64,000 nt of DNA. Origin: Candidatus Latescibacterota bacterium. GTDB lineage: Bacteria; Latescibacterota; UBA2968; GCA-2709665. The translations under genes were made by a program, and so were the position numbers. The DNA is taken from contig CBDCOX010000002.1 of assembly GCA_965219995.1 (NCBI GenBank), positions 1,408,001-1,472,000 of the forward strand, read 5' to 3'. This document shows positions 1 through 64,000 of the stretch, one piece after another. The notes under the pieces were generated by a model that had not been told where the DNA came from, did no database searches, and was given only the letters and a program-made list of their open reading frames with translations. Positions within the stretch are counted from its first letter, which is position 1, and each line of letters opens with the position of its first letter.

Positions 1-1579
1 GCCGCCGCTGCGTGATGCGTGATATCGAATTCCCGTCGTAGTGCTTGTGACCTCCATTGGAGAGTCCGTCGAGAAAAAGGTACTGCGACATCGGATCGTA
101 CCCGTCCCTGAACACCACCTTGTCGAAAGTCTTCTTCAGGGGAAGATGGTCCTCGCCGCTGTTCGACGCGTAATACAACGGGTCCACCGGAAACACCTGA
201 GTCCCGTCCAGGTCCGAGGGTTCGACGGGGGTTATCCGCCTGTGATATTCATAGGCGGCAAATTGGGACTCGACGGACGTCTTCTTGTCCAGCATCCACT
301 GATGCCGACCGTCCCCCAGCGCGAAAACCGCCGCACGAAGATACGGCAGTTCGCTCCACCACCCGAATGGCGACGCATTGTCGCCGTAGGGAAGCGCATA
401 GCCCAGATTGTCCGTGGTCAGGATCGCGTAGTCCGCTGCCTTCCGGGCGCATCCATTCTCGAAAAACGTCAGATCTCCGCTGGAGAGCGAATACCTGGCC
501 AGGTGGTAGTGGGTCAGCCACTGGTATCCACTGCAGTCTTCGTGGGGTTTGAATGCCTTCGCCTGGAACCGGAAGCACTCGTCGGACAGCGCCAGCCAGG
601 CGTCGGCCTCCGGCAATCCGTAATATTTCCGATAATAGGCGCCCGCGTAGTGCAGGCCCAATGCCGCGAACGTGGTGTGGTTGTGCCTCACGTGGGGGAC
701 TTTCATATCACCCACGTGGTCCACGCAGTCGGTAACGAACTCGAACAGGATCCGGGTAATCCGCAGCCGATCGTCCTCGGAGATGACCGGGCTTTCCTCC
801 ACGAGGTCCCACCCCGGGATCACCTTGTGGAGTGCAAAATCCGCGTCGAATCCCCAGATGCCGCCGTAGTTGTCCGGATCGGACATCGCATGCCTGTACA
901 TGCGATAGACGAGGCGCTTGTAGAGTTCGGCGTAGAGATCGTTTCCCGTGAGGCCGTACAACAACCCCCGTTCTCCGATCCGGCTCCAGAGGCCCGTATG
1001 TTCCCCCCGGCGCAACGCCTCCTCGGCGGCCTCCATTTCCGAATCCACGTCCGGATCATCTTCAAGTTTCGGAATCTTCAAGGCGTCGGGGCCGAACCGG
1101 ACGTCGAACCGAGGAGCCGTCGAAAGCGTCGTGTCCTCCGGTAACGTCTCCAGAAACCGGCCGACCGACGCGCGGACCCCTTCCAGGTCGCTGCCCAGCA
1201 GCCCCACCGCGTTCGTTCCACTCCCCCACGGGTCGTGTATGGTCTGAATCAGATAACCCCCGCGCCCCGGATACACATCGTCCGCGGGTGTGTAGTTGTA
1301 GCCGTAAAGACGGAATACCACGCGGTTCGTATTCACGTTCCCGAGCAGAAAAAGGTGCCTGTCCGGAGGCATTTTTGCCTCCGTATCCGTAACGATGGGG
1401 ACGTCCGCGCCGGAAAGCTCACGGATCGCGGCTTGAAGTTCGGTGGCAAGTTTCCGGTAGCGCGTATCCTCGGGACTGACGATCGCGGATGCGGGTTCGC
1501 CTCGTTCCACCAGCACCGTGTCCGGGTAGCGTTTCTTCGGCCGTTTCAGGTTCGGATGGGCCGTATTGCCGTTCGACAT
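1..1579 (-). CDS. Large heparinase II/III-like (polysaccharide lyase-type) protein, truncated by the window edge
   Basis: Not in the ORF track because there is no stop in the window. ATG at 1579 with GAGGA SD; translates MSNGNTAHPNLKRPKKRYPDTVLVERGEP...; near the window edge ...DGLSNGGHKHYDGNSISRIT has the GHxHxD motif typical of heparinase II/III C-terminal domains. The + ORF 41..1144 is its in-register antisense shadow. Confidence 0.65.
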   Translation of the reverse strand, partial: MSNGNTAHPNLKRPKKRYPDTVLVERGEPASAIVSPEDTRYRKLATELQAAIRELSGADVPIVTDTEAKMPPDRHLFLLGNVNTNRVVFRLYGYNYTPADDVYPGRGGYLIQTIHDPWGSGTNAVGLLGSDLEGVRASVGRFLETLPEDTTLSTAPRFDVRFGPDALKIPKLEDDPDVDSEMEAAEEALRRGEHTGLWSRIGERGLLYGLTGNDLYAELYKRLVYRMYRHAMSDPDNYGGIWGFDADFALHKVIPGWDLVEESPVISEDDRLRITRILFEFVTDCVDHVGDMKVPHVRHNHTTFAALGLHYAGAYYRKYYGLPEADAWLALSDECFRFQAKAFKPHEDCSGYQWLTHYHLARYSLSSGDLTFFENGCARKAADYAILTTDNLGYALPYGDNASPFGWWSELPYLRAAVFALGDGRHQWMLDKKTSVESQFAAYEYHRRITPVEPSDLDGTQVFPVDPLYYASNSGEDHLPLKKTFDKVVFRDGYDPMSQYLFLDGLSNGGHKHYDGNSISRITQRR

Positions 1580-1608
1580 GGGTATTTCCTCGCAAATAAA
1601 CTATGGGG

Positions 1609-2304
1609 CTATATTTCAACGAATTTTTCGAACAGAAACATCCCGATCAGCACAAAGACCAGGCCCGCGAGAATCGTATACGCCATCAACGCCGCTCCGA
1701 TTGGCAGGAAATCCTGCAAGGCGCCTACGAAATAACCCGCCAATGTCAGATAGACGACAACGCATGAGACAAATGAAAGAGCCGCCGTGAACCCGCGGTG
1801 ACGTGCCACCGTGTACTTCGCGCCCTCCATGGCTGTCACAATGCCAAGCGACAACAGCAGAAAGGACGCGAAAACGCCGGCGGTGGAGCCGATCGCCTCC
1901 GTCGGCGTGACACCGAAGAATCGCAAAACGGCGGAAACGGATTCCCAGGGCGCGCGCGACGCAATGAAGTACAACCCTGTACCCGAGATCCCGAACAGCA
2001 CAAGGCCGGCGCTCAGAATCGCGCCAAACTTGCACAGGCTCACGATGCCGGTCCTCACAGGAAGCGCAAACAGCAGATGGTTCGTGTTGGCACGCCATTC
2101 CCCGTTGAACGAGGAAGCCAGCAGAACCGGCAGGACAAACAGGGTCGCCCAGACCGGCAGCGACGAGAAGAAAAGGGCGATCGCGTGGGTCTCAATGGTC
2201 AGCAGGACCCATCCCTGCAGCACCACGGTTCCGATCGCCAGCAGACAGAAAACGCCCCTGACGTCCTTTAACTCCTTGATGTACAGCGCGGCCGTCATCC
2301 TCAT
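1609..2304 (-). CDS. ABC-2 type transporter permease
   Basis: About 6 hydrophobic segments; ExxxxTxxLLxxLPV motif (EWRANTNHLLFALPV); directly downstream of an ABC ATPase. Confidence 0.8.
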   Translation of the reverse strand: MRMTAALYIKELKDVRGVFCLLAIGTVVLQGWVLLTIETHAIALFFSSLPVWATLFVLPVLLASSFNGEWRANTNHLLFALPVRTGIVSLCKFGAILSAGLVLFGISGTGLYFIASRAPWESVSAVLRFFGVTPTEAIGSTAGVFASFLLLSLGIVTAMEGAKYTVARHRGFTAALSFVSCVVVYLTLAGYFVGALQDFLPIGAALMAYTILAGLVFVLIGMFLFEKFVEI

Positions 2305-2324
2305 CGCGGGGTTCCTTCACTCAT

Positions 2325-3014
2325 TCAATCCACAAACAACGCGAAGATTTCGCTGAGAGACCTTTCGTAGTCCTGTTGCAGCCGGCGCGCGGGGCCCGCC
2401 GCTGAAATCTCGCCGTCGCGCAGAAAGACCACGTCGTCGATATAGGGCTCGACTTCCGAAACCAGGTGGGTCGAAATAAGAATCGTCTGGCCCTCACGCC
2501 GGAACTCGTTGAAAAGACTGTCCAGAATGCGGGCGCGCGACGGCGGATCGATACCCCCCAGGGGCTCGTCCATCAGGACAACTTCCGGGGTCCAGGAGAA
2601 TGCAGTCACCACCTTCAGCCTCGCGCGTTGCCCGCGTGAGAGGGCGCCGATCTTCCGGTCGTCCGGGAGATTCATGAATTCCAGGAGATGTCGGGCTTTC
2701 CGCCAATCCCAGCGCGGGCGAAACCGGGAAAGGAAATCCAGTTGCTCGCGCACGTTCATCCGGGAATAGAACGGATCGGTCTCGGGTAGATACGACACCA
2801 CCGGCTTTGTGGCAACCCCCGCCGGGGCCCCTCCGATCAGCGCCCGTCCCCGCGTGGACCGCGTCACCCCGGCGAGAATCCGGAACAACGTGCTCTTCCC
2901 GCTTCCGTTTTCTCCCAGTACGCCCGAAACCCTGCCGCGCGCCACCGTAAACGAGGCACCCCTGAGCGCCCATGCGCCGGGATATCTCTTCCAGAGGTCT
3001 ACGACGTCGACCAT
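2325..3014 (-). CDS. ABC transporter ATP-binding protein
   Basis: Walker A GENGSGKS, signature LSRGQ, Walker B VLMDEP, H-loop STH. Confidence 0.95.
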   Translation of the reverse strand: MVDVVDLWKRYPGAWALRGASFTVARGRVSGVLGENGSGKSTLFRILAGVTRSTRGRALIGGAPAGVATKPVVSYLPETDPFYSRMNVREQLDFLSRFRPRWDWRKARHLLEFMNLPDDRKIGALSRGQRARLKVVTAFSWTPEVVLMDEPLGGIDPPSRARILDSLFNEFRREGQTILISTHLVSEVEPYIDDVVFLRDGEISAAGPARRLQQDYERSLSEIFALFVD

Positions 3015-3107
3015 CGGTGCAAATCCCCGGTATAGAAAACGACCGCTCCGGTACCCATTCCAGAAGCGGCCGTATTCAGATCGCCACCTGACTCACGCCA
3101 GCGGGAT

Positions 3108-3587
3108 TCAGCGCATATCGCGATCGATGAGAAACAGCCCGTATCGATCGTCGCCCACAAGCTCCAGCTTTTTCACGATCGCGCGTAGCCGGGCCTCTTC
3201 CTCCACCTGTTCGTTGACGAACCACTGCAGAAACGTGTTGGTCGCGTGGGCGCGGTTCTTCATTGCCAGATCGACCAGATTGTCGATCCGTCCGCTGGCT
3301 TCCTGTTCCCGCCTGTATGCCGCCGATATCGCGTCCAGGGGTGAACCCCAATCCGCCGGGGGCTCCGGAATGGGTTTGAATCCGACCGGCGCCTCCCGTT
3401 CGTGCAGGAATTCGTAGATCTTCATCGCGTGCGTCATCTCTCGCTGCGCCTGCTTGCCCATCCACCGGGCAAAACCGTTCAGATTCACCGATTTGAAATA
3501 GGAGGACATGGCCAGGTAGGTATACCAGGCGAGGAATTCGCTGTTGATCTGCTCGTTCAGCGCTGCCTGAATCTCCTTGCTAAACAT
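3108..3587 (-). CDS. ftnA: Non-heme ferritin
   Basis: LNEQINSE..Y, EMTHA and FLQWFVNEQVEEE ferroxidase motifs; 159 aa. Confidence 0.92.
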   Translation of the reverse strand: MFSKEIQAALNEQINSEFLAWYTYLAMSSYFKSVNLNGFARWMGKQAQREMTHAMKIYEFLHEREAPVGFKPIPEPPADWGSPLDAISAAYRREQEASGRIDNLVDLAMKNRAHATNTFLQWFVNEQVEEEARLRAIVKKLELVGDDRYGLFLIDRDMR

Positions 3588-3622
3588 CTACGCCCCCTGA
3601 GGGTTTTGCGTCTCTGCGACGT

Positions 3623-3976
3623 CTATTGGGCCGCCGGGACCTTGCAGCAATCCGGCAGGCTCGCGTAGGCCGTGCTGTCGGCAGGGGCCTGATTCGCCTG
3701 ATAGCCCGCCCCGGCAATTGCCTGTTCCAGCTTAGCCACGTCGGTGCGCGTCGCATCGTAGGTCACATTGACAACCTTGACATCCATGTCGACGTTCACC
3801 TCTGTCACGCCGTCGACCTTCTTCAAGGCCTTGTCAATGTTGTTTGCGCACATCATGCACTGCGCCGTGGGCACGTTGATTTTTGCCGAACGGGTTTCCG
3901 CCGTGGAACATGCGGCGACGACGAGAACGCCGAAAGCAAGTGCACTGCAAAGCACTACGGACATGGTCTTGCGCAT
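3623..3976 (-). CDS. Exported heavy-metal-associated (HMA, CopZ/MerP-like) protein
   Basis: Start moved to ATG 3976 (AAAGGAG SD); signal/lipoprotein-like N-terminus (VAAC), CxxC motif QCMMC, C-terminal YASLPDCCK. Confidence 0.88.
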   Translation of the reverse strand: MRKTMSVVLCSALAFGVLVVAACSTAETRSAKINVPTAQCMMCANNIDKALKKVDGVTEVNVDMDVKVVNVTYDATRTDVAKLEQAIAGAGYQANQAPADSTAYASLPDCCKVPAAQ

Positions 3977-4066
3977 GATTCGATCTCCTTTGTAAAAGGG
4001 AAAATTCCACACTCTCCCGAAACATGAAGCCATCAACGATGAATATATGACAACACCCATCGATAA

Positions 4067-7000
4067 TCAACGCTCATCTTTCAACGATCTGCCTTTCCAC
4101 AACGCGTATACCGCGGGGATCACGATCAGCGTCAGCAGCGCGGACGAGGCGACACCGCCCACCATCGGCGCCGCGATGCGCTTCATGGTCTGCGACCCGA
4201 TTCCATGCCCCCACATAATGGGCAGCAGCCCAAGCAGCGTTGTCAGCACCGTCATCATCTTCGGCCTGACCCGTTCGACGGCGCCGGCGACGACCGCCCT
4301 CCGGAGGTCCGCGGCGTTCATTTCACCCCCCCGCGCCGCGCGAATGCGATCGTACGCCTGATCCAGATAGACCAGCATAACCACGCCGGTTTCCGCCGCG
4401 AGGCCGCCGAGCGCGATGAAGCCGACGCCCACCGCAACGCTCATGTTGTAGTCCAGCAGGTACATCAGCCAGATGCCGCCCACCATCGCGAACGGGAGGG
4501 ACAGCATGACGATCAGGCTCTCCTGCACGTTCCTGAAATTGAGATACAACAATAGGAAGATGATTCCAAGCGTGAGCGGAACCACCAGCTTCAGGCGCTT
4601 TTCCGCCCGCAGCATGTACTCGTACTGACCGCTCCAGGAAACCGAATAGCCCGGCGGCATGGACACCTTCTCCATCACCGCCTGTTGCGCACGTTTCACG
4701 TAGGTTCCGACGTCGATGCCCTGGATATCCACGTACACCCAGGCGTTCGGACGCGCGTTCTCGCTCTTGATTCCCGGCGTGCCCTTTCTGATGCGGATAT
4801 CGGCAAGTTGCGCGATCGGGATCTGGGCGCCGGTGGGCGTGGGAACCAGCACGCGACGGAGCGCGGGCAGGTTGTCCCGCAATTCTCTATCGTACCGGAG
4901 ATTTACGGGATAGCGTTCCAGCCCCTCCACGGTTGTGGTGATGTTCTTCCCCCCCATCGCGAACATAATCACGTCCTGGACGTCGCCAACGGTGAGTCCG
5001 TAACGGGCGGCAGCCTCGCGGTCGATGTCGAAATCCAGGTAGTTGCCGCCGGCGGCCCTTTCCGCGAACACGCTCAGGGTACCCGGCAGGTCGCGAATCA
5101 CCGTCTCGATCCGTTCGCCCAGACGCTGCAGCACCTCCAGATCTTCACCCGCGATCTTGATGCCCACCGGCGTCTTGATCCCCGTGGACAGCATATCGAT
5201 GCGCGTCTTGATCGGCATCGTCCACGAATTGGTCAGGCCGGGAAACTGGATCGCCTCATTCAATCGCTCGATCAACTTTTCGGGCGTCATTCCGGGGCGC
5301 CATTCGCTCTCCGGCTTCAGCGTTATCGTCGTTTCTATCATGGCCAGCGGCGCCGGGTCGGTCGCGGTTTCAGCCCGCCCGATCTTGCCGAATACGTCCT
5401 GTACCTCGGGAAAAGCCTTGATGATCTTATCGGTCTGCTGAAGCAATTCGCGCGCCCTTGTCACCGATACCCCCGGCAGGGTGGTTGGCATATAGAGCAG
5501 GTCCCCCTCGTAAAGCGGCGGCATGAATTCGGACCCGATCCGCTGCAGCGGGAACAGCCGGTCCAATCTCACCAGGGCCCGGTACGCGAGGCTTTGCGGT
5601 GCGTCGGAAAACCTGTCGAGCACCAGGCTGCGGAACGGAAAGAGCGTAACCAGCAGAACGGCCGCCGCTATTACCAGTGTTGCCGCCAGGTGACTCAGGA
5701 CCCACGCAATCACCGGGCGATACATCCAGATGAAGAACCTGCTGCTGGGATTGCGCGCTTCGGGACGGATCTTTCCCCGGACGAAGACACTCACCAGCAC
5801 AGGCACGATCGTGATCGCCAGCAGGGCCGCCGCGCCCATCGCGTAGGTCTTGGTATAGGCCAGCGGTTTGAACAGCCGGCCCTCCTGCTCCTGCAGGGCA
5901 AAGACGGGAAGAAAGGAAACCGTAATCATCAGCAGCGAGTAAAACAGCGCCGGGCCGATCTCTTTCGATGCGTCGACGATGATCTCCAGATGCCCCTTCC
6001 TGCCGTTGTTCTGTTCCAGGTGTTTGTGAGCATTCTCGATCATCACGATCGACGCGTCGACCATGGCCCCGATAGCGACCGCAATTCCCCCGAGCGACAT
6101 GATATTGGAGTTCAGCCCCTGGGTGTGCATCACGCCGAACGAGATCAGTACGCCCGCGGACAGCGCGAATACCGCGACAAACGCGCTGCGGAAGTGCAGG
6201 AGAAATACGACGCAGACCAGCGCCACGACCGTCATTTCCTCGATCAGTTTGGTTCGCAGGTTGTCGATGGCGCCGCGAATCAACGCCGACCGGTCGTAGG
6301 CCGTCCGGATTGAAACGCCCTCGGGCAGACCCGGCTTGAGCGAGTCGATCTTCTCTTTTACCCGATCGATCACGGCAAGGGCGTTTTCGCCGTAGCGCAT
6401 GACGACGATTCCGCCCACGACCTCACCCTCTCCGTTCCATTCGGCAAGCCCGCGGCGCAATTCCGGCCCCAACCGCACGGTGGCGACGTCTCCGACCCTC
6501 ACTGGCGTTCCCCCGGCATCCACCCCCACCGCGATGTTCCGGATATCGTCGATCGAGCGGATATAACCGAGTCCGCGCACCATGAACTCGGTTTCCCCGA
6601 ACTCCACGGTCCGCCCGCCCACGTCATTGTTGCTCCGCCGAATCGCCAAACTCACCTTTTGCAGCGGAATATTGTACGCCAGCAGACGGTTCGGGTCCAC
6701 GGTGACCTGGTACTGCTTCACGTACCCCCCCACGGCTGCCACCTCGGCCACGCCAGGGACGCTGCTGAGTTCGTAACGCAGGTACCAGTCCTGGATGGAG
6801 CGCAACTCCGCCAGATCGCGACTTCCCGTACGGTCCACCAGCACGTATTCGTACACCCATCCTACCCCGGTCGCATCCGGGCCGAGCCGGGGCGCGACGC
6901 CGCGGGGCAATCGATTCGACACGGTGTTGAGCGATTCCAGAACCCGGCTCCTCGCCCAGTACATGTCCGTGCCATCCTCGAAGATCACGTAGACAAACGA

Positions 7001-7270
7001 CAAACCGAAGAAGGAAAACCCACGCACGGCCTTCGCGTAGGGCACCGCCAGCATCGCCGACGTGAGCGGATACGTGACCTGGTCCTCCACCACCCGCGGC
7101 GCCTGCCCGGGGTATTCGGTCAGAACGATGACCTGAACGTCCGACAGATCCGGGATCGCGTCCAGCGGCGTATTCAGCATCGCATAGACGCCCCAGGCGA
7201 TCGCGAACACGGTGGCTGCCGCGATCAGAAACCGGTTCCGAAGACTGAGCTCAATGACTCGACCGATCAT
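4067..7270 (-). CDS. cusA: CusA/CzcA heavy-metal efflux RND permease (CusA/SilA type)
   Basis: DAIPDLSDVQVI, GPDATGVGWVYEY, GSEFMPPLYEGDLLYMP and RVRPKMMT motifs; 1067 aa. Confidence 0.95.
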   Translation of the reverse strand: MIGRVIELSLRNRFLIAAATVFAIAWGVYAMLNTPLDAIPDLSDVQVIVLTEYPGQAPRVVEDQVTYPLTSAMLAVPYAKAVRGFSFFGLSFVYVIFEDGTDMYWARSRVLESLNTVSNRLPRGVAPRLGPDATGVGWVYEYVLVDRTGSRDLAELRSIQDWYLRYELSSVPGVAEVAAVGGYVKQYQVTVDPNRLLAYNIPLQKVSLAIRRSNNDVGGRTVEFGETEFMVRGLGYIRSIDDIRNIAVGVDAGGTPVRVGDVATVRLGPELRRGLAEWNGEGEVVGGIVVMRYGENALAVIDRVKEKIDSLKPGLPEGVSIRTAYDRSALIRGAIDNLRTKLIEEMTVVALVCVVFLLHFRSAFVAVFALSAGVLISFGVMHTQGLNSNIMSLGGIAVAIGAMVDASIVMIENAHKHLEQNNGRKGHLEIIVDASKEIGPALFYSLLMITVSFLPVFALQEQEGRLFKPLAYTKTYAMGAAALLAITIVPVLVSVFVRGKIRPEARNPSSRFFIWMYRPVIAWVLSHLAATLVIAAAVLLVTLFPFRSLVLDRFSDAPQSLAYRALVRLDRLFPLQRIGSEFMPPLYEGDLLYMPTTLPGVSVTRARELLQQTDKIIKAFPEVQDVFGKIGRAETATDPAPLAMIETTITLKPESEWRPGMTPEKLIERLNEAIQFPGLTNSWTMPIKTRIDMLSTGIKTPVGIKIAGEDLEVLQRLGERIETVIRDLPGTLSVFAERAAGGNYLDFDIDREAAARYGLTVGDVQDVIMFAMGGKNITTTVEGLERYPVNLRYDRELRDNLPALRRVLVPTPTGAQIPIAQLADIRIRKGTPGIKSENARPNAWVYVDIQGIDVGTYVKRAQQAVMEKVSMPPGYSVSWSGQYEYMLRAEKRLKLVVPLTLGIIFLLLYLNFRNVQESLIVMLSLPFAMVGGIWLMYLLDYNMSVAVGVGFIALGGLAAETGVVMLVYLDQAYDRIRAARGGEMNAADLRRAVVAGAVERVRPKMMTVLTTLLGLLPIMWGHGIGSQTMKRIAAPMVGGVASSALLTLIVIPAVYALWKGRSLKDER

Positions 7271-7290
7271 ACGTTGGACTCCTGGTGTTC

Positions 7291-7327
7291 CATCCCGAAA
7301 CGGATTGCCTGAATCCGGGTTGGGATG
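7291..7327 (-). other. Intercistronic stem-loop between cusB and cusA
   Basis: CATCCC..CGGATT/AATCCG..GGGATG inverted repeat immediately after the cusB stop; no U-tract. Confidence 0.5.
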
Positions 7328-8632
7328 CTAATGTTGATGACCCTTCGACCCGACCGCCCCGTGATGTTCGCCCATGGTGGCCAACGCCGCCTTGAGATTG
7401 CTCTCCGAGTCGATCAGGAACTGCGATGAAACGACAATCCGCTCGTCTCCCCGCAGCCCTCCGGTCACCTCGTAGACCTCGCCTGTTTCGACACCAAGCG
7501 TCACCTCACGCGGCGCGAAACGACCTTCGCCAAGGTCCAGAATCACCACGTTTCTTTCGCCTGACCGGATCACCGCCTGGGAGGGAACCACCACGGCCTC
7601 CTTCGCAACCTCCGACCGGATCCTTACCGTGGCGAACATCTCCGGCTTCAGGTCCAGTTCGGGGTTGTCGAATACCATCCTGACTTTCGCGGTTCGAGTC
7701 TTCGATTCAAGGAACGGATAGATGTAGGTCACCACACCATCGAACACCCGCCCTGGCGCGTAGGACAGTTCGACCTCGGCCGCCTGGCCCTCCTCGATCC
7801 AGGGCAACTCGTACTCGTAGATGTCGGCAACTACCCAGACCCGGGAAAGATCGGCGATGCGATAGAGATGCTCTCCGGCCCTGATATACGCCCCGTCGAA
7901 TACCGCTCGATGCACCACCACGCCCTCCTGGGGGGAGTGTATCGTCATCGTACGTTTTGTGTGCCGGGTCTCTTCCAGTTCGGCGATCTGATCTTCCACT
8001 ATATCCCAGTAGATCAGGCGCTGCCTGGCCGCGCCCAGCAGCGCATGTGCGGCCTTCAAGGCTTCCGCCGAAGCACTCTGCTCGAGGCGTTGGACGTAGT
8101 CCAGCGCCGTCAGATACTCCTCCTGCGCTGCGACCAGTTCGGGACTGTAGATCTGAAGAAGCGGCTGGCCCTTCTTCACCTCCTGCCCGGTGAAATCGAC
8201 GAACAGCCCCTCCACCCATCCGGTCACCTTCGTGTTGACGTCCGTCATCCGGGTCTCGTCGTAATCGACGCGGCCCATGGCGCGAACGGTCCGGCTCAAC
8301 GCCCGCCGTTCCACACCGGCAGTTTTGACGCCCATATTCTGTACCGTCGACGGATTGATCCTGACCTCGGAAACCGCTTCACCGTGGCCGCCTTCGTGCC
8401 CCGACCGTCCCGGCTGATCCGGCACAAGGTCCATTCCGCAGACGGGACAGCCCGCCGGCCTGTCCGACACAACCGTGGGGTGCATCGGGCACCGGTAGAC
8501 CGCCGGTCCGGTATCTTGAGACTCCGACGCCTCCTCCCTGCCCAGCCAGATTCCAGCCACAAATCCGATCCCCAGGGCAAGGATGATCACAACAATCGTC
8601 TTTGGACTCATAACGCGACCTTTCTTCTTCAC
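7328..8632 (-). CDS. cusB: CusB-like RND periplasmic adaptor with N-terminal heavy-metal-binding domain
   Basis: YRCPMHP..CPVCGMDL metal domain, YSPELVAAQEEY, SSQFLIDSESNL; His-rich linker and C-terminus; alternative start 8611. Confidence 0.92.
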   Translation of the reverse strand: MKKKGRVMSPKTIVVIILALGIGFVAGIWLGREEASESQDTGPAVYRCPMHPTVVSDRPAGCPVCGMDLVPDQPGRSGHEGGHGEAVSEVRINPSTVQNMGVKTAGVERRALSRTVRAMGRVDYDETRMTDVNTKVTGWVEGLFVDFTGQEVKKGQPLLQIYSPELVAAQEEYLTALDYVQRLEQSASAEALKAAHALLGAARQRLIYWDIVEDQIAELEETRHTKRTMTIHSPQEGVVVHRAVFDGAYIRAGEHLYRIADLSRVWVVADIYEYELPWIEEGQAAEVELSYAPGRVFDGVVTYIYPFLESKTRTAKVRMVFDNPELDLKPEMFATVRIRSEVAKEAVVVPSQAVIRSGERNVVILDLGEGRFAPREVTLGVETGEVYEVTGGLRGDERIVVSSQFLIDSESNLKAALATMGEHHGAVGSKGHQH

Positions 8633-8651
8633 CGTGCGCAGGCACGGTCGC

Positions 8652-9914
8652 CTAGAACAGGCGTTTCCCCACGACCGACTCGAGTTCAGCCAGTTTTTTC
8701 TCGCGCTGGATCACATGCCGGTAGTATTCGATCTCAAAGTCGAAGAGGGAGACCTGGTTATTCAGCAGGGTCAGAAAATCCACCTTGTTCACCTGGTATG
8801 CGGCCATCGCGGATTCCAGCGACTGCTGCGCCTGGGGAAGAATTGCGGTGCGATACAGTTCCGCCTCCTTCCAATGCTGCTCGATTTCCAGACAGATCCG
8901 CTCCACCAGAAACAGAATCTCCCGGCTTGCGTCCACTTTGCGCGCGCGGCCCATTCGAACATGTGCCTGTGCCTCGGCAACCCGGGAATCCCTTTTTCTT
9001 CCATTGAAGACGGGAAGGTTCAATCCCACGCCGAACGACAGAAAATCGCTGCCCATTACGGGGTCTGAGCCTACAGCGTCGCGTTGCATATATCCGAGGT
9101 GAAACGTCAGGTCCGGCCATCCTGATCGCCGCGCAACCTGTTCGGTCGCCGACCAGCCGGATATTGCCTGCTCGATTTCTTTCAGCAGCGGGCGGTGCGC
9201 AAGTGCCTGCCTCTGTACCTCCTGTACCGAATGCTCGAATGGCGTGGGTCTCACCTGGGGGGGTGCAATCACGGAAGTCTGCGGGGGCCTGTCGAGCACG
9301 CGGTTGAGCCGCGCCAGCGCAAGCAGCCGTCCGGATTCCAACCTGATGAGGCGGTCTCTCAACGCCGACAGCGACACATGCGCCTTCAGGACATCCTGCT
9401 GCAGCCCGCTGCCCACCTCGTATTTTTTCTGCGCGATCCGGATCAGGTCTTCGAGCAGGGTCCGGTTCTTTTCCGTCACCTCCATGGCCCGGGCGTAAAA
9501 CGCCAGCGCGAAATATTCCTGCTTCACCAGATTGACAATTGAGACCTTTCGGTCCGAGAGCACTTCCCTGGCAGCGCCGGCGGCGTATTCCGCGGCCATC
9601 TGCTTGGCGCGAAGCACGCCGGGAAGGGGAAAGCGCTGGCTGACGGACAACTGTTTTCCGGACATCGGCGTACTGTCGAAATCCGGACTGCCGGCGGGCA
9701 TGTTTTTCAGATCCAGGCGCAGCATCGGGTCTTCCAGAGCGCCCGCCCGGGGCACCCCGGCCTCGAACGCCGCAAGCCGATGCTCCAGAACCTTCAACCC
9801 GGTATTTTTCGCCAGCGCCGTGTCGATCAGCCCCTCCAGGTCGGGCGGACCGGCCCCGGCGATACCGGGACGCTGCGCCAGGCACAGAGCAACGAGAATC
9901 AGGAATCCCTTCAA
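8652..9914 (-). CDS. TolC-family outer membrane efflux protein (CusC-like)
   Basis: Signal peptide, OEP-type helical repeats, SQRFPLPG and GLNLPVF strands; TTG start with GGAGG SD; first gene of the RND trio. Confidence 0.88.
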   Translation of the reverse strand: MKGFLILVALCLAQRPGIAGAGPPDLEGLIDTALAKNTGLKVLEHRLAAFEAGVPRAGALEDPMLRLDLKNMPAGSPDFDSTPMSGKQLSVSQRFPLPGVLRAKQMAAEYAAGAAREVLSDRKVSIVNLVKQEYFALAFYARAMEVTEKNRTLLEDLIRIAQKKYEVGSGLQQDVLKAHVSLSALRDRLIRLESGRLLALARLNRVLDRPPQTSVIAPPQVRPTPFEHSVQEVQRQALAHRPLLKEIEQAISGWSATEQVARRSGWPDLTFHLGYMQRDAVGSDPVMGSDFLSFGVGLNLPVFNGRKRDSRVAEAQAHVRMGRARKVDASREILFLVERICLEIEQHWKEAELYRTAILPQAQQSLESAMAAYQVNKVDFLTLLNNQVSLFDFEIEYYRHVIQREKKLAELESVVGKRLF

Positions 9915-10065
9915 GACGCGTCACCTCCCTGACAGAAATATGTGGAAATGCAAATATGGATACCGGAGACGACGCCAAGGGACTCGCCTCAGGCAAATGC
10001 CGTGCAGACTGTACGAAAAGGGATGAAACCTGAGATGCCGCGGAGGTCGCGGGCAGGGGGGGAAA

Positions 10066-10428
10066 TCAGATCAGAAACGACGCATTCATCACGTACACAG
10101 GGGGCAATGCACGGACGGAAGCCGCGGACGACGCATACCCATCGCGGCGGCGTGAAGATAGAATCTCGTGCGAACCGGTCGATTGAAGTACGGTATGGAC
10201 GTCCGCACCCGAGATTCTCGGACTCGCGGCCGCCAGGGCAGGCGGCAATTGCGCGGGCTCGTTGGTGACGCTGCCGTCGTTCCCGGCGCAGCAGCAGTCA
10301 GACTCCGCCGGCTGGACGTGGCAGGTCTCAGCCTCAACCGGCATCACGCATAGACACTGGACGGCGGCAAGAACGAAGCCGACGGCCAGACATGCGATGG
10401 AAAGGGTGCGAATCACGGCGTGCCTCAC
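10066..10428 (-). CDS. Small Cys-rich secreted/leader protein (DUF2946/CutF/CruR-like candidate)
   Basis: Hydrophobic N-terminus; CLC, CH and CCC clusters; C-terminal RALPP..SFLI; lies between a strong promoter and the metal efflux operon. Confidence 0.65.
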   Translation of the reverse strand: MRHAVIRTLSIACLAVGFVLAAVQCLCVMPVEAETCHVQPAESDCCCAGNDGSVTNEPAQLPPALAAASPRISGADVHTVLQSTGSHEILSSRRRDGYASSAASVRALPPVYVMNASFLI

Positions 10429-10449
10429 ACGAGGGCAGGTTGTGTCGGG

Positions 10450-10478
10450 ATTATGGGTACTTCATATACGTTTGTCAA
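10450..10478 (-). promoter_or_regulatory. Sigma70-type promoter of the metal efflux operon
   Basis: TTGACA-17 bp-CATAAT on the minus strand. Confidence 0.7.
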
Positions 10479-10669
10479 GTCCAGTTGTTCAATAAAAGTG
10501 AATTCCGAATTTGTGCGCCGGCCCGGCGAACACCGTTTCCGGCCCGCCAGGCGCACACATTACCGCCGATTCCTGGTCGTGGCGGAACCCGCGCTACCCG
10601 CGATCGGCGCCGCGTCGGACGACCACCGGGATGAGGATCACGGACCTGCAAAACGGGGCGACTTCCTAT

Positions 10670-11857
10670 CTATGCGACCCGCTGGAACCGTTCCCAGGCT
10701 TCGCCCGCCGCGGCCGCCTGGCGTTCCAACTCGCCGCGCCAGCCTACCACCTCTCCAGCCTTGATCCGCCCGATGTCATAACCGGCGTAACGATCTTCCA
10801 GCGTATCTCCGAGCTTCTGCGTTTCGGCCCATCGGTCCCACGCCGTTTTCATCCATTCATAGGGCAAAGCGTCCCGCACGGCCGAATCGAGCTGCCACGC
10901 GCTTCGCACGTCGGCCACCGCGGGTTCATCCGTAAATGGCCCGGACCACCGGGACCATCCGATGGAAAGCGTGTTCCGTTCCCTGTCCGGGACGGTGTGA
11001 CCCGTGTGGATGTTCGAGCCGATTCGGATGAGGGCTTCACCGGCCCGGAGCCGGACCGCAACCTGATCCGGCAACGGGTCTGTGCCGTTCCAGCTGGGCG
11101 TGTGTGGTACTCCTTTTTCCTTCATGGCTTTCGGGAGGAGCACATCATGCTCGAAGGGCGTGCGCCACCGATCGTGACTGCCGGGTATCAGTTCGTGGCA
11201 CTCGTCGTCGACCAGCGCCAGGAACATGCTTACGCCGTTCCGCTCATCGATCGACCTGGCGTTGTTTTCGCGGATTTCCTTCCAGCGTATCCGCTCGACC
11301 TCCTCCGAATACGCTTCGGGTCCCTCGCCCCGGATCTCGCGCTGCGCGAAGTAGGGTTTTCCGGTTCCCCACCACGTCACGTCCCGGTGCCAGCCGAGGG
11401 CGTGTTCCGCCTTGCGCGGGTTGCACCACAGCAGCAGCCCGCCGTACGTAACCTCCTCGGGCCCGAGCCCGTCGCACCAGGATCCCACGAAGTCCAGAAA
11501 GTCGTTCGAGCCGTGAAATTCCGCGAAACAGGGCTCATTGAACGCGGGATGTACCAGACCGCGAATCGCCCACGGCTCGTTCGCGCCCGTCCGGTGCACG
11601 TAACCCCGGGAACAGTCGATCCTGTCATAGCCGTTTTCCGGTGCGCAGGCTTCGGTAACGCGGCGGCCGGCTTCACGGAGCACGGGAATCCATGGATTGC
11701 CCACAAAGTCGTTGATAATGACGAAGCCGTGCTCCTTCAGATGGGCCAGCCGCTCGGGCGTGGCCCCCGGGGAGGACAGTTCCGGCTTTGCGTCTGCGAA
11801 GGCGGGCGCCCTGTAGGCGGATTCCGCGCCCGCAGCCGATGCGTTGTCGGTTCTCAT
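10670..11857 (-). CDS. Phytanoyl-CoA dioxygenase (PhyH) family protein
   Basis: GWHRD (HxD), LIPGSH, distal IHTG; start at ATG 11857 with GAGGAG SD. Confidence 0.82.
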   Translation of the reverse strand: MRTDNASAAGAESAYRAPAFADAKPELSSPGATPERLAHLKEHGFVIINDFVGNPWIPVLREAGRRVTEACAPENGYDRIDCSRGYVHRTGANEPWAIRGLVHPAFNEPCFAEFHGSNDFLDFVGSWCDGLGPEEVTYGGLLLWCNPRKAEHALGWHRDVTWWGTGKPYFAQREIRGEGPEAYSEEVERIRWKEIRENNARSIDERNGVSMFLALVDDECHELIPGSHDRWRTPFEHDVLLPKAMKEKGVPHTPSWNGTDPLPDQVAVRLRAGEALIRIGSNIHTGHTVPDRERNTLSIGWSRWSGPFTDEPAVADVRSAWQLDSAVRDALPYEWMKTAWDRWAETQKLGDTLEDRYAGYDIGRIKAGEVVGWRGELERQAAAAGEAWERFQRVA

Positions 11858-12195
11858 GTCAACTCCTCTCAATCTGGATCAGGATTCACAGGATTCATTC
11901 GCCAATGGTCAATCTCAATATACGGTAAATCCCTTCAGTAGCTTTGTCAATAGCAATATCAAAGGAACCGTTGCGGCACGGCGCCGCAACACTGCATTCG
12001 CAATCCGGTCGACGAAATACAAAATCCTCGCCCATCATGTGAATTGTCCGTATATTTGAACTTTGGCATCGCGCCATTCTGCAAACACAACGCCTTCCAT
12101 CCTCACCCTCGCCTGGTTGCGTGTCCGGCCGGGAACGTCTTCAGCCCAATTGACGAACCAGGCGTTCGGGGTGCCTTTTGATCGAGGAAACAGGT

Positions 12196-14118
12196 GTGAA
12201 TCGGATCGCTTCAGCGTGCTGTATCGCCTGGCTGGTCTTTGTTGCTCATCCCGTACCCGCACAATCTCCCATTTCCCGGACCGGCCGTGCGGAAGCCGAA
12301 GCCCGGTTTGAAAAAGCGCTTCACGACTACACCGACGGCCGCTATCGCGCGGCGAAACGGGCGTTCCAGGCGTTGGCCGTGGACGACCCCGCGAGCCCGC
12401 GTGCGTCTGCCGCCCGGCTGATGCTGGCCAGATCGCAGTACAAACTCAAAGAGTACAACCTGGCGGTGGCTACGGCGGCAGGACTCCGCGAGACCTTCCC
12501 GAGCAGCAGGTATCTCCCGGACACCGACCTCGTCGTTGGCGACTGCAAGTTCAAGCTGGGACAGGTCTACACGGCAGCGACCCGGTACGCGCGCGTGGTG
12601 TCGGGACGGGGCGACATGCGTTTGAAGGCCAGGGCGGCAGATCGACTGGGGCAACTTGCGGGAACCGGTAAACTCACCGATGACGACGTCGACCGTCTGC
12701 AGAGCGACTTCGGAACCGGCGTCATCGCGGAGGCCGTCGCATTCGGCCGGGCCCGCTGGCCGTCGAGACTCGCCGGGGTCGAACCGTCCGGTCAGGCCAT
12801 GACCGGTTTTCTGGCCCGGTATCCCAACGGTATTTTTGAGGCGCTGGTACGTGAGGATACTGCGGCGCCGGGGCGCCCTGCGCCGGCCCGGTCCGGCGAA
12901 AAGCGGACGCCTGAAGAAGGCGTCGCGGAAACGCCCGACGATGCGCGATACACAATTGGCGTGATCGCGCCGCTGGCGAGCCCCCCGGGAAAGGATATGG
13001 TCGACGGGGTCCTGCTTGCCAGAGAGCTGCATCAGCTCAAGACCGGAGAGCAGGTCGCGCTGGTTTTCAAAGACTCGGAGGGCAGCCCGGTACGCACGAT
13101 CAAGGCCGCTCAGAATCTTATCGAAGAGCACGGTGTCATTGCAATTATCGGCGCCCTGACAAGCGCTGAAACCCTTCCGATCGCCGCGCTGGCCGGACCC
13201 TACGAAGTCCCGCTGATTGCGCCGACCGCATCGGAAGACGGACTTGCGACCCTGAATCCCTATGTCTTTCAGGTCAACGCCACGCCGGGCGCCCAGGGCC
13301 GCCGTATTGCCGACTTCGCGGTCCGGGAATCAGGACTGCGCACGCTGGCGACGCTCGCGTCCCGGGACTCCTACGGGGAACGAATCGTGAAAGAGTTCAC
13401 GGCCCGTGCCGAGGAATCGGGTTCGGACGTCATCGTTCAGACGTGGTACGAACCCGGCACTACCGACTACAAGGGCCAGCTGGAACGAATCAGAGACGCC
13501 GGCCTGGCGCTGCACCCGCCCGCAATCCTGGCCGCTGAAGCAGAATCACTGCTTCTGGGGGGCATCCGCCTGGCGCCGCCGCCGCCGGTTGTCGTCGATC
13601 CCGACACGGTGCAGCCGGTGCCGGTGCGGACGCTGGAAGGCCTGCTGATCGCCGGTGGAAAGGACGACGTCCTGCTGATCGCGCCCCAGATTGCCTTTCA
13701 CCGCATCCATTCGCGCCTGCTGGGCAGCGACGGCTGGAATCACCACGAAGTCGCGAGAGATTCCTATACGGACAGCGCGGTCTTTGTGGCCAAGTACTCC
13801 ACGCGCAGCGATCAGGTGTCCGTACACGAGTTCCTGGGCGCATTCAGGGAACGGTTCAACCGGGACCAGGGCATTGCTGCAGCGCTGGGATACGACGCGA
13901 TGACAGCCGTGTTGACGGCCATCGACCGGGGCGGCACGTCTCCGCGGCGGCTTCAGAACGCGCTCGAGAATCTCGGCGAGATACCCGGCGCCACCGGGAA
14001 AATATCCTTCAGCAGGGGCAATCGTGAGAACGCCTGGATGTATCTGCTGACCATCCGCAAGCGAAAGATTCAGCTTCTCTCCATCGGCCGCTCGGACAAG
14101 ACCGTGTCCGAGCCCTGA
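12196..14118 (+). CDS. TPR-repeat plus periplasmic binding protein type 1 (LpoA/LivK-like) envelope protein
   Basis: Signal peptide, BamD/YbgF-like TPR helices, then IGVIAPL..AIIGAL..GSDGW..ALGYDA..GATGKISF; GTG start after GAGGA. Confidence 0.78.
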   Translation: MNRIASACCIAWLVFVAHPVPAQSPISRTGRAEAEARFEKALHDYTDGRYRAAKRAFQALAVDDPASPRASAARLMLARSQYKLKEYNLAVATAAGLRETFPSSRYLPDTDLVVGDCKFKLGQVYTAATRYARVVSGRGDMRLKARAADRLGQLAGTGKLTDDDVDRLQSDFGTGVIAEAVAFGRARWPSRLAGVEPSGQAMTGFLARYPNGIFEALVREDTAAPGRPAPARSGEKRTPEEGVAETPDDARYTIGVIAPLASPPGKDMVDGVLLARELHQLKTGEQVALVFKDSEGSPVRTIKAAQNLIEEHGVIAIIGALTSAETLPIAALAGPYEVPLIAPTASEDGLATLNPYVFQVNATPGAQGRRIADFAVRESGLRTLATLASRDSYGERIVKEFTARAEESGSDVIVQTWYEPGTTDYKGQLERIRDAGLALHPPAILAAEAESLLLGGIRLAPPPPVVVDPDTVQPVPVRTLEGLLIAGGKDDVLLIAPQIAFHRIHSRLLGSDGWNHHEVARDSYTDSAVFVAKYSTRSDQVSVHEFLGAFRERFNRDQGIAAALGYDAMTAVLTAIDRGGTSPRRLQNALENLGEIPGATGKISFSRGNRENAWMYLLTIRKRKIQLLSIGRSDKTVSEP

Positions 14119-14262
14119 TCGCCGCCACCCGAAGAATTCCTCTGCGCAACACAACTGGCTCCCCCCTGGCATTTCTATTGCAATGGATACGGCAAGCGAC
14201 CGCCGGACGCATCGTCGGCCGCGGATAAATCGCCTGCTGCCAATGATCCATGCGCAAGAGTC

Positions 14263-16095
14263 ATGCCAGGGGGGAAGTTCGTGATGCGCGATTTCTTTCA
14301 ATTCCGCCGGTCCGGAACGAAACTGACGTTCATCACACTGGCCGCCTGCGTTCTGAACGGTGGCGCGCCATGTGCACAGGAGTCCCTCAGTCCCGAATCC
14401 GCGGAAGCGTACCTGACCGCCTTGCGGGACCTGGAAGGCCGGGTCATCGACGTCAACAAGGCCAACGGGGAGGATCTGACGGCACTGCCCTGGATCTCGC
14501 CGGAGGTGGCGCGTGGGGTGGTCGCCCATCGAAACCGGTTCGGTCCCTTTCGCCGCCTCGACGATCTTCTCAAGGTACCCGGCGTCACATCAGAGATCCT
14601 TGCGGCCGTCCGGCCCTACCTTTCGATATCTTCCCGGCGCGGTCCCCGCGTCCGGACGTCCCTCCGTTTCACACGCCCGTCGAACCGTGCCACCGCCTGG
14701 CCCAATCTGAGGATCTACCAGCGGACCGTGATCGCGGCGCGGCACGTGGAAGGAGTTCTGCTCACGGAGCGCGACCCCCTGGAGCGACGGCTCGCGGACT
14801 TTCTCACCGGGTACGTGCGTGTCGCCGCCGTACCGGGCGTACAGCGGCTGCTCGTCGGCGCCTTCCGGCCCGGATACGGGCAGGGGCTCCTTTTCAGCAG
14901 ACACAACCGATCGGCGACCGGCCTCGAGTGGGCCCGGCCGGTCAGCACGAGAAGCGTGGGATATCGCTCCTCGGTCGAAGACGGCGCGCTCCGGGGCGTG
15001 TTCGCGGAGGGCCGGGCGGGCAGGGTTACGTGGGCAGCCATGGGTACCCGGAACCGGTGGGATGCCGCCATCGACAGCGCGGGGGTTGCAACAATCCGTA
15101 CGGCGGACCTGCACGTCACGCAAACCGAGCGAGAACGCAGGGGCAGATTGCGGGAGGACCTTGCGGCCCTTCGCTCCCACGTCGAACTGCCGTTCGGCAG
15201 GATCGGCGCCACCCTCGTGCGGACCACGTTCTCACCCTCGCTTCAGCAGGTTCGACGCAGGCTTTCCGCGGGTATGGACTGGAGCCTGCACGGGAGCGGT
15301 CTGGACGTTTTCGGCGAGATCGCGGCTTCGGAAAGAAACGCCGTCGCCTGGCTGACCGGCGCACGCGCGGACTTCGACCGCCTCCGGCTGGTCATCCTCG
15401 CCCGCAGGTACCCGGCCGGATTCTCAAGCTTGCGCGGCCGCCCGTTCTCGGCGTACAGCGGCAGAAACGAGTGGGGTCTGTTCACCGGCGCCGTGTGGCG
15501 GCCGGGGCGGCGTACGCGGCTCCAGGCCACGCTGGACCGGCACGGCCGTGTCGCGCCCGAGGGCAGATACGCGCTGCCGGAACGGGGCGAGCGATTTTCG
15601 TTCGATCTGAGGCGTCGCCTGAAATACGCGACCCTTCGGATTACGATGGGCACTCGTCGTCAGACCGTGGCGACGTCAGGCATTACGGGCGTGCGGGTCC
15701 GGAGACGCGCCCGCCTTCGCGTCACGATCCCGCGGTCACCCGCACGCCTCAATCTCTGGCTGGAAGGCGCGGGCGCCCGGTCTCCGATCCGCGAGAGCGA
15801 CGGACGGGCGGCGGGCATGGACCTCCGGATCCAGCGCGGGACCCGACTCCGGGCCGACGCATGGCTGGCTCTGTTCGACGTGACCCACTTCGACTCCCGC
15901 ATCTATACCTTTGAGCCCGACGTATGGGGAGGCAGCCGCATGCAACTCCTGTCGGGCAGAGGCCGATCGGCCGGAATCCGGCTCACCTTCGCCGGATCGC
16001 GTGTTCGCGTTTCCGTACGCTACGCCGTTAAGGACACCCGCGACGGGGCTTCGAACACCTGGGCATCGCAGATCGAATTCGGAACCGGGAAATAA
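14263..16095 (+). CDS. Helix-hairpin-helix (ComEA-like) domain protein with a predicted outer-membrane beta-barrel
   Basis: IDVNKANGEDLTALPWIS..GPFRRLDDLLKVPGV HhH pair, followed by alternating beta-strand pattern and YDSRIYxYE-like FDSRIYTFE; alternative start 14284. Confidence 0.75.
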   Translation: MPGGKFVMRDFFQFRRSGTKLTFITLAACVLNGGAPCAQESLSPESAEAYLTALRDLEGRVIDVNKANGEDLTALPWISPEVARGVVAHRNRFGPFRRLDDLLKVPGVTSEILAAVRPYLSISSRRGPRVRTSLRFTRPSNRATAWPNLRIYQRTVIAARHVEGVLLTERDPLERRLADFLTGYVRVAAVPGVQRLLVGAFRPGYGQGLLFSRHNRSATGLEWARPVSTRSVGYRSSVEDGALRGVFAEGRAGRVTWAAMGTRNRWDAAIDSAGVATIRTADLHVTQTERERRGRLREDLAALRSHVELPFGRIGATLVRTTFSPSLQQVRRRLSAGMDWSLHGSGLDVFGEIAASERNAVAWLTGARADFDRLRLVILARRYPAGFSSLRGRPFSAYSGRNEWGLFTGAVWRPGRRTRLQATLDRHGRVAPEGRYALPERGERFSFDLRRRLKYATLRITMGTRRQTVATSGITGVRVRRRARLRVTIPRSPARLNLWLEGAGARSPIRESDGRAAGMDLRIQRGTRLRADAWLALFDVTHFDSRIYTFEPDVWGGSRMQLLSGRGRSAGIRLTFAGSRVRVSVRYAVKDTRDGASNTWASQIEFGTGK

Positions 16096-16277
16096 GCCGG
16101 TTAGACGCTTTCCCGGTCGGAACACGTGCGGCATTTTTTCCTTTATCTGGTCCTGTCAATTAGGTATTATGCCCACACAGCGGTCGAGACGGGCATGCAG
16201 AATCTGGATCCAATTGCCGGCAGCGACATTTGTCCGTCCGCCGGCATTTTCTTTTCCTTCGAAACGGTCAGCGGGAC

Positions 16278-17318
16278 ATGATGGCGAAGAATCGAAACCA
16301 ATCCTGGATGTTCGGGGTCGTGCTGTGGGGGGTCTTGCTGACCGGATGCGGTCCCCGACTGCCCGAGTCTGTAGGACCCGCGCAGGAGATCCTGGTCCTG
16401 ATCGATCCGGCCGACCGGCAGGGTCTGGAACCGCACCTGAAAGAGATATTCGAAAGAATACTCTATACGCCTCAGGAAGAGAAGATATTCCGGCTGCAGT
16501 TCGAAGACGTGGCCAATATCGACAGGTTCGAGAACAAGAGGCGCAAGAACATCCTGGTTATCGCCGAACTGGACGCTCCCCACGCCACCGCGTCCTTCCT
16601 GAGAAGCATCCTGAGCCCGGACGTCCAGGACGCCGTGCGGGGGAACCGGTCCGCCGTTTTCTGGAAAGAGGACGTATGGGCGAAAGAGCAGTTGCTGATC
16701 GCGGTGTCGGGCGCGGACAACGCCGCACTGGTGGACAACCTCAGGATGGAAGCGGACCGGCTCTACGAGCGGATCGAAGCCGCGCGAAACGAACGGATTC
16801 GACGGTTGATCTATCGATACGGCGAACGGAAGGACGTCACCGGGCGCCTTGGGCGGGAATTCGGCTGGCAGGTGCGCGTGGCCTTCGGATACCGCATCCT
16901 GGAGGCCGATCCCGACAGCGGATTCGTGGTATTGACCAAAGAGGAACCCAACCGGTGGCTGTTCGTCTACTGGGAGGACGGTATTTCCCCCGACGACCTC
17001 TCGGAAGAGTGGTGCATCCAAAAACGGGACGACATTACGCGGAGGTTTTTCGATCAGGACCGGATCGTGGACGATCACCTGCAGATCGGCCAGGCCGAGT
17101 TCGGGGGAAGACTGGCGTTCGTTCTGCAAGGCCTGTGGGAAAACAAAAGAAAATGGGCCGGGGGCCCATTCAAGAGTTACGCGTTCGTGGACGTGGAAAC
17201 CAACCGGTTTTTCTACATCGACTGCGGGGTATATTCACCAAACAAGCGGAAGGAACCCTATCTTCGCCAGATCGACCTTATGGCAAGGACCTTCAAACAG
17301 GTGGAATCTACACCCTGA
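16278..17318 (+). CDS. DUF4837-like lipoprotein
   Basis: Lipobox LTGC; PQEE..F, DVWAKEQL, GLWE..GGPFKSY, YSP..KEPYLRQ motifs. Confidence 0.75.
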   Translation: MMAKNRNQSWMFGVVLWGVLLTGCGPRLPESVGPAQEILVLIDPADRQGLEPHLKEIFERILYTPQEEKIFRLQFEDVANIDRFENKRRKNILVIAELDAPHATASFLRSILSPDVQDAVRGNRSAVFWKEDVWAKEQLLIAVSGADNAALVDNLRMEADRLYERIEAARNERIRRLIYRYGERKDVTGRLGREFGWQVRVAFGYRILEADPDSGFVVLTKEEPNRWLFVYWEDGISPDDLSEEWCIQKRDDITRRFFDQDRIVDDHLQIGQAEFGGRLAFVLQGLWENKRKWAGGPFKSYAFVDVETNRFFYIDCGVYSPNKRKEPYLRQIDLMARTFKQVESTP

Positions 17319-17321
17319 ACC

Positions 17322-17350
17322 TTGCGTTTCGTTCGCGAAGAGGGTATAAT
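17322..17350 (+). promoter_or_regulatory. Sigma70-type promoter
   Basis: TTGCGT-17 bp-TATAAT upstream of the DUF502 gene. Confidence 0.6.
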
Positions 17351-17404
17351 TCGGATTGTTAATCGTCCGATGAAACAGCACGACGCCAGCGGAGCGGAGG
17401 ATCG

Positions 17405-18115
17405 ATGGGCCGGCAGAATCGATTTTCGGGTCTGGGAAAACGCGCACGGATGAGCTTTCGCGGTACGCTTATTACCGGGGTCGCGCTACTGGTGCCGGTC
17501 GTGGTCACGTTTATCGTCCTTCAGATCACCTTCCAGTGGATCGACGACCTTGCCCAGCCGCTCGTGAAGCGCATTTTCCAGACCGAAGACGATGTCTTCG
17601 GGTTGGGGTTGGCCCTGACGCTCATCCTGATCTGGCTGGCCGGCCTGCTGGCCGGCAACGTGTTCGGAAAACGCCTCATCGGCAAAGGAAACGATCTGAT
17701 TAAGCGGCTTCCCGTCATCGGCAGCATCTACGGTCCGGTAAGACAGTTTATGGAATCGGTCGTCTCACCGGATGAGGGCCGGGGTTTCAATCGGGTCGTA
17801 CTCGCTGAATATCCTTCCGACGGGCTCTGGATTCTGGGTTTCGCGACAGGGGATATCCCAATGGACGACGAGGGCAGGGTCGGCTGTTGCGTATTTATTC
17901 CGACGTCACCCAATCCCGCCACCGGCTGGACGGTGGTGTTTCCGCCCGAGAAGGTGCGGAAGGTCTCCCTCACCGTGGAAGAGGCAATGCAGATGATCGT
18001 CTCTGCCGGTGTCGTCATTCCGAACGCGCTGAAATCCTCGCCATCAGATACTCCGCCGGGTCCCCTTGCGAACCTCCGGCCGGTTGCGGACCCATCCCAC
18101 GGGGAACGTACGTAG
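17405..18115 (+). CDS. DUF502 family membrane protein
   Basis: LPVIGSIY, VLAEYP, VFIPTSPNPATGW, VEEAMQMIVSAG. Confidence 0.9.
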   Translation: MGRQNRFSGLGKRARMSFRGTLITGVALLVPVVVTFIVLQITFQWIDDLAQPLVKRIFQTEDDVFGLGLALTLILIWLAGLLAGNVFGKRLIGKGNDLIKRLPVIGSIYGPVRQFMESVVSPDEGRGFNRVVLAEYPSDGLWILGFATGDIPMDDEGRVGCCVFIPTSPNPATGWTVVFPPEKVRKVSLTVEEAMQMIVSAGVVIPNALKSSPSDTPPGPLANLRPVADPSHGERT

Positions 18116-18145
18116 ATACCCGGCGCCCGGATCCCCACGGGTTCG

Positions 18146-18550
18146 TCAGGTCTCGAAATCGTCCACGTCCTCGAATTCTTCCAGCTCGTCGACGCCTTCC
18201 CGGATCAGCGCCAGTATGGAGTTATGCGGAATAATCAGGTATTTCTCACCTTCGAACTTGATCTCCATCGCCACTTTTTTCATGAAAAGGGCATAGTCGC
18301 CAACCTGGGCCTGCATGGGAAGGTACTTCGGTTCGTCGGGTACGCTCCGCCATGGCTCGTCGTCGACGTCGTGGGGCTGCGGCAGCGGCATCCCCGGGCC
18401 CGTCAGCATGATCCGGCCGCCCTGGACCTCTTCCTTTTCTATCACCGTCTGCGGCAGGTAGAGTCCCACCTCGGTACGTTCCTGGAGTTCCTCCTGCTTA
18501 ACCAGGACCCGATCCCCCACAATAATCAGTTCCTTGTTTCCTATCTTCAT
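18146..18550 (-). CDS. Stand-alone co-chaperone GroES family protein
   Basis: VGDRVLVK..TEVGLYLP..GPG..VGDYALF..YLII; start moved to ATG 18550 (the longer ORF runs through tRNA-Leu). Confidence 0.85.
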   Translation of the reverse strand: MKIGNKELIIVGDRVLVKQEELQERTEVGLYLPQTVIEKEEVQGGRIMLTGPGMPLPQPHDVDDEPWRSVPDEPKYLPMQAQVGDYALFMKKVAMEIKFEGEKYLIIPHNSILALIREGVDELEEFEDVDDFET

Positions 18551-18583
18551 TGGACAGTCCTCTTGGATTCGGTCTTGAATGAG

Positions 18584-18669
18584 TGCCGGAGGCCGGACTC
18601 GAACCGGCACGGGCTGATCGGCCCGGGGGATTTTAAGTCCCCTATGTCTACCAATTCCATCACTCCGGC
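18584..18669 (-). tRNA. tRNA-Leu (anticodon TAA)
   Basis: GCCGGAG acceptor stem, GGAATTGGTAGAC D arm, anticodon loop CTTAAAA, long variable arm, GGTTCGAGTCC T arm; CCA not encoded. Confidence 0.95.
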
Positions 18670-18679
18670 ACCGGATTCG

Positions 18680-18708
18680 AAAATAGCGAACCGCCCGAAT
18701 ATTGTCAA
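18680..18708 (-). promoter_or_regulatory. Promoter of tRNA-Leu and the GroES-like gene
   Basis: TTGACA-17 bp-TATTTT ending 10 bp upstream of the tRNA. Confidence 0.65.
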
Positions 18709-18787
18709 GCGGGATCAACCGTTTATCCTACTTCCCAAAAAAACAACGACTAATCTCTAGCAGACAGTCGTGTCGCCACCATTCTAA

Positions 18788-18862
18788 TGGAGGCGGCGGG
18801 CGGATTCGAACCGCCGAATAGGGGCTTTGCAGGCCCTTGCCTTACCACTTGGCCACGCCGCC
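18788..18862 (-). tRNA. tRNA-Cys (anticodon GCA)
   Basis: GGCGGCGTGGCCAAGTGGTAAGGC..CTGCAAA..GGTTCGAATCC..CGCCGCCTCCA with encoded CCA. Confidence 0.96.
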
Positions 18863-18877
18863 TCGCGTTATGATCTG

Positions 18878-18906
18878 AAAATACAATACCTGCCAGCGGT
18901 TGTCAA
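18878..18906 (-). promoter_or_regulatory. Promoter of tRNA-Cys
   Basis: TTGACA-17 bp-TATTTT. Confidence 0.65.
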
Positions 18907-18941
18907 GCCCCGCGCACTGGATTGCGGGATTTCAGGTCCGG

Positions 18942-19586
18942 TCAACGGCTTGCCCACAGCATCCCCCGCCTCTGTATTTCCCTCGCCTCCGGCACGTCGA
19001 AGTCCCGGGCAACGTGTCCCAGCGACGAGTAGAACACCCGTCCCTCGCCCCACATCCGCTTCCAGACGACCGGCATGACGCACCCGTTCACCCAGGGCGC
19101 CACGGTCGTCTGAAACGTCGTCGTCGCCAGCACGTGGTTGGACGGATCCACGTGCATGTAATATTGCTCCGAATGCATCCTGAAGTCCTGAATGCCGCGG
19201 GTGACCGGATCTTCGTGTTCCACAACGTTCACTTCGTAGTCGATAACCCCTCCGGGATGCGCCACCCACTGACCGCCAACCATGAACTGGTATTCGGTAT
19301 TCTCCCGGAACGCGTCGGCCATTCCTCCGTGCCAGCCGGCAATGCCCACGCCGCTCCTCACGGCTTCCAACAGACCCTTCTCCTGCTCCCGTTCGATGGC
19401 GCCCATCGTCCAGATGGGCACGACGAGACTCAGTTCGGACATCCGATCGGCATCCAGATACGCGTCCATCGACTCCGATAGCGTCACGTCGAAGCCTTCG
19501 TTGGCGAGGATTGGCGCGAAGATATCCACGCATTTTCCGGGCTCGTGCCCCTCCCAGCCGCCATAAACTATCAACGCTTTCTTCAT
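18942..19586 (-). CDS. ThuA-like domain protein (class I GATase-like fold)
   Basis: [47 protein letters not shown]. Confidence 0.88.
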
Positions 19587-19697
19587 CGTACGCCTCTCGT
19601 TGAAGCTTTGTTGTCAATCGTGCACGAATCTTCCGGACGAATGGCTGAGCGGGCACGGCCGCCGGGTCGTCGATCTGCTCCGTGTCAGATCGTCCGA

Positions 19698-20930
19698 TCA
19701 AGCCCAGCCGCGAACCATATACGTTTGCAGCGTGCCGCTTTCGTCTGAATTGAAAAACCCCGAACTTCCATCCGGCGCCAGGAAAGGATGAATATGGGTG
19801 TCCTTTCGCCAGGAGGACCCGGGGTTCGCAACCCTTCTTGCGTTCGACAACGCGCCATCATCCGCCCCGGGAAGATCGAACAGCCAGACGGCGCCGCCGC
19901 CGTCTCGCGGACCGGAGTCGGTGATCAGGCGCCTGCCCGCAACATCGGTGGCGAAGTGATAGAAATCCGGCTCATTGACAGAACGGGAAAGGTCGTTCCG
20001 CCATCCGCCGGATGTCCGATTGCCGAAATGGCCGACGTGGGCCGCCGCGCGACCGGAAATGAGCTGCCGTTCGTCCGGTTCGCGTGTGGACGTGCTGGTG
20101 ATCGCAACGTCGGACTGCCCGTGCCAGCACTGGTGTCCCTGGCAGAATTCGTTCCCGTCCCGCCCCCAGGGAAAGTCCCGCAGCGACGACCCATCGTCAC
20201 GGATCACGTGAATGTCGGCGCCCCGTCCGCTCGTGAGCTTCTCGATCCTGCCGTCGGGCGATGCGACGTTGCCGTGGTTCTCCTGAATCATAATGTCGTG
20301 CGAGGCGTCCGCATCGGTCTGCCGCGTGTACTGCGGGTGAATATTGCACCAGGTCGGTCCTTGAAAAACCAGCCGCACCGATGGATCGTCAATCTCGAAG
20401 ACGAGCAGGCCCCAGGGCGCGCCATCGGTCTCGCCGTCGCCCAGGAATCCCGAAATGGCGATTCGCCTGCCGTCGGATGAAATGGTCGACAGCGGATAGG
20501 GACGGCTGAGCCGGAAATTCGTGCCGGGAACGGGGTGGTCCAGGACGTAGACCACCTCGCGGTCCGCCCCGTCCATCCCGACGCGCTTCAGCGCGAGCGG
20601 CCCCGGTTTCGCCGGATCGGTTTCATCCACGAAATAGTAGAGCCACTTCCCGTCGGGCGAGATGGACGGCGCCGTCGTCCCCACTTCCGTCGTTATGGGC
20701 GTCAGACGGCAGTGGTCTTCCAGGTCGCAGACCAGATATCTGTGTTCGGAGTCACGGGGATCGGAACCGTGCGGATGCGCGGAGCGGTGGAGCACCAACC
20801 GCCGCGAATCCGGCGTGAATATCTGCGCCTCCATATAGACATGCGACGACGGGACCGATTCATCCGTGAGCTGGATGACCTCCAGGTTGTCCTTCTCGGC
20901 CGCGGGAACAAGGTCGGGGCGGATTTTCAA
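19698..20930 (-). CDS. Oligogalacturonate lyase-like / TolB-like beta-propeller protein
   Basis: HVYME..FTPD, ISPDGK, ISSDGR, GHQCW, HIHPFLAPDG..FNSDESG; TTG start after GGAGG. Confidence 0.7.
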   Translation of the reverse strand: MKIRPDLVPAAEKDNLEVIQLTDESVPSSHVYMEAQIFTPDSRRLVLHRSAHPHGSDPRDSEHRYLVCDLEDHCRLTPITTEVGTTAPSISPDGKWLYYFVDETDPAKPGPLALKRVGMDGADREVVYVLDHPVPGTNFRLSRPYPLSTISSDGRRIAISGFLGDGETDGAPWGLLVFEIDDPSVRLVFQGPTWCNIHPQYTRQTDADASHDIMIQENHGNVASPDGRIEKLTSGRGADIHVIRDDGSSLRDFPWGRDGNEFCQGHQCWHGQSDVAITSTSTREPDERQLISGRAAAHVGHFGNRTSGGWRNDLSRSVNEPDFYHFATDVAGRRLITDSGPRDGGGAVWLFDLPGADDGALSNARRVANPGSSWRKDTHIHPFLAPDGSSGFFNSDESGTLQTYMVRGWA

Positions 20931-21043
20931 TTGGCGGTTCCTCCGTGAAAGCCACGCCGAAAGTGTATTCTTATGCCGGCTTGGGGCGTATATTACGGCG
21001 CTCGACGATCAATGATTGCAGGTTTCCAGGAGAGGACGTACCG

Positions 21044-21421
21044 ATGAAGAAACGACCGTTCACGAGTTCGAAAGGCAACATCCCCAAATTCCCGTATTCT
21101 CAGGCCGTCATATACGGCGACCTGATATTCATCTCCGCGCAGCCGCCGGTGGATCCGGAAACGGGGGACGTGGAGTCCGGCGACGTAAAGGCCCAGACCC
21201 GTCGTGTGCTCACCAACGTTTCCGGCATCCTGGAAGACGCGGGCACCTCGCTGGACAACGTGCTCAAGGTCACCGTCTTCCTGAAAGACCGGTCGCTGTT
21301 TTCCGATTTCAACGACGCCTATGCCGGTATCTTCCCGGAAAACCCGCCGGCGCGTTCACCGGTCTTCACCGACACCGGCGACTATCTCGTGACCATGGAT
21401 TTTATCGCGGGCATGGCTTGA
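21044..21421 (+). CDS. RidA/YjgF family protein
   Basis: PYSQAV, QTRRVLTN, VLKVTVFL, NPPARS with the conserved Arg. Confidence 0.9.
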   Translation: MKKRPFTSSKGNIPKFPYSQAVIYGDLIFISAQPPVDPETGDVESGDVKAQTRRVLTNVSGILEDAGTSLDNVLKVTVFLKDRSLFSDFNDAYAGIFPENPPARSPVFTDTGDYLVTMDFIAGMA

Positions 21422-21450
21422 GACCGCAGGCATGACGACCGGCCATCGGC

Positions 21451-22470
21451 TCAGGCTTCATCGTCCGATCCGTCCCGCCGCTTGAGCGCGAGGCGTGCGC
21501 CCAGACGCAGCGTTTCGAGCATATTGGCTTCGTCCGCGACGCCCTGTCCCGCAATATCGAACGCCGTGCCGTGGTCCACGGACACCCGGACGACAGGCAG
21601 ACCCAGCGTCACGTTGACCGCGTCGTGAAACGCCACCAGCTTGACCGGCGCGTGGCCCTGGTCGTGGTACATGGCCACGACGCCATCGAAACCGCCGTTG
21701 TACGCCTTCAGAAAAACCGTATCCGCGGGCAACGGCCCCACAGCGCGCATCCCCCCGGCCATCGCCTTCTGAACGGCCGGCCGGATCAATTCAGCATCCT
21801 CCCGCCCCAGGACTCCCGCCTCTCCGGCGTGCGGATTCAGGCCGCACACGGCAATGCGGGGATCCGGCCTGTCCATTTCTTCCAGGGCGCCGTGCAGCAG
21901 TCTGATCGTGTCGAAGACGCGCGTTTCCGTCACCTGTACCGGTACACGGCACAGCTCCAAGTGACCCGTGACGTGGGCCACGTTCAGGCGTTCGGACGCC
22001 AGCATCAATCGGACGCCCGAAACGCCGAGGCGATCCGCCAGCAGTTCCGTATGACCCGCGTACCTGAACCCGGCCCGGTTCATCGCCTCCTTGTTCAGCG
22101 GCGCCGTTACGATCCCGTCGATCCGCCCCGCCGCGGCCAGGTCCACGGCCCGGACGACCCACTCCACGGCCGCCCGGCCCGCCTCCGGACAGACCCTGCC
22201 CGTCTCAACCCGCGAATGATCCAGTTCGACCGGCGCCCACAGATCGATCTGTCCGAAGCGGTATCGGCCCTGTTCGGGCACGTCTATCGCCCGGACCTCG
22301 AGCGTGCACGCAGAATGCGCGAGGTTTGCCGCGAGAACATCCGGGTCGCCGACCACCACCGGCCTGCAGAACGCATAGACCTCCGGGTGACTCAATGCCT
22401 TCACGATCACCTCCGGGCCGACACCGCAGACGTCTCCCATCGTGATCCCCAGCAATGGACGCGGTGTCAT
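21451..22470 (-). CDS. pdxA: 4-hydroxythreonine-4-phosphate dehydrogenase (PdxA/PdxA2 family)
   Basis: ITMGD..GVGPE, TAPLNKE, GHTE, GLNPHAGE, MYHDQG, VDHGTAFDIAG. Confidence 0.93.
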   Translation of the reverse strand: MTPRPLLGITMGDVCGVGPEVIVKALSHPEVYAFCRPVVVGDPDVLAANLAHSACTLEVRAIDVPEQGRYRFGQIDLWAPVELDHSRVETGRVCPEAGRAAVEWVVRAVDLAAAGRIDGIVTAPLNKEAMNRAGFRYAGHTELLADRLGVSGVRLMLASERLNVAHVTGHLELCRVPVQVTETRVFDTIRLLHGALEEMDRPDPRIAVCGLNPHAGEAGVLGREDAELIRPAVQKAMAGGMRAVGPLPADTVFLKAYNGGFDGVVAMYHDQGHAPVKLVAFHDAVNVTLGLPVVRVSVDHGTAFDIAGQGVADEANMLETLRLGARLALKRRDGSDDEA

Positions 22471-22517
22471 CGTACCACCCTTCGGTGTTCCCACCCGGTT
22501 TCGACCCGCCGAGGCGC

Positions 22518-23381
22518 CTATCCTTTTTCAGGTCCCGACGTCGCATAGACGTGCCGCGGACGGCCGCTGAAGGGTTCTCCGCCCAGGTACATCCGCGTGA
22601 ATCCGCGCTGCACGGAAAACCCGAACTCCTCGGCCAACGCCGTACCGTCCGGATTGACGAGCGGCACGTCGAAGAAAACCGGTTCGCCGGCCAGCCGGTC
22701 CAGCGCCCAGCAGAACAGCGCCCTGCCCGCCCGCTCGTGTGCCGCCACCAGCGGCCCGATCTGAAACGCGTTGCTGCCCGGCCTGACGATTACGTAGCCC
22801 TCGACCGCGCGCCCGTTCCCGGGGAAAACGCTGCATAGGCCCCCTGAATCCCGATACAGATGCCTGAGGAGGCCGTCCCGGCAGATGCCATAGAAGGGGG
22901 TGTCAAAGGCAATCACGTCTGCCAGGTCCGCGCCGCGCATCGCCCGCACCGACGTCCACCGGCACGCCTGTCCGACTCCTTCCCGCCGCTCCAGCGCGTA
23001 CTCGTCCCGGAACCCGAGCGGCACGTACACGTTCCGGCCCATCGGCGTCGCGTCCAGTTTGATCGTGTCCACGCCACTGGTCTGGAGGTGCGCAATCCCG
23101 TGACGCAACATCGCGCTGCCGATTCCCTGACGCCGCCGCGCCGGCGGGACCAGCACCATCGCCACCCAGCCGCAGACCCCGCCGAACGTCACCGTCACGA
23201 CCGTACCGGCTGGCTCGCTCCCGATCTCGGCGACAAAACAACCGTCGGGAGAAAGCGACAGAAAGCGCCGCCAGTCCTGTTCGACCTGGTTCCAGCCGGC
23301 CAGTGACTTGAACCGCATGCCGGTCGCGACGTCCGCCGCTGTCATCGGCCGAATATGCAGCCGGTCTTCTATATTGGACAC
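22518..23381 (-). CDS. GNAT family N-acetyltransferase (tandem GNAT)
   Basis: GWNQ, RRQGIG acetyl-CoA motif, LDATPMG..Y..LGF, second domain IGPLVA. Confidence 0.88.
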   Translation of the reverse strand: MSNIEDRLHIRPMTAADVATGMRFKSLAGWNQVEQDWRRFLSLSPDGCFVAEIGSEPAGTVVTVTFGGVCGWVAMVLVPPARRRQGIGSAMLRHGIAHLQTSGVDTIKLDATPMGRNVYVPLGFRDEYALERREGVGQACRWTSVRAMRGADLADVIAFDTPFYGICRDGLLRHLYRDSGGLCSVFPGNGRAVEGYVIVRPGSNAFQIGPLVAAHERAGRALFCWALDRLAGEPVFFDVPLVNPDGTALAEEFGFSVQRGFTRMYLGGEPFSGRPRHVYATSGPEKG

Positions 23382-23442
23382 TCACCCTCCGACGGACCGC
23401 CGCACGCGAAAGAAAACGCGAGAAACACGGGCTGTTCACCCG

Positions 23443-23471
23443 TTGACACAACGGCCCAAACACTCCATATT
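23443..23471 (+). promoter_or_regulatory. Putative sigma70 promoter
   Basis: TTGACA-17 bp-CATATT upstream of the DUF6785-like gene. Confidence 0.5.
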
Positions 23472-23575
23472 ATCGCCACCTCAGGTCCAGCGCGCAACAA
23501 CCAGGCGTCGTTTCCGGACGTCAACCGCTGGGCCCCCATCCATGCAATCCCGCGCACGCGCGGCCCCCGCACTCT

Positions 23576-25495
23576 ATGGCACAGATTGTCAGCCGCCGAT
23601 CCATCCTCATCGGCCTTGCGCTTACCATCGTCATCTGCCTCTTCGCGACAGACACCACCTACCGCCTGCGCGCCTCCCGCGTCTCCCTGGGCCACCTGCC
23701 CATGTCCCTCTGGCTTCCGTTCCTGCTCCTCTTCCTAGGCAACCGGATCCTGCAAAACCTCCGTCCCCGCTGGTCCCTGAACGCCGGGGAGCTCGGTCTC
23801 GTCCTCTGCATGGGATTCATCGGGGGCGCGTTCCCCACGAAGAATATCGCGGGCCGCCTGGTCGCCGTGCTCGCAACGCCGTATTACAAGGCCACGCCCG
23901 AAAACCGTTGGGGAGAGTACGTCACGGAACACCTGCGGCCCTGGTCGATCCCGGGCAACCGCGACGGCGCTATTACCCACCTGTGGGAAGGACTGCCCAA
24001 AGGTCAGCCCGTTCCGTGGGAGGCCTGGGCGGCACCTCTCTTCTGGTGGTTCACGCTGCTCTTCGCGCTCTTCTTCGCCTGCCTCTGCATCGCCGTGATC
24101 CTCCGCAAACAGTGGGTGGAACACGAACGGATCGTCTTTCCCCTGGCGCGGCTGCCACTGATGATGATTTCCGATCCCGGGTCGGGCGCGATCCCGCTGT
24201 TCAACAACCGGCGGTTCTGGGCGGGATTCGGGATCGGCATATTCGTTCTGGCGTGGAACGTGCTCCCCAGATTCTCGCACCGCGTCCCGTACATCCCGCT
24301 CGGCCCCACGTTTTCGAGCGCCCTCTCCCTCGGGCACGACTTCCCGCCGCTGCAAATCAAATTCAACTTCGTCGTGGCCGCGTTCGGCTATCTCACGAAC
24401 CTGGAGGTGCTTCTATCCGTCTGGCTCTTCCATGTGCTTTCGCTCTTCGAGATCGGCCTGACCAACCGACTCGGCATCGCCGTGAGCAGCGAATACCACG
24501 GGGGCGTTCTTCTCCAGCAGGCGGGGGGGTTCACGGCCCTTGTATTTCTGGGCCTGTTCATCGCGCGAAAGCACATCGCGGGCGTGTTCCGCAGCGCCTG
24601 GCGGCGGCAGCCGGGAATGGACGACCGGGACGAACTGCTGTCCTATCGCGCCGCGGTCTTCGGCCTTCTCCTGTCCCTCGCCTACGCCGTCGCCTGGCTC
24701 CACGCGCTGGGTATTTCCATCCTGGCCGTAACCGTCCAACTGGGCCTGCTTCTCGTCTTTTTCCTCGGCCTGTCGAAAATCGTGGCCGAAACCGGCCTGG
24801 TCTACATCGAAACGCCGCAGCGCACCCAGGCGCTGACGGCAGCCATCCTGGGCACACAGGTACAAACCGCCGACCACGTAGGGTTGGCCCTCTCGGCCAA
24901 CGTCGTGGAGAGCCACAGGCAATACATCCTGCCTTCGCTGGTACACGTCGCCCGAATCCAGCACAGCTTCAGGTGGAACCGATCCCGCGTCACCGCGGCG
25001 CTCTGCGCGGCCTTCGTCGTCGGTTTCGCCGCTTCCGTCGCCTATACCCTCAATCTCTGTTACAGCGCAACCGGCGCCGCGAATATCCGCCACGTGTACG
25101 TATTCGGCGGCTACGGCCTTCGCATGTTCGATCGCGTGGTCACGTGGGCCGGGGCTCCGCCCACCTTCACGGGTACGGAACTCGCATTCCTGGCGGCCGG
25201 TGTTCTGGGCACCCTGCTCCTGGGGTTGCTCCGGCTGCGCTTTCCCTGGTGGCCGCTCCACCCCGTCGGCTTCACCGTCGGATATGCATTTCCCGTAAGG
25301 GTAACGGCATTCACGGTCTTTCTCGTGTGGGCCTTCAAGTCCCTTGTGCTCCGGTTCGGCGGCATCGGGCTCTACCGGAGTTTCCAGCCGTTCTTCGTGG
25401 GTCTGCTGATGGGCTACACCCTCGGCGTGGGCATCTCCACACTCACCGATGCCATCTGGTTTCCCGGTGACGGGAAAATGGTACACACATGGTGA
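23576..25495 (+). CDS. DUF6785/DUF6784-like polytopic membrane protein (putative transporter)
   Basis: Many TM segments; PYYKATPENRW, ILRKQWVEHERIVFPL, KIVAETG, WWPLHPVG, RFGG..YR..PFFVGL. Confidence 0.75.
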   Translation: MAQIVSRRSILIGLALTIVICLFATDTTYRLRASRVSLGHLPMSLWLPFLLLFLGNRILQNLRPRWSLNAGELGLVLCMGFIGGAFPTKNIAGRLVAVLATPYYKATPENRWGEYVTEHLRPWSIPGNRDGAITHLWEGLPKGQPVPWEAWAAPLFWWFTLLFALFFACLCIAVILRKQWVEHERIVFPLARLPLMMISDPGSGAIPLFNNRRFWAGFGIGIFVLAWNVLPRFSHRVPYIPLGPTFSSALSLGHDFPPLQIKFNFVVAAFGYLTNLEVLLSVWLFHVLSLFEIGLTNRLGIAVSSEYHGGVLLQQAGGFTALVFLGLFIARKHIAGVFRSAWRRQPGMDDRDELLSYRAAVFGLLLSLAYAVAWLHALGISILAVTVQLGLLLVFFLGLSKIVAETGLVYIETPQRTQALTAAILGTQVQTADHVGLALSANVVESHRQYILPSLVHVARIQHSFRWNRSRVTAALCAAFVVGFAASVAYTLNLCYSATGAANIRHVYVFGGYGLRMFDRVVTWAGAPPTFTGTELAFLAAGVLGTLLLGLLRLRFPWWPLHPVGFTVGYAFPVRVTAFTVFLVWAFKSLVLRFGGIGLYRSFQPFFVGLLMGYTLGVGISTLTDAIWFPGDGKMVHTW

Positions 25496-25511
25496 AATGC
25501 GCCGGACTTCC

Positions 25512-26534
25512 TCACGGCTTGCGCGGCTGGGACCGCACCCCCTCATCTCCGAACATGAACGAGAGCAGGGCGAAGCGCTTGCCGGTCGTCACCTCCGTGA
25601 CCTCGTGCAGGTGCGAACAGGAAAACACCACCGCTCCGCCGGCGCCGGGTTTGTAGAGGTGGGGGCCGAATTCCGGAAACCGCAGGTGCCCGCCCGAGTA
25701 CCGTTCGTTCAGGTTCAGCGTGAGCGCGAACCGCCGGTGCGCGGTCGAAGGGCTCAGGTTGTCCCGGTGCGGGTGAAAAAACCCTCCTGCCGCGGCGTCG
25801 TAGCATGCGATCTTGAACCCCTCAAACCGCGTGGCGCGGTACGCGAAGGACCGCTGCAACTCCGGAATCACCCTGCGGCCGATGGCGGACGAAAGCAACC
25901 TGACCAGCTTGTCGTCCTCTACGGTATGGTCCCTGCGGCTTTTCTGTCCGGCGTCGATACGTGCTCCCCGCCCCGTACCCTGCGACTGCTCCACGCCGGT
26001 CTCCACATGGCCTCTGTTTTCCCACACTCCCATCAGAAAATTGCAGATTTCGGGATCCAGGACATTGGGAACCAGCAGTACGGGGGCCTGCGCGTCGACC
26101 ACCCTGGGTTCGGTCTCTGGCCGCCTTGAATCCAGCACGTTTCTCACCTTGCGCGCCGCGTTGCGCGGGTCATCCAGCACGACCGACGCAAGCACGCGCA
26201 GATTCGGATCCAGCACGAATACGATGGATGCGGCTGAATCGCCGATCCGGTACGCGGAACGGACCACGCCTTTCGCATCCACGAAAACCGGATGCGGAAA
26301 CTGCGAATTTCGCGCCGGTTTGCAGGCCGAAACCGAAAGGATGTCCACGTCCCGTCCGTCCAGCGCGGCCGGGAAGCCCGCGAGGCGCTCATCCTCGCCA
26401 GGGGAAAAGATCAGAACCGCGGGGGCGCCGCCCGCCTTCGAATAGAACCGTGTCGGGGTCCCGTCGGGCGCAAGCGGAAGCACGAAGTCCGTGGCCCGCT
26501 CGCCTCGTTCCAGTCCCTGTGTCGGTGTCTTCAT
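25512..26534 (-). CDS. Redoxin-like domain fused to a 2OG-Fe(II) oxygenase
   Basis: N-terminal GERATDFVLP..FVLDPNLRV; C-terminal HRDN, YSGGHLRFPEF, HEV..R; start ATG 26534. Confidence 0.85.
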   Translation of the reverse strand: MKTPTQGLERGERATDFVLPLAPDGTPTRFYSKAGGAPAVLIFSPGEDERLAGFPAALDGRDVDILSVSACKPARNSQFPHPVFVDAKGVVRSAYRIGDSAASIVFVLDPNLRVLASVVLDDPRNAARKVRNVLDSRRPETEPRVVDAQAPVLLVPNVLDPEICNFLMGVWENRGHVETGVEQSQGTGRGARIDAGQKSRRDHTVEDDKLVRLLSSAIGRRVIPELQRSFAYRATRFEGFKIACYDAAAGGFFHPHRDNLSPSTAHRRFALTLNLNERYSGGHLRFPEFGPHLYKPGAGGAVVFSCSHLHEVTEVTTGKRFALLSFMFGDEGVRSQPRKP

Positions 26535-26764
26535 GTCTCGGCTTTTCGTTGCCAATGGGGCAGGCAATTGATGAAACCGGTGTGTCCGGCGCAGCGTCCT
26601 ATCCGAACCCGGGATCAATCGCCGGGAGTTTCAAAAGAGCCGGATTCCCCGCTTTTCGAATTCTCCGGGGGTCAAAAGATACCCGCAGAGGCGGGTACGT
26701 CAAAGCACAAATGACCCCAGCGAGTGCGGACGGCGCCGCTGGCTGCGGCCTCCCATTAAATCCC

Positions 26765-26794
26765 TTGCAACAATCCGCATAACGCGCATATAAT
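26765..26794 (+). promoter_or_regulatory. Putative sigma70 promoter of the GT4 gene
   Basis: TTGCAA-18 bp-TATAAT. Confidence 0.55.
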
Positions 26795-26871
26795 ACGGCA
26801 GTTATTACGGGCACAAAAGGCTTGATCCGATCCGTCTTTCGGGGCTGCGCGCTGTCGTGAACGGACCATCG

Positions 26872-27960
26872 ATGATTCCCGGACCACGCATCCTTTTTAT
26901 CGCCCGGCGGTATCCGCCGTCGGTTGGCGGCATCCAGACCTACGCGAAGGAGCTCTATTCCAGACTTCGCCGGCGGTGCCCGGTGACGCTCATTGCTCTC
27001 GGCAGGGAGCCGCTCGTTCACCTGGCCTGGTTCATGCCCTACGCGTTTTGCGCTGCCGTGTTTCACATACTCCGTCGCCGTCCCGACGTGATATTCTTTA
27101 TGGACGGGGTTACGGCCGCCCTGGCGCCGTTTCTGCGCCCCTTTACGCCGGCGCGGTTTGCGGTGACGCTTCACGGCACGGAATTGACGTTCCGCCGCGC
27201 GCTTTTCAGCCACCTGATGCGGGCGGGCGCGCTGGCCTGCGACCGGACCGTTACGGTCAGCCGCGCCACGGGTGCGCTCGCCGCCGGGATCGGCCTGCCG
27301 GCGGCCAGAACGCGCGTTATCTATCAGGGTATTCACGTCGCCATCCCGCCCGATACCGAACATCGACGGCTCAAAGACCGCTTTGAAGGGGCGCACGGAC
27401 TGAGCCTGGAAGAACACCCGGTTCTCCTGAACTACGGGCGCCAGGTCCGGCGGAAGGGCGTGGTCGACTTCATCGAAAACGGCGTCCCGCTGATGAGGGA
27501 GGAGATCCGCATGATCATCAGCGGCAGCGGCCCAATGCAGGATGGGATCCGGGCCGCCGTGGAGTCCAGGGCTCTGGAAGGCCGCATCTTCACGCCGGGC
27601 CGGTTGGACGATGCGACCCTGGCGATGCTTCGCCGGGAGGCGCAACTCTTCCTGATGCCGAACATCCATCTCAGGCACGACGCGGAAGGGTTCGGAATCG
27701 CCCCCCTCGAGTGTCTGTACGCCGGCCTGCCGGTCGTCTATTTCAACGTGGACGCCCTGGGCGAGAGCCTGCGCGACGGCGGCTACGGTGTCCCGCCGGG
27801 CGACTATACCGGCTTTGTCGAACGGATCCACCGGTACCTGGACCTCTCCCCCAAAGATAGGGAACAGGAGCGCGCGCGCGTCCGGGCCTTTGTTCGGCGT
27901 GAGTATTCCTGGGAGAAAACCACCTCGGAATACATGGACGTATTTACGGGACAAGCCTGA
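26872..27960 (+). CDS. Glycosyltransferase family 4
   Basis: YPPSVGGIQ, GRQVRRKG, EGFGIAPLE, YSW. Confidence 0.92.
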   Translation: MIPGPRILFIARRYPPSVGGIQTYAKELYSRLRRRCPVTLIALGREPLVHLAWFMPYAFCAAVFHILRRRPDVIFFMDGVTAALAPFLRPFTPARFAVTLHGTELTFRRALFSHLMRAGALACDRTVTVSRATGALAAGIGLPAARTRVIYQGIHVAIPPDTEHRRLKDRFEGAHGLSLEEHPVLLNYGRQVRRKGVVDFIENGVPLMREEIRMIISGSGPMQDGIRAAVESRALEGRIFTPGRLDDATLAMLRREAQLFLMPNIHLRHDAEGFGIAPLECLYAGLPVVYFNVDALGESLRDGGYGVPPGDYTGFVERIHRYLDLSPKDREQERARVRAFVRREYSWEKTTSEYMDVFTGQA

Positions 27961-27977
27961 CCTCCTCTAAAAAACCC

Positions 27978-28046
27978 AAACTCACATGGATGGACAGGAT
28001 GTACAGGATAAGAACCAAAAAGCGGGATAAAGGCACGGGAAAACCA
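27978..28046 (+). repeat. Dispersed repeat family A (ACATGGAT..ACAGGAT, 9-bp periodic), left copy
   Basis: AAACTCACATGGATGGACAGGATGTACAGGAT; related copies at 28342-28400 (+), 29589-29620 (-) and 47039-47064 (-). Confidence 0.8.
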
Positions 28047-28100
28047 ACATCATAAACTACGAAACACGCGAAAAAACGAAAAATCCGTGACTGACCCCAT

Positions 28101-28320
28101 TAACCTCAATTCGAAAAAGATAACCGTCAAATTGGCCACAAAAAGCACAAAAGACACAAAGCGTTTCAGTGCGAAACGCGGCGAAGAGATTGTCCAAAGG
28201 GATGTTTTCTCCGTTCACGTCCAGTGACCTGATGTGTCTTGGAAATCCCACGTCAAATCGCCTTTGTTCTTCTATGGAATATTTGATTTATGGTCTTCAA
28301 AAAACGAAGAATCAAGGTTA
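28101..28320. mobile_element. Non-autonomous MITE-like element, 220 bp
   Basis: Ends TAACCTCAATTC and reverse-complemented TAACCTTGATTC match 10/12; flanked by direct repeat ACCCCAT at 28094-28100 and 28321-28327; first 78 bp are 67/78 identical to the reverse complement of 57319-57396. Confidence 0.72.
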
Positions 28321-28341
28321 ACCCCATTAAATCATCAAACG

Positions 28342-28400
28342 GAACTTACATGGATCGACAGGAGGAAATCAAAAGGCGCAAGAAATGCACGAGAAAACAA
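28342..28400 (+). repeat. Degenerate direct copy of the 27978-28046 unit (family A)
   Basis: GAACTTACATGGATCGACAGGA; 28367-28400 matches 28013-28046 at 26/34. Confidence 0.65.
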
Positions 28401-28617
28401 GGAACGACAGTGAATCGATTCACCATAGACCGTACGTCATCACATTGACCACCGCGATCCCCGAACGCTAACGGTCTTTCTTACGTCTTACACTGAATAT
28501 TCTGAAAAACGACAGGTAAGTTAAGAAAACGGGGATTTTTCGTGAAATATTCACGCCCAAAAAGGCCTGAACGGGTAAATTTGTGGCGATACGATTGAGG
28601 GCTAATTGAGACCAATG

Positions 28618-28638
28618 GCCACAAAAGGCACAAAAACA
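28618..28638 (+). repeat. Dispersed repeat family B (CACAAAA periodic)
   Basis: GCCACAAAAGGCACAAAAACA is identical to 57225-57245; related to 28136-28161. Confidence 0.8.
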
Positions 28639-28771
28639 CAAGAGGAAACGACCCCGAAAAACGTCTCGTGGCCGGAAAAAACACGGAGCAGAAGGGGACT
28701 GCTGTGGGTAGTGGTTTGCATGCCGTGTACTGCGCCCATTGTGCGCTGAACCGCAAACGCAAGGGGGAAAG

Positions 28772-29155
28772 ATGAGCATGGACAAACTGAAATGGGCGGC
28801 GTTCGGGCTGGCGCTGGGCATCATCGGCGGCGGCATCGGTAACGCGGCGGCGGACAAGTGGTTGCCGGGCGTTACCCGGTTTGACACGATCGAAGCGCGG
28901 CGCCTGAAGATTATCAACGATAAGGGGAAGCAGGTTGCCGAGTTGACCACAGGAATAGACGGCGTGGGTTTGATGACGATCTACAACAACCGCCTGAAAC
29001 CAGTTGCCCACTTGACGGCAAATCTGGGGGGTGGGGGAGTTTTGGGTATCTATGACGACCGTGGGGAGCAGGTTGTCGGGTTGGCGGCACTAACGAATGG
29101 CGGCGGGTTAACTATCTTTAACAATCGGGGCATACCCGTCTACGTACGTCCTTGA
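28772..29155 (+). CDS. Hypothetical membrane-anchored protein with Gly-rich beta-repeat
   Basis: GGGGG SD, N-terminal TM helix, repeated [LM]xI[IYF][ND]xxGxxVxxL units; lower GC than flanking genes. Confidence 0.7.
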   Translation: MSMDKLKWAAFGLALGIIGGGIGNAAADKWLPGVTRFDTIEARRLKIINDKGKQVAELTTGIDGVGLMTIYNNRLKPVAHLTANLGGGGVLGIYDDRGEQVVGLAALTNGGGLTIFNNRGIPVYVRP

Positions 29156-29298
29156 GTGTGAGCGGCTTACGCGGGGGGTCGGCTTCCGGTCTGCCCTTTG
29201 GCAAACGGGCACCGTATATGAAGGAAACGTGTGTGGTCGATTGACAGATATTGCATTGGTCGCGAGAGACTCGCGTGGCAGGATCGATTGATGAGCGC

Positions 29299-29322
29299 GG
29301 CAGACAGGAATGTCTGCCCCAC
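29299..29322 (-). repeat. REP-like palindrome with GTGG foot
   Basis: Minus strand GTGG-GGCAGACA-TTCC-TGTCTGCC: perfect 8-bp stem preceded by a GTRG tetranucleotide. Confidence 0.6.
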
Positions 29323-29588
29323 CCTCAAGTCGGCTTCCTCAACGTTTCGGCAAGCCATCGTTGTCAGTTGTCGGCCTGTCAGACAGTCGATGGGCAGTAT
29401 GTTTCGTTTTATTCAATATATCTTCAATTAAATTGAATTATGTTTAATGTTGAAAAACATAAGTCAACGCCACATCGTTACGGCACAAACCCCAGTGCAA
29501 TGATCCGGGACTCGACCGTTCCAAAACAGAGGTACGGATTCATCACTTTAGCCCGCAATAGTGAGCATATATTCTGCTCTTGATTTTA

Positions 29589-29620
29589 ATCCTGAATATC
29601 CTGTTTATCCATGTAAGTTT
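29589..29620 (-). repeat. Family A repeat, inverted copy
   Basis: Reverse complement AAACTTACATGGATAAACAGGATATTCAGGAT is 27/32 identical to 27978-28009. Confidence 0.8.
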
Positions 29621-29626
29621 GAGTCT

Positions 29627-30340
29627 ATGAACAAAAGTCTGCTGACAAATCTCATATCGCTCGGGCTCATCGGCGCAGGTACGATCAGCCCGTTATATCG
29701 GGAACAGATCCTGACCGTCGGCCTGTTCGCGACCTCAGGTGCGTTCACGAACTGGCTGGCCGTACACATGCTCTTCGAAAAAGTTCCCGGGCTGTACGGA
29801 TCCGGTGTGGTGCCCGCGCGCTTCGAAGAATTCAAAGCCGGGATTCGAAAGCTCATCATGGAGCAGTTCTTCACGCGCGAGAAGGTGGAAGAGTTCCTCG
29901 CCATGGAATCCCCGCACGACACCGAGCCCTTCGACCCGGACCCGGTTGTCGACGCCGTTGATTACGATCGCATCTATGCCGGTTTCGTCGACGTCGTACT
30001 CGCTTCGCCATTTGGCGGCATGCTCGGCATCGTGGGCGGCGCCAGAGCGCTCGAACCGCTAAGGGACCCGTTCAAGACCAAGATGAAGGAGGAACTTCGC
30101 GACATGCTGCTTTCCCGCACTTTCAAAGACGCCATCATAGACGGACTGCAAAGCGCTCACGCCGGCGAAGCACTGGTGGCCAGGGCGGACACGATCGTGA
30201 CCCGCCGGCTGGAGGAACTCACACCCGAAATGGTCAAGCGGATCGTTCAGGATATGATCCGCGAACACCTTGGCTGGCTTGTGGTCTGGGGCGGCGTTTT
30301 TGGCGGTTTCCTCGGACTCGTCGCCAGTTTCGTCCGGTAA
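29627..30340 (+). CDS. DUF445 family protein
   Basis: MNKSLLTN..GAFTNWLAVHMLFEKVPGLYGSGV..HLGWLVVWGGVFGG. Confidence 0.88.
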   Translation: MNKSLLTNLISLGLIGAGTISPLYREQILTVGLFATSGAFTNWLAVHMLFEKVPGLYGSGVVPARFEEFKAGIRKLIMEQFFTREKVEEFLAMESPHDTEPFDPDPVVDAVDYDRIYAGFVDVVLASPFGGMLGIVGGARALEPLRDPFKTKMKEELRDMLLSRTFKDAIIDGLQSAHAGEALVARADTIVTRRLEELTPEMVKRIVQDMIREHLGWLVVWGGVFGGFLGLVASFVR

Positions 30341-30346
30341 CATCCC

Positions 30347-32143
30347 ATGTTCGTGTACGACGGAAACTGCGGCTTCTGCGTACAATGGGTGGAACGCATT
30401 CGCGCCGCCGCCGGCGACCGGGTGGCGTTCGCGCCGTCGCAGGAGGTCGGCGGCCGGTTTCCGCAGATCGCTCCGGAGCAGTTCGAAAACGCCGTCCAGT
30501 GGATCGGTCCTGACGGCGACGTCTGCAGCGGCGCCGAAGCGGCATTGCGGGTACTCGCGGTCACCGGTCCCGCGGGGAAGCTGCTGTGGTGGGCTTACCG
30601 GCGGCTGCCCGGGTTTGCCGCGTGCGCGGAAGCGTGTTACCGTCTGGTCGCCCGCAACCGGAAAACCGTGTCAACGGCGACCCGATGGCTCTGGGGGCAG
30701 GACCTCCGCCGGCCCGGGTACCGCACGTCCGCCGATCTGTTCCTGCGCGCCCTGGCTGTCATCTACCTGATTGCTTTCCTGTCGTTCTGGGTGCAGGCGC
30801 ACGGCCTCATCGGCGCCCGGGGCATCCTGCCGATCGACGAATCCGTTCGATTGGCCGCGGAAAGAGGCCACCCGCTCCGGTTCCCCACCCTGTTCTGGTT
30901 CGATCAGAGCGACGCCTTCATACACGGCCTCTGCGGCGCGGGTACGCTGCTTGCAATCGTCGCCGCGCTCGTTCCCGCTTCCGCCCTGCTATTCCTGATG
31001 CTGTGGATCGGATACCTTTCCATCGTCACGGGCGGCGGCCCCTTTCTGTCCTTTCAGTGGGACGTCCTTCTCCTGGAGGCCGGTCTGCTGGCCGTGTTTC
31101 TCGCGCCCTGGAAACTTTCGCCGAGACACCGCGCCCAAGAGCCCCCACGACTCGTCGCCTGGCTCTTTCGCTGGCTGCTGTTCCGCTTCATATTCGCCTC
31201 CGGTGTTGTAAAGCTCACCAGCGGCGACGCGACCTGGCGCGACCTCAGCGCACTCACGTACCACTACCAGACACAGCCCCTTCCCAATCCGCTGGCGTGG
31301 TACGCGCACCATCTGCCGGAAAGCATCCACGTCGTTTCCGTGGCCGCGATGTTCACCATCGAGCTGGCGGTGCCCTTCTTCATCTTCGCGCCGCGACGCC
31401 TTCGGATTGCGGCCTGCGCATTGCTTGCCGGCCTCCAACTCGTCATCGCGCTCACCGGAAACTACACCTTTTTCAACCTGCTCGCGGCGGCCCTCTGTCT
31501 CTGGCTGATCGACGACGCGTCGTGGCCGAAACGCCTGAGAGCACCGCATCCCGGCGCCGATCCCGGACCCCCGAAGCTGCAAAGACTGGCGGCAGTGCCG
31601 CTTGCCGTTCTGATCGTGACCCTGAGCCTCGTGTACCTCTACAGCTTCAGCCTGCGAATGAGACCCCGCTGGCCTGAACCCCTGATCGCGCTCAACCGGG
31701 CCGTGGCCCCGTTCAACATGGTGAACAACTACGGCCTCTTCCAGGTGATGACCACGCGAAGGCCGGAAATCATCCTGGAAGGCAGTAGGGACGGCAAGAC
31801 CTGGCTGCGCTACGAATTTCGGTACAAACCCGGCGCGCCGGACCGACGACCCCCGGTTGCGGCGCCGCACCAGCCCCGTCTGGACTGGCAGATGTGGTTC
31901 GCCGCGCTCGGCCATTACCGGCAGAGCCCGTGGTTCGTCCACTTCTGTCTGCGCCTGCTCGAAGGATCGCCGGCAGTGGCCGACCTGCTTGCCCGGAATC
32001 CCTTTCCCGAAGGCCCGCCGCGTTACCTCCGGGCGCAGCTGTACGACTATCGCTTCACAACCCCGGACGAAAAGAGCCGGTCGGGAGACTGGTGGAAGCG
32101 CACGTTTCTCAAAGCGTATCTTCCGAAAATTCAGCGGAGATAG
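30347..32143 (+). CDS. DCC1-like (DUF393) thiol-disulfide domain fused to lipase maturation factor (LMF1) domain
   Basis: YDGNCGFC..YRLVARNR then FQWDVLLLEAG, HYQTQPLPNP, GNYTFFN, PHQPRLDWQMWFA. Confidence 0.9.
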   Translation: MFVYDGNCGFCVQWVERIRAAAGDRVAFAPSQEVGGRFPQIAPEQFENAVQWIGPDGDVCSGAEAALRVLAVTGPAGKLLWWAYRRLPGFAACAEACYRLVARNRKTVSTATRWLWGQDLRRPGYRTSADLFLRALAVIYLIAFLSFWVQAHGLIGARGILPIDESVRLAAERGHPLRFPTLFWFDQSDAFIHGLCGAGTLLAIVAALVPASALLFLMLWIGYLSIVTGGGPFLSFQWDVLLLEAGLLAVFLAPWKLSPRHRAQEPPRLVAWLFRWLLFRFIFASGVVKLTSGDATWRDLSALTYHYQTQPLPNPLAWYAHHLPESIHVVSVAAMFTIELAVPFFIFAPRRLRIAACALLAGLQLVIALTGNYTFFNLLAAALCLWLIDDASWPKRLRAPHPGADPGPPKLQRLAAVPLAVLIVTLSLVYLYSFSLRMRPRWPEPLIALNRAVAPFNMVNNYGLFQVMTTRRPEIILEGSRDGKTWLRYEFRYKPGAPDRRPPVAAPHQPRLDWQMWFAALGHYRQSPWFVHFCLRLLEGSPAVADLLARNPFPEGPPRYLRAQLYDYRFTTPDEKSRSGDWWKRTFLKAYLPKIQRR

Positions 32144-32188
32144 CCGGGACGGCGCAAAGGAGGGTTCGAGTGGCGCCAATCCGATCGC

Positions 32189-33145
32189 TCAGTGTGCCAG
32201 CGCGTCTCGGACCACGTCCGCAATTTCGGGATAGAGACGCGGGGTTTCGAGACTGCACAAGACGACGTGGCCGTCGACGAACCTGCGCGCGATCTCGAAC
32301 TCCGCCCGCACCCGGTCCGGTGAACGCACGAGATACGGATCCGCATAAAGCCCGATAAACGGCACGAACGTGTTCCGTTTCGGGACCTCGAGCCGCTTCA
32401 TCTCCGCGGTCTCGAATGCCACGCGCTCCAGGCTCCAGTGCGGGGGATAGAACCAGGAAGTCGTCTGCGTACAATAGTCCAGTCGCAGCCGGTTTCCGTA
32501 ATATTCGTTGGGATAGAACGGCGGCCAGACGTGGTTGGTCACAATCGCGTTCGGTTTGATCGCCTTTGCGTGTTCGTACAGGACCTCGGAAACCGTGATC
32601 AGGCTCGCTTCCGACATTCGCGCCAGCAGTTCGGGTTCGTGGGCTTCGGGCTGCTCTTCAGCCATCGTCTTCCGGATGGCGGCGCATCGATCGCAGAAAC
32701 ACGCATAGTGGTTCCTGAAACCGAACCCGTCGAACGCAACGCCGTCCGCGATTTCGAGCGCCCTGCTTACCCGCTCCTTCAGAAACGATCTCGACGCCTC
32801 GTGCTCGAAGCATAGCGTCGGGCCGTCCTGTACGATGGAAAACCACCGGTGCGACAGGAGCTGGAAGTTAGCCGGCGTGCCCTCGTGCCCGGCGCGGGCG
32901 ATTTCGTCCTCGGCGGGCAGCAGCCGTTGCAGACACTCCGGATGCGCCCTTGCGAACGCGTCTGAAGGCCTGGCGTACACGATGGCGACGATCTTCACGT
33001 CCATCTCGGCGCCGCGTCGCACCATCGCCTCGGACGGATCTCGCACGATCAGGGTATCGAAGCCTAAATCGCTCGCGAATTCCACGATCTCCCGCTGCTG
33101 CGCTTCGGTCTCCACCGGCAGATGCCAGTCCCAGGCCGCCTTCAT
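32189..33145 (-). CDS. Hypothetical TIM-barrel glycoside-hydrolase-like protein
   Basis: LGFDTLIV, HPECLQ, LCF, DGVAFD..CFCDRC pattern as in GH42/GHL10-like proteins; start ATG 33145 with GGAGAGG SD. Confidence 0.55.
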   Translation of the reverse strand: MKAAWDWHLPVETEAQQREIVEFASDLGFDTLIVRDPSEAMVRRGAEMDVKIVAIVYARPSDAFARAHPECLQRLLPAEDEIARAGHEGTPANFQLLSHRWFSIVQDGPTLCFEHEASRSFLKERVSRALEIADGVAFDGFGFRNHYACFCDRCAAIRKTMAEEQPEAHEPELLARMSEASLITVSEVLYEHAKAIKPNAIVTNHVWPPFYPNEYYGNRLRLDYCTQTTSWFYPPHWSLERVAFETAEMKRLEVPKRNTFVPFIGLYADPYLVRSPDRVRAEFEIARRFVDGHVVLCSLETPRLYPEIADVVRDALAH

Positions 33146-33243
33146 GTTTCCTCTCCGAATCCTACGCAGGTGTCGCGTCCGATAGACGCTCTTTCGTGCA
33201 TACGCCGATTCGTCCAGTCTCGCCAAGTTCCCTCGAACAGCCA

Positions 33244-33400
33244 AAACGTGGTCATTGAGCCCGTCGCAGTGTGGGTTCCGTTACTCGTCGGCTGTTCTTC
33301 GCTGCCCTTCACCGACCCTTCGACCCTTCGACAAGCTCAGGGCACCGCATGCTCAGGGAGCGGCTCAGGACTCAGGCGCGGATTCCTGAGCCCTGAGCCG
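33244..33400. repeat. REP-like family C cluster (TGAGCTTGTCGAA / GCTCAGG units)
   Basis: CCCTTCGACAAGCTCAGGG at 33324-33342; AAACGTGGTCATTGAGC at 33244 is identical to 39261; hairpin CGGCTCAGG..CCTGAGCCG at 33361-33400. Confidence 0.7.
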
Positions 33401-34559
33401 CTTTCCGGATCGCTTCGGTCAGCTTACGAACCCGGGCCTGCGAATTGTCCGGATGCATCGGGATCAGCACGGCGCGGCTGAGTATATCCAGGGAATCCCT
33501 GCACATATCCATCGAGTAGGTCACGTTCAGCTTGCGGTTCGCCGGAAAGTTGTACGGATTCATATCCGGGTGATGCGCGCCCTGTTTCCTCATGACCGGG
33601 TCCCACCGGGTATAGACGTGCCGCCCGGTATCGATCGGCAGGAATCCTCGGGCCCCGTTCCCGCTCAGACCGTCCGCGAAAGCCCTCGCCGATTCCTCGT
33701 TCGGAAAGATAAACCCCAGGTTGCTTCCGCATTCGTACGAAAGACTGTTGTTGACGATGGACGTCAGTCCGGCCGCCTCTCCCGCCTTCAGCAGCTGGCG
33801 TTTGTGTGCGCCCATCTTTTCCAGCATCCCGTCGAGACGTCGCAACTGGGCATTCAGAATGGCGCCGGAAACCTCCGGCGCCCTGAAATTCATGCCCGCG
33901 AACTGCTCGTCCTCTTTCTTCCGGTCCGGATTCCAATAATACGAGCAGCAATCCGAGGCCACGGAGGCGCGACCGAAAACCGCTTTGTTGTTGGTGACGA
34001 ATGCCCCGCCTTCGCCGCTGGATATATTCTTGTAGAAGTTGAAACTGAAAGCGCCCGCGTGTCCGATCGAACCCAGCATTCGTCCCTCGTAGGCGCCGCC
34101 TACCGCCTGGCACGCGTCCTCCAGTACGAGCAGCTTGTGCCTGCGCGCAATACCCATCAGCGCCTTCATATTGCAAGGCAGACCCCACATATGCACGGGA
34201 ATGATCGCTTTCGTATGGCGTGTCAGGCGGCGCTCGACGCCTTCCGGCGAGAGCGTGATGGACTCATCCACGTCGGCTACGACGGGAATCGCCCCCGCCG
34301 ACAGGACCGCCAGCGCGGTGGCCATATAGGTACACGCCGGGACGATGACTTCATCGCCGGGGCCCACCTTCAACCCCACCAGTGCGCAATACAACGCCGA
34401 AGTCCCGCTGGTGGTCATCCTGGCGTACTTCACGCCCAGATGCTTCGCCCAACTTGCCTCGAACCGGTCGCATTCTCCCGTACGTCCGTACCGAAAGATG
34501 CCGCCATCGTCGAACAGCCGTTTGACACGCCCCAGTTCCAGGTCGCCGATGCGATACAT
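33372..34559 (-). CDS. DegT/DnrJ/EryC1/StrS family PLP aminotransferase
   Basis: SGTSAL, VHMWG, EDACQA, FSFNFYKNISSGEGG. Confidence 0.92.
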   Translation of the reverse strand: MYRIGDLELGRVKRLFDDGGIFRYGRTGECDRFEASWAKHLGVKYARMTTSGTSALYCALVGLKVGPGDEVIVPACTYMATALAVLSAGAIPVVADVDESITLSPEGVERRLTRHTKAIIPVHMWGLPCNMKALMGIARRHKLLVLEDACQAVGGAYEGRMLGSIGHAGAFSFNFYKNISSGEGGAFVTNNKAVFGRASVASDCCSYYWNPDRKKEDEQFAGMNFRAPEVSGAILNAQLRRLDGMLEKMGAHKRQLLKAGEAAGLTSIVNNSLSYECGSNLGFIFPNEESARAFADGLSGNGARGFLPIDTGRHVYTRWDPVMRKQGAHHPDMNPYNFPANRKLNVTYSMDMCRDSLDILSRAVLIPMHPDNSQARVRKLTEAIRKAAQGSGIRA

Positions 34560-34577
34560 AACGGACTCCTTTCCGGG

Positions 34578-35231
34578 TTACGGGACGGCCGCTTCCGCTG
34601 CCCGCCCAGAAGACCCGTTCCTCTGAAGCCGCCTGAAGACGTGCGCATACGCCAGGAACGTCACCGGCACGGTCAGGAACAGGCCCACCAGCAGGCAGAG
34701 CGCGCCGCCGACATTGATCAGCACCGCGAGCAGCCCGAAAAGAAACAGGCGCCACCTTTCGCCCCGGGTCGTTTCGGCGCTGCGACGCAGGGCCGCCACC
34801 GCCCCCGCGCCTCCATCTGCGATGTGAAAGGCGTAGAACTGAAACAGGACCATCAGAAAAATCCCCGGCACGATAAGCAGAACCAGCCCGACAAGCACCA
34901 TCAGAGCGGCAAAGAGGGATGCGATAAAGTACGCCGGCGCAAGCGGATAGTGAATGAAAAGATCGGAGACGCGCGCCGTTCGACCGTCGTGCAAACTCAG
35001 GGCCACGACGACCAGGCCCACGTCCATGATGATACCGGCGACAAGAGCGAAGATCCCGAAAACAAACGCCCAGCCCTCTGAGTACGCGTTCACCTTGAAG
35101 ACGATGCCGTTCAGGATCAGCGTGATCGCCAGGTACAGTAGCCCGAGCCCGATAAAAAACGCGAGGTTGCCCGATGTTGTCCGCCAACCGTACCGCAGCG
35201 CGCCGGCAATGGAAAACCTATGCGCGTTCAT
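34578..35231 (-). CDS. Integral membrane protein (DUF975/GDPD membrane-domain-like)
   Basis: LLIVPGI..ALRRS..TRG..G.LCLLVGLFLTVP..AY pattern. Confidence 0.7.
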   Translation of the reverse strand: MNAHRFSIAGALRYGWRTTSGNLAFFIGLGLLYLAITLILNGIVFKVNAYSEGWAFVFGIFALVAGIIMDVGLVVVALSLHDGRTARVSDLFIHYPLAPAYFIASLFAALMVLVGLVLLIVPGIFLMVLFQFYAFHIADGGAGAVAALRRSAETTRGERWRLFLFGLLAVLINVGGALCLLVGLFLTVPVTFLAYAHVFRRLQRNGSSGRAAEAAVP

Positions 35232-36408
35232 AATCGGCTTCCGTTTCGCAGAAGAGAGAATCCCTGGACGGTTGTGTCCCCGTGTTCGACAGAATGGCCG
35301 CCTTGGTCCTGCATTCCTCGTACTCGCCCCCGGCGCTGGAATCGTGGGTCACGCCGCTTCCCACGCCGAATTCCGCGAGGCCGTTCTCCCGATCGACGGT
35401 CACAGTACGTATGGCGACGTTGAACTGCGCCTCGGGACCGGGTGATATGTACCCGATGCTGCCTGTATAGACTCCGCGCGGGGAGTCCTCCAGTTCCGAG
35501 ATAATCTCCATGGTCCGCACTTTCGGCGCGCCCGTGACGGACCCGCAGGGAAAGGCCGCCCACAGGAGATCCCGGACGCCCAGGCCGGAACGGAGACGGG
35601 ATTGCACGGTAGACGTCATCTGCAGCACCGTTTCGTACCGCTCCACCTCCCACAATGCCGGCGCCCGGACACTGCCGGTTTCAGATACCCGCCCCAGGTC
35701 ATTGCGCAGCATGTCCACGATCATCACGTTTTCCGCGCGATCTTTCGACGACCACTTCAAGTCGTCGAACAATAGCCGGTCCTCTTCCGGCCACCGGCCG
35801 CGACGACGTGTCCCTTTCATTGGACGAGCCGTGAGTTCACCTGATTTCAAACGGAAGAACAGCTCGGGAGACGCAGACAGCACCTGAAACCGTCCGAAGT
35901 CCAGGTAAGCCGAATATGCCGTCGGCTGCGACCGGCACAGGTCTGTATAGAAGGCGCCCGCGTCCCCTTCAAATTCAGCCCGCATCCGGTAGGTGAAATT
36001 GACCTGATACGTATCGCCTGCGGCGATGTACGCGCGAATTCCTGCCACCACGTCTTCGTACTCATCCCTGCCGATGGACGGTCGCCACGCCGAATGCGAA
36101 TATGCACGACGGGAGCAAAAACGGCCAACCGTGGCCGGCGTCCGCCGCTCAAACAAGCCGAACCAGACCAGGGGCAATGCGCCGTACGGACGGGTCTTCA
36201 GCGCGGGGTCCAATCCGGAGGCTGCTTCGTACGCGATGAATCCCGCGGCGTGCAGACCGCGGGATACGGCGCGTTCCACTTCCGTCAGCGCCGCGTACAC
36301 GTCCGCCGGACAGCGGGCGACGACCTGATCGACGCATCCGGAAAACGCGTATGAAGCGCCATCCTGGTCCGAACGATTGCATTCAAGCAGCACCGCAGGT
36401 TCATTCAT
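35218..36408 (-). CDS. pabB: Aminodeoxychorismate synthase component I
   Basis: GDTYQVNF, SASPELFF, PMKGT, KDRAENVMIVDMLRNDLGRV, FPCGSVTGAPK, FNVAIRT. Confidence 0.92.
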   Translation of the reverse strand: MNEPAVLLECNRSDQDGASYAFSGCVDQVVARCPADVYAALTEVERAVSRGLHAAGFIAYEAASGLDPALKTRPYGALPLVWFGLFERRTPATVGRFCSRRAYSHSAWRPSIGRDEYEDVVAGIRAYIAAGDTYQVNFTYRMRAEFEGDAGAFYTDLCRSQPTAYSAYLDFGRFQVLSASPELFFRLKSGELTARPMKGTRRRGRWPEEDRLLFDDLKWSSKDRAENVMIVDMLRNDLGRVSETGSVRAPALWEVERYETVLQMTSTVQSRLRSGLGVRDLLWAAFPCGSVTGAPKVRTMEIISELEDSPRGVYTGSIGYISPGPEAQFNVAIRTVTVDRENGLAEFGVGSGVTHDSSAGGEYEECRTKAAILSNTGTQPSRDSLFCETEADYERA

Positions 36409-36442
36409 ATGCAACCCGACGCGTTTGACAGGGAGTAGACGA

Positions 36443-37246
36443 TCAATTCTTCGCCCAGTTTCCGTACACGTCCACGTCCACTCCCTCCACCTTCGGCCGG
36501 ACGCCCTTTACGATAAAGCCGGGACGCCCCATGCCCTGCCCGCCTTCCTGCCGGTTGCGGGGGTCCCTGAATCCCAGCCGCACGAGGCGACGCCAGTTGC
36601 CGCTGTGATTGACTGCCGATCCGTGAATGGTCCACAGGTAGAACAGGACAACGTCTCCTGCTTTTGCCGGGACCGACACGGCGTCCTGGAGCCGATACCG
36701 GTCCGTGGGAAGATGCGGGGCGGTGCCGGCGCCCGTAATATGCTCCAGCTTTCCGAGCCGGTGGGACCCCTTGAGGAACTTGATGCATCCGCTGGTTTCG
36801 TCGGCGTCGTCCAGGTGCACCAGGCAATCCGCGTACCGGCCGTCTTCGTGTGGAAAGAACGGCAAATCCTGGTGCATGGGAAACGGCGCCCCCTTGTCCG
36901 GCGGCTTCGCGTGCAGCGTGACATGGTGCAACTCAACAGCATCCGATCCCAGGAGATCGCCGACCGAGGCACCCAGTTCCCGCTTCGTGATAGCGCGGGA
37001 CCAGGCTGCGGAATAATGCTGCAATTCGTGGATGGCCACCAGCGTTGCCACCGCGTCCTCCTCTTCGTCCATATACTCTTTCCGCCAGGGCCCTTTCCAT
37101 GCGGAGTCCCAGTTCGCGAACTCCGTCATGATGTAGTCCAGTTCATCGCCCATCTCGCGGACTTCCTCTCGAGAGAACATGCCTTCGAGTCGGATGTATC
37201 CGTTTTCACGAAAAAAGGCGACCTGCGACTCGCTCAGCGTTTCCAT
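36443..37246 (-). CDS. PhyH family dioxygenase
   Basis: FFRENGY, PMHQD, KGSH, AGDV..IHGSAVN.S..R. Confidence 0.9.
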   Translation of the reverse strand: METLSESQVAFFRENGYIRLEGMFSREEVREMGDELDYIMTEFANWDSAWKGPWRKEYMDEEEDAVATLVAIHELQHYSAAWSRAITKRELGASVGDLLGSDAVELHHVTLHAKPPDKGAPFPMHQDLPFFPHEDGRYADCLVHLDDADETSGCIKFLKGSHRLGKLEHITGAGTAPHLPTDRYRLQDAVSVPAKAGDVVLFYLWTIHGSAVNHSGNWRRLVRLGFRDPRNRQEGGQGMGRPGFIVKGVRPKVEGVDVDVYGNWAKN

Positions 37247-37281
37247 ATCGGGTAATCTCCCGTTCAATTGTGTCCCACCGC

Positions 37282-37662
37282 CTATCTGCCGCCGATGACG
37301 ATGAGGAACGCGCTTTCTTCTACGGCCTTTACAGCGTGGCGGAGGTTTGCCGTGAAGGAAACCGCAGAACCGGATTCCAGCGTCGCCTCCTCGGCTCCGG
37401 ACGATATCCGGATTCGTCCACTCAGAAGAACCATGGTGGCGGGGCCCGGGGCCCTGTGTTCGTGCAGTACCGCGCCCTCCTTCATAACAGTAAGGACCAC
37501 GGTCATCTCATCCCCTCGAACCAGGGAAAGCGCGTTCCGACCGGATTCAGCGAAGGCGTCTTCCACCATAAGCTGTTCGGCCATGGCGTGTAACGGAAAG
37601 GACTCCATCCAGGTCTCGTTCACTTTCAAAGGTCGATAGGGTCGCTCAAAAGCTTTAACCAT
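37282..37662 (-). CDS. Cupin domain protein
   Basis: LHEHRAPG..LSG..HAVKA.EES. Confidence 0.8.
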   Translation of the reverse strand: MVKAFERPYRPLKVNETWMESFPLHAMAEQLMVEDAFAESGRNALSLVRGDEMTVVLTVMKEGAVLHEHRAPGPATMVLLSGRIRISSGAEEATLESGSAVSFTANLRHAVKAVEESAFLIVIGGR

Positions 37663-37738
37663 TCCGTGAACTCCTCTTTGACGCCACAGGGTTCAGTCTC
37701 GGATTCTCATGGGTCCTCGTCCCGGGATGAATGGCGGA

Positions 37739-39238
37739 TCAGGAGCCGGGTACCGGATTCTCGTGAAACCAGCCCTTCAGGCTCGGATACAGTTCGCGGT
37801 ACCGGCGAAACCGCTTCTCGTACTCGGCCGCGCGCTCCGCACCGCTCCGGACGGCTTCGCCCAGCTTTACCGAGCGTTCGCAGGCCGCTTCAAAGTCGGG
37901 AAACACGCCCACGCCCACGCCGGCGATCACCGCCGCGCCGAGCGCCGACGCGTCCTGCACCTCCAGCACCCTGACGTCGCGCCCGAACACATCGGCCTGA
38001 ATCTGACGCCATAGCGCGGACCTCGCGCCGCCTTCGCCGATTCGCAGGTCCTCGATGGGCAGCCCGATGTCCTCGAAACACTCCAGAGAGCGCTTCAGAT
38101 CGAATGCCGCGCCCTCCATCAGCGAACGCACCAGATGCGCTTTCGTATGACGCAGCGTCAGACCGATCCAGCCGCCCCGGGCACGCGCGTCGGGGTGGGG
38201 CGTTGCCGATCCCTCCAGCCAGGGAAGGAAGAAGAGCCCTTCGCTGCCCGCGGGGGCATCCTCCGCCTGCCGCGTCAGAGCGGCGACGTCTTCGCCCAAC
38301 TGGTTGCCCAACCAGGCCAGACTCGCCCCGCACGTATACGAACACCCGAGCCAGAAAAAGGCGCCGGGGACCGAGTGACACATCGGCCAGAGCCTGTTGA
38401 ATGCGGCGGGATCCAATCTTTCCGCGAACGCGAGCGCGTGCCCCGCCGTACCGATGCCTACGTTGACAACCCCTGGCCGGATGACGCCGCTGCCCACGGC
38501 GAGACACGAAACGTCGCCGCCGCCCGCGCAGACGGGCGTTTTCGCGGCAAGTCCCATCTCCCGGGAAGCCCGCCCGGTCAGCGTCCCGATCACCTCGGTA
38601 GACTCCGATATGACGGGAAACAGGCTACGGCGCACTTCAAGGGCGTCCAGAATCTCGCCGCTCCAGTCCCTCGATCGAAGGTCCGCGGCCGCGGTTACGG
38701 ACGCGTCCGACACGTCCGACCCGAACGTCCCCGTCATCCGGAACCGCACCCAGTCCTTCGGGATCAGCACGTACCGCGCATCCCGATAGACATCCGGCTC
38801 GTGAGCGCGCACCCACAACACCTTCGCCAGCGTGTTGATGGGATTCATCACGTGCAGGGCACGGATCCGCAGCAGATCGCCCGCGCGTGCGTTTGCCGCG
38901 TCGCATTCCGGCTGCGAGCGCCGGTCGAGCCACAGGATGGGCGCCCGGAGCGGGTTGCCGGCGCCGTCCACGTACACGGCGCCGTTCATATGACCGGACA
39001 GCGATACGCCCCGGACGTCATCCACCGGCCGTCCCTGCTTCCGGAGTTCGTCCGCCACCGCGCGGGTTGTCCTGCAGATCGCCTCCCACCAGTCGGCCGC
39101 GTCCTGCTCCACCCAACCCGGCCGCGGCGTCTGCATGGCGTAACTGGCACTGGCAGTTGCTAATACGTCGCCACTTTCATCCAGTGCGACAGTTTTGGCG
39201 CTGGATGTCCCCAGGTCGATTCCGATTACCAGTGCCAT
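37739..39238 (-). CDS. xylB: Xylulokinase / FGGY carbohydrate kinase
   Basis: GIDLGTS, SGHMNG, ILWLDRR, PKDW, GGGD, EGGARSALWRQIQAD. Confidence 0.85.
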   Translation of the reverse strand: MALVIGIDLGTSSAKTVALDESGDVLATASASYAMQTPRPGWVEQDAADWWEAICRTTRAVADELRKQGRPVDDVRGVSLSGHMNGAVYVDGAGNPLRAPILWLDRRSQPECDAANARAGDLLRIRALHVMNPINTLAKVLWVRAHEPDVYRDARYVLIPKDWVRFRMTGTFGSDVSDASVTAAADLRSRDWSGEILDALEVRRSLFPVISESTEVIGTLTGRASREMGLAAKTPVCAGGGDVSCLAVGSGVIRPGVVNVGIGTAGHALAFAERLDPAAFNRLWPMCHSVPGAFFWLGCSYTCGASLAWLGNQLGEDVAALTRQAEDAPAGSEGLFFLPWLEGSATPHPDARARGGWIGLTLRHTKAHLVRSLMEGAAFDLKRSLECFEDIGLPIEDLRIGEGGARSALWRQIQADVFGRDVRVLEVQDASALGAAVIAGVGVGVFPDFEAACERSVKLGEAVRSGAERAAEYEKRFRRYRELYPSLKGWFHENPVPGS

Positions 39239-39260
39239 ATTGATACACGCATGCCGTCCG

Positions 39261-39288
39261 AAACGTGGTCATTGAGCTTGTCGAAATG
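39261..39288 (+). repeat. REP-like family C copy
   Basis: AAACGTGGTCATTGAGCTTGTCGAAATG, matching 33244-33271 and the inverse of 33324-33342. Confidence 0.7.
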
Positions 39289-39346
39289 CCCGCGTTTCGG
39301 AATGTCCGACAGGCTTTCGGTGCGGCGCCGGTCTTCATCGGCGTGA

Positions 39347-40270
39347 TTACGCGCCCGTCAGGAAACGCCGCGGGTTGTCTTCCAGCAGGTCCCGGATCGC
39401 GCCGTCGGACACGCCTTCGTCCCGGAGCCGGGGAACGAACCGCGTCAACACATAGTCGAGACCCGGACCGCCTCCGTAGCTTCGCCAGTAACTGGGCCGG
39501 CCCAGGTCGTTGCCCAGCAGAATACGATCGCCCAACCCGGCCTCGATCATCCGCTTGAGAATGGAAATGCGCATTTCATCGGGGCCGTATTTCACCTTGC
39601 CCGGGCAGTCGTAACCCAGATAGGCGCCGGTCTCCGCAATGCGCCGGTGCTCCCAGAAATCCGGATTCCTGTCCATATGGCTCAGGCATACATTGTCGGG
39701 ATGTACACCCAGCGCGTCCAGGAGCGCCACCTGATCGTACCCCATGGTTCCGGCTTCCGTGTGGGTCATCACCGGCACCCCCGTTTCCGCGTGCACCTTC
39801 GCCGCGATGCGCATCAGCTTCCTGTCGGCCTCCTGAAACGTATTGTATCCGCTGCCTCCCTTGACGATGCCGGCCTTTACGCCGGTGCCGTCGATCCCTT
39901 TCTCGATGTCCCGGATGCAGCTTCGGATCATTGAATCCTCGTCCTGGTTCAGGATCGCACGGTCGCAGAAATACGGTTTGTTGTATCCCGTGATCACAAC
40001 CACGTGCACGTCCGGCACCCGGTCCGCAATCCGGACGACCTGCCGCACGTTGCGGCCGAAGTCAATCGCCGACATCTCGATCAGCGTCCTGCCGCCCGCG
40101 CGCGCCCAGGAACGAAGCTCGTCGGCCGACCGCTCCACGTCGTTCAGCCGGAAATCTCCATCTTCCCTGAGCAGCCAGTCCGGGGCGTCGAAATAGAGGT
40201 GCTCGTGGTAATCCACAACGCCCAGGTCTTCGCCATCTACCTCCCCCCGGACCGTCATCACCGTGCCCAT
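39347..40270 (-). CDS. Phosphotriesterase-related amidohydrolase
   Basis: MTVRG, HEH, THTEAG, SHMD, LLGND, NPRR. Confidence 0.9.
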   Translation of the reverse strand: MGTVMTVRGEVDGEDLGVVDYHEHLYFDAPDWLLREDGDFRLNDVERSADELRSWARAGGRTLIEMSAIDFGRNVRQVVRIADRVPDVHVVVITGYNKPYFCDRAILNQDEDSMIRSCIRDIEKGIDGTGVKAGIVKGGSGYNTFQEADRKLMRIAAKVHAETGVPVMTHTEAGTMGYDQVALLDALGVHPDNVCLSHMDRNPDFWEHRRIAETGAYLGYDCPGKVKYGPDEMRISILKRMIEAGLGDRILLGNDLGRPSYWRSYGGGPGLDYVLTRFVPRLRDEGVSDGAIRDLLEDNPRRFLTGA

Positions 40271-40279
40271 CTCGCACCC

Positions 40280-41029
40280 CTACTCATGTTCCAGTCCGGA
40301 AAGGAATTCCGTCCACGCCCTCACCATGCGCGCCACACACCCGCGAAACCACCGTTCGCCCTTTTCCGCGGATGCGACCGTGGCATCGCCGAACACTCCC
40401 GACCTTGACAGACTGCCCAGAGGCAGCGTGGACATCTCGTACCCGGCCGACAGCGGCGGATACTCCCGCACGGCCAGGTCCATTCTGACGGATTCGGGCC
40501 TCAGGTAGAGCATCAGGGAGGTTTCAAACTCCTCCGCGTGAAAATTCATCGGCATCCACTGGGGTGACTCCGCGTCCGCCATCACTTCGTCCAGGCCCGG
40601 ATAGAAGACGTTCAATACCTCCATATTCAGTTCGTCGACAAGCTCTCTGGAGGTGAACTTCAACGGAGCCGGATTCGCGCCGTGCCCCGACAGCGTCATC
40701 AGCGCCCGGCAGCCGCTGCGGTGCATGCTGCGCGCCAGGTCCTTCACCACCGCCCTGAAGGTATCGAAGGAGAACGTGAGCGTCCCGGGATAGTCGCGCC
40801 AGCTCCAGGAGTATCCCACGTGCACCGCCGGCAGCACGAGACCCGAACTCTCTTTCGCGACGTCCAGGGCCAGCGCCTTCGCAAGCACCGTGTCCGTATT
40901 CTGGGGCAGGTGGGGTCCGTGCTGCTCGGTTGCCCCAAGAGGCAGAATCGCGAACGGCGTGTCCCGCAGGAAGTCCCTGCACTCCGGCCAGGTCGCCGTT
41001 GCCGCGTCCAGCCAATTCGACTCGCTCAC
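40280..41029 (-). CDS. Creatininase family protein
   Basis: PLGATEQHGPHLP..D, GHGAN, HAEEFETS, SGVFGD. Confidence 0.92.
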   Translation of the reverse strand: MSESNWLDAATATWPECRDFLRDTPFAILPLGATEQHGPHLPQNTDTVLAKALALDVAKESSGLVLPAVHVGYSWSWRDYPGTLTFSFDTFRAVVKDLARSMHRSGCRALMTLSGHGANPAPLKFTSRELVDELNMEVLNVFYPGLDEVMADAESPQWMPMNFHAEEFETSLMLYLRPESVRMDLAVREYPPLSAGYEMSTLPLGSLSRSGVFGDATVASAEKGERWFRGCVARMVRAWTEFLSGLEHE

Positions 41030-41063
41030 GTCAAAATCTCCGGCAGAGAAAAACCATGAAAGC

Positions 41064-41345
41064 GGTGAGACGGGAGACGTTAGACGGTAGAAGACATCAT
41101 TGCCTGGTTGGTTCTACCTCTATGCCTCCGGCAAAAATGAACCCGCACAGGGCAATAAAACCGGGGAGACGGTAGACGTTAGACGGTAGTTGAAGGCGGT
41201 GAGACGGTAGAGGTGAGACGGTAGATGATAACGTTACCACAGTGTTTTCTCGCTAACCGTGCCTGTTTCTTTACCGACTATGGTAACGACGAGAAAAACC
41301 GTAGGGCACTCATGTCATCTCACGTCTCCCGTCTCCCGTCTCACC
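41064..41345. repeat. Intergenic element of 7-bp tandem units (AGACGG[TG]) with terminal inverted repeats
   Basis: GGTGAGACGGGAGACG (41064-41079) is the perfect inverse of 41330-41345; further AGACGGT/AGACGTT heptamer runs at about 41167-41225. Confidence 0.8.
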
Positions 41346-41353
41346 ATGTTTTG

Positions 41354-42136
41354 TCAGGCTTTATATAGACTTTCAGTCGGAATATCCGTGATCAGGGCGT
41401 GCCCGGGCGTGTAGGAGAGCGCGAGCGGTAGCCGGGCCTGCCGGGCCGCCAGGCTCGGCGTCACGCCGCATGCCCAGTAGAGGCGGTCCGTGCCCTCGGG
41501 GACCTGTATCGCATTCCCCGAAATCGTCGTGTCGAGCTCCGGAATCCCCAGTTCCCGGCCGTTATTCCTGCCCAGCGGCGCTCCGTGGCACTCCGGAAAG
41601 TGGCTGGTATATTCCCATACGTCGTTGCAGCGATCCGGAAGAAAGCTGCGCATGGTCACCGCCATCTTGCTCCGGAACCTGCCCACCGGTTCGCAGTCCA
41701 GGTCCGTCAGCTGAATACACGGCCCGAACGCCGGTTCGTACCCCTTTTCGACCAGAAGCCCGTCGAACGACACGCTGGAACCGATCAGAAACGTGACCAT
41801 GCGCCCGGAAAAGAGGTCGGCCACGTCACGACGCTGCTCGACCACCTCTCCCTCCCGGATCACGTCGTACGAGCCCAGATCGGTGCGGATGTCGAGCGCG
41901 CGCGCAAAATCCGGACAATCGGTCTGACCCGCGGGCATCACGGCCAGCAGCGGACAGGGTTTGGGGTTCGCCCTGCAGAATCCCTCGAACTCCGTGGCGT
42001 AGTCCTGATCCATCATGACCACATTTACGCACAGATACCCCGATAGCGCGCGGGATGCCACGGTCTTCAGGGCATTCCTGCGGCACGCGAGGCGCACCTC
42101 CAGCGGAGATCGAAATATTACGGGATCGGCCAACAC
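41354..42136 (-). CDS. DUF1445 / D-glutamate cyclase-like putative hydro-lyase
   Basis: FCRANPKPCPLL, DIRTD, MAVTMR, HGAP, WACGVTP, PGH; GTG start 42136. Confidence 0.82.
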   Translation of the reverse strand: MLADPVIFRSPLEVRLACRRNALKTVASRALSGYLCVNVVMMDQDYATEFEGFCRANPKPCPLLAVMPAGQTDCPDFARALDIRTDLGSYDVIREGEVVEQRRDVADLFSGRMVTFLIGSSVSFDGLLVEKGYEPAFGPCIQLTDLDCEPVGRFRSKMAVTMRSFLPDRCNDVWEYTSHFPECHGAPLGRNNGRELGIPELDTTISGNAIQVPEGTDRLYWACGVTPSLAARQARLPLALSYTPGHALITDIPTESLYKA

Positions 42137-42143
42137 GCTTCCC

Positions 42144-43427
42144 CTATAGAAGCTGTTGATGCTGAAGCACGACCTTCCTGAACGCCGCCGCGAACTGATC
42201 GATGAACCCGTCCGCGGCCTGGATATGCCCCGGATAGGACAGCACGCGCCCGCGGATCGCTTCCGAAACCGGGAAATCTCCCTCGCGATAGCGGGGCAGG
42301 GGCATGTTTGCCGGTCCATCGTGACCCGCTCCCCAGAGACCGGGCAGGTCCTTCGTATAGATGGACCTGAGATGTTCCATGTGCCCCACGCCCGGGCCGT
42401 TCAGCGGCGCGCCCTCGGCCCGCATGGCCTCCACGAACCGGGACGCGGGCAACCCGCCCAGCGCCTCCGGTTCGTAGATGAACTTGATCCCGCCGTAGAG
42501 CTCCACGCCCCGGGCTTTCCTGTAGTTGCAGACCGGCCGGATGCCCGGGAGCCCCTCGATTCTTCGGAACAGGGCCTCCCGGTTGGCCTCGAACCGGTCC
42601 AGGCGTTCGGGAAGGTGCTCGAGGGAAACCAGGCCGATTGCCATAGCCAGCGGATGCGGCCGCCATTTCCATCCGAGGAGCTGAGGATCCAATTCGCGGT
42701 AGACCGGATTCGTGAGTTCCTGCACCGCGCCCGGCCGGTGGAGGTGGCAGTAGATCAACGCGCGTTCGTACAGCTCGCGGTCGTTCGTGGCCACGATGCC
42801 AGCCTCGCCGCCCGCGACGGGCTTGCCCCCGGGCGTCGAGCCCTGCATGCTGAAACACGCGATATGCCCCAGGTTTCCGATTTTCACGCCGCCCCACTCG
42901 CTGCCGTGCGCGTGAGCCGCATCCTCAACGACCACGAGGTCATGGGCGTCCGCCAGGTCCAGCAGCCGGTCCATGTCGCACACCCGACCGCAGGAATGGA
43001 TCGGTGATATCACACGGGTCCTGTCCGTGATGCGTCCCGCCGCGTCGTCCGGGTCCATCAGCAGCGTCTCCGGATCGATCTCGCAGAATACCGGTGTGGC
43101 GCCCATATGCAGCGCGCCGGCGTAGCTGCCGATGTAACCGACCGAGGGTGTGATGAATTCATCGCCGGCACCCAGCCCCGCGGCGAAGAATCCGCTGGCC
43201 AGCGCGGTATGCCCGTGGGAGGTCGTCAGCACGTACCTGCAACCGACGTACTCCGCGAAGCGTTCTTCGAATTCTTTCGGAACCCCCGATCCCGACCCGG
43301 AGAGATATCCTTCGTCGATCAGAGCGCAAACCGCTGCTTTCTCCGCTTCAACAGGACGCCGCCATTGCTCTCCGCTCTCGGCCGCAATGGCCTTGTCTCC
43401 ACCAAGAATCGCCAGTTCCCCGGCCAT
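42144..43427 (-). CDS. DegT/DnrJ family PLP aminotransferase (divergent)
   Basis: EDAAHAHG, FSMQG...KPVAGGEAG. Confidence 0.88.
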   Translation of the reverse strand: MAGELAILGGDKAIAAESGEQWRRPVEAEKAAVCALIDEGYLSGSGSGVPKEFEERFAEYVGCRYVLTTSHGHTALASGFFAAGLGAGDEFITPSVGYIGSYAGALHMGATPVFCEIDPETLLMDPDDAAGRITDRTRVISPIHSCGRVCDMDRLLDLADAHDLVVVEDAAHAHGSEWGGVKIGNLGHIACFSMQGSTPGGKPVAGGEAGIVATNDRELYERALIYCHLHRPGAVQELTNPVYRELDPQLLGWKWRPHPLAMAIGLVSLEHLPERLDRFEANREALFRRIEGLPGIRPVCNYRKARGVELYGGIKFIYEPEALGGLPASRFVEAMRAEGAPLNGPGVGHMEHLRSIYTKDLPGLWGAGHDGPANMPLPRYREGDFPVSEAIRGRVLSYPGHIQAADGFIDQFAAAFRKVVLQHQQLL

Positions 43428-43539
43428 CCGAAGTCTCCTCGCTCTCAGATTACGAACCCCGCGCCGAAGCTTGCTTCGGGCGGGGCCCGGTGTCCTGTCT
43501 CAACGGTCACGCTCGACGCCAGTCCTGCACGGCGACACC

Positions 43540-44388
43540 TCACGGCACGACGGCCGCCTCACCAGCGTTTTCACGGATCCAGTGCTTGAGGGGCACGTCC
43601 GCATCGGTCGGCGACGTATACCCCATTCCTCCCGTTGCCGCGCCCAGCAACTGGCGCTGGATGGGGTCGCACCGGTCCATGTAATGGTCAACCGTCATAT
43701 TGTCCCTCGGCCGCAACCAGCGGTAACTGTATCCGTAGAACAACACTTTCCGCGTCACCTCCGAATGATTCCTCCCGGCCGCGTGCCAGAGGCGGCGATC
43801 GAAAAATACCGCCGTGCCCGCCGGCACCCGTACCGGCGTGGCGTCGGGCGGATCCGACGCACCGTCTTCAGGAAAGCTCAGGCGATTCTTCAGATGACTT
43901 CCCGGCACAATGTGGAAATTGCCCCGATCCGGTTCCGTCGTATCGGTCAGGAAATAGCCGACCTTGAGCGAAACCCGCGGCCGGGGCGCGGCGTCCAGTT
44001 CGATGTTCAGGCGCCCGCTGTCCTGGTGCCAGCCCAGGCGCCATTCTCTTGTCCGTTCCTCTACCGGCTCGGGCGGGGTGACAATCAGGTGTGAGTGGTA
44101 GAGCTGAATATTCCAACCCAGGATACCCCAGACCTTCGGAAACGTGACGGGCCAATCCAGCAATGCCATAAACTCATCGTCGGCGCCTACGAAATCCGTC
44201 ATATTCATACGCGCGTGAGGACCCAGGCCGTTCTCGGCAAGATAGTTCTCGTACAACCCATCGACAACCCGGCCCAGCGCGGAGACCCGCTCGGGAGGAA
44301 TTGCAGCTTCAATGATCAGGAAGCCGTCGCGTTCGAACTTCGACTTCTCTTCGCGGGTCAATCCATTCTCAAGACATGCGGCATCCAT
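43540..44388 (-). CDS. PhyH family dioxygenase
   Basis: FERDGF, GWHQDSG, VPGSH, FDRRLWHA. Confidence 0.9.
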   Translation of the reverse strand: MDAACLENGLTREEKSKFERDGFLIIEAAIPPERVSALGRVVDGLYENYLAENGLGPHARMNMTDFVGADDEFMALLDWPVTFPKVWGILGWNIQLYHSHLIVTPPEPVEERTREWRLGWHQDSGRLNIELDAAPRPRVSLKVGYFLTDTTEPDRGNFHIVPGSHLKNRLSFPEDGASDPPDATPVRVPAGTAVFFDRRLWHAAGRNHSEVTRKVLFYGYSYRWLRPRDNMTVDHYMDRCDPIQRQLLGAATGGMGYTSPTDADVPLKHWIRENAGEAAVVP

Positions 44389-44457
44389 CGGTCTCCCTCC
44401 TGGAAGATTCGGATCGCTTCTTTGCCGGTTGATCACATCAACCGTGCCCCGCAGCCG

Positions 44458-45756
44458 TCAGAGCGTGGAACCCAACCCCACGGTTTCAGGGCTGTCAAGT
44501 CGATGCAGCCCGTTCGCGGGCTGGAAAATTCCCGCCAGGCGCGGCAGCCATTCGGCGTTGGCGTCGGGTGTATATTGAGGGGAGTTGATTTCCACGCCGT
44601 TGACCATCGGCACGTGCGACGCGAACAGCGCCGCGTGAATGGCCGATAGCCCGGGATTCGTCAGGTCCTGAAGCGCGAGCCGCATGCCGTTCTCGCGCGC
44701 CCACGCGGCAGCCACCAGCGCGAAACTGTGGCCCTTGCAGGTCTTCAGAGCCAGTCCGCTCCAACCCTGACGTTTCGCTTCCTCGAGCAGACTCAAGCTC
44801 GTGAGACCCTCATCCAGAAACACCGGCTTCAGCCGTGTCACCGCCCGCCAGTCCTGGGGATGCAGCAGGATGTCCCGGCCCGTGGGCTGTTCCAGGTACT
44901 TCAGCGCCCGAAAAGCCCCGCCGTCCACCGCCCTGAGACGCACCAGATAGTCCAGCACGCTCTCCGCGTCCGGATTGGCTTCGTTGCTGTCGACCGTCAG
45001 CGCCGGGTCGGTAACGCCATGCCCGCGCGCGGCCCGGTACACCTCGACGGTCCTGGCCGCGTCGGCGGCATTGTCCCTCCCCATTATTTTCAGTTTGAAA
45101 CAGCGGTAGCCGCGTTTGCTGATGACCCGCTTCAGTTCGGTCTCCAGCTCGTCGGAACTCCCCACGACCCACCAGGCGGGCAACCGGGACCGGGGTGGTT
45201 GAAACAGACGCTGAATCGCCGCGCAGCCGCCGCCGCCGGAAAAGAAACCGTCGACGTCCGGAAACGACGTGTCGCCGGCGTAGAAACCGAACGCGGACAC
45301 GCCGGCCGCAATGCCGACAGCATCGTGGATGGCGGCGTCGAAGGGACTGGCGCACATCGCGCGCGCGAGAATCGGAGGCGATGGTTCACTCGCAACAGCC
45401 TCGTGGAGCCGCATCCCGAGAGCCAGCGGATGCGCGGGCACGCCGCCGCAGCGCGCGTACAGTTCCCCGGCGATACGCTTGCAGAAACCGCGCAGCGCTT
45501 CGTCCCGAAACTCGTGCGTCAACTCAGGGTCCGGCCAGGCCCAGACGTCGCTGAGATAGATGGATCCCCTGCCCCGGGCGTCGCGCCCGGCCACGCGAAC
45601 CGTGACGGCGGCGAGGGCTTCCGTGAGTTCCGTAATCGTTCCGGAACTCAGATGGAGCGGGGTCTTCAGCTTCCTGGGAATGAACGCGACGTCCGCGTCC
45701 ACGATCTCAGTCTTCAAGTCCATACCGGACCGGGAGGCGACGGCGACGTTCTTCAT
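44458..45756 (-). CDS. Mandelate racemase/muconate lactonizing (enolase superfamily) protein
   Basis: FKLK, DSNE, EQP, DEG and ALKTCKG metal/catalytic motifs. Confidence 0.85.
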   Translation of the reverse strand: MKNVAVASRSGMDLKTEIVDADVAFIPRKLKTPLHLSSGTITELTEALAAVTVRVAGRDARGRGSIYLSDVWAWPDPELTHEFRDEALRGFCKRIAGELYARCGGVPAHPLALGMRLHEAVASEPSPPILARAMCASPFDAAIHDAVGIAAGVSAFGFYAGDTSFPDVDGFFSGGGGCAAIQRLFQPPRSRLPAWWVVGSSDELETELKRVISKRGYRCFKLKIMGRDNAADAARTVEVYRAARGHGVTDPALTVDSNEANPDAESVLDYLVRLRAVDGGAFRALKYLEQPTGRDILLHPQDWRAVTRLKPVFLDEGLTSLSLLEEAKRQGWSGLALKTCKGHSFALVAAAWARENGMRLALQDLTNPGLSAIHAALFASHVPMVNGVEINSPQYTPDANAEWLPRLAGIFQPANGLHRLDSPETVGLGSTL

Positions 45757-46745
45757 TCAAATTCCGACACAAGCACTGCCTCGTCCCGCTCCGCACTCTG
45801 CTTGGCCGCTTCGATGACGGCCATCGTATGCCGCACGGACCGTCCGCTGGCATCGGGGGTACCGCCGTTCAGACAGCAGTCGGCGAACTCGCGTATCTGA
45901 TTCCCCATTCCACTGCTCGCGTCGTCGATCACCACTTCCTCTCCGTTGAGCAACAGGCGACCGTGGGTGAACATCATCGATCCCAGGCTGCCCATGATAA
46001 ACTGGTCGTGCTGCCCGGAGTGGCAGACGACCGACTGCGACAGCACGCTCACCGCGCCATTGGCATGGTTCATTACGGCTGTATAGGAGTCCTTCTGTCC
46101 ACGGTAGCGGTCCGTACTCTCAGATCCCTGGGCGAAGACCCTGACAACCGGCGAATCCATGTACCAGTGGAGTATATCATACTCGTGAGGTCCGAAACAA
46201 TACAGTACGCAGATGCCACCGGCTTCCAGATCCAGATACCAATGGGTATCCTTTCCCGGAGCGGGCGCGGGATTGAAGTTGCCCAGCCGGCGCCGGAGCA
46301 GGTGCCCCACCTGGCCGATCACGCCGTCGGCGATGAGCTGCCTGACTTTGCGGCTGACGGGATAGTAGCGCATCACCTGGCCGACCATCAGGACGCGGTC
46401 CGCCTTTTCACACGCCGCGATCATCCGGTCGCATTCGTCGAGCGTGAGCGCCATGGGCTTTTCCACGAGGACGTGTTTGCCGGCTTCAGCGGCGGCAACC
46501 ACCTGCGCGCCGTGCTGGTTATGCGGCGTGCACACGTGGACGGCCTCGACCTCAGGGTCGTTCAGCATGGCATCCAGGTCGGTATAAGACCTCGCGCCGA
46601 ATTCGGCCGCGGCCGCCTCCGCCGGTTCCGTGTAAATGTCCATCACCGCCGCCGTTCTGATGTTTTCTGTTTCCGCGATGGCGCGCATATGCGACCGCGC
46701 GATACCGCCCGCGCCGACCATGCCTACGGATAACACGTCGCCCAT
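45753..46745 (-). CDS. Gfo/Idh/MocA oxidoreductase
   Basis: GAGGIA, CTP..H, GKHVLVEKPMA; start ATG 46745. Confidence 0.92.
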   Translation of the reverse strand: MGDVLSVGMVGAGGIARSHMRAIAETENIRTAAVMDIYTEPAEAAAAEFGARSYTDLDAMLNDPEVEAVHVCTPHNQHGAQVVAAAEAGKHVLVEKPMALTLDECDRMIAACEKADRVLMVGQVMRYYPVSRKVRQLIADGVIGQVGHLLRRRLGNFNPAPAPGKDTHWYLDLEAGGICVLYCFGPHEYDILHWYMDSPVVRVFAQGSESTDRYRGQKDSYTAVMNHANGAVSVLSQSVVCHSGQHDQFIMGSLGSMMFTHGRLLLNGEEVVIDDASSGMGNQIREFADCCLNGGTPDASGRSVRHTMAVIEAAKQSAERDEAVLVSEFE

Positions 46746-47038
46746 TTCGTATCTCCCCAATCGCTTGAACAGCGTTCTGCGGTTTTCAAAACATACGGAA
46801 GTTCGGCATCCTTGATGACGGGTCGATGACAACCCTCTCGTTCTGACGTCCAAACCTGTGGAGAGTCGTGGATTTACACGACAGATAATTGTCTTTAAAA
46901 AAGTTGAACCTTACAGAATCAACAGAGAGACAACAATCGTAAGATCGGTATGGTCAGCGCGGTGTCATACGGGCTATGGACGCCTTGTTTATCGACAAAA
47001 CGCGGGATCCGGAATATACGTTCCGCTTGCGGGATTTT

Positions 47039-47064
47039 ATCCTGTCTATCCTGTCCATCCATGT
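47039..47064 (-). repeat. Family A repeat copy
   Basis: Reverse complement ACATGGATGGACAGGATAGACAGGAT, 27 bp downstream of the stop at 47092. Confidence 0.75.
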
Positions 47065-47091
47065 TAATCTTCGGCACATGATCTAATTTGA

Positions 47092-47949
47092 TCAAAGTAC
47101 CATCTTCTTCTCGGCCGGTTCCAGGTTATCGTAATTCCAGAGTTGCCTGCCCGCAACGACCTTTTTCAGGTTGCCGACGCCATTGGGGGCCTCGAGGCCA
47201 TACAGCTGCAACTTTCGGTCCAGCCAGGCCACCTCGAGGTCCGTCAGCTCCGCACGCACGGCGTCCACGCCCAGCGACGCGATCCGCCCGCCCACGTAGA
47301 TCGTCCCGTCGTACATGGAATCTCCGAGATTCTCATCGGCGTCCCCCAGCACGATTATCCGACCGCGCTGCATCATGAATCCGGAGAGCATGCCGGTGCG
47401 TCCGGCCACCAGGATCGTGCCACCCTTCATGTTGATTCCCGTCCGCCCGCCGACGTCTCCCCTGCACACCAGGTCCCCGCCCCGCAGCGCCGCGCCGAAA
47501 GACGATCCGGCGTTCTTCTCCACAACCACGGTACCCGCCATCATATTTTCCGCGCACGACCAGCCCACGCGTCCCCGGATCCTCACGTTCGGCCCGTCGA
47601 TGAGTCCCACGGCGAAATACCCGAGAGACCCTTCGAAGTCCAGCTTCAGCCGGTTCAGAATCCCTGAACCGAGCGAGTGCTTTGCGTTCGGGTTCTGCAC
47701 GACGACGTGGCCGTAACCCCCTTCCATCAACTGCCGGATCTTCCGATTCACGTCCCGGATGGACATCGGCCCCGCGTCGAACGCCGCGCGCCTTTCGAAG
47801 TCCACCCGCAGCGACCCCGGGTACACGAAGTCATCTCCGGCCTCGGCGCGGAAGAATACCCGGTTCGTCCGGTCCGCCAGCGGCTCGTCGTGCAGCCCCA
47901 TCGCGTAGGACCGGTGCGTCTTATCGCCGCCCGCTTCTAATTTCGCCAT
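47092..47949 (-). CDS. GXGXG (GltB/FwdC C-terminal) protein, second MgsB/GlxC-like paralog with N-terminal extension
   Basis: NPNAKHSLG, GSLGYF, AENMMAG, MKGG, GFMMQRG, GDSMYDG, LWNYD. Confidence 0.85.
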   Translation of the reverse strand: MAKLEAGGDKTHRSYAMGLHDEPLADRTNRVFFRAEAGDDFVYPGSLRVDFERRAAFDAGPMSIRDVNRKIRQLMEGGYGHVVVQNPNAKHSLGSGILNRLKLDFEGSLGYFAVGLIDGPNVRIRGRVGWSCAENMMAGTVVVEKNAGSSFGAALRGGDLVCRGDVGGRTGINMKGGTILVAGRTGMLSGFMMQRGRIIVLGDADENLGDSMYDGTIYVGGRIASLGVDAVRAELTDLEVAWLDRKLQLYGLEAPNGVGNLKKVVAGRQLWNYDNLEPAEKKMVL

Positions 47950-48872
47950 ACCCGAACTTCTCCCGCGTAGGGGTCCACGGTCTCGATTTCCTGGGGCAGG
48001 ACCGTCCGGATCGCGACTTCCTCGGAGGCGAGCAGGGTTTCCCTCTCGCCTTCGTAGAGCACCATCGGCTTGGCCGCCATGGTGTCTTTGGCCATGCCCA
48101 AGCTGTCGGTTGTCGCGACCAGATACGTAAACACACCGTCCAGATCCTGTACGGACCGCACCATCGCATCCTCCAGCGAAACCGAGCGATTGAGACTGTC
48201 TGCAATATACACCGCGATCAGTTCAGAATCGCAGTCCGATACAAAGCGGTGTCCGCGACGCTCGAGGTCGCGGCGCATGGACCAGTAATTGGTCAACTGG
48301 CCGTTATGTACGACCGCGATGTCTCCGAACGGATACGCCCAGTAGGGGTGCGCGGAACGGATGTCCACGTCGGACTCGGTGGCCATGCGGACGTGTCCGA
48401 TGGCGTGGGTGCCCACGAAAGAGCCCATCCCGTACTGCCCGCATACCTCGTTGGCGTCGCCGAGGTCCTTGACGAGTTCCAGCGCGCTGCCGATCGACAG
48501 GATTTCCACGCCCTCCACGTCTTCGATGAAATCCGCGAAACGGCGCAGGTCCCCGTCGAATCTGACGCGGTACAGGAACGCGTACTCCGTGGGCTGCTCG
48601 GCCTTGAGGATCTCGCCCCCGAGCGACCCGATCCGCTCATCCACCTCCGCCCTGCGCCGCGCGATCCGGTCCTGGATTTCGAACCCGGACCCCAGGTCTT
48701 CCTTCTCGGCCGCCTTGAAGCGCATCGCCAGCACGCCGGCGGCCGGCTCGCCGTACACCGCAAACCCCGTGGAGTCCGGACCCCGGTGCTTCATCGCCTG
48801 AAGCATCATGGTCATCTCGTTCCCGATGCGGCCTGTCTTGTTCCGGTGGATAATCCCCGCGATCCCGCACAT
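47937..48872 (-). CDS. Class II glutamine amidotransferase, second MgsA/GlxB-like paralog
   Basis: N-terminal MCGIAG (start 48872), RGPDSTG, GHVRMATES, HNGQLTNY, DSE. Confidence 0.88.
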   Translation of the reverse strand: MCGIAGIIHRNKTGRIGNEMTMMLQAMKHRGPDSTGFAVYGEPAAGVLAMRFKAAEKEDLGSGFEIQDRIARRRAEVDERIGSLGGEILKAEQPTEYAFLYRVRFDGDLRRFADFIEDVEGVEILSIGSALELVKDLGDANEVCGQYGMGSFVGTHAIGHVRMATESDVDIRSAHPYWAYPFGDIAVVHNGQLTNYWSMRRDLERRGHRFVSDCDSELIAVYIADSLNRSVSLEDAMVRSVQDLDGVFTYLVATTDSLGMAKDTMAAKPMVLYEGERETLLASEEVAIRTVLPQEIETVDPYAGEVRVWRN

Positions 48873-48894
48873 ATTCACCTCGCTCCTGCCACAC

Positions 48895-50376
48895 CTATGG
48901 CAGACAATCCCAGTAGGTCTCCAGGTCCCAGTCGCTCACCGTTGCAAGAAACCGCTCCCACTCGTCGCGCTTGTAATGCATGTACACGTCGTACATCTCG
49001 CCCGGAAGCGAAGACCGGATCACCTCGTCCCGCGCCAGTTCGTCCAGCGCATCGCCGAGCGTGGTGGGCAGCTTTGTGACCTCTTTCCCCTCTTCAATCG
49101 CCTCGTAGATATTGCGGTGCTCCGGTTCGCCGGGATCGATGTCCCGCCGGATTCCGTCGTCGAACGCTTTCAGCAGCGCGCCCGCCATCAGGTAGGGGTT
49201 CACCATCGCGTCCACGGCCCGGTATTCAAACCGCCCCGGTCCGGACACCCGGAGCCCGCACGTACGGTTCTGGTACCCCCAGTCGGAATAGACAGGCGCC
49301 CAGAATCCCGTCTCCCAAAGTCGCCGGTAGGAGTTCACGGTGGAACACCCGATGGCCGTCAGCGCGGGCAGGTGTTCGATCACGCCGCCGATGCACTGCA
49401 GTCCGGTGGGCGCCGGCTCCCGTCTGCCCGGGAGGGGCATGAACAGATTCGCTCCGCCCTCCCGGTGCGTGAAGACGTCATCCATTCCCGGCAGTGATTC
49501 GTTTCCGAGCGGCTTCAGGACGTCCTCTCCACCGCGCCACAGAGAAAGATTGTGGTGGCACCCCGACGCCGAGACGCCCATGAAGGGCTTGCACATGAAA
49601 CACGCGATCAGGTCGTGCTCCCGGGCGACCTGCGCGCAGATCTGGCGGTACGTCGTGAGCCGGTCGCAGGTGGCCAGCGCATCGTCGAACGTAAAGTTCA
49701 GCTCCAGTTGTCCGGGCGCGTCTTCGTGGTCTCCCTGAATCATATCCAGTCCCATCGCACGGCCGTATTCGATCACTTTCATGACCACCGGCCGGAGGGA
49801 CTCGAACTGATCGATGTGGTAGCAGTAGGGTTTGCTGAAACCGTCCGCGGGTTTGCCGTCGGGTCCCTTCTGCAGCCACATCATCTCCGGTTCGGCGCCG
49901 TGGCGCATTTGCATTCCGTCGTGGTCCTGCGCGAATTGCGCGTGGATGCGCCGGAGGTTGCCCCTGCAGTCCGCGGTAAGACAGCCGCCGGGATTTTCCA
50001 ACTCGTCCCGGTTGCGGAAGAGCGTACAGAAGACCCGCGCCAGCCGCTTGTCCCACGGCAACTGCACGAAGGTCTCCGGATCCGGAATCCCGACGAGTTC
50101 CGACGCCTCGGGACCGTACCCGATATAGTTGTCGTACCGGTCCATGAACAGGTTGGCCGTTGCGCCGTACACCAGCTGGAACCCGCGTTCGGCGGTCCGC
50201 TCCCAGTGGTCCGCCGGAATGCCTTTGCCCACCACCCGGCCCGTCACTGAAACAAACTGGTAGTAGATATAGGTGATGCCAAGCGCGTCGATCTTTTCGC
50301 GTACCTCATCCACCCGCTCGGCCCGACCGTCTGCCCCCACATAGGCTTCAAGATCCGATGTGGCCTGATTCGACAT
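48895..50376 (-). CDS. Glutamine synthetase-like gamma-glutamyl-amine ligase (GmaS/GlnT-like, divergent)
   Basis: GAEPE, DHEDAPGQLE, KPF..SGCH, NSYRRL..WAP, NRT..R, EYRAVD; start ATG 50376. Confidence 0.85.
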   Translation of the reverse strand: MSNQATSDLEAYVGADGRAERVDEVREKIDALGITYIYYQFVSVTGRVVGKGIPADHWERTAERGFQLVYGATANLFMDRYDNYIGYGPEASELVGIPDPETFVQLPWDKRLARVFCTLFRNRDELENPGGCLTADCRGNLRRIHAQFAQDHDGMQMRHGAEPEMMWLQKGPDGKPADGFSKPYCYHIDQFESLRPVVMKVIEYGRAMGLDMIQGDHEDAPGQLELNFTFDDALATCDRLTTYRQICAQVAREHDLIACFMCKPFMGVSASGCHHNLSLWRGGEDVLKPLGNESLPGMDDVFTHREGGANLFMPLPGRREPAPTGLQCIGGVIEHLPALTAIGCSTVNSYRRLWETGFWAPVYSDWGYQNRTCGLRVSGPGRFEYRAVDAMVNPYLMAGALLKAFDDGIRRDIDPGEPEHRNIYEAIEEGKEVTKLPTTLGDALDELARDEVIRSSLPGEMYDVYMHYKRDEWERFLATVSDWDLETYWDCLP

Positions 50377-50422
50377 AGACGACCCTTTCTCTTTCAAATA
50401 GGCGTTTCCTGTCCGCGGATTC

Positions 50423-51103
50423 CTACCGGGACTCGAGGGCGCGGATCGCGCCCAGGCCGACCGGTGCGATCTGCAAATCGGCGCCGGCCTCCATGAGGGT
50501 CTCCCAAAGATACACAGCCAGCGACCTCGCCCCGAGGACCGAATAGGCCCGTAAATCGTCAATGTCGCGACGAATGACCAGTTGCGTGGTCCTGGCGACG
50601 CTGGTCTGCTTCGCGGCGCCGTCGGGAAACGCGCCGTCCGCGAAGTCCAGACCGCACGCCCGGCTCATCAGCGTCGAAGCGGACGTCCCCAGCACCCGGA
50701 TTTCGGACCAGGCATGGGTCAGATTCGTTACCGTAACGAACCTGGCGGACGCCCGCTCCATCAGTCTTCTGCGAACCGCGATGTCCCGACCGGGGGACGT
50801 GCTTACGAAGAAACAGTCGTCACGAAGGCGGTATACGCGTTCGGAATCCACCGGCACCCGGCTTCCGATTGCCACCGGCTGTGATCCCCAGACCGATCCC
50901 GCTTCCTCTCCCTCGACCATGATCTTGCCGTTGGCCGTCTCATCCGCAAGCGCCACGCCCCGCCTGGCCGCGGACGTTTCCGCTTCCGGCGTGGAGTACG
51001 CCTCCGGAATCCGCCAACCGGATGATTCCGTGAATTGCGCCCCGAGGTCCCGCGCCGTTTCGTGAAGCGGCGACAATTTCACCGGCGCCGACGATCGGTT
51101 CAC
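50423..51103 (-). CDS. soxG: Sarcosine oxidase gamma-like / GcvT N-terminal domain subunit (MgdD-like)
   Basis: GTG start overlaps the upstream TGA; SPLH..GA.F..GW, CGLDF..F, RSLAVYLW. Confidence 0.75.
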   Translation of the reverse strand: MNRSSAPVKLSPLHETARDLGAQFTESSGWRIPEAYSTPEAETSAARRGVALADETANGKIMVEGEEAGSVWGSQPVAIGSRVPVDSERVYRLRDDCFFVSTSPGRDIAVRRRLMERASARFVTVTNLTHAWSEIRVLGTSASTLMSRACGLDFADGAFPDGAAKQTSVARTTQLVIRRDIDDLRAYSVLGARSLAVYLWETLMEAGADLQIAPVGLGAIRALESR

Positions 51104-54024
51104 GTCTGCAACCTTTCTCCGCCGGGGTCGTAGAAGGGCCCGTGGTGAACATACGCGTCTTCGAGCTCGCCGTTTCTGCGAATCTGAAACGGTGTACCGG
51201 CTTTCGCCGCCACGTTCGCGGGCAGCCAGCACAGGCCGATGGTCTCTCCGAGCGCCGGACTGAAACGGCACGACGTCAACCAGCCGATGATCTCCTGTTT
51301 TCCGTTCCCGTCCCGGCGCACCGCCTGCAGGCCTTCTTCCGGCACGAGGTCAGGCCGCGCCATCCTGAAGCCCACCAGCCGCTGCGACGTCCCCCGTTCC
51401 GACATCCTGGTCAACATGGGCTTGCCCAAAAAATCCCGTTTGTCCAACTTCACGGCCCATTCCATATTCGCGGAATACGGATCGGTCAGTGCGTCGGTGT
51501 CCTGACCGACGATGATATGCGCCTTCTCCAGGCGGAGCACACGCTGGGCTTCCACGCCGAACGGCGCGATGTCGAATTCCTTCCCCGCAGCCATCAGCGC
51601 CTGCCACACGTGGAGGCCATAGGACGCGGGGCAGTGGATTTCGTAGGAAAGCTCGCCGGTAAATCCGATACGCAGGACCCGGCAAAGCACCCCGGCGACC
51701 CGTGTCGACCGGACGCGCATGTACGGGAATTTCCGATGGCTCAGGTCCCGGTCCGTGAGAAGCTGAAGCACCTCCCTGGACCTCGGTCCCGCCAGGTTGA
51801 ACGCCGCGTTGGCATCGGTGAGGTTGACCGCGTGCACCCCGTCACCCCAGCCCGACTGTGACCACCATTGAATCCATTCGAACACCGTTGTCGCGCCCGT
51901 GGACGTGGTGCTCATATACCATTCGTTTTCCTGTATGCGGGCGCACACGCCGTCGTCGATCACCACGCCTTCGTCGTTGCACATCACGCCGTACCGGACG
52001 CGGCCGACGCCCAGCCTGCGCCACTGGTTGATGTACAGCTTCTCCAGCAATTCAGGCACGCCGGGCCCGGTCAGCTGGATCTTGCCCAGCGTACTCACGT
52101 CCATCAGGCCCACCCGCTCGCGCACGGCCTTCACTTCGGCGACAGCATCTCCATAGTCTTCCGGCCGCAGCCAGAGGCCCGCCACCATCATCCTGGCGCC
52201 CCGGTCCAGATGCCACTGATGCGCGGGAGACACCTGAACGGGCTCCATGTTCTGCCCGGCCAACGCGCCCAGCGTTACCGGCGCCACGGGCGGTCGTGAC
52301 GTGGTTTTTCCGGTCTCCTGCACATTCTCGCCGTTCGCGCGGGCACAAAGGTGCACCGTATTCATGGAGCACATCCTGCCCTGGCACGGACCCATCGAAA
52401 TGGTGCTGTACCGCTTCAGCAGTTCGAGACTGTCGTACCCCTCGACGATTGCCGTCTGCAAATCCACGTCGGTGACGTCTTCACAATAGCAGAGAAACCT
52501 CTTCTTCCTGCCCGGAACGATCGTACGTGCAGACGTCCGCACCGGCTCACCGGCCTTCCGGAAATGCAGGTCGGAGACCTCGGACGCGGCGGGTCCGTCC
52601 CCGAGGCCCAGGAAGGCCGCGGCGCTCCTTCCGGCGATCCGCCCGTCTTCCATGGCGCAGGCGGCCGTGCCGGCGCCCGCGGCGCGGCCCGCCAAGAACA
52701 TGCCTTCGGGCGCGTCCGCCGCCCGCGGTTCCGAACGTTGCTCGTCGTAAGCGGACTCGCCGCCCGCCATGTGGAACAACGCCAGGTCCGGCGTCCAGCC
52801 CACGCTGACAACGATCAGGTCGCAAGGCACGTTTCGCGCCGCGGACCGATCCGCCTCTCCCAACGGATCGATCCGGGCGATCCGGGCGGCCTGAACGCGC
52901 TTTGAACCGACGGCCTCCAGAATCGTATGCCGGAAATACGCGGGCACGCCCCGGGAAATCAACGCTTGAGCGGCCGTACTCGAACACGAGTGGCGTTCAT
53001 CCACGACCGCGGCGACTTCAACGTTCGCCTCCGCCAGCTCCGCGGCCACGTCCCACCCATCGTCATTCGCGGTGACGACCAGGGCCCTCTCGCCCGGCTT
53101 CACGCCGTAAAGATGGACCAGGCGCTGAACGGCGCTGCCCAGCATCACCCCGGGGAGGTCGTTGTGGTCGAACAGCAGCGGCGTCTCGATGGCGCCCGCC
53201 GCAACAATCACGGACTTCGCCCGTATCTTGAACAGCCGCGAACCCTTCACCGCGGCCAGCCAGTTGTCCTGGTACCAGCCCAGGACGGCCGCATCCGTGA
53301 AGATGTCGATATCCGGACGGCTCGCCACCGAAGCCTGCAACTCCTCCAGGGTACCGGCCCGGGAAGGCGAGAAGCGCAGCCGGCCGCCCAGAGACGGCTC
53401 GACGTCGAAAAGCGCGACGCCTGCGCCCTGCTCCGATGCCGCAACGGCCGCGGCCATCCCCGACGGTCCGCCGCCGACCACCGCCACGTCGGCGTGCAGG
53501 TACTCTTTGTCGAACGCGCCGGGCCGCGACGCGAGGTCCACTTTGCCCAGCCCCGCCGCGCGGCGCAGCACGTGCTCGTAGGACGGCCAGAGCGCGGCAG
53601 GCCGGATAAAGGTCTTGTAGTAGAAACCCACCGGCATCAGCGGCGCGGCCAGCTGCGTGAGTGAAAGCAGATCGCGGTCCAGTGACGGCTGCGCGTTCTG
53701 GGAACAAACGGCCATTCCCGTTTCGACGCGGCGCGTGCACGCCCGGACGTTCGGCTCGTCGCCTATCTGGACCAGGCAGTTCGGACATTGACCCGCGCAG
53801 CACATCAGACCTCTGGGCCGGTGATACTTGAACGACCGGCTGAAGACGCGCACCCCGGAGGCGGCCAATGCCGATGCAATCGTGTCGCCCCGGTATCCGG
53901 CATAGTCCCGTCCGTCGAAGGTAAACGCCACCCGGGACCCGCGATCGATCACCTCGCCGTTGCGCGGCGTGAGCCTGTGGGCATCCGTACCTGAACCGGC
54001 CTGAAGGGTCGTTTCAGTCGCCAT
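51100..54024 (-). CDS. soxA: Sarcosine oxidase alpha-like subunit (MgdC-like)
   Basis: GDTIASAL..RSFKYHRPRG, GFYYKTF, VGGGPSG, LKRYST, DVSTLGK, RIGFTGELSYE, LRLEKAH, PFYDP. Confidence 0.9.
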   Translation of the reverse strand: MATETTLQAGSGTDAHRLTPRNGEVIDRGSRVAFTFDGRDYAGYRGDTIASALAASGVRVFSRSFKYHRPRGLMCCAGQCPNCLVQIGDEPNVRACTRRVETGMAVCSQNAQPSLDRDLLSLTQLAAPLMPVGFYYKTFIRPAALWPSYEHVLRRAAGLGKVDLASRPGAFDKEYLHADVAVVGGGPSGMAAAVAASEQGAGVALFDVEPSLGGRLRFSPSRAGTLEELQASVASRPDIDIFTDAAVLGWYQDNWLAAVKGSRLFKIRAKSVIVAAGAIETPLLFDHNDLPGVMLGSAVQRLVHLYGVKPGERALVVTANDDGWDVAAELAEANVEVAAVVDERHSCSSTAAQALISRGVPAYFRHTILEAVGSKRVQAARIARIDPLGEADRSAARNVPCDLIVVSVGWTPDLALFHMAGGESAYDEQRSEPRAADAPEGMFLAGRAAGAGTAACAMEDGRIAGRSAAAFLGLGDGPAASEVSDLHFRKAGEPVRTSARTIVPGRKKRFLCYCEDVTDVDLQTAIVEGYDSLELLKRYSTISMGPCQGRMCSMNTVHLCARANGENVQETGKTTSRPPVAPVTLGALAGQNMEPVQVSPAHQWHLDRGARMMVAGLWLRPEDYGDAVAEVKAVRERVGLMDVSTLGKIQLTGPGVPELLEKLYINQWRRLGVGRVRYGVMCNDEGVVIDDGVCARIQENEWYMSTTSTGATTVFEWIQWWSQSGWGDGVHAVNLTDANAAFNLAGPRSREVLQLLTDRDLSHRKFPYMRVRSTRVAGVLCRVLRIGFTGELSYEIHCPASYGLHVWQALMAAGKEFDIAPFGVEAQRVLRLEKAHIIVGQDTDALTDPYSANMEWAVKLDKRDFLGKPMLTRMSERGTSQRLVGFRMARPDLVPEEGLQAVRRDGNGKQEIIGWLTSCRFSPALGETIGLCWLPANVAAKAGTPFQIRRNGELEDAYVHHGPFYDPGGERLQT

Positions 54025-54304
54025 CGACGCCCTCACCGGCCTCGTCTGCCTGCCAGACGTACGTCTTCAGGACTTCCTGCGTCTTCGTATGCCGTTCCGC
54101 CAGAAACCACAGGCCGCACCCCGCCTGGTGATACCACCACGCCTTCTCCACGCCCAGCCTGTTGTCGCGCAAATAGAGATACGCGGCCAGTTCCGCGTCG
54201 CCGCAACCGTCGGGGTCCAGAGGCCGGGGATTGTATTCACCACCGAAGCGGAACTCGCTGACGTTGCGTTCGCCGCAATTCGGACAGGATAGGATCAACA
54301 TCAA
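54014..54304 (-). CDS. soxD: Sarcosine oxidase delta-like subunit (MgdB-like)
   Basis: CPNCGER..EFRFGG, YLYLRDN, W.H..GC..W...R.T.T. Confidence 0.9.
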   Translation of the reverse strand: MMLILSCPNCGERNVSEFRFGGEYNPRPLDPDGCGDAELAAYLYLRDNRLGVEKAWWYHQAGCGLWFLAERHTKTQEVLKTYVWQADEAGEGVDGD

Positions 54305-54373
54305 ACGCTCAGATTCCGGGTCCGCGCGGAGTCCTGCATTGCCGCAAGGCCGACCCTGTTCGCTACGGTGCCG

Positions 54374-55612
54374 TCAATGACCCACCGACGCCGCGCCCTT
54401 TTCGCCGACCAGGTCGAATTCCTCGAACCTGGACAGCCGGAAGGGATGAATCAGATCCGGGGTGCGTTCGCGGGCGATCAATTCGGCCATGGTGCGGCCG
54501 CAGATGGGGGAGGCCTTGAAGCCGTAGGTGCCCCAACCCACGTCCACGAGAAAGCCACGCACCGGCGTAAAGCCCATTATCGGGCTGTAATCGGGTGTCA
54601 TATCGCACAGCCCCGCCCACTGGCGCAACACCCGCACCTTGCTCAAAAACGGAAACAGCTCCAGCATGTGCCCGGCAATGCTTTCCATAAACGCCAGCGA
54701 AGAATCCATCGAATAGGAAGTATAGGGATCCACGCTCGCGCCCATCACCAGTTCGCCCCGATCGGACTGGCTTACGTACACGTGCAGACTGCCCGACACG
54801 ATGACCACGTCCAGAAACGGCTTCAGGGGTTCCGTAACGCACGCCTGCAGCGGAAAGGTGGTCAGCGGCAGGCGAACGCCCGCCATATCGGCGATGGTCG
54901 ACCCCCATCCCGCCGTCGCGTTCAACACCGTACAGGTCTTGATGTATCCCCCCGTCGTTTCCACGCCGACCACGCAATCGCCCCGCACGTCGATCCCGGT
55001 TACCGCGGTCTGCTGGTGGATGTGCACCCCCCGCCGGTCGGCCTGGTGGGCATAGCCCCATACGACGGCGTCGTGACGGACGATGCCTCCGGGAGGATGG
55101 TACAGCGCGGCCAGAATCGGGTAGCGGGGATGGTCGCTGACGTCGATGCCCGGGCACAGCCTCTCGATTTCATCGGGCCATATCAGCTCCGACACGACGC
55201 CCTGAAGCTTGTTCACCTCCGCCCGCCGGCGCATGGTGCGCACCGCCCCGTCGGTATGCGCCAGCGTGAGGTGCCCGCGCTGGCTGAACATGACGTTGAA
55301 GTCCAGCTCCGTCGCCATCTGCTCGTACAGCCGCACGCTTTCGTCGTAGAAGCGCACGCCCTCGGGGGTCAGGTAATTGCTTCGGATAATGGCGGTATTC
55401 CGCCCGCTCCCTCCGGAACCGATGTACCCCCGTTCAATGATGGCGACGTCCGTGATGCCGTGTTCCACGGCCAGATAGTAGGCGCAGGCCAGCCCGTGGG
55501 CGCCCCCGCCCACGATCACCACGTCGTAACTGTCCCTGACCGGACGGGACCGCCACATCCTGGGCAGGAGCCCGTTCCCGTTCAGCGCCTGGCGGATCAG
55601 CTTGAACGACAC
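54374..55612 (-). CDS. soxB: Sarcosine oxidase beta-like subunit (MgdA-like)
   Basis: GGGAHGLA, GRNTAIIRSNY, RHDAVVWG (flavinylation His), GWGTYGFKA, EKGAASVGH. Confidence 0.92.
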   Translation of the reverse strand: MSFKLIRQALNGNGLLPRMWRSRPVRDSYDVVIVGGGAHGLACAYYLAVEHGITDVAIIERGYIGSGGSGRNTAIIRSNYLTPEGVRFYDESVRLYEQMATELDFNVMFSQRGHLTLAHTDGAVRTMRRRAEVNKLQGVVSELIWPDEIERLCPGIDVSDHPRYPILAALYHPPGGIVRHDAVVWGYAHQADRRGVHIHQQTAVTGIDVRGDCVVGVETTGGYIKTCTVLNATAGWGSTIADMAGVRLPLTTFPLQACVTEPLKPFLDVVIVSGSLHVYVSQSDRGELVMGASVDPYTSYSMDSSLAFMESIAGHMLELFPFLSKVRVLRQWAGLCDMTPDYSPIMGFTPVRGFLVDVGWGTYGFKASPICGRTMAELIARERTPDLIHPFRLSRFEEFDLVGEKGAASVGH

Positions 55613-55662
55613 GTCACGGTCCTCGATAATCCCGTCCCCAGGACGGGCGGTACGTCAGTCTG

Positions 55663-57006
55663 TCACCAGCCCGGCCCACCCCCGGCGACACGGTTCGTCC
55701 CGACCAGCGGGAGATTGCAGATCATGGACGCTTCCGAAGTCAGCGCGCGCATGTCTTCCGGCTCCAGGTCGTGTACGTCGGCCTTGCCGCACGCCCTCGC
55801 CAGAATCTGGATTTCCGACGTCATGGCCTGCAGCAGGTTGGCCACGCGCTCGGCTGCTTCGTCCACGTGGAGCCTCGCCATCAGATCGGGGTCCTGCGTG
55901 GTTATTCCCACCGGACAGCGACCGGTATGGCAGTGATGGCAGCGATACGGCTCCGCGCCCAGCGCCCGATAGTCCTCCACGTGAATCGGTTTGTTGCAGT
56001 TCAATGCCATCAGTGCCGCCGTGCCGATGTATACCGCGTCGGCGCCCAGCGCCATGGCCTTGGCGGCGTCCACGCCGTTCCGGATGCCACCCGCGATGAT
56101 CAGCTGGACCTTTCCGTACATGCCGATATCTTCGAGCGCCGCTCGTGCCTCACATACCGCCGCCAGCGTGGGAATGCCCGTATGCTCCTGGCAGATTTCC
56201 GCGGACGCCCCGGTGCCGCCCTCCATGCCGTCCACCACGATCACGTCGGCCCCGGCCTTGGCCGCCAGGCGGACGTCGTCGAATACCCGCGTGGCGCCCA
56301 TCTTGACGAAAATCGGGACCTGCCAGTCCGTGGCCTCGCGCAGCTCCTCGATCTTGATGATCATATCGTCCGGACCCAGGAAATCCGGGTGCCGCGCCGG
56401 ACTCCGCTGGTCCACGCCGAGGGGCAGGTCCCTCTGCGACGCCACGTCGCCGAGCACCTTGGCGCCCAAAAGCAATCCCCCCGTGCCGGGCTTGGCGCCC
56501 TGTCCGATGGTGAGTTCGATCCCGTCGGCAACCCGGAGGTCGTGCACGTTGATCCCGTACCGGGACGGCAGTACCTCGTAGACCAGCACTTTGCTTTCTT
56601 CCCGCTCCGCCTTCAACATCCCGCCGTCGCCGGTTGTATTGGAGGACCCGACCATGTTGGCGCCGCGAGCCAGCGCCACCTTGGCATTATAGGACAGCGC
56701 GCCCCAACTCATGCCGGTGATCATGATGGGCGTATCCAGCACGATGGGCTTTTCGGCGTAACGACCGCCGAGAACCGTCTCCGCCGAGCAGCGCTCCCGG
56801 TATCCTTCCAGCGGAATTCGCGTCAACGTGCAGGGTATGAAGGTCAGGTCGTCGAACGTGGGCCACCGCCGCTCCCGCAGTGTGCCGAACCCCCGGATCC
56901 GATAACGGCCCAGTTCGGCCTTGACCTGGATGTCTTCGATGACGGCGGGCGTGAACGTACCGCTGGCCTGCACCGGATGAAAGCTCCCGTTTTGATCTTC
57001 CACCAT
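55663..57006 (-). CDS. mgsC: FMN-binding glutamate synthase family protein (MgsC/GlxD)
   Basis: PLEGYRERC, GMSWGALS, TTGDGGM, GQGAKPG.GG.LLG, RSPARHPD, CHHCHTGRCPVG; start ATG 57006. Confidence 0.88.
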   Translation of the reverse strand: MVEDQNGSFHPVQASGTFTPAVIEDIQVKAELGRYRIRGFGTLRERRWPTFDDLTFIPCTLTRIPLEGYRERCSAETVLGGRYAEKPIVLDTPIMITGMSWGALSYNAKVALARGANMVGSSNTTGDGGMLKAEREESKVLVYEVLPSRYGINVHDLRVADGIELTIGQGAKPGTGGLLLGAKVLGDVASQRDLPLGVDQRSPARHPDFLGPDDMIIKIEELREATDWQVPIFVKMGATRVFDDVRLAAKAGADVIVVDGMEGGTGASAEICQEHTGIPTLAAVCEARAALEDIGMYGKVQLIIAGGIRNGVDAAKAMALGADAVYIGTAALMALNCNKPIHVEDYRALGAEPYRCHHCHTGRCPVGITTQDPDLMARLHVDEAAERVANLLQAMTSEIQILARACGKADVHDLEPEDMRALTSEASMICNLPLVGTNRVAGGGPGW

Positions 57007-57224
57007 TGTCGCCCTGTTCGGGTTTAATCTTGATGCGTCATTTTTCTGTGACGTTAAGTCGAATATACGCAAGTCTGTGAAGGCGATTTGAAGTCGGATT
57101 TCCAGGAACCTTCAGGTCACTTGACGTCAACGGAAAAAATGTCCTTCCGGAGGACCCTGATGCCCCGTTTCGGAAGTCTTCTCCACAGTGTCGGCTTGCT
57201 GGATTCTTCGATTCAAGGCAATTT

Positions 57225-57396
57225 GCCACAAAAGGCACAAAAACAGCGATTCTGTTACAGGGCGTATAGCCGAAAGACTATGCAAATACGTCCAGGGTCG
57301 CGGCGTTACGACACACGCCGTTTCGCACCAATACCCTTTGTGTCTTTTGTGCTTTCTGTGGCCAATTTAAAGGTTATTTTTTTCGAGTTAAGGCTA
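57225..57396. repeat. Inverted pair of family B repeats; right part homologous to the left end of the 28101 MITE
   Basis: GCCACAAAAGGCACAAAAACA (57225-57245) faces CTTTGTGTCTTTTGTGCTTTCTGTGGCC (57336-57363); 57319-57396 is 67/78 identical to 28101-28178, inverted. Confidence 0.8.
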
Positions 57397-57407
57397 ACCG
57401 TTCAGCG

Positions 57408-58103
57408 TTACAACGCTTCCCGCCAGACGGCGCGCTCGTCCTTATCGAAATTCCAGAGTTTGCGCCCGGCCAACACTTTCTTGAACGACGTTACGTCCAG
57501 TCGCCTGTCCAGATGTTCCTGTACGGAAGCGCTCAGAAAAGCGAACTCGTCCTCGGCGGGCGTTTCGACCACCGCGTCATTGCCCAGTTCCGCGATCTCA
57601 CCGCCGACGAAACACTCGGTCTCGTACATCGAATCGGCGAAGGCGTCGCCGGTGTCGCCGCAAACGATGATGCGACCCCTCTGGCCCATGAAGCCGGCCA
57701 TATACCCGCAATCTCCGCCGACGACGATCAGCCCGCCCTTCATTGCCACGCCCAGCCGCGCCGAGGCGTGACCCCGGACCACCACCGTCCCCCCGCGAAT
57801 GGACGCCGCGGAACCGTTTCCCGCGTTGCCGTGGACGATGACCTTCCCGCTCATCATTGACTCCGCCAGGCCCCACCCCGCACTGCCCTTTACCTCGACG
57901 GTCGCCCCGTCGATCATACCGCCGCAATAATATCCTACGCTACCGTCCAGCGTGAGATGGACTGGGTCCAGGAGCGCCACCCCCAGATTATGCCGCGCAC
58001 CCGGATCCAGGACACGCACTTCGCCTTCCCCCGCGGAAACGAACGCCCTGATCTCCCGGTTGATCTCCCGCGTCGTCTTTCCGTTGCAGGTCAGTTGTGC
58101 CAT
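57408..58103 (-). CDS. mgsB: GXGXG domain protein (MgsB/GlxC)
   Basis: TREIN, PGARHNL, GSVGYYCGG, AESMMSG, MKGG, GFMGQRG, DSMYE, RKLWNF. Confidence 0.88.
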   Translation of the reverse strand: MAQLTCNGKTTREINREIRAFVSAGEGEVRVLDPGARHNLGVALLDPVHLTLDGSVGYYCGGMIDGATVEVKGSAGWGLAESMMSGKVIVHGNAGNGSAASIRGGTVVVRGHASARLGVAMKGGLIVVGGDCGYMAGFMGQRGRIIVCGDTGDAFADSMYETECFVGGEIAELGNDAVVETPAEDEFAFLSASVQEHLDRRLDVTSFKKVLAGRKLWNFDKDERAVWREAL

Positions 58104-58996
58104 AGCCGCATGTCCTTCGCACGGGCTTCAACCACGTCGTAGCATCCATCGAGGGCCGAACGGAACGCAATCTCTTCCGTGGCCACCGCTGCGAAATCGG
58201 CCGTTTCCGCAAACAGGAGCGGTTTGAAGGCGTACGGATCCCGGACGAAACCGACGGCGTCGGGTGTGGCCACCAGATAGCTGAACGAGCCGTCCAACTC
58301 TACCAGAGAGGCGGCCATTGCCGCCTCCAGGTCCTTTCCGTCCGCAAGTTTCCGGTGCAGGTACATCCCGATGATTTCGGAATCGTTCTCGGTATAGAAC
58401 CTTGCGCCGTCTTGCTCGTAGATGCGCCGCAACTTGTGGTAATTGGTAATGTGTCCGTTATGGACAATGGCCAGGTCCGGATGGCCGTGGGCCCAGAACG
58501 GCTGGGAATGGCTCAGATCGATTCTGGATTCGGTAGAAAGGCGGGTATGGCCGATGCCGTGGGTCCCTTTGAAGCCGGAAATCCGGTAGGTCTTGTCGAG
58601 GTTCCGGGGTGACCCCACCTGCTTGACGATTTCCAGCCGGTCTCCCATACTCACCACCTCCACACCCTCGCCCGCGGCCTCAATGGCCTCTTCGAGTTGC
58701 CCGGGCGCTCCGTCATAGGCGACGACCAGACGCAGGTACTCCTCCGTTCGGGCCCAACCGGACACGCCGCCGATTGCCTCCGCCCGTGCGACGACCCGCC
58801 GCGCGGTTGCCTCGTAATCCGCGTGTACTCCCAGACTCACGCGGAGGACCATGCCCCCGTATTGTCCTCCACCATACAGCGCAACGCCTGCCGAATCCGG
58901 CCCCCGGCAGTCCAGGGCGCCCAGCATTTTGAGGATGGTCTGCCCGAGACCGCCGGTATCGTCCTGCCGGTTCCAGAATCCCACAATGCCGCACAT
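58091..58996 (-). CDS. mgsA: Class II glutamine amidotransferase (MgsA/GlxB)
   Basis: N-terminal MCGIVG (start 58996), RGPDSAG, GHTRLSTES, HNGHITNY, TENDSE. Confidence 0.88.
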   Translation of the reverse strand: MCGIVGFWNRQDDTGGLGQTILKMLGALDCRGPDSAGVALYGGGQYGGMVLRVSLGVHADYEATARRVVARAEAIGGVSGWARTEEYLRLVVAYDGAPGQLEEAIEAAGEGVEVVSMGDRLEIVKQVGSPRNLDKTYRISGFKGTHGIGHTRLSTESRIDLSHSQPFWAHGHPDLAIVHNGHITNYHKLRRIYEQDGARFYTENDSEIIGMYLHRKLADGKDLEAAMAASLVELDGSFSYLVATPDAVGFVRDPYAFKPLLFAETADFAAVATEEIAFRSALDGCYDVVEARAKDMRLWHN

Positions 58997-59108
58997 TGTC
59001 TTTTCTCCGGAATTGCACAAAAAAACCCGAACCAGCTTCGGTGAAGCGGGTACGGATGATCGCACCGCACAGGACAAAAGTCAAGCCAAACAATAACTGT
59101 CCCGTCCC

Positions 59109-60458
59109 CTATCGGGCAGCCCCGCAGCACCGCTTGAATTTCCTTCCGCTGCCGCAGGGACAGGGCTCGTTCCGGCCCGTGCTTCGGGCCCGGGAGGCCG
59201 CCCGTCGTGATTCCCCGGCCCGCACCCAATGCATCACGTTCGCCGCGGGCCGGCCAGCCGCGAGTTCCTTCGCCATCATCTGCATGTAGGGGTCCACGTG
59301 GCCGAAGAACATCTTGTACCCCGTGCAGAGGTAGTTCAGCCCTGCCTCCCCGTCGGGCGTATGGATGAACCTCTGCTTGGGACAGCCCCCGTTGCACGCA
59401 AACCTGTAGTCGCAGGCCCTGCAATACGCGGGCAGGGTATCCCGCTTGTCGGACCCGAATTTCTCCTGCAGGGGGCTGGACACCATTTCACGAATGCTCT
59501 TTTCGCGGACGTTGCCGAGATTGTACCGGGGATAAACGAAATGGTCGCAGGAATACAGATCTCCGTTGTGTTCGATGATCAGCGCCCTGCCGCACTTTTC
59601 CGCGAAGATGCAGAGACTGGCGTCCTGGCCCATCCAGCTTCCCAGCGCGATATCGAACATCTGGACGAAATACCGGCCAACGTCCTTTCGGACCCATTCG
59701 TCGAAGACCGCGCAAAGGAACCGGCCGTACTGCGCCGAGCCCACCGACCACTTCGAAACCTGAGCCCGCCCGTCGAACTCCGGCGCCACAAGCTCCAGGA
59801 GATCGTCACCAGGCGAGTCCGCGATTCGCTCCACAATCGGGATGAACTGCATGTAGCGGCTCCCGATGGACTTGAGAAAGCGGTAGACTTTCACCGGATA
59901 ATCCGCGTTATGGGCCTGCAGCACCGTGAGGGTATTGTATTCCACCCGGTGATGCTTCAGGACGTCCAGACCCGCCATCACGCGGTCGAACGTGGGCTTT
60001 CCCCCTTTGTCCACCCGGTACCTGTCGTGCATCTCCCGCGGTCCGTCCACGGACAATCCCACCAGAAACCCGTGTTCGGCCAGAAACTCCCCCCACTCGT
60101 TGTCGAGCAGGATTCCGTTGGTCTGGAAGGCATTCGTGATGGTTTTTCCATTGGCATACGTCGACTGAAAGTCCACCGCCCGCCGGTAGAAATCCACGCC
60201 CATCAGAGTCGGTTCGCCGCCCTGCCAGGCAAAATGCACCTCCGGGACGTCCTGCGCTTCGATGTAGTGGCGGACGTACAGCTCCAGCGTCCCGTCGTCC
60301 ATCCGCCAGTTCCCGCCGGCGTCGGGGTACAGCTTTTCCTTCTCCAGGTAGAAACAGTACTTGCAATCTATATTGCAGACCGCGCCGGACGGCTTTGCCA
60401 TCACGTGACAGGCTTCGGCGGATTCGATGGTCGTCTCGTCGATTGCCATTTCGGTCAT
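59109..60458 (-). CDS. Anaerobic sulfatase maturase (radical SAM/SPASM) with C-terminal SEC-C motif
   Basis: HVMAKP, CNIDCKYC, WQGGEP, YSCDHFV, CRAC..CNGGCPK, GRNEPCPCGSGRKFKRCC; start ATG 60458. Confidence 0.93.
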   Translation of the reverse strand: MTEMAIDETTIESAEACHVMAKPSGAVCNIDCKYCFYLEKEKLYPDAGGNWRMDDGTLELYVRHYIEAQDVPEVHFAWQGGEPTLMGVDFYRRAVDFQSTYANGKTITNAFQTNGILLDNEWGEFLAEHGFLVGLSVDGPREMHDRYRVDKGGKPTFDRVMAGLDVLKHHRVEYNTLTVLQAHNADYPVKVYRFLKSIGSRYMQFIPIVERIADSPGDDLLELVAPEFDGRAQVSKWSVGSAQYGRFLCAVFDEWVRKDVGRYFVQMFDIALGSWMGQDASLCIFAEKCGRALIIEHNGDLYSCDHFVYPRYNLGNVREKSIREMVSSPLQEKFGSDKRDTLPAYCRACDYRFACNGGCPKQRFIHTPDGEAGLNYLCTGYKMFFGHVDPYMQMMAKELAAGRPAANVMHWVRAGESRRAASRARSTGRNEPCPCGSGRKFKRCCGAAR

Positions 60459-60508
60459 CCGGTTTGAAATGCGGCGGCCTGCGCCCGGCAAACGTTGCAG
60501 GAACCCGT

Positions 60509-61354
60509 CTACGCGTCGGCCAGTGCGGCCGGGTCGAACGTCCGAACGTGCGCGTCGCCGCCGCCGGCCGTCCCCTTCCACGCGTAGGGGTCTTCTCCCG
60601 CCACCATAATGATGCCCCTGTAGTCGGCCCTCGCCATCCTTCCGTCGTCCGGCGTGTGCCACGGCAGAAGAGAGTAAGCATTCATATAGTGATTCACCAG
60701 GACCCGCCGGAACCGGTCGGAGCGGTTCTTTCGCGAACGGTGCAACAGGTAGCCGTTGAAAAAGACCACAGCTCCCGCACCGCAGGTCACCGGCATTTCG
60801 CCATCGTCGTCGAAGCCGTAGGACTCCTGGGCGGAGTCGAACTCCTCAGGCCGCCCGTGCGAACGCTGGGGATACAGATAACCGGACCGGTGGGATCCGG
60901 GAAGCACCCACATGCACCCGTTTTCCACGGTCGCGTCGTCCAGCGCGTACCAGGCGCCGGTGAGGCTTCTGTCACGCGTGGGGATGTACACCTCGTCCTG
61001 ATGCCAGGCCTGCCCGGGAAACCCGGGCGGCTTGATGAAGAGCATGGTCTGCATGCACTTGACGTCCGGCGCCACCAGCCGTGAAAGCGCCCTGGCAACC
61101 TTCCGATGCGCGAGGGCCCTCCGCATGAACGGACTGATGTGGTGCGGCTGGTGGATGCACAGGTATTGCGAAAGGGCGGCTTCGTCGGACATCGCGTTGG
61201 GCACCGGTTTTAGATTCTCGCTCTTGTACGCTCCGCGACAGAGCTTTACCGCATCACCACGAATAGACGCCACGTCCTCTTCGCTCAAAAGCTCTTCGAC
61301 GACAAGATACCCCTGGTCCCGGTAAGACTCGACCTGTGCGATCGACAGTTCCAT
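60509..61354 (-). CDS. PhyH family dioxygenase
   Basis: FIKPPG.PGQAWHQDE, DATVENGC, PGSH, LLHRS..NRS..RR; start ATG 61354. Confidence 0.92.
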   Translation of the reverse strand: MELSIAQVESYRDQGYLVVEELLSEEDVASIRGDAVKLCRGAYKSENLKPVPNAMSDEAALSQYLCIHQPHHISPFMRRALAHRKVARALSRLVAPDVKCMQTMLFIKPPGFPGQAWHQDEVYIPTRDRSLTGAWYALDDATVENGCMWVLPGSHRSGYLYPQRSHGRPEEFDSAQESYGFDDDGEMPVTCGAGAVVFFNGYLLHRSRKNRSDRFRRVLVNHYMNAYSLLPWHTPDDGRMARADYRGIIMVAGEDPYAWKGTAGGGDAHVRTFDPAALADA

Positions 61355-61401
61355 CGTGGATCCCCGCGTGTACGACGGTCTTCGTTGACATAACTTACTG
61401 A

Positions 61402-61430
61402 AAAATAAGCGCGGCATTCCTCAAAGTCAA
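61402..61430 (-). promoter_or_regulatory. Putative promoter of the PhyH-anSME unit
   Basis: TTGACT-17 bp-TATTTT. Confidence 0.55.
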
Positions 61431-61498
61431 TGCCGGCCGTTACCGTCCCGGTTCCAACAATATCGTTCCGGGCGTCCCGCAATCAACGCCGGAGGTCT

Positions 61499-62638
61499 CT
61501 ACCCGGATTTCGACGAGGATCTCACCTGATCGTACACCGCCTCAAGCCGGATACCCAGCTTCCGCATATCGTGGGCGTCTTCCGCGTGCGCGCGCCCCGC
61601 CCGGCCCATGTCGTCCCGAAGACGGCCGGAGCCCAGCAGCGCATCCAGACCCTCCGCCAGTCCGTCCGCGTCCCGTTCCGGGAACAACAACGAGCACCGG
61701 CCGTCGGGTGCGACCGTCGGGATGTCTGCATGGAGCGACGAGACGATCGGCAGCCCGGAGGCCATCGCTTCGATCAACGCCACCGGCGCCCCCCCTTCCG
61801 TGTCGCCGTCCGAGGCGGTCACGCTCGGATACAACAGCACGGCTGCCCGTGCAAGTTCCGCGAGACACGCCGCGTGGGGCAACATACCCAACAGGACGAC
61901 GCGGTCTCCGAGCCCGAGCCGGGCGATTTCCCTTTCCACCTCCGAACGCAATTCGCCGTCGCCGATAATGCGCACCTTCAGGCCGGGATGCGACCCAAGG
62001 ATTTTCCGGCAAGCCCGGAGCCCGTAAACGTGTCCCTTTTTCTCACGGAAGTTGGCGTACATCAGTACCACCGCCTCCTCCCTGGCCTCCGGCGGAGACT
62101 GCGCGATCTTCACGAGGTCGACGCCCAGACGGTGAAGGTGGATCTTATCGGGCGGGCAACCGATGGAGACGAGCGATTCGCCCATATGCGGCCCCTCCAC
62201 CAGGAAGCGTTCTCCCTCGCGAAACAGCCGCCGAAACCGGCGCCTCCACAGCCGCCGGCGCGGCAGCGCGGACGCGTCCATCCCATAGAACGTGGTCACC
62301 ATTGGCACGCCCGCGCTGCGGCGCGCCGCCAGGCAGAAATATCCCTCCTGCCCGAAATGGGCATGTGCGATCGCGGTGCGTTCCTCTCTGAGGACATTCC
62401 CGTAGCCGGCGTACGTTCCCCGGAATTTGCGTATCACCCTGTAGACCGACCTGCGCAGCCGCGGCAGGTCTTCGCTCGAATGTAGCGTTTCAACCGGAAA
62501 TACGTCCTCATTGCGCCGTGCCTGTGTCAACACGACGGGCCGATATCGCGTGAGGCTGCGAATCTGGTCGTAACACCAGACCATGGTCAGGGTCAGGAAC
62601 GGATTCGCGCAGTGCGCCACCGTTGGCTTTTCCGGCAT
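61499..62638 (-). CDS. Glycosyltransferase family 4 (WcaL-like)
   Basis: HAHFG, TTFYGMD, EKKG, PSVTASDGDTEGGAPVALIEAMASGLP. Confidence 0.92.
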   Translation of the reverse strand: MPEKPTVAHCANPFLTLTMVWCYDQIRSLTRYRPVVLTQARRNEDVFPVETLHSSEDLPRLRRSVYRVIRKFRGTYAGYGNVLREERTAIAHAHFGQEGYFCLAARRSAGVPMVTTFYGMDASALPRRRLWRRRFRRLFREGERFLVEGPHMGESLVSIGCPPDKIHLHRLGVDLVKIAQSPPEAREEAVVLMYANFREKKGHVYGLRACRKILGSHPGLKVRIIGDGELRSEVEREIARLGLGDRVVLLGMLPHAACLAELARAAVLLYPSVTASDGDTEGGAPVALIEAMASGLPIVSSLHADIPTVAPDGRCSLLFPERDADGLAEGLDALLGSGRLRDDMGRAGRAHAEDAHDMRKLGIRLEAVYDQVRSSSKSG

Positions 62639-62728
62639 TCACAGATCCTCTCGATCGTACTGACGGGGACCATTCCGCGGCGCCTGGCGGATCGTCCGGC
62701 AGCGCGTGTTCCCGCCGTGACGAAACAC

Positions 62729-62757
62729 TTGACACCCCGCGCCGCTTCGCATAATAT
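62729..62757 (+). promoter_or_regulatory. Putative promoter of rhaB
   Basis: TTGACA-17 bp-TAATAT. Confidence 0.55.
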
Positions 62758-62811
62758 CGCAAACGATCAACCTGTGCACAACGCGAACATGGCGGACAGG
62801 AAGGAGTCTCG

Positions 62812-64000
62812 ATGTCACAGACCTATCTCGCCTTCGATCTCGGCGCGTCCAGCGGTCGGGCTGTGATCGGCCGCTTCGACGGAAGGGCCGTCGAACTCGA
62901 GGAAATCCACCGCTTCACCAACGGCCCGGTCTCCGTTGCGGGAGGGCTCTATTGGGATGCCCTTCGGCTCTATGACGAAATGCTCGCCGGGCTTCGAAAA
63001 TGCGTGCAGATCTCCGGACCGGAGTTCGCGGGAATCGGCATCGACACCTGGGGCGTGGATTTCGCGCTCCTGGACAGCGGCGACGAACTCCTGGGGAATC
63101 CCCGATGCTATCGGGATTCGCGCGTCCGGGGAATGATGGAAAGGGCGTTCGGCCGCGTCTCCAGAGAAGAAATCTTCGAACAGACCGGCCTGCAGTTTCT
63201 GGAAATCAATACGCTCTATCAGCTGCTGTCGATGGTGGAGAGGAATGCCTCGCGTCTGCGAATGGCTCGCGCATTCCTGATGATGCCGGACCTGTTCAAC
63301 TTCTGGTTGACCGGGCGCAAGGTTTGCGAGTTTTCGAACGCCACCACCACCCAGTTCTATAACCCGGGAACCGGCGGATGGGCAGCCGACCTGCTGGACC
63401 GGCTCGACATCCCCGTCGACATGCTTCCCGAAATCGTTCCGCCGGGAACGTCCCTCGGAGCGCTTCGCCCGGAGATTGCGGCGGATGCCGGCGTCCGTTC
63501 CGGCGACGTGATCGCCCCGGCGTGTCACGACACCGGATCTGCCGTGGCGGCCGTTCCCTTTTCGGACACCGACGCGGCGTACATCAGTTCCGGTACCTGG
63601 GCGCTGCTCGGCGCGGAACTGCCGGCCCCGAACGTAACCCCTGAAGCCCTTCGGTTCAACTTCACCAACGAAGGCGGCGTCTGCGGCACCTTCCGCTTTT
63701 TGAAGAACGTCACCGGGCTGTGGATCGTCCAGGAGTGCAGACGCGTCTGGGAGAACCAGGGGCGCGACTTTTCGTTTTCCGACCTCGTCCTGCTGGCGGA
63801 AGCGGCGCCCGCATTGACCTCGTTCATCGACCCCGACCACCCGGAATTCGTTGAGCCGGGAGATATGCCTGCGCGGATCCGCGCGTACTGCAAGCGGACG
63901 GGACAGACCGAACCCGCCACCGACGGCGCCGTCATCCGGTGCGCCCTGGAGAGTCTCGCCCTCAAGTGCCGACACGTCCTGGATGATCTCGAGTCGGTCC
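62812..64000 (+). CDS. rhaB: Rhamnulokinase-like FGGY kinase, truncated at the window end
   Basis: Not in the ORF track (no stop). ATG after AGGAG SD; MSQTYLAFDLGASSGR..EIHRF.N..GIDTWGVD..INTLYQL..ACHDTGSAV..SSGTW..FTNEGG..LKNVTGLWIVQE. Confidence 0.9.
   Translation, partial: MSQTYLAFDLGASSGRAVIGRFDGRAVELEEIHRFTNGPVSVAGGLYWDALRLYDEMLAGLRKCVQISGPEFAGIGIDTWGVDFALLDSGDELLGNPRCYRDSRVRGMMERAFGRVSREEIFEQTGLQFLEINTLYQLLSMVERNASRLRMARAFLMMPDLFNFWLTGRKVCEFSNATTTQFYNPGTGGWAADLLDRLDIPVDMLPEIVPPGTSLGALRPEIAADAGVRSGDVIAPACHDTGSAVAAVPFSDTDAAYISSGTWALLGAELPAPNVTPEALRFNFTNEGGVCGTFRFLKNVTGLWIVQECRRVWENQGRDFSFSDLVLLAEAAPALTSFIDPDHPEFVEPGDMPARIRAYCKRTGQTEPATDGAVIRCALESLALKCRHVLDDLESV

Follow-up and report, generated by a model that had tools for sequence, protein, structure and literature searches.

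Two probable three-subunit split-glutamate-synthase-type enzymes in a Latescibacterota genome, one of them divided between distant sites

The window is a 64,000-nucleotide stretch of a Candidatus Latescibacterota genome. We confirmed ten genes on its minus strand (47092..58996), in the order first described for them. The first three form set 1: A1 (58091..58996, 301 aa; Pfam GATase_6/7) is the MgsA-like class-II (Ntn) glutamine amidotransferase subunit, B1 (57408..58103, 231 aa; Pfam GXGXG, 59.1 bits) is the MgsB-like GXGXG subunit, and C1 (55663..57006, 447 aa from ATG; Pfam Glu_synthase, 323.5 bits) is the MgsC-like FMN subunit. The open frame of C1 extends upstream as far as a TTG at 57072. 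Set 1 consists of three separate polypeptides that match the amidotransferase, GXGXG, and FMN domains of GltS, and a Cys stands right after the start Met of A1.

Four sox-like genes follow in the order beta, delta, alpha, gamma. They encode a soxB-like FAD subunit (MgdA-like; 54374..55612; TIGR01373, 497.4 bits, cut-off 529.45), a soxD-like subunit (54014..54304; Pfam SoxD, 96.7 bits), a soxA-like subunit (MgdC-like; 51100..54036; TIGR01372, 872.4 bits, cut-off 1164; Pfam GCV_T, Fer2_4, and SO_alpha_A3), and a soxG-like subunit (50423..51103; TIGR01375, 39.2 bits; Pfam GCV_T). In translation, the GTG start of the soxG-like gene overlaps the stop of the soxA-like gene. The gene order and the GcvT folate-binding domain in alpha are those of the family. 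All four genes score below the TIGR cut-offs for SoxB/D/A/G; hence, they are treated as family-like, and their identity as sarcosine oxidase is not established.

The remaining genes belong to set 2, namely the glutamine-synthetase-like ligase GS2 (48895..50376, 493 aa; Gln-synt_C, 269.8 bits), the class-II amidotransferase subunit A2 (47937..48872, 311 aa; Pfam GATase_6/7/4), and the GXGXG subunit B2 (47092..47949, 285 aa; Pfam GXGXG, 58.4 bits). All ten genes, in this order, had been described in the initial annotation, which counted two GATase-II/GXGXG pairs and a single FMN subunit besides the soxBDAG-like genes and the GS-like gene. Its finer details also held. Both amidotransferases have Met-Cys starts (MCGIVG and MCGIAG) and keep the N-terminal nucleophile Cys, a 13-bp overlap joins each to its GXGXG partner (58091-58103 and 47937-47949), and the motifs GHTRLSTES and GHVRMATES are both present. 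The paralogues are diverged, with 38% identity over 313 aa for A1/A2 and 46% over 217 aa for B1/B2. For B2, an extra N-terminus of ~55 aa had been claimed; as residue 63 of B2 aligns with residue 10 of B1, the extension is about 53 aa, and the alignment shows it to be conserved in relatives.

Between B1 and C1 lies a 369-nt repeat (57029..57397), which has more than 80 blastn matches elsewhere in its own genome and none in the relatives L007-L011. Contigs of the runs X1 and X2 connect 57028 straight to 57398, without the 369 nt. This dispersed repeat is an insertion private to the window's genome. A terminator-like hairpin (57155-57141) is located within it; the scan for such hairpins gave overall no excess of sites over shuffled sequence.

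A second FMN subunit, C2x, is encoded elsewhere in the genome, outside the window (G000:C2:251094-252365), and is 59-60% identical to C1. Together with the gene for a small protein of ~145 aa, it spans G000:C2:251094-252854. Within the genome, B2 has matches in two GXGXG genes only, and A1 has only two full-length matches among amidotransferase genes, beside a third that is partial and weak. C2x is 96% identical between the window genome and four relatives, and these relatives also share the genes located after B2 in the window. Of 151 phylum genomes, 30 have the C1 type, and 19 of these 30 also have the C2x type. The B2 type is found in exactly the same 19 genomes; in the other 11, set 1 stands alone.

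We surveyed the gene order around B2 in 80 loci of a contig collection, in which L007-L010 belong to the window's own genus and L011 to the sister genus. A2 adjoins B2-type genes in 75/80 loci. B2 is directly followed by C2x in 73/80 loci; three more end less than 600 nt from B2, and the remaining four are L007-L010. After C2x, the small protein follows in 65 of the 73 loci, while seven end first and one has Amt in between. An FAD amine oxidase lies directly upstream of GS2 in 31/80 loci, Tdm is within the locus in 11/80, and an ACAD-fold gene in 2/80. Sequence identity across phyla is 65-79% for B2, 82-91% for C2x, compared with the gene directly 3' of B2-type genes in other lineages, and 66-81% for the small protein, which matches no known family. 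Orthologues of GS2 with 67-78% identity head the conserved operon elsewhere. By gene order and similarity, GS2-A2-B2 is evidently the front half of a widely conserved operon, GS2-A2-B2-C2x-small. The window's genome has all five in intact form, although split.

These data bear on the initial annotation, which had read the locus as two A/B pairs sharing one MgsC and had proposed exchangeable A/B subunits or a larger hetero-oligomer. A modular or hybrid N-methylglutamate (NMG) synthase in which a single C1 pairs with A1-B1 or A2-B2, or with both together, is now highly improbable. The ten-gene cluster does have one FMN subunit only, and this arrangement is stable in the genus (15/15 genomes). 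However, the genome holds another FMN subunit 1.2 Mb away, kept at 96% identity in relatives, which makes the shared MgsC an artefact of the window edge. C2x adjoins B2 in the sister genus and in most loci of the survey, a synteny comparison that the annotation itself had recommended for GS-like+A2+B2; moreover, the B2 and C2x types occupy identical genomes, and set 1 stands alone in others. The window very probably contains parts of two split-glutamate-synthase-type enzymes, each complete with three subunits and inherited on its own. Taken as a whole, two complete modules with set 2 split is the explanation that we favor with moderate confidence.

Set 1: In searches with the R. etli proteins, MgsA, MgsB, and MgsC found their best matches in set 1 (for MgsA, 35% identity to A1 vs. 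32% to A2), and GmaS matched best a ligase at a remote site. This remote gene scores 596 bits with TIGR03105 (cut-off 469.6), 444.6 bits with PDB 7cql, and 381.9 bits with PDB 9qur. It lies 1.2 Mb from the rest of set 1, to which soxBDAG is adjacent, and its type is present at an identity of at least 68% in 27 of the 30 phylum genomes with the C1 type. In three relatives (G062, G068, and G008), A1-B1-C1-soxBDAG-GmaS is contiguous. From this gene context, A1-B1-C1, the soxBDAG-like proteins, and the GmaS-type ligase are probably the phylum's version of the NMG pathway for monomethylamine. The GmaS-type ligase would form gamma-glutamylmethylamide, from which the amidotransferase would free the amine within the complex. 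The FMN subunit would then produce N-methylglutamate, and the Sox-like dehydrogenase would hand the methyl group to tetrahydrofolate.

Set 1 is slightly closer to set 2 than to the reference Mgs proteins, which came from organisms other than M. universalis, M. extorquens, and Methylocella. A1 is 38% identical to A2 vs. 32-37% to its reference counterparts, B1 46% to B2 vs. 36-42% to GXGXG subunits from the reference clusters, and C1 59-60% to C2x vs. 54-56% to reference MgsC. In a tree of the C subunits, C1 forms its own clade, and C1, C2x, and reference MgsC make a three-way split without resolved branching order. Both C1 and C2x keep the four Cys of the GltS Fe-S site, which reference MgsC lacks. 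Hence, simple orthology between set 1 and the proteobacterial enzyme is improbable.

GS2: The GS-like ligase of the window is no classic GmaS, a role for which the gene at the remote site is the better candidate. GS2 reaches 302.6 bits with TIGR03105, below the cut-off of 469.6. Its scores against the solved GmaS-type ligases (PDB 7cql, 180.8 bits; 9qur, 175.8 bits) do not exceed its score against an ordinary archaeal GS (195.7 bits), and we rejected its assignment as GmaS.

In the sister genus (G078 and L011), ten genes are contiguous between soxG and GmaS in the order GS2-A2-B2-C2x-small-ACAD-Tdm-FADox-Amt-Fhs. This cassette is cut between B2 and C2x in all 15 genomes of the window's genus. 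Besides the window's genome, C1 and C2x are on one contig in seven of them, at a distance of about 1.2-1.36 Mb, and on different contigs in the other seven. The remote site carries C2x, the small 145-aa protein, an ACAD-like gene, Tdm, Amt, and Fhs, and then GmaS. Tdm (L006:12766-15102) is assigned by NF053776 (1240 bits, cut-off 1100) and PDB 9q59 (960.4 bits) and has the domains DUF1989, GCV_T, and GCV_T_C. The FAD oxidase is at a third site, near genes for a dimethylformamidase-beta-like protein, a homocysteine S-methyltransferase-family protein, and a TPP enzyme.

Given this distribution, the split is evidently old and its pieces have been retained. An ancestor probably gained the set 2 operon within the ten-gene cassette, inserted between soxG and gmaS and carrying as further cargo an ACAD-fold flavoprotein, the TMAO demethylase (Tdm), the FAD oxidase, an Amt transporter, and a formate-THF ligase. 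A later rearrangement in the window's genus probably separated B2 from C2x and thereby broke the cassette, while the FAD oxidase was relocated to the third site, with all pieces left intact.

The company of Tdm bears on the substrate of set 2. Tdm is over the cut-off in 16/151 phylum genomes, all of which are among the 19 with set 2, and in 0/11 genomes with set 1 but without set 2; within the phylum, this co-occurrence may amount to only two independent events, one in the genera g1+g3 and the other in g25. In the window's genome, which is 98.6% complete, tblastn found no Tmm, DmmA, DmmB, or DmmC, and NF041259, PF11927, and NF058570 had no match. Outside the Latescibacterota, we surveyed 50 of 75 set 2 loci, roughly the longest and set 2 carriers only. 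Tdm was found in 33/50 of these carriers, the DmmA family in 2/50, and both in only one (G201). For the other 17/50, no Tdm was found in genomes of uncertain completeness.

Set 2 may handle dimethylamine produced by Tdm, which is the leading, though tentative, reading of these sequence associations. Somewhat more tentatively still, GS2, A2-B2-C2x, the ~145-aa protein, and the FAD oxidase might together be a glutamate-mediated dimethylamine pathway, acquired as one ten-gene cassette within a classic NMG operon. GS2 would join the amine to glutamate, A2 would release it within the complex, and C2x would produce the N-alkylated glutamate. The FAD oxidase would take off one methyl group and thereby supply set 1 and MgdABCD. 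The predicted intermediates are gamma-glutamyl-dimethylamide, N,N-dimethylated glutamate, and N-methylglutamate. The Fe-S site in C2x counts against this scheme, as it suggests an electron exchange with a partner, which a simple redox-neutral reaction would not need. If the proposal is true, set 2 would be the long-sought DmmDABC substitute in bacteria with TMAO demethylase and without dimethylamine monooxygenase. The initial annotation had suggested an extension of the pathway to another amine or a second step. In spirit this survives, as set 2 travels with Tdm and no dimethylamine monooxygenase was found, but not in the form with a shared MgsC.

Set 2 could also be a second monomethylamine route, that is, GmaS-MgsABC isozymes of other affinity or regulation that were recruited with Tdm, the dimethylamine being excreted or handled otherwise. 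The subunit plan equals that of GmaS-MgsABC, JGI names some B2-like and C1-like proteins as subunits of a "methylamine---glutamate N-methyltransferase", and set 2 stands beside reference-type mgsABC-gmaS in some Proteobacteria (L030, L057, and L072). However, we consider this unlikely, because GS2 resembles the solved GmaS-type ligases no more than ordinary GS, and two routes for one amine within one operon-like cluster are hard to explain. In addition, set 2 tracks Tdm and not the NMG genes, the genomes with set 1 alone all being without Tdm, and DmmA was found in only one of the 33 Tdm-positive carriers.

Less likely again is a substrate without a tie to TMAO, such as ethyl-, hydroxyethyl-, or another N-alkyl amine or amide product, in which case the linkage with Tdm would reflect a common need for tetrahydrofolate C1 units. 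The carriers in which no Tdm was found, the varied neighbors around set 2, and the neighbors of the relocated FAD oxidase agree with such a substrate. On the other hand, Tdm is inside the locus in several cases, and a dimethylformamidase-type neighbor would likewise give dimethylamine. The extreme conservation of B2, C2x, and the small protein across phyla also argues for one fixed substrate.

An ammonia-assimilating GS-GOGAT role for GS2-A2-B2-C2x, with a GS and a split, archaeal-style glutamate synthase, is very unlikely. The gene content resembles a GS plus the three domains of the GltS alpha subunit, and the four Cys of the GltS Fe-S site are retained in C2x; but a full-length GltB-like frame (1543 aa) and another GS-like gene exist in the genome already, and set 2 is patchy in the phylum and tracks Tdm. 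Its usual companions are the FAD amine oxidase and the small protein without a family, not a GltD-like reductase.

Glutamate synthase: The alpha subunit of this enzyme also has a split archaeal form. A, B, and C match the amidotransferase, GXGXG beta-helix, and FMN domains of GltB, and C1 and C2x keep Cys at its cluster ligand positions. Unlike GltB, A/B/C have no central domain, their neighbors are amine-catabolic, and C1/C2x share with reference MgsC a 17-residue insertion before the Cys motif. No GltD-type gene was found among the annotated neighbors of set 2.

NMG pathway: In the accounts of PMC3160333 and PMC4543880, the pathway comprises GmaS, MgsABC, and MgdABCD, with Methyloversatilis universalis, Methylocella silvestris, and Paracoccus aminophilus (pAMI6) as examples. 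Clusters with its gene content are also found on Aminobacter aminovorans pAA01, S. meliloti pSymB, and R. etli p42e. Set 1, soxBDAG, and the remote GmaS-type ligase are the same eight gene families, contiguous in the three relatives named above. The order here is ABC-soxBDAG-GS, whereas reference clusters have ABC-GS with soxBDAG downstream or divergent. C1 further differs from reference MgsC by its moderate identity and its four Fe-S-site Cys, and in the window's genome the ligase is far from the other genes. Set 2 follows the same plan with a different ligase family, a longer GXGXG subunit, the extra ~145-aa protein, and a single-subunit FAD oxidase.

DmmDABC: In R. pomeroyi and P. aminophilus, DmmDABC is the known enzyme between Tdm and the NMG pathway, as given in the accounts of PMC5520151 and PMC4543880. 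On R. etli p42e, Dmm genes lie between tdm/tmm and mgsABC-glnT. The step proposed for set 2 would be the one filled by DmmDABC. In sequence and mechanism, the two are unrelated; DmmDABC comprises a heme-dependent oxidative demethylase family, the DmmA family, and a PDR/VanB reductase. Set 2 here is distinguished by being nested in a classic NMG cluster in the sister genus, by an extra ACAD-fold gene, and by being scattered over three chromosome sites in the window's genome.

On the minus strand at 47092-58996, the window carries ten co-directional genes, and their content is as stated in the initial annotation, with Pfam and NCBIfam assignments in agreement. In order, these are A1 (class-II amidotransferase), B1 (GXGXG), C1 (FMN subunit, glutamate-synthase type), soxB-, soxD-, soxA- and soxG-like genes, GS2 (glutamine-synthetase-like ligase), A2 (second amidotransferase) and B2 (second GXGXG). 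Intergenic gaps are at most 70 nt throughout, except for 401 nt between B1 and C1. Both amidotransferases start with Met-Cys and overlap their own GXGXG partner by 13 bp, as had been described. The reported divergence of the paralogues (38% identity for A1/A2, 46% for B1/B2) and the N-terminal extension of B2 were also confirmed; the latter comprises about 53 residues and is kept in B2 relatives. Degeneration of one A/B pair was considered and rejected because both are intact and conserved within the genus (B2 88–96%, B1 about 90%).

The initial annotation read the cluster as two A/B pairs of N-methylglutamate (NMG) synthase type sharing one MgsC. This is refuted by a second FMN subunit gene, C2x, found on contig C2 of the same genome (G000:C2:251094-252365; genome 98.6% complete), some 1.2 Mb away from the window, and 60% identical to C1. 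All parts of both sets are intact, and A2, B2 and C2x have a combined length of 1052 residues. The genome holds just two GXGXG genes of the B1/B2 kind and two full-length amidotransferase genes of the A1/A2 kind, plus one partial weak match. The synteny survey proposed in the initial annotation was carried out on 80 loci around B2 relatives, one genome per species; window proteins were searched against each locus, and matches covering less than 30–40% of the query were left out. A C2x orthologue (82–91% identical to the remote gene) directly follows B2 in 73 of the 80 loci. Three of the remaining seven end less than 600 nt from B2, and the other four (L007-L010) are Candidatus Latescibacterota genomes 88–91% identical to the window. 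In 75 loci A2 stands before B2, and in 67 GS2 stands before A2. A protein of about 145 residues comes after C2x in 65 of the 73 loci; of the other eight, seven end first and one has an Amt gene in between. The survey thus found a conserved order, GS2-A2-B2-C2x-small protein (set 2). The apparent shared MgsC is a product of the window edge, and a window-sized view can disguise a split operon as subunit sharing.

At the remote site, C2x is accompanied by the 145-residue protein (L006:10921-11358, L006 being the fetched region), an acyl-CoA-dehydrogenase-fold (ACAD-fold) flavoprotein, the TMAO demethylase Tdm (NF053776, 1240 bits, cut-off 1100; PDB 9q59, 960 bits), an Amt-family transporter, formate-THF ligase (Fhs) and a type III GS/GmaS-type ligase. 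The small protein has 55 invariant columns among 27 sequences and matched no Pfam or NCBIfam family; an Atlas search gave nothing usable. Its AlphaFold model, based on the 27 aligned sequences, has a pLDDT of 73.6, and a wide structural search with it returned only four chains at Z of at least 2 (best 2.6), so no fold was assigned. The flavoprotein (L006:11330-12769; G000:C2:252829-254268), encoded between the small protein and Tdm, scores highest with the family Rv1679/FadE16, where its 218 bits do not reach the cut-off. It also matches the ACAD-fold monooxygenases SfnB, DszC and HsaA weakly, and its gene occurs in just 2 of the 80 other loci (L011, L067). A few kb past the island is a hydantoinase A/B pair (L093:12142-16088; G000:C2:268142-272088), which is caprolactamase-like (543 and 300 bits, each below its cut-off).

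The remote ligase matches TIGR03105 with 596 bits (cut-off 469.6). Against solved chains, it scores 444.6 bits with 7cql and 381.9 with 9qur, and at most 287 with ordinary GS. Chain 9qur is named "Glutamate--methylamine ligase"; 7cql is labelled type III glutamate--ammonia ligase in its file, and we take it to be a GmaS. GS2 reaches 302.6 bits with TIGR03105, 180.8 with 7cql and 175.8 with 9qur, and 195.7 with an archaeal GS. As its scores against the GmaS-type chains are no better than against the archaeal GS, GS2 is not a GmaS orthologue.

How the two sites are related was approached with a phylum survey using C1, which covered 151 genomes including the window's own. A C1-type gene (at least 77% identity) is present in 30 of them, and 19 of these 30 also have a C2x-type gene (58–61% identical to C1). 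B2-type genes (at least 70%) occur in exactly the same 19 of the 151 genomes. Tdm scores above its cut-off in 16 genomes, all of which belong to the 19; no Tdm was found in the other three, two drafts from the window's genus and one genome of another genus (g25). Of the 30 C1-type genomes, 27 carry a GmaS-type gene at 68% identity or higher. In three other genera (G062, G068, G008), the order is A1-B1-C1-soxB-D-A-G-GmaS, so that the eight gene families of the classic NMG pathway form a single cluster. In the sister genus (G078, L011), it is A1-B1-C1-soxBDAG-[GS2-A2-B2-C2x-small-ACAD-Tdm-FADox-Amt-Fhs]-GmaS, where FADox is an FAD oxidase. The comparison of these gene orders thus places a ten-gene cassette between soxG and gmaS.

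The split arrangement is present in 15 of 15 genomes of the window's genus, with C1 and C2x about 1.2–1.36 Mb apart when on one contig. Four relatives share the genes downstream of B2 with the window and have C2x elsewhere, at 96% identity. Since all genus members are split, with common downstream genes and a highly conserved C2x, the split is old and both halves are under selection. A third chromosomal location holds the cassette FAD oxidase (G000:C2:911917-913257). The region around this gene (L098:2746-9261; G000:C2:906745-913260) also contains, upstream, a dimethylformamidase-beta-like gene (PF20254), a homocysteine S-methyltransferase-family gene and a TPP enzyme; dimethylamine would likewise be the product of a dimethylformamidase-type amidase. 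From these comparisons, the locus is best described as a classic-type NMG cluster that was invaded by a TMAO/second-amine cassette and split later. It is a clean comparative case, as close relatives differ by one cassette, through which a pre-existing methylamine operon gained both Tdm and set 2.

The wide B1-C1 spacer holds a 369-nt dispersed, MITE-like repeat at 57029-57397, which only this genome has at this place. Blastn gives more than 80 further full or partial matches to it in the same genome (best 80–88% over 340–374 nt) and none in L007-L010, of the same genus, or in L011. An inverted-repeat search of the spacer gave internal arms of 15–23 nt only, and clear terminal repeats were not found. 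As the repeat contains a terminator-like hairpin, it might lower C1 expression. Contigs from two RNA-library runs bridge 57028 to 57398 without the repeat. For an RNA check, contigs from four runs of two metatranscriptome studies were aligned to the window at a likeness of at least 93%. Of the 30 bins of 46800-59200, 21–27 are covered, including parts of B2, A2, GS2, the sox genes, C1 and B1; A1 (57978-58805) has almost no cover and is not informative. As these contigs stem from relatives and DNA carry-over is possible, they hint, weakly at best, at transcription of both sets.

An Rfam search of the window, L006 and L093 at gathering thresholds gave only two tRNAs, the minus-strand tRNA genes of the window at 18584-18862, and no riboswitch close to the cluster. 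A promoter and terminator scan of 46700-59400 was uninformative, with 3 promoter-like sites (2.7 in shuffles) and 12 terminator-like sites (8.0 in shuffles). A motif of about 30–40 nt in the spacer after B2 (window about 47023-47056) is repeated over 100 times elsewhere in the genome at 83–100% identity and may represent a regulatory site or an element of REP type.

The own genome combines Tdm, whose product is dimethylamine, with a putative monomethylamine route. Tmm, DmmA, DmmB and DmmC were not found in it by tblastn with R. etli proteins. According to the R. etli annotation, marker families of the dimethylamine monooxygenase DmmDABC are DmmA (NF041259) and DUF3445/HODM (PF11927). NF041259, PF11927 and NF058570 gave no match in the genome, the PF11927 search being weak as control genomes gave no match either. 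The survey was extended to 50 of the 75 non-Latescibacterota loci, roughly the longest, all from set-2 carriers. Tdm was found in 33 of these 50 genomes (32 above cut-off), which may be incomplete, and the DmmA family in 2, one of them among the 33. Because Tdm occurs here without a Dmm match and in the other carriers almost always without DmmA, and given the cassette history, we tentatively consider dimethylamine the leading candidate substrate of set 2, a possibility we rate somewhat below even. The chemistry would follow by analogy with the NMG pathway. As rival readings, set 2 could form a second methylamine route, act on another amine or be a GS-GOGAT-like unit.

A dimethylamine step would bear on an unsettled question, namely the fate of dimethylamine in bacteria with TMAO demethylase but without DmmDABC. 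For SAR11, PMC5520151 reports dmmDABC as absent in all representatives, and there and in PMC8918994 the dimethylamine step is regarded as open. In the openly accessible literature that we searched, a route through gamma-glutamyl-dimethylamide or dimethylglutamate is not described. A cultured carrier of set 2 exists (the isolate behind locus L019, genome G161), which has Tdm and gave no DmmA match, and hence the question is open to ordinary genetics and enzyme assays.

Gene context pairs set 1 with the Sox-like dehydrogenase and the GmaS-type ligase. As reference, we used the cluster of R. etli p42e, whose annotation includes tdm, tmm, dmmDABC-type and mgsABC-type genes and glnT. R. etli MgsA, MgsB and MgsC are 35, 39 and 56% identical to set 1 and 32, 37 and 52% to set 2, and GlnT is 43% identical to the remote ligase and 30% to GS2. 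Set 1 is marginally nearer to set 2 than to the references and is probably not simply orthologous to the proteobacterial enzyme. In a tree of 34 C subunits (14 of non-set-2 type, 18 of set-2 type sampled as one in four of 71 rows, and the two from the window's genome), reference MgsC, the C1 type and the C2x type come out as three well-supported clades, whose order the tree does not resolve. The reference clade comprises Aminobacter, S. meliloti, Pseudosulfitobacter, a Mycobacterium plasmid and the second set of locus L030. The C1 type is widespread at 80–95% identity, in proteins attributed by their sources to Gemmatimonadetes, Planctomycetes, Acidobacteria, Chloroflexota and others.

Further arrangements were seen in the surveys. 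Some Proteobacteria have a fourth A-B-C kind near set 2 (L012:239-3036, L050:935-3732, L063:16810-19610), in which the C subunit is 41–44% identical to C1, carries a Cys motif like that of GltB and lacks the 17-residue insertion that precedes the motif in C1, C2x and reference MgsC. In a different family of the phylum, GXGXG and FMN parts share one open frame of 665–955 residues, apparently a fused B-C (for example G152:C1:66532-68430 and G066:C1:2683411-2685333), with a GmaS-type gene of 69–75% identity there. In other genera of the phylum, a C gene (55–57% to C1) adjoins a GS 45–51% identical to the remote ligase.

Domain content alone is insufficient to call GS-like, amidotransferase, GXGXG and FMN genes gmaS-mgsABC, given three FMN-subunit subfamilies here, two with a predicted Fe-S site. 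Both C1 and C2x contain four Cys in the pattern LNC...C-x2-C-x4-C-PVG. At the position of this motif, GltB of the same genome has the cluster ligands GC-x5-C-x4-C-PVG, and in GltS this site binds the 3Fe-4S cluster. In contrast, the reference MgsC proteins (5 of 5) have no Cys at the site where C1 and C2x have four.
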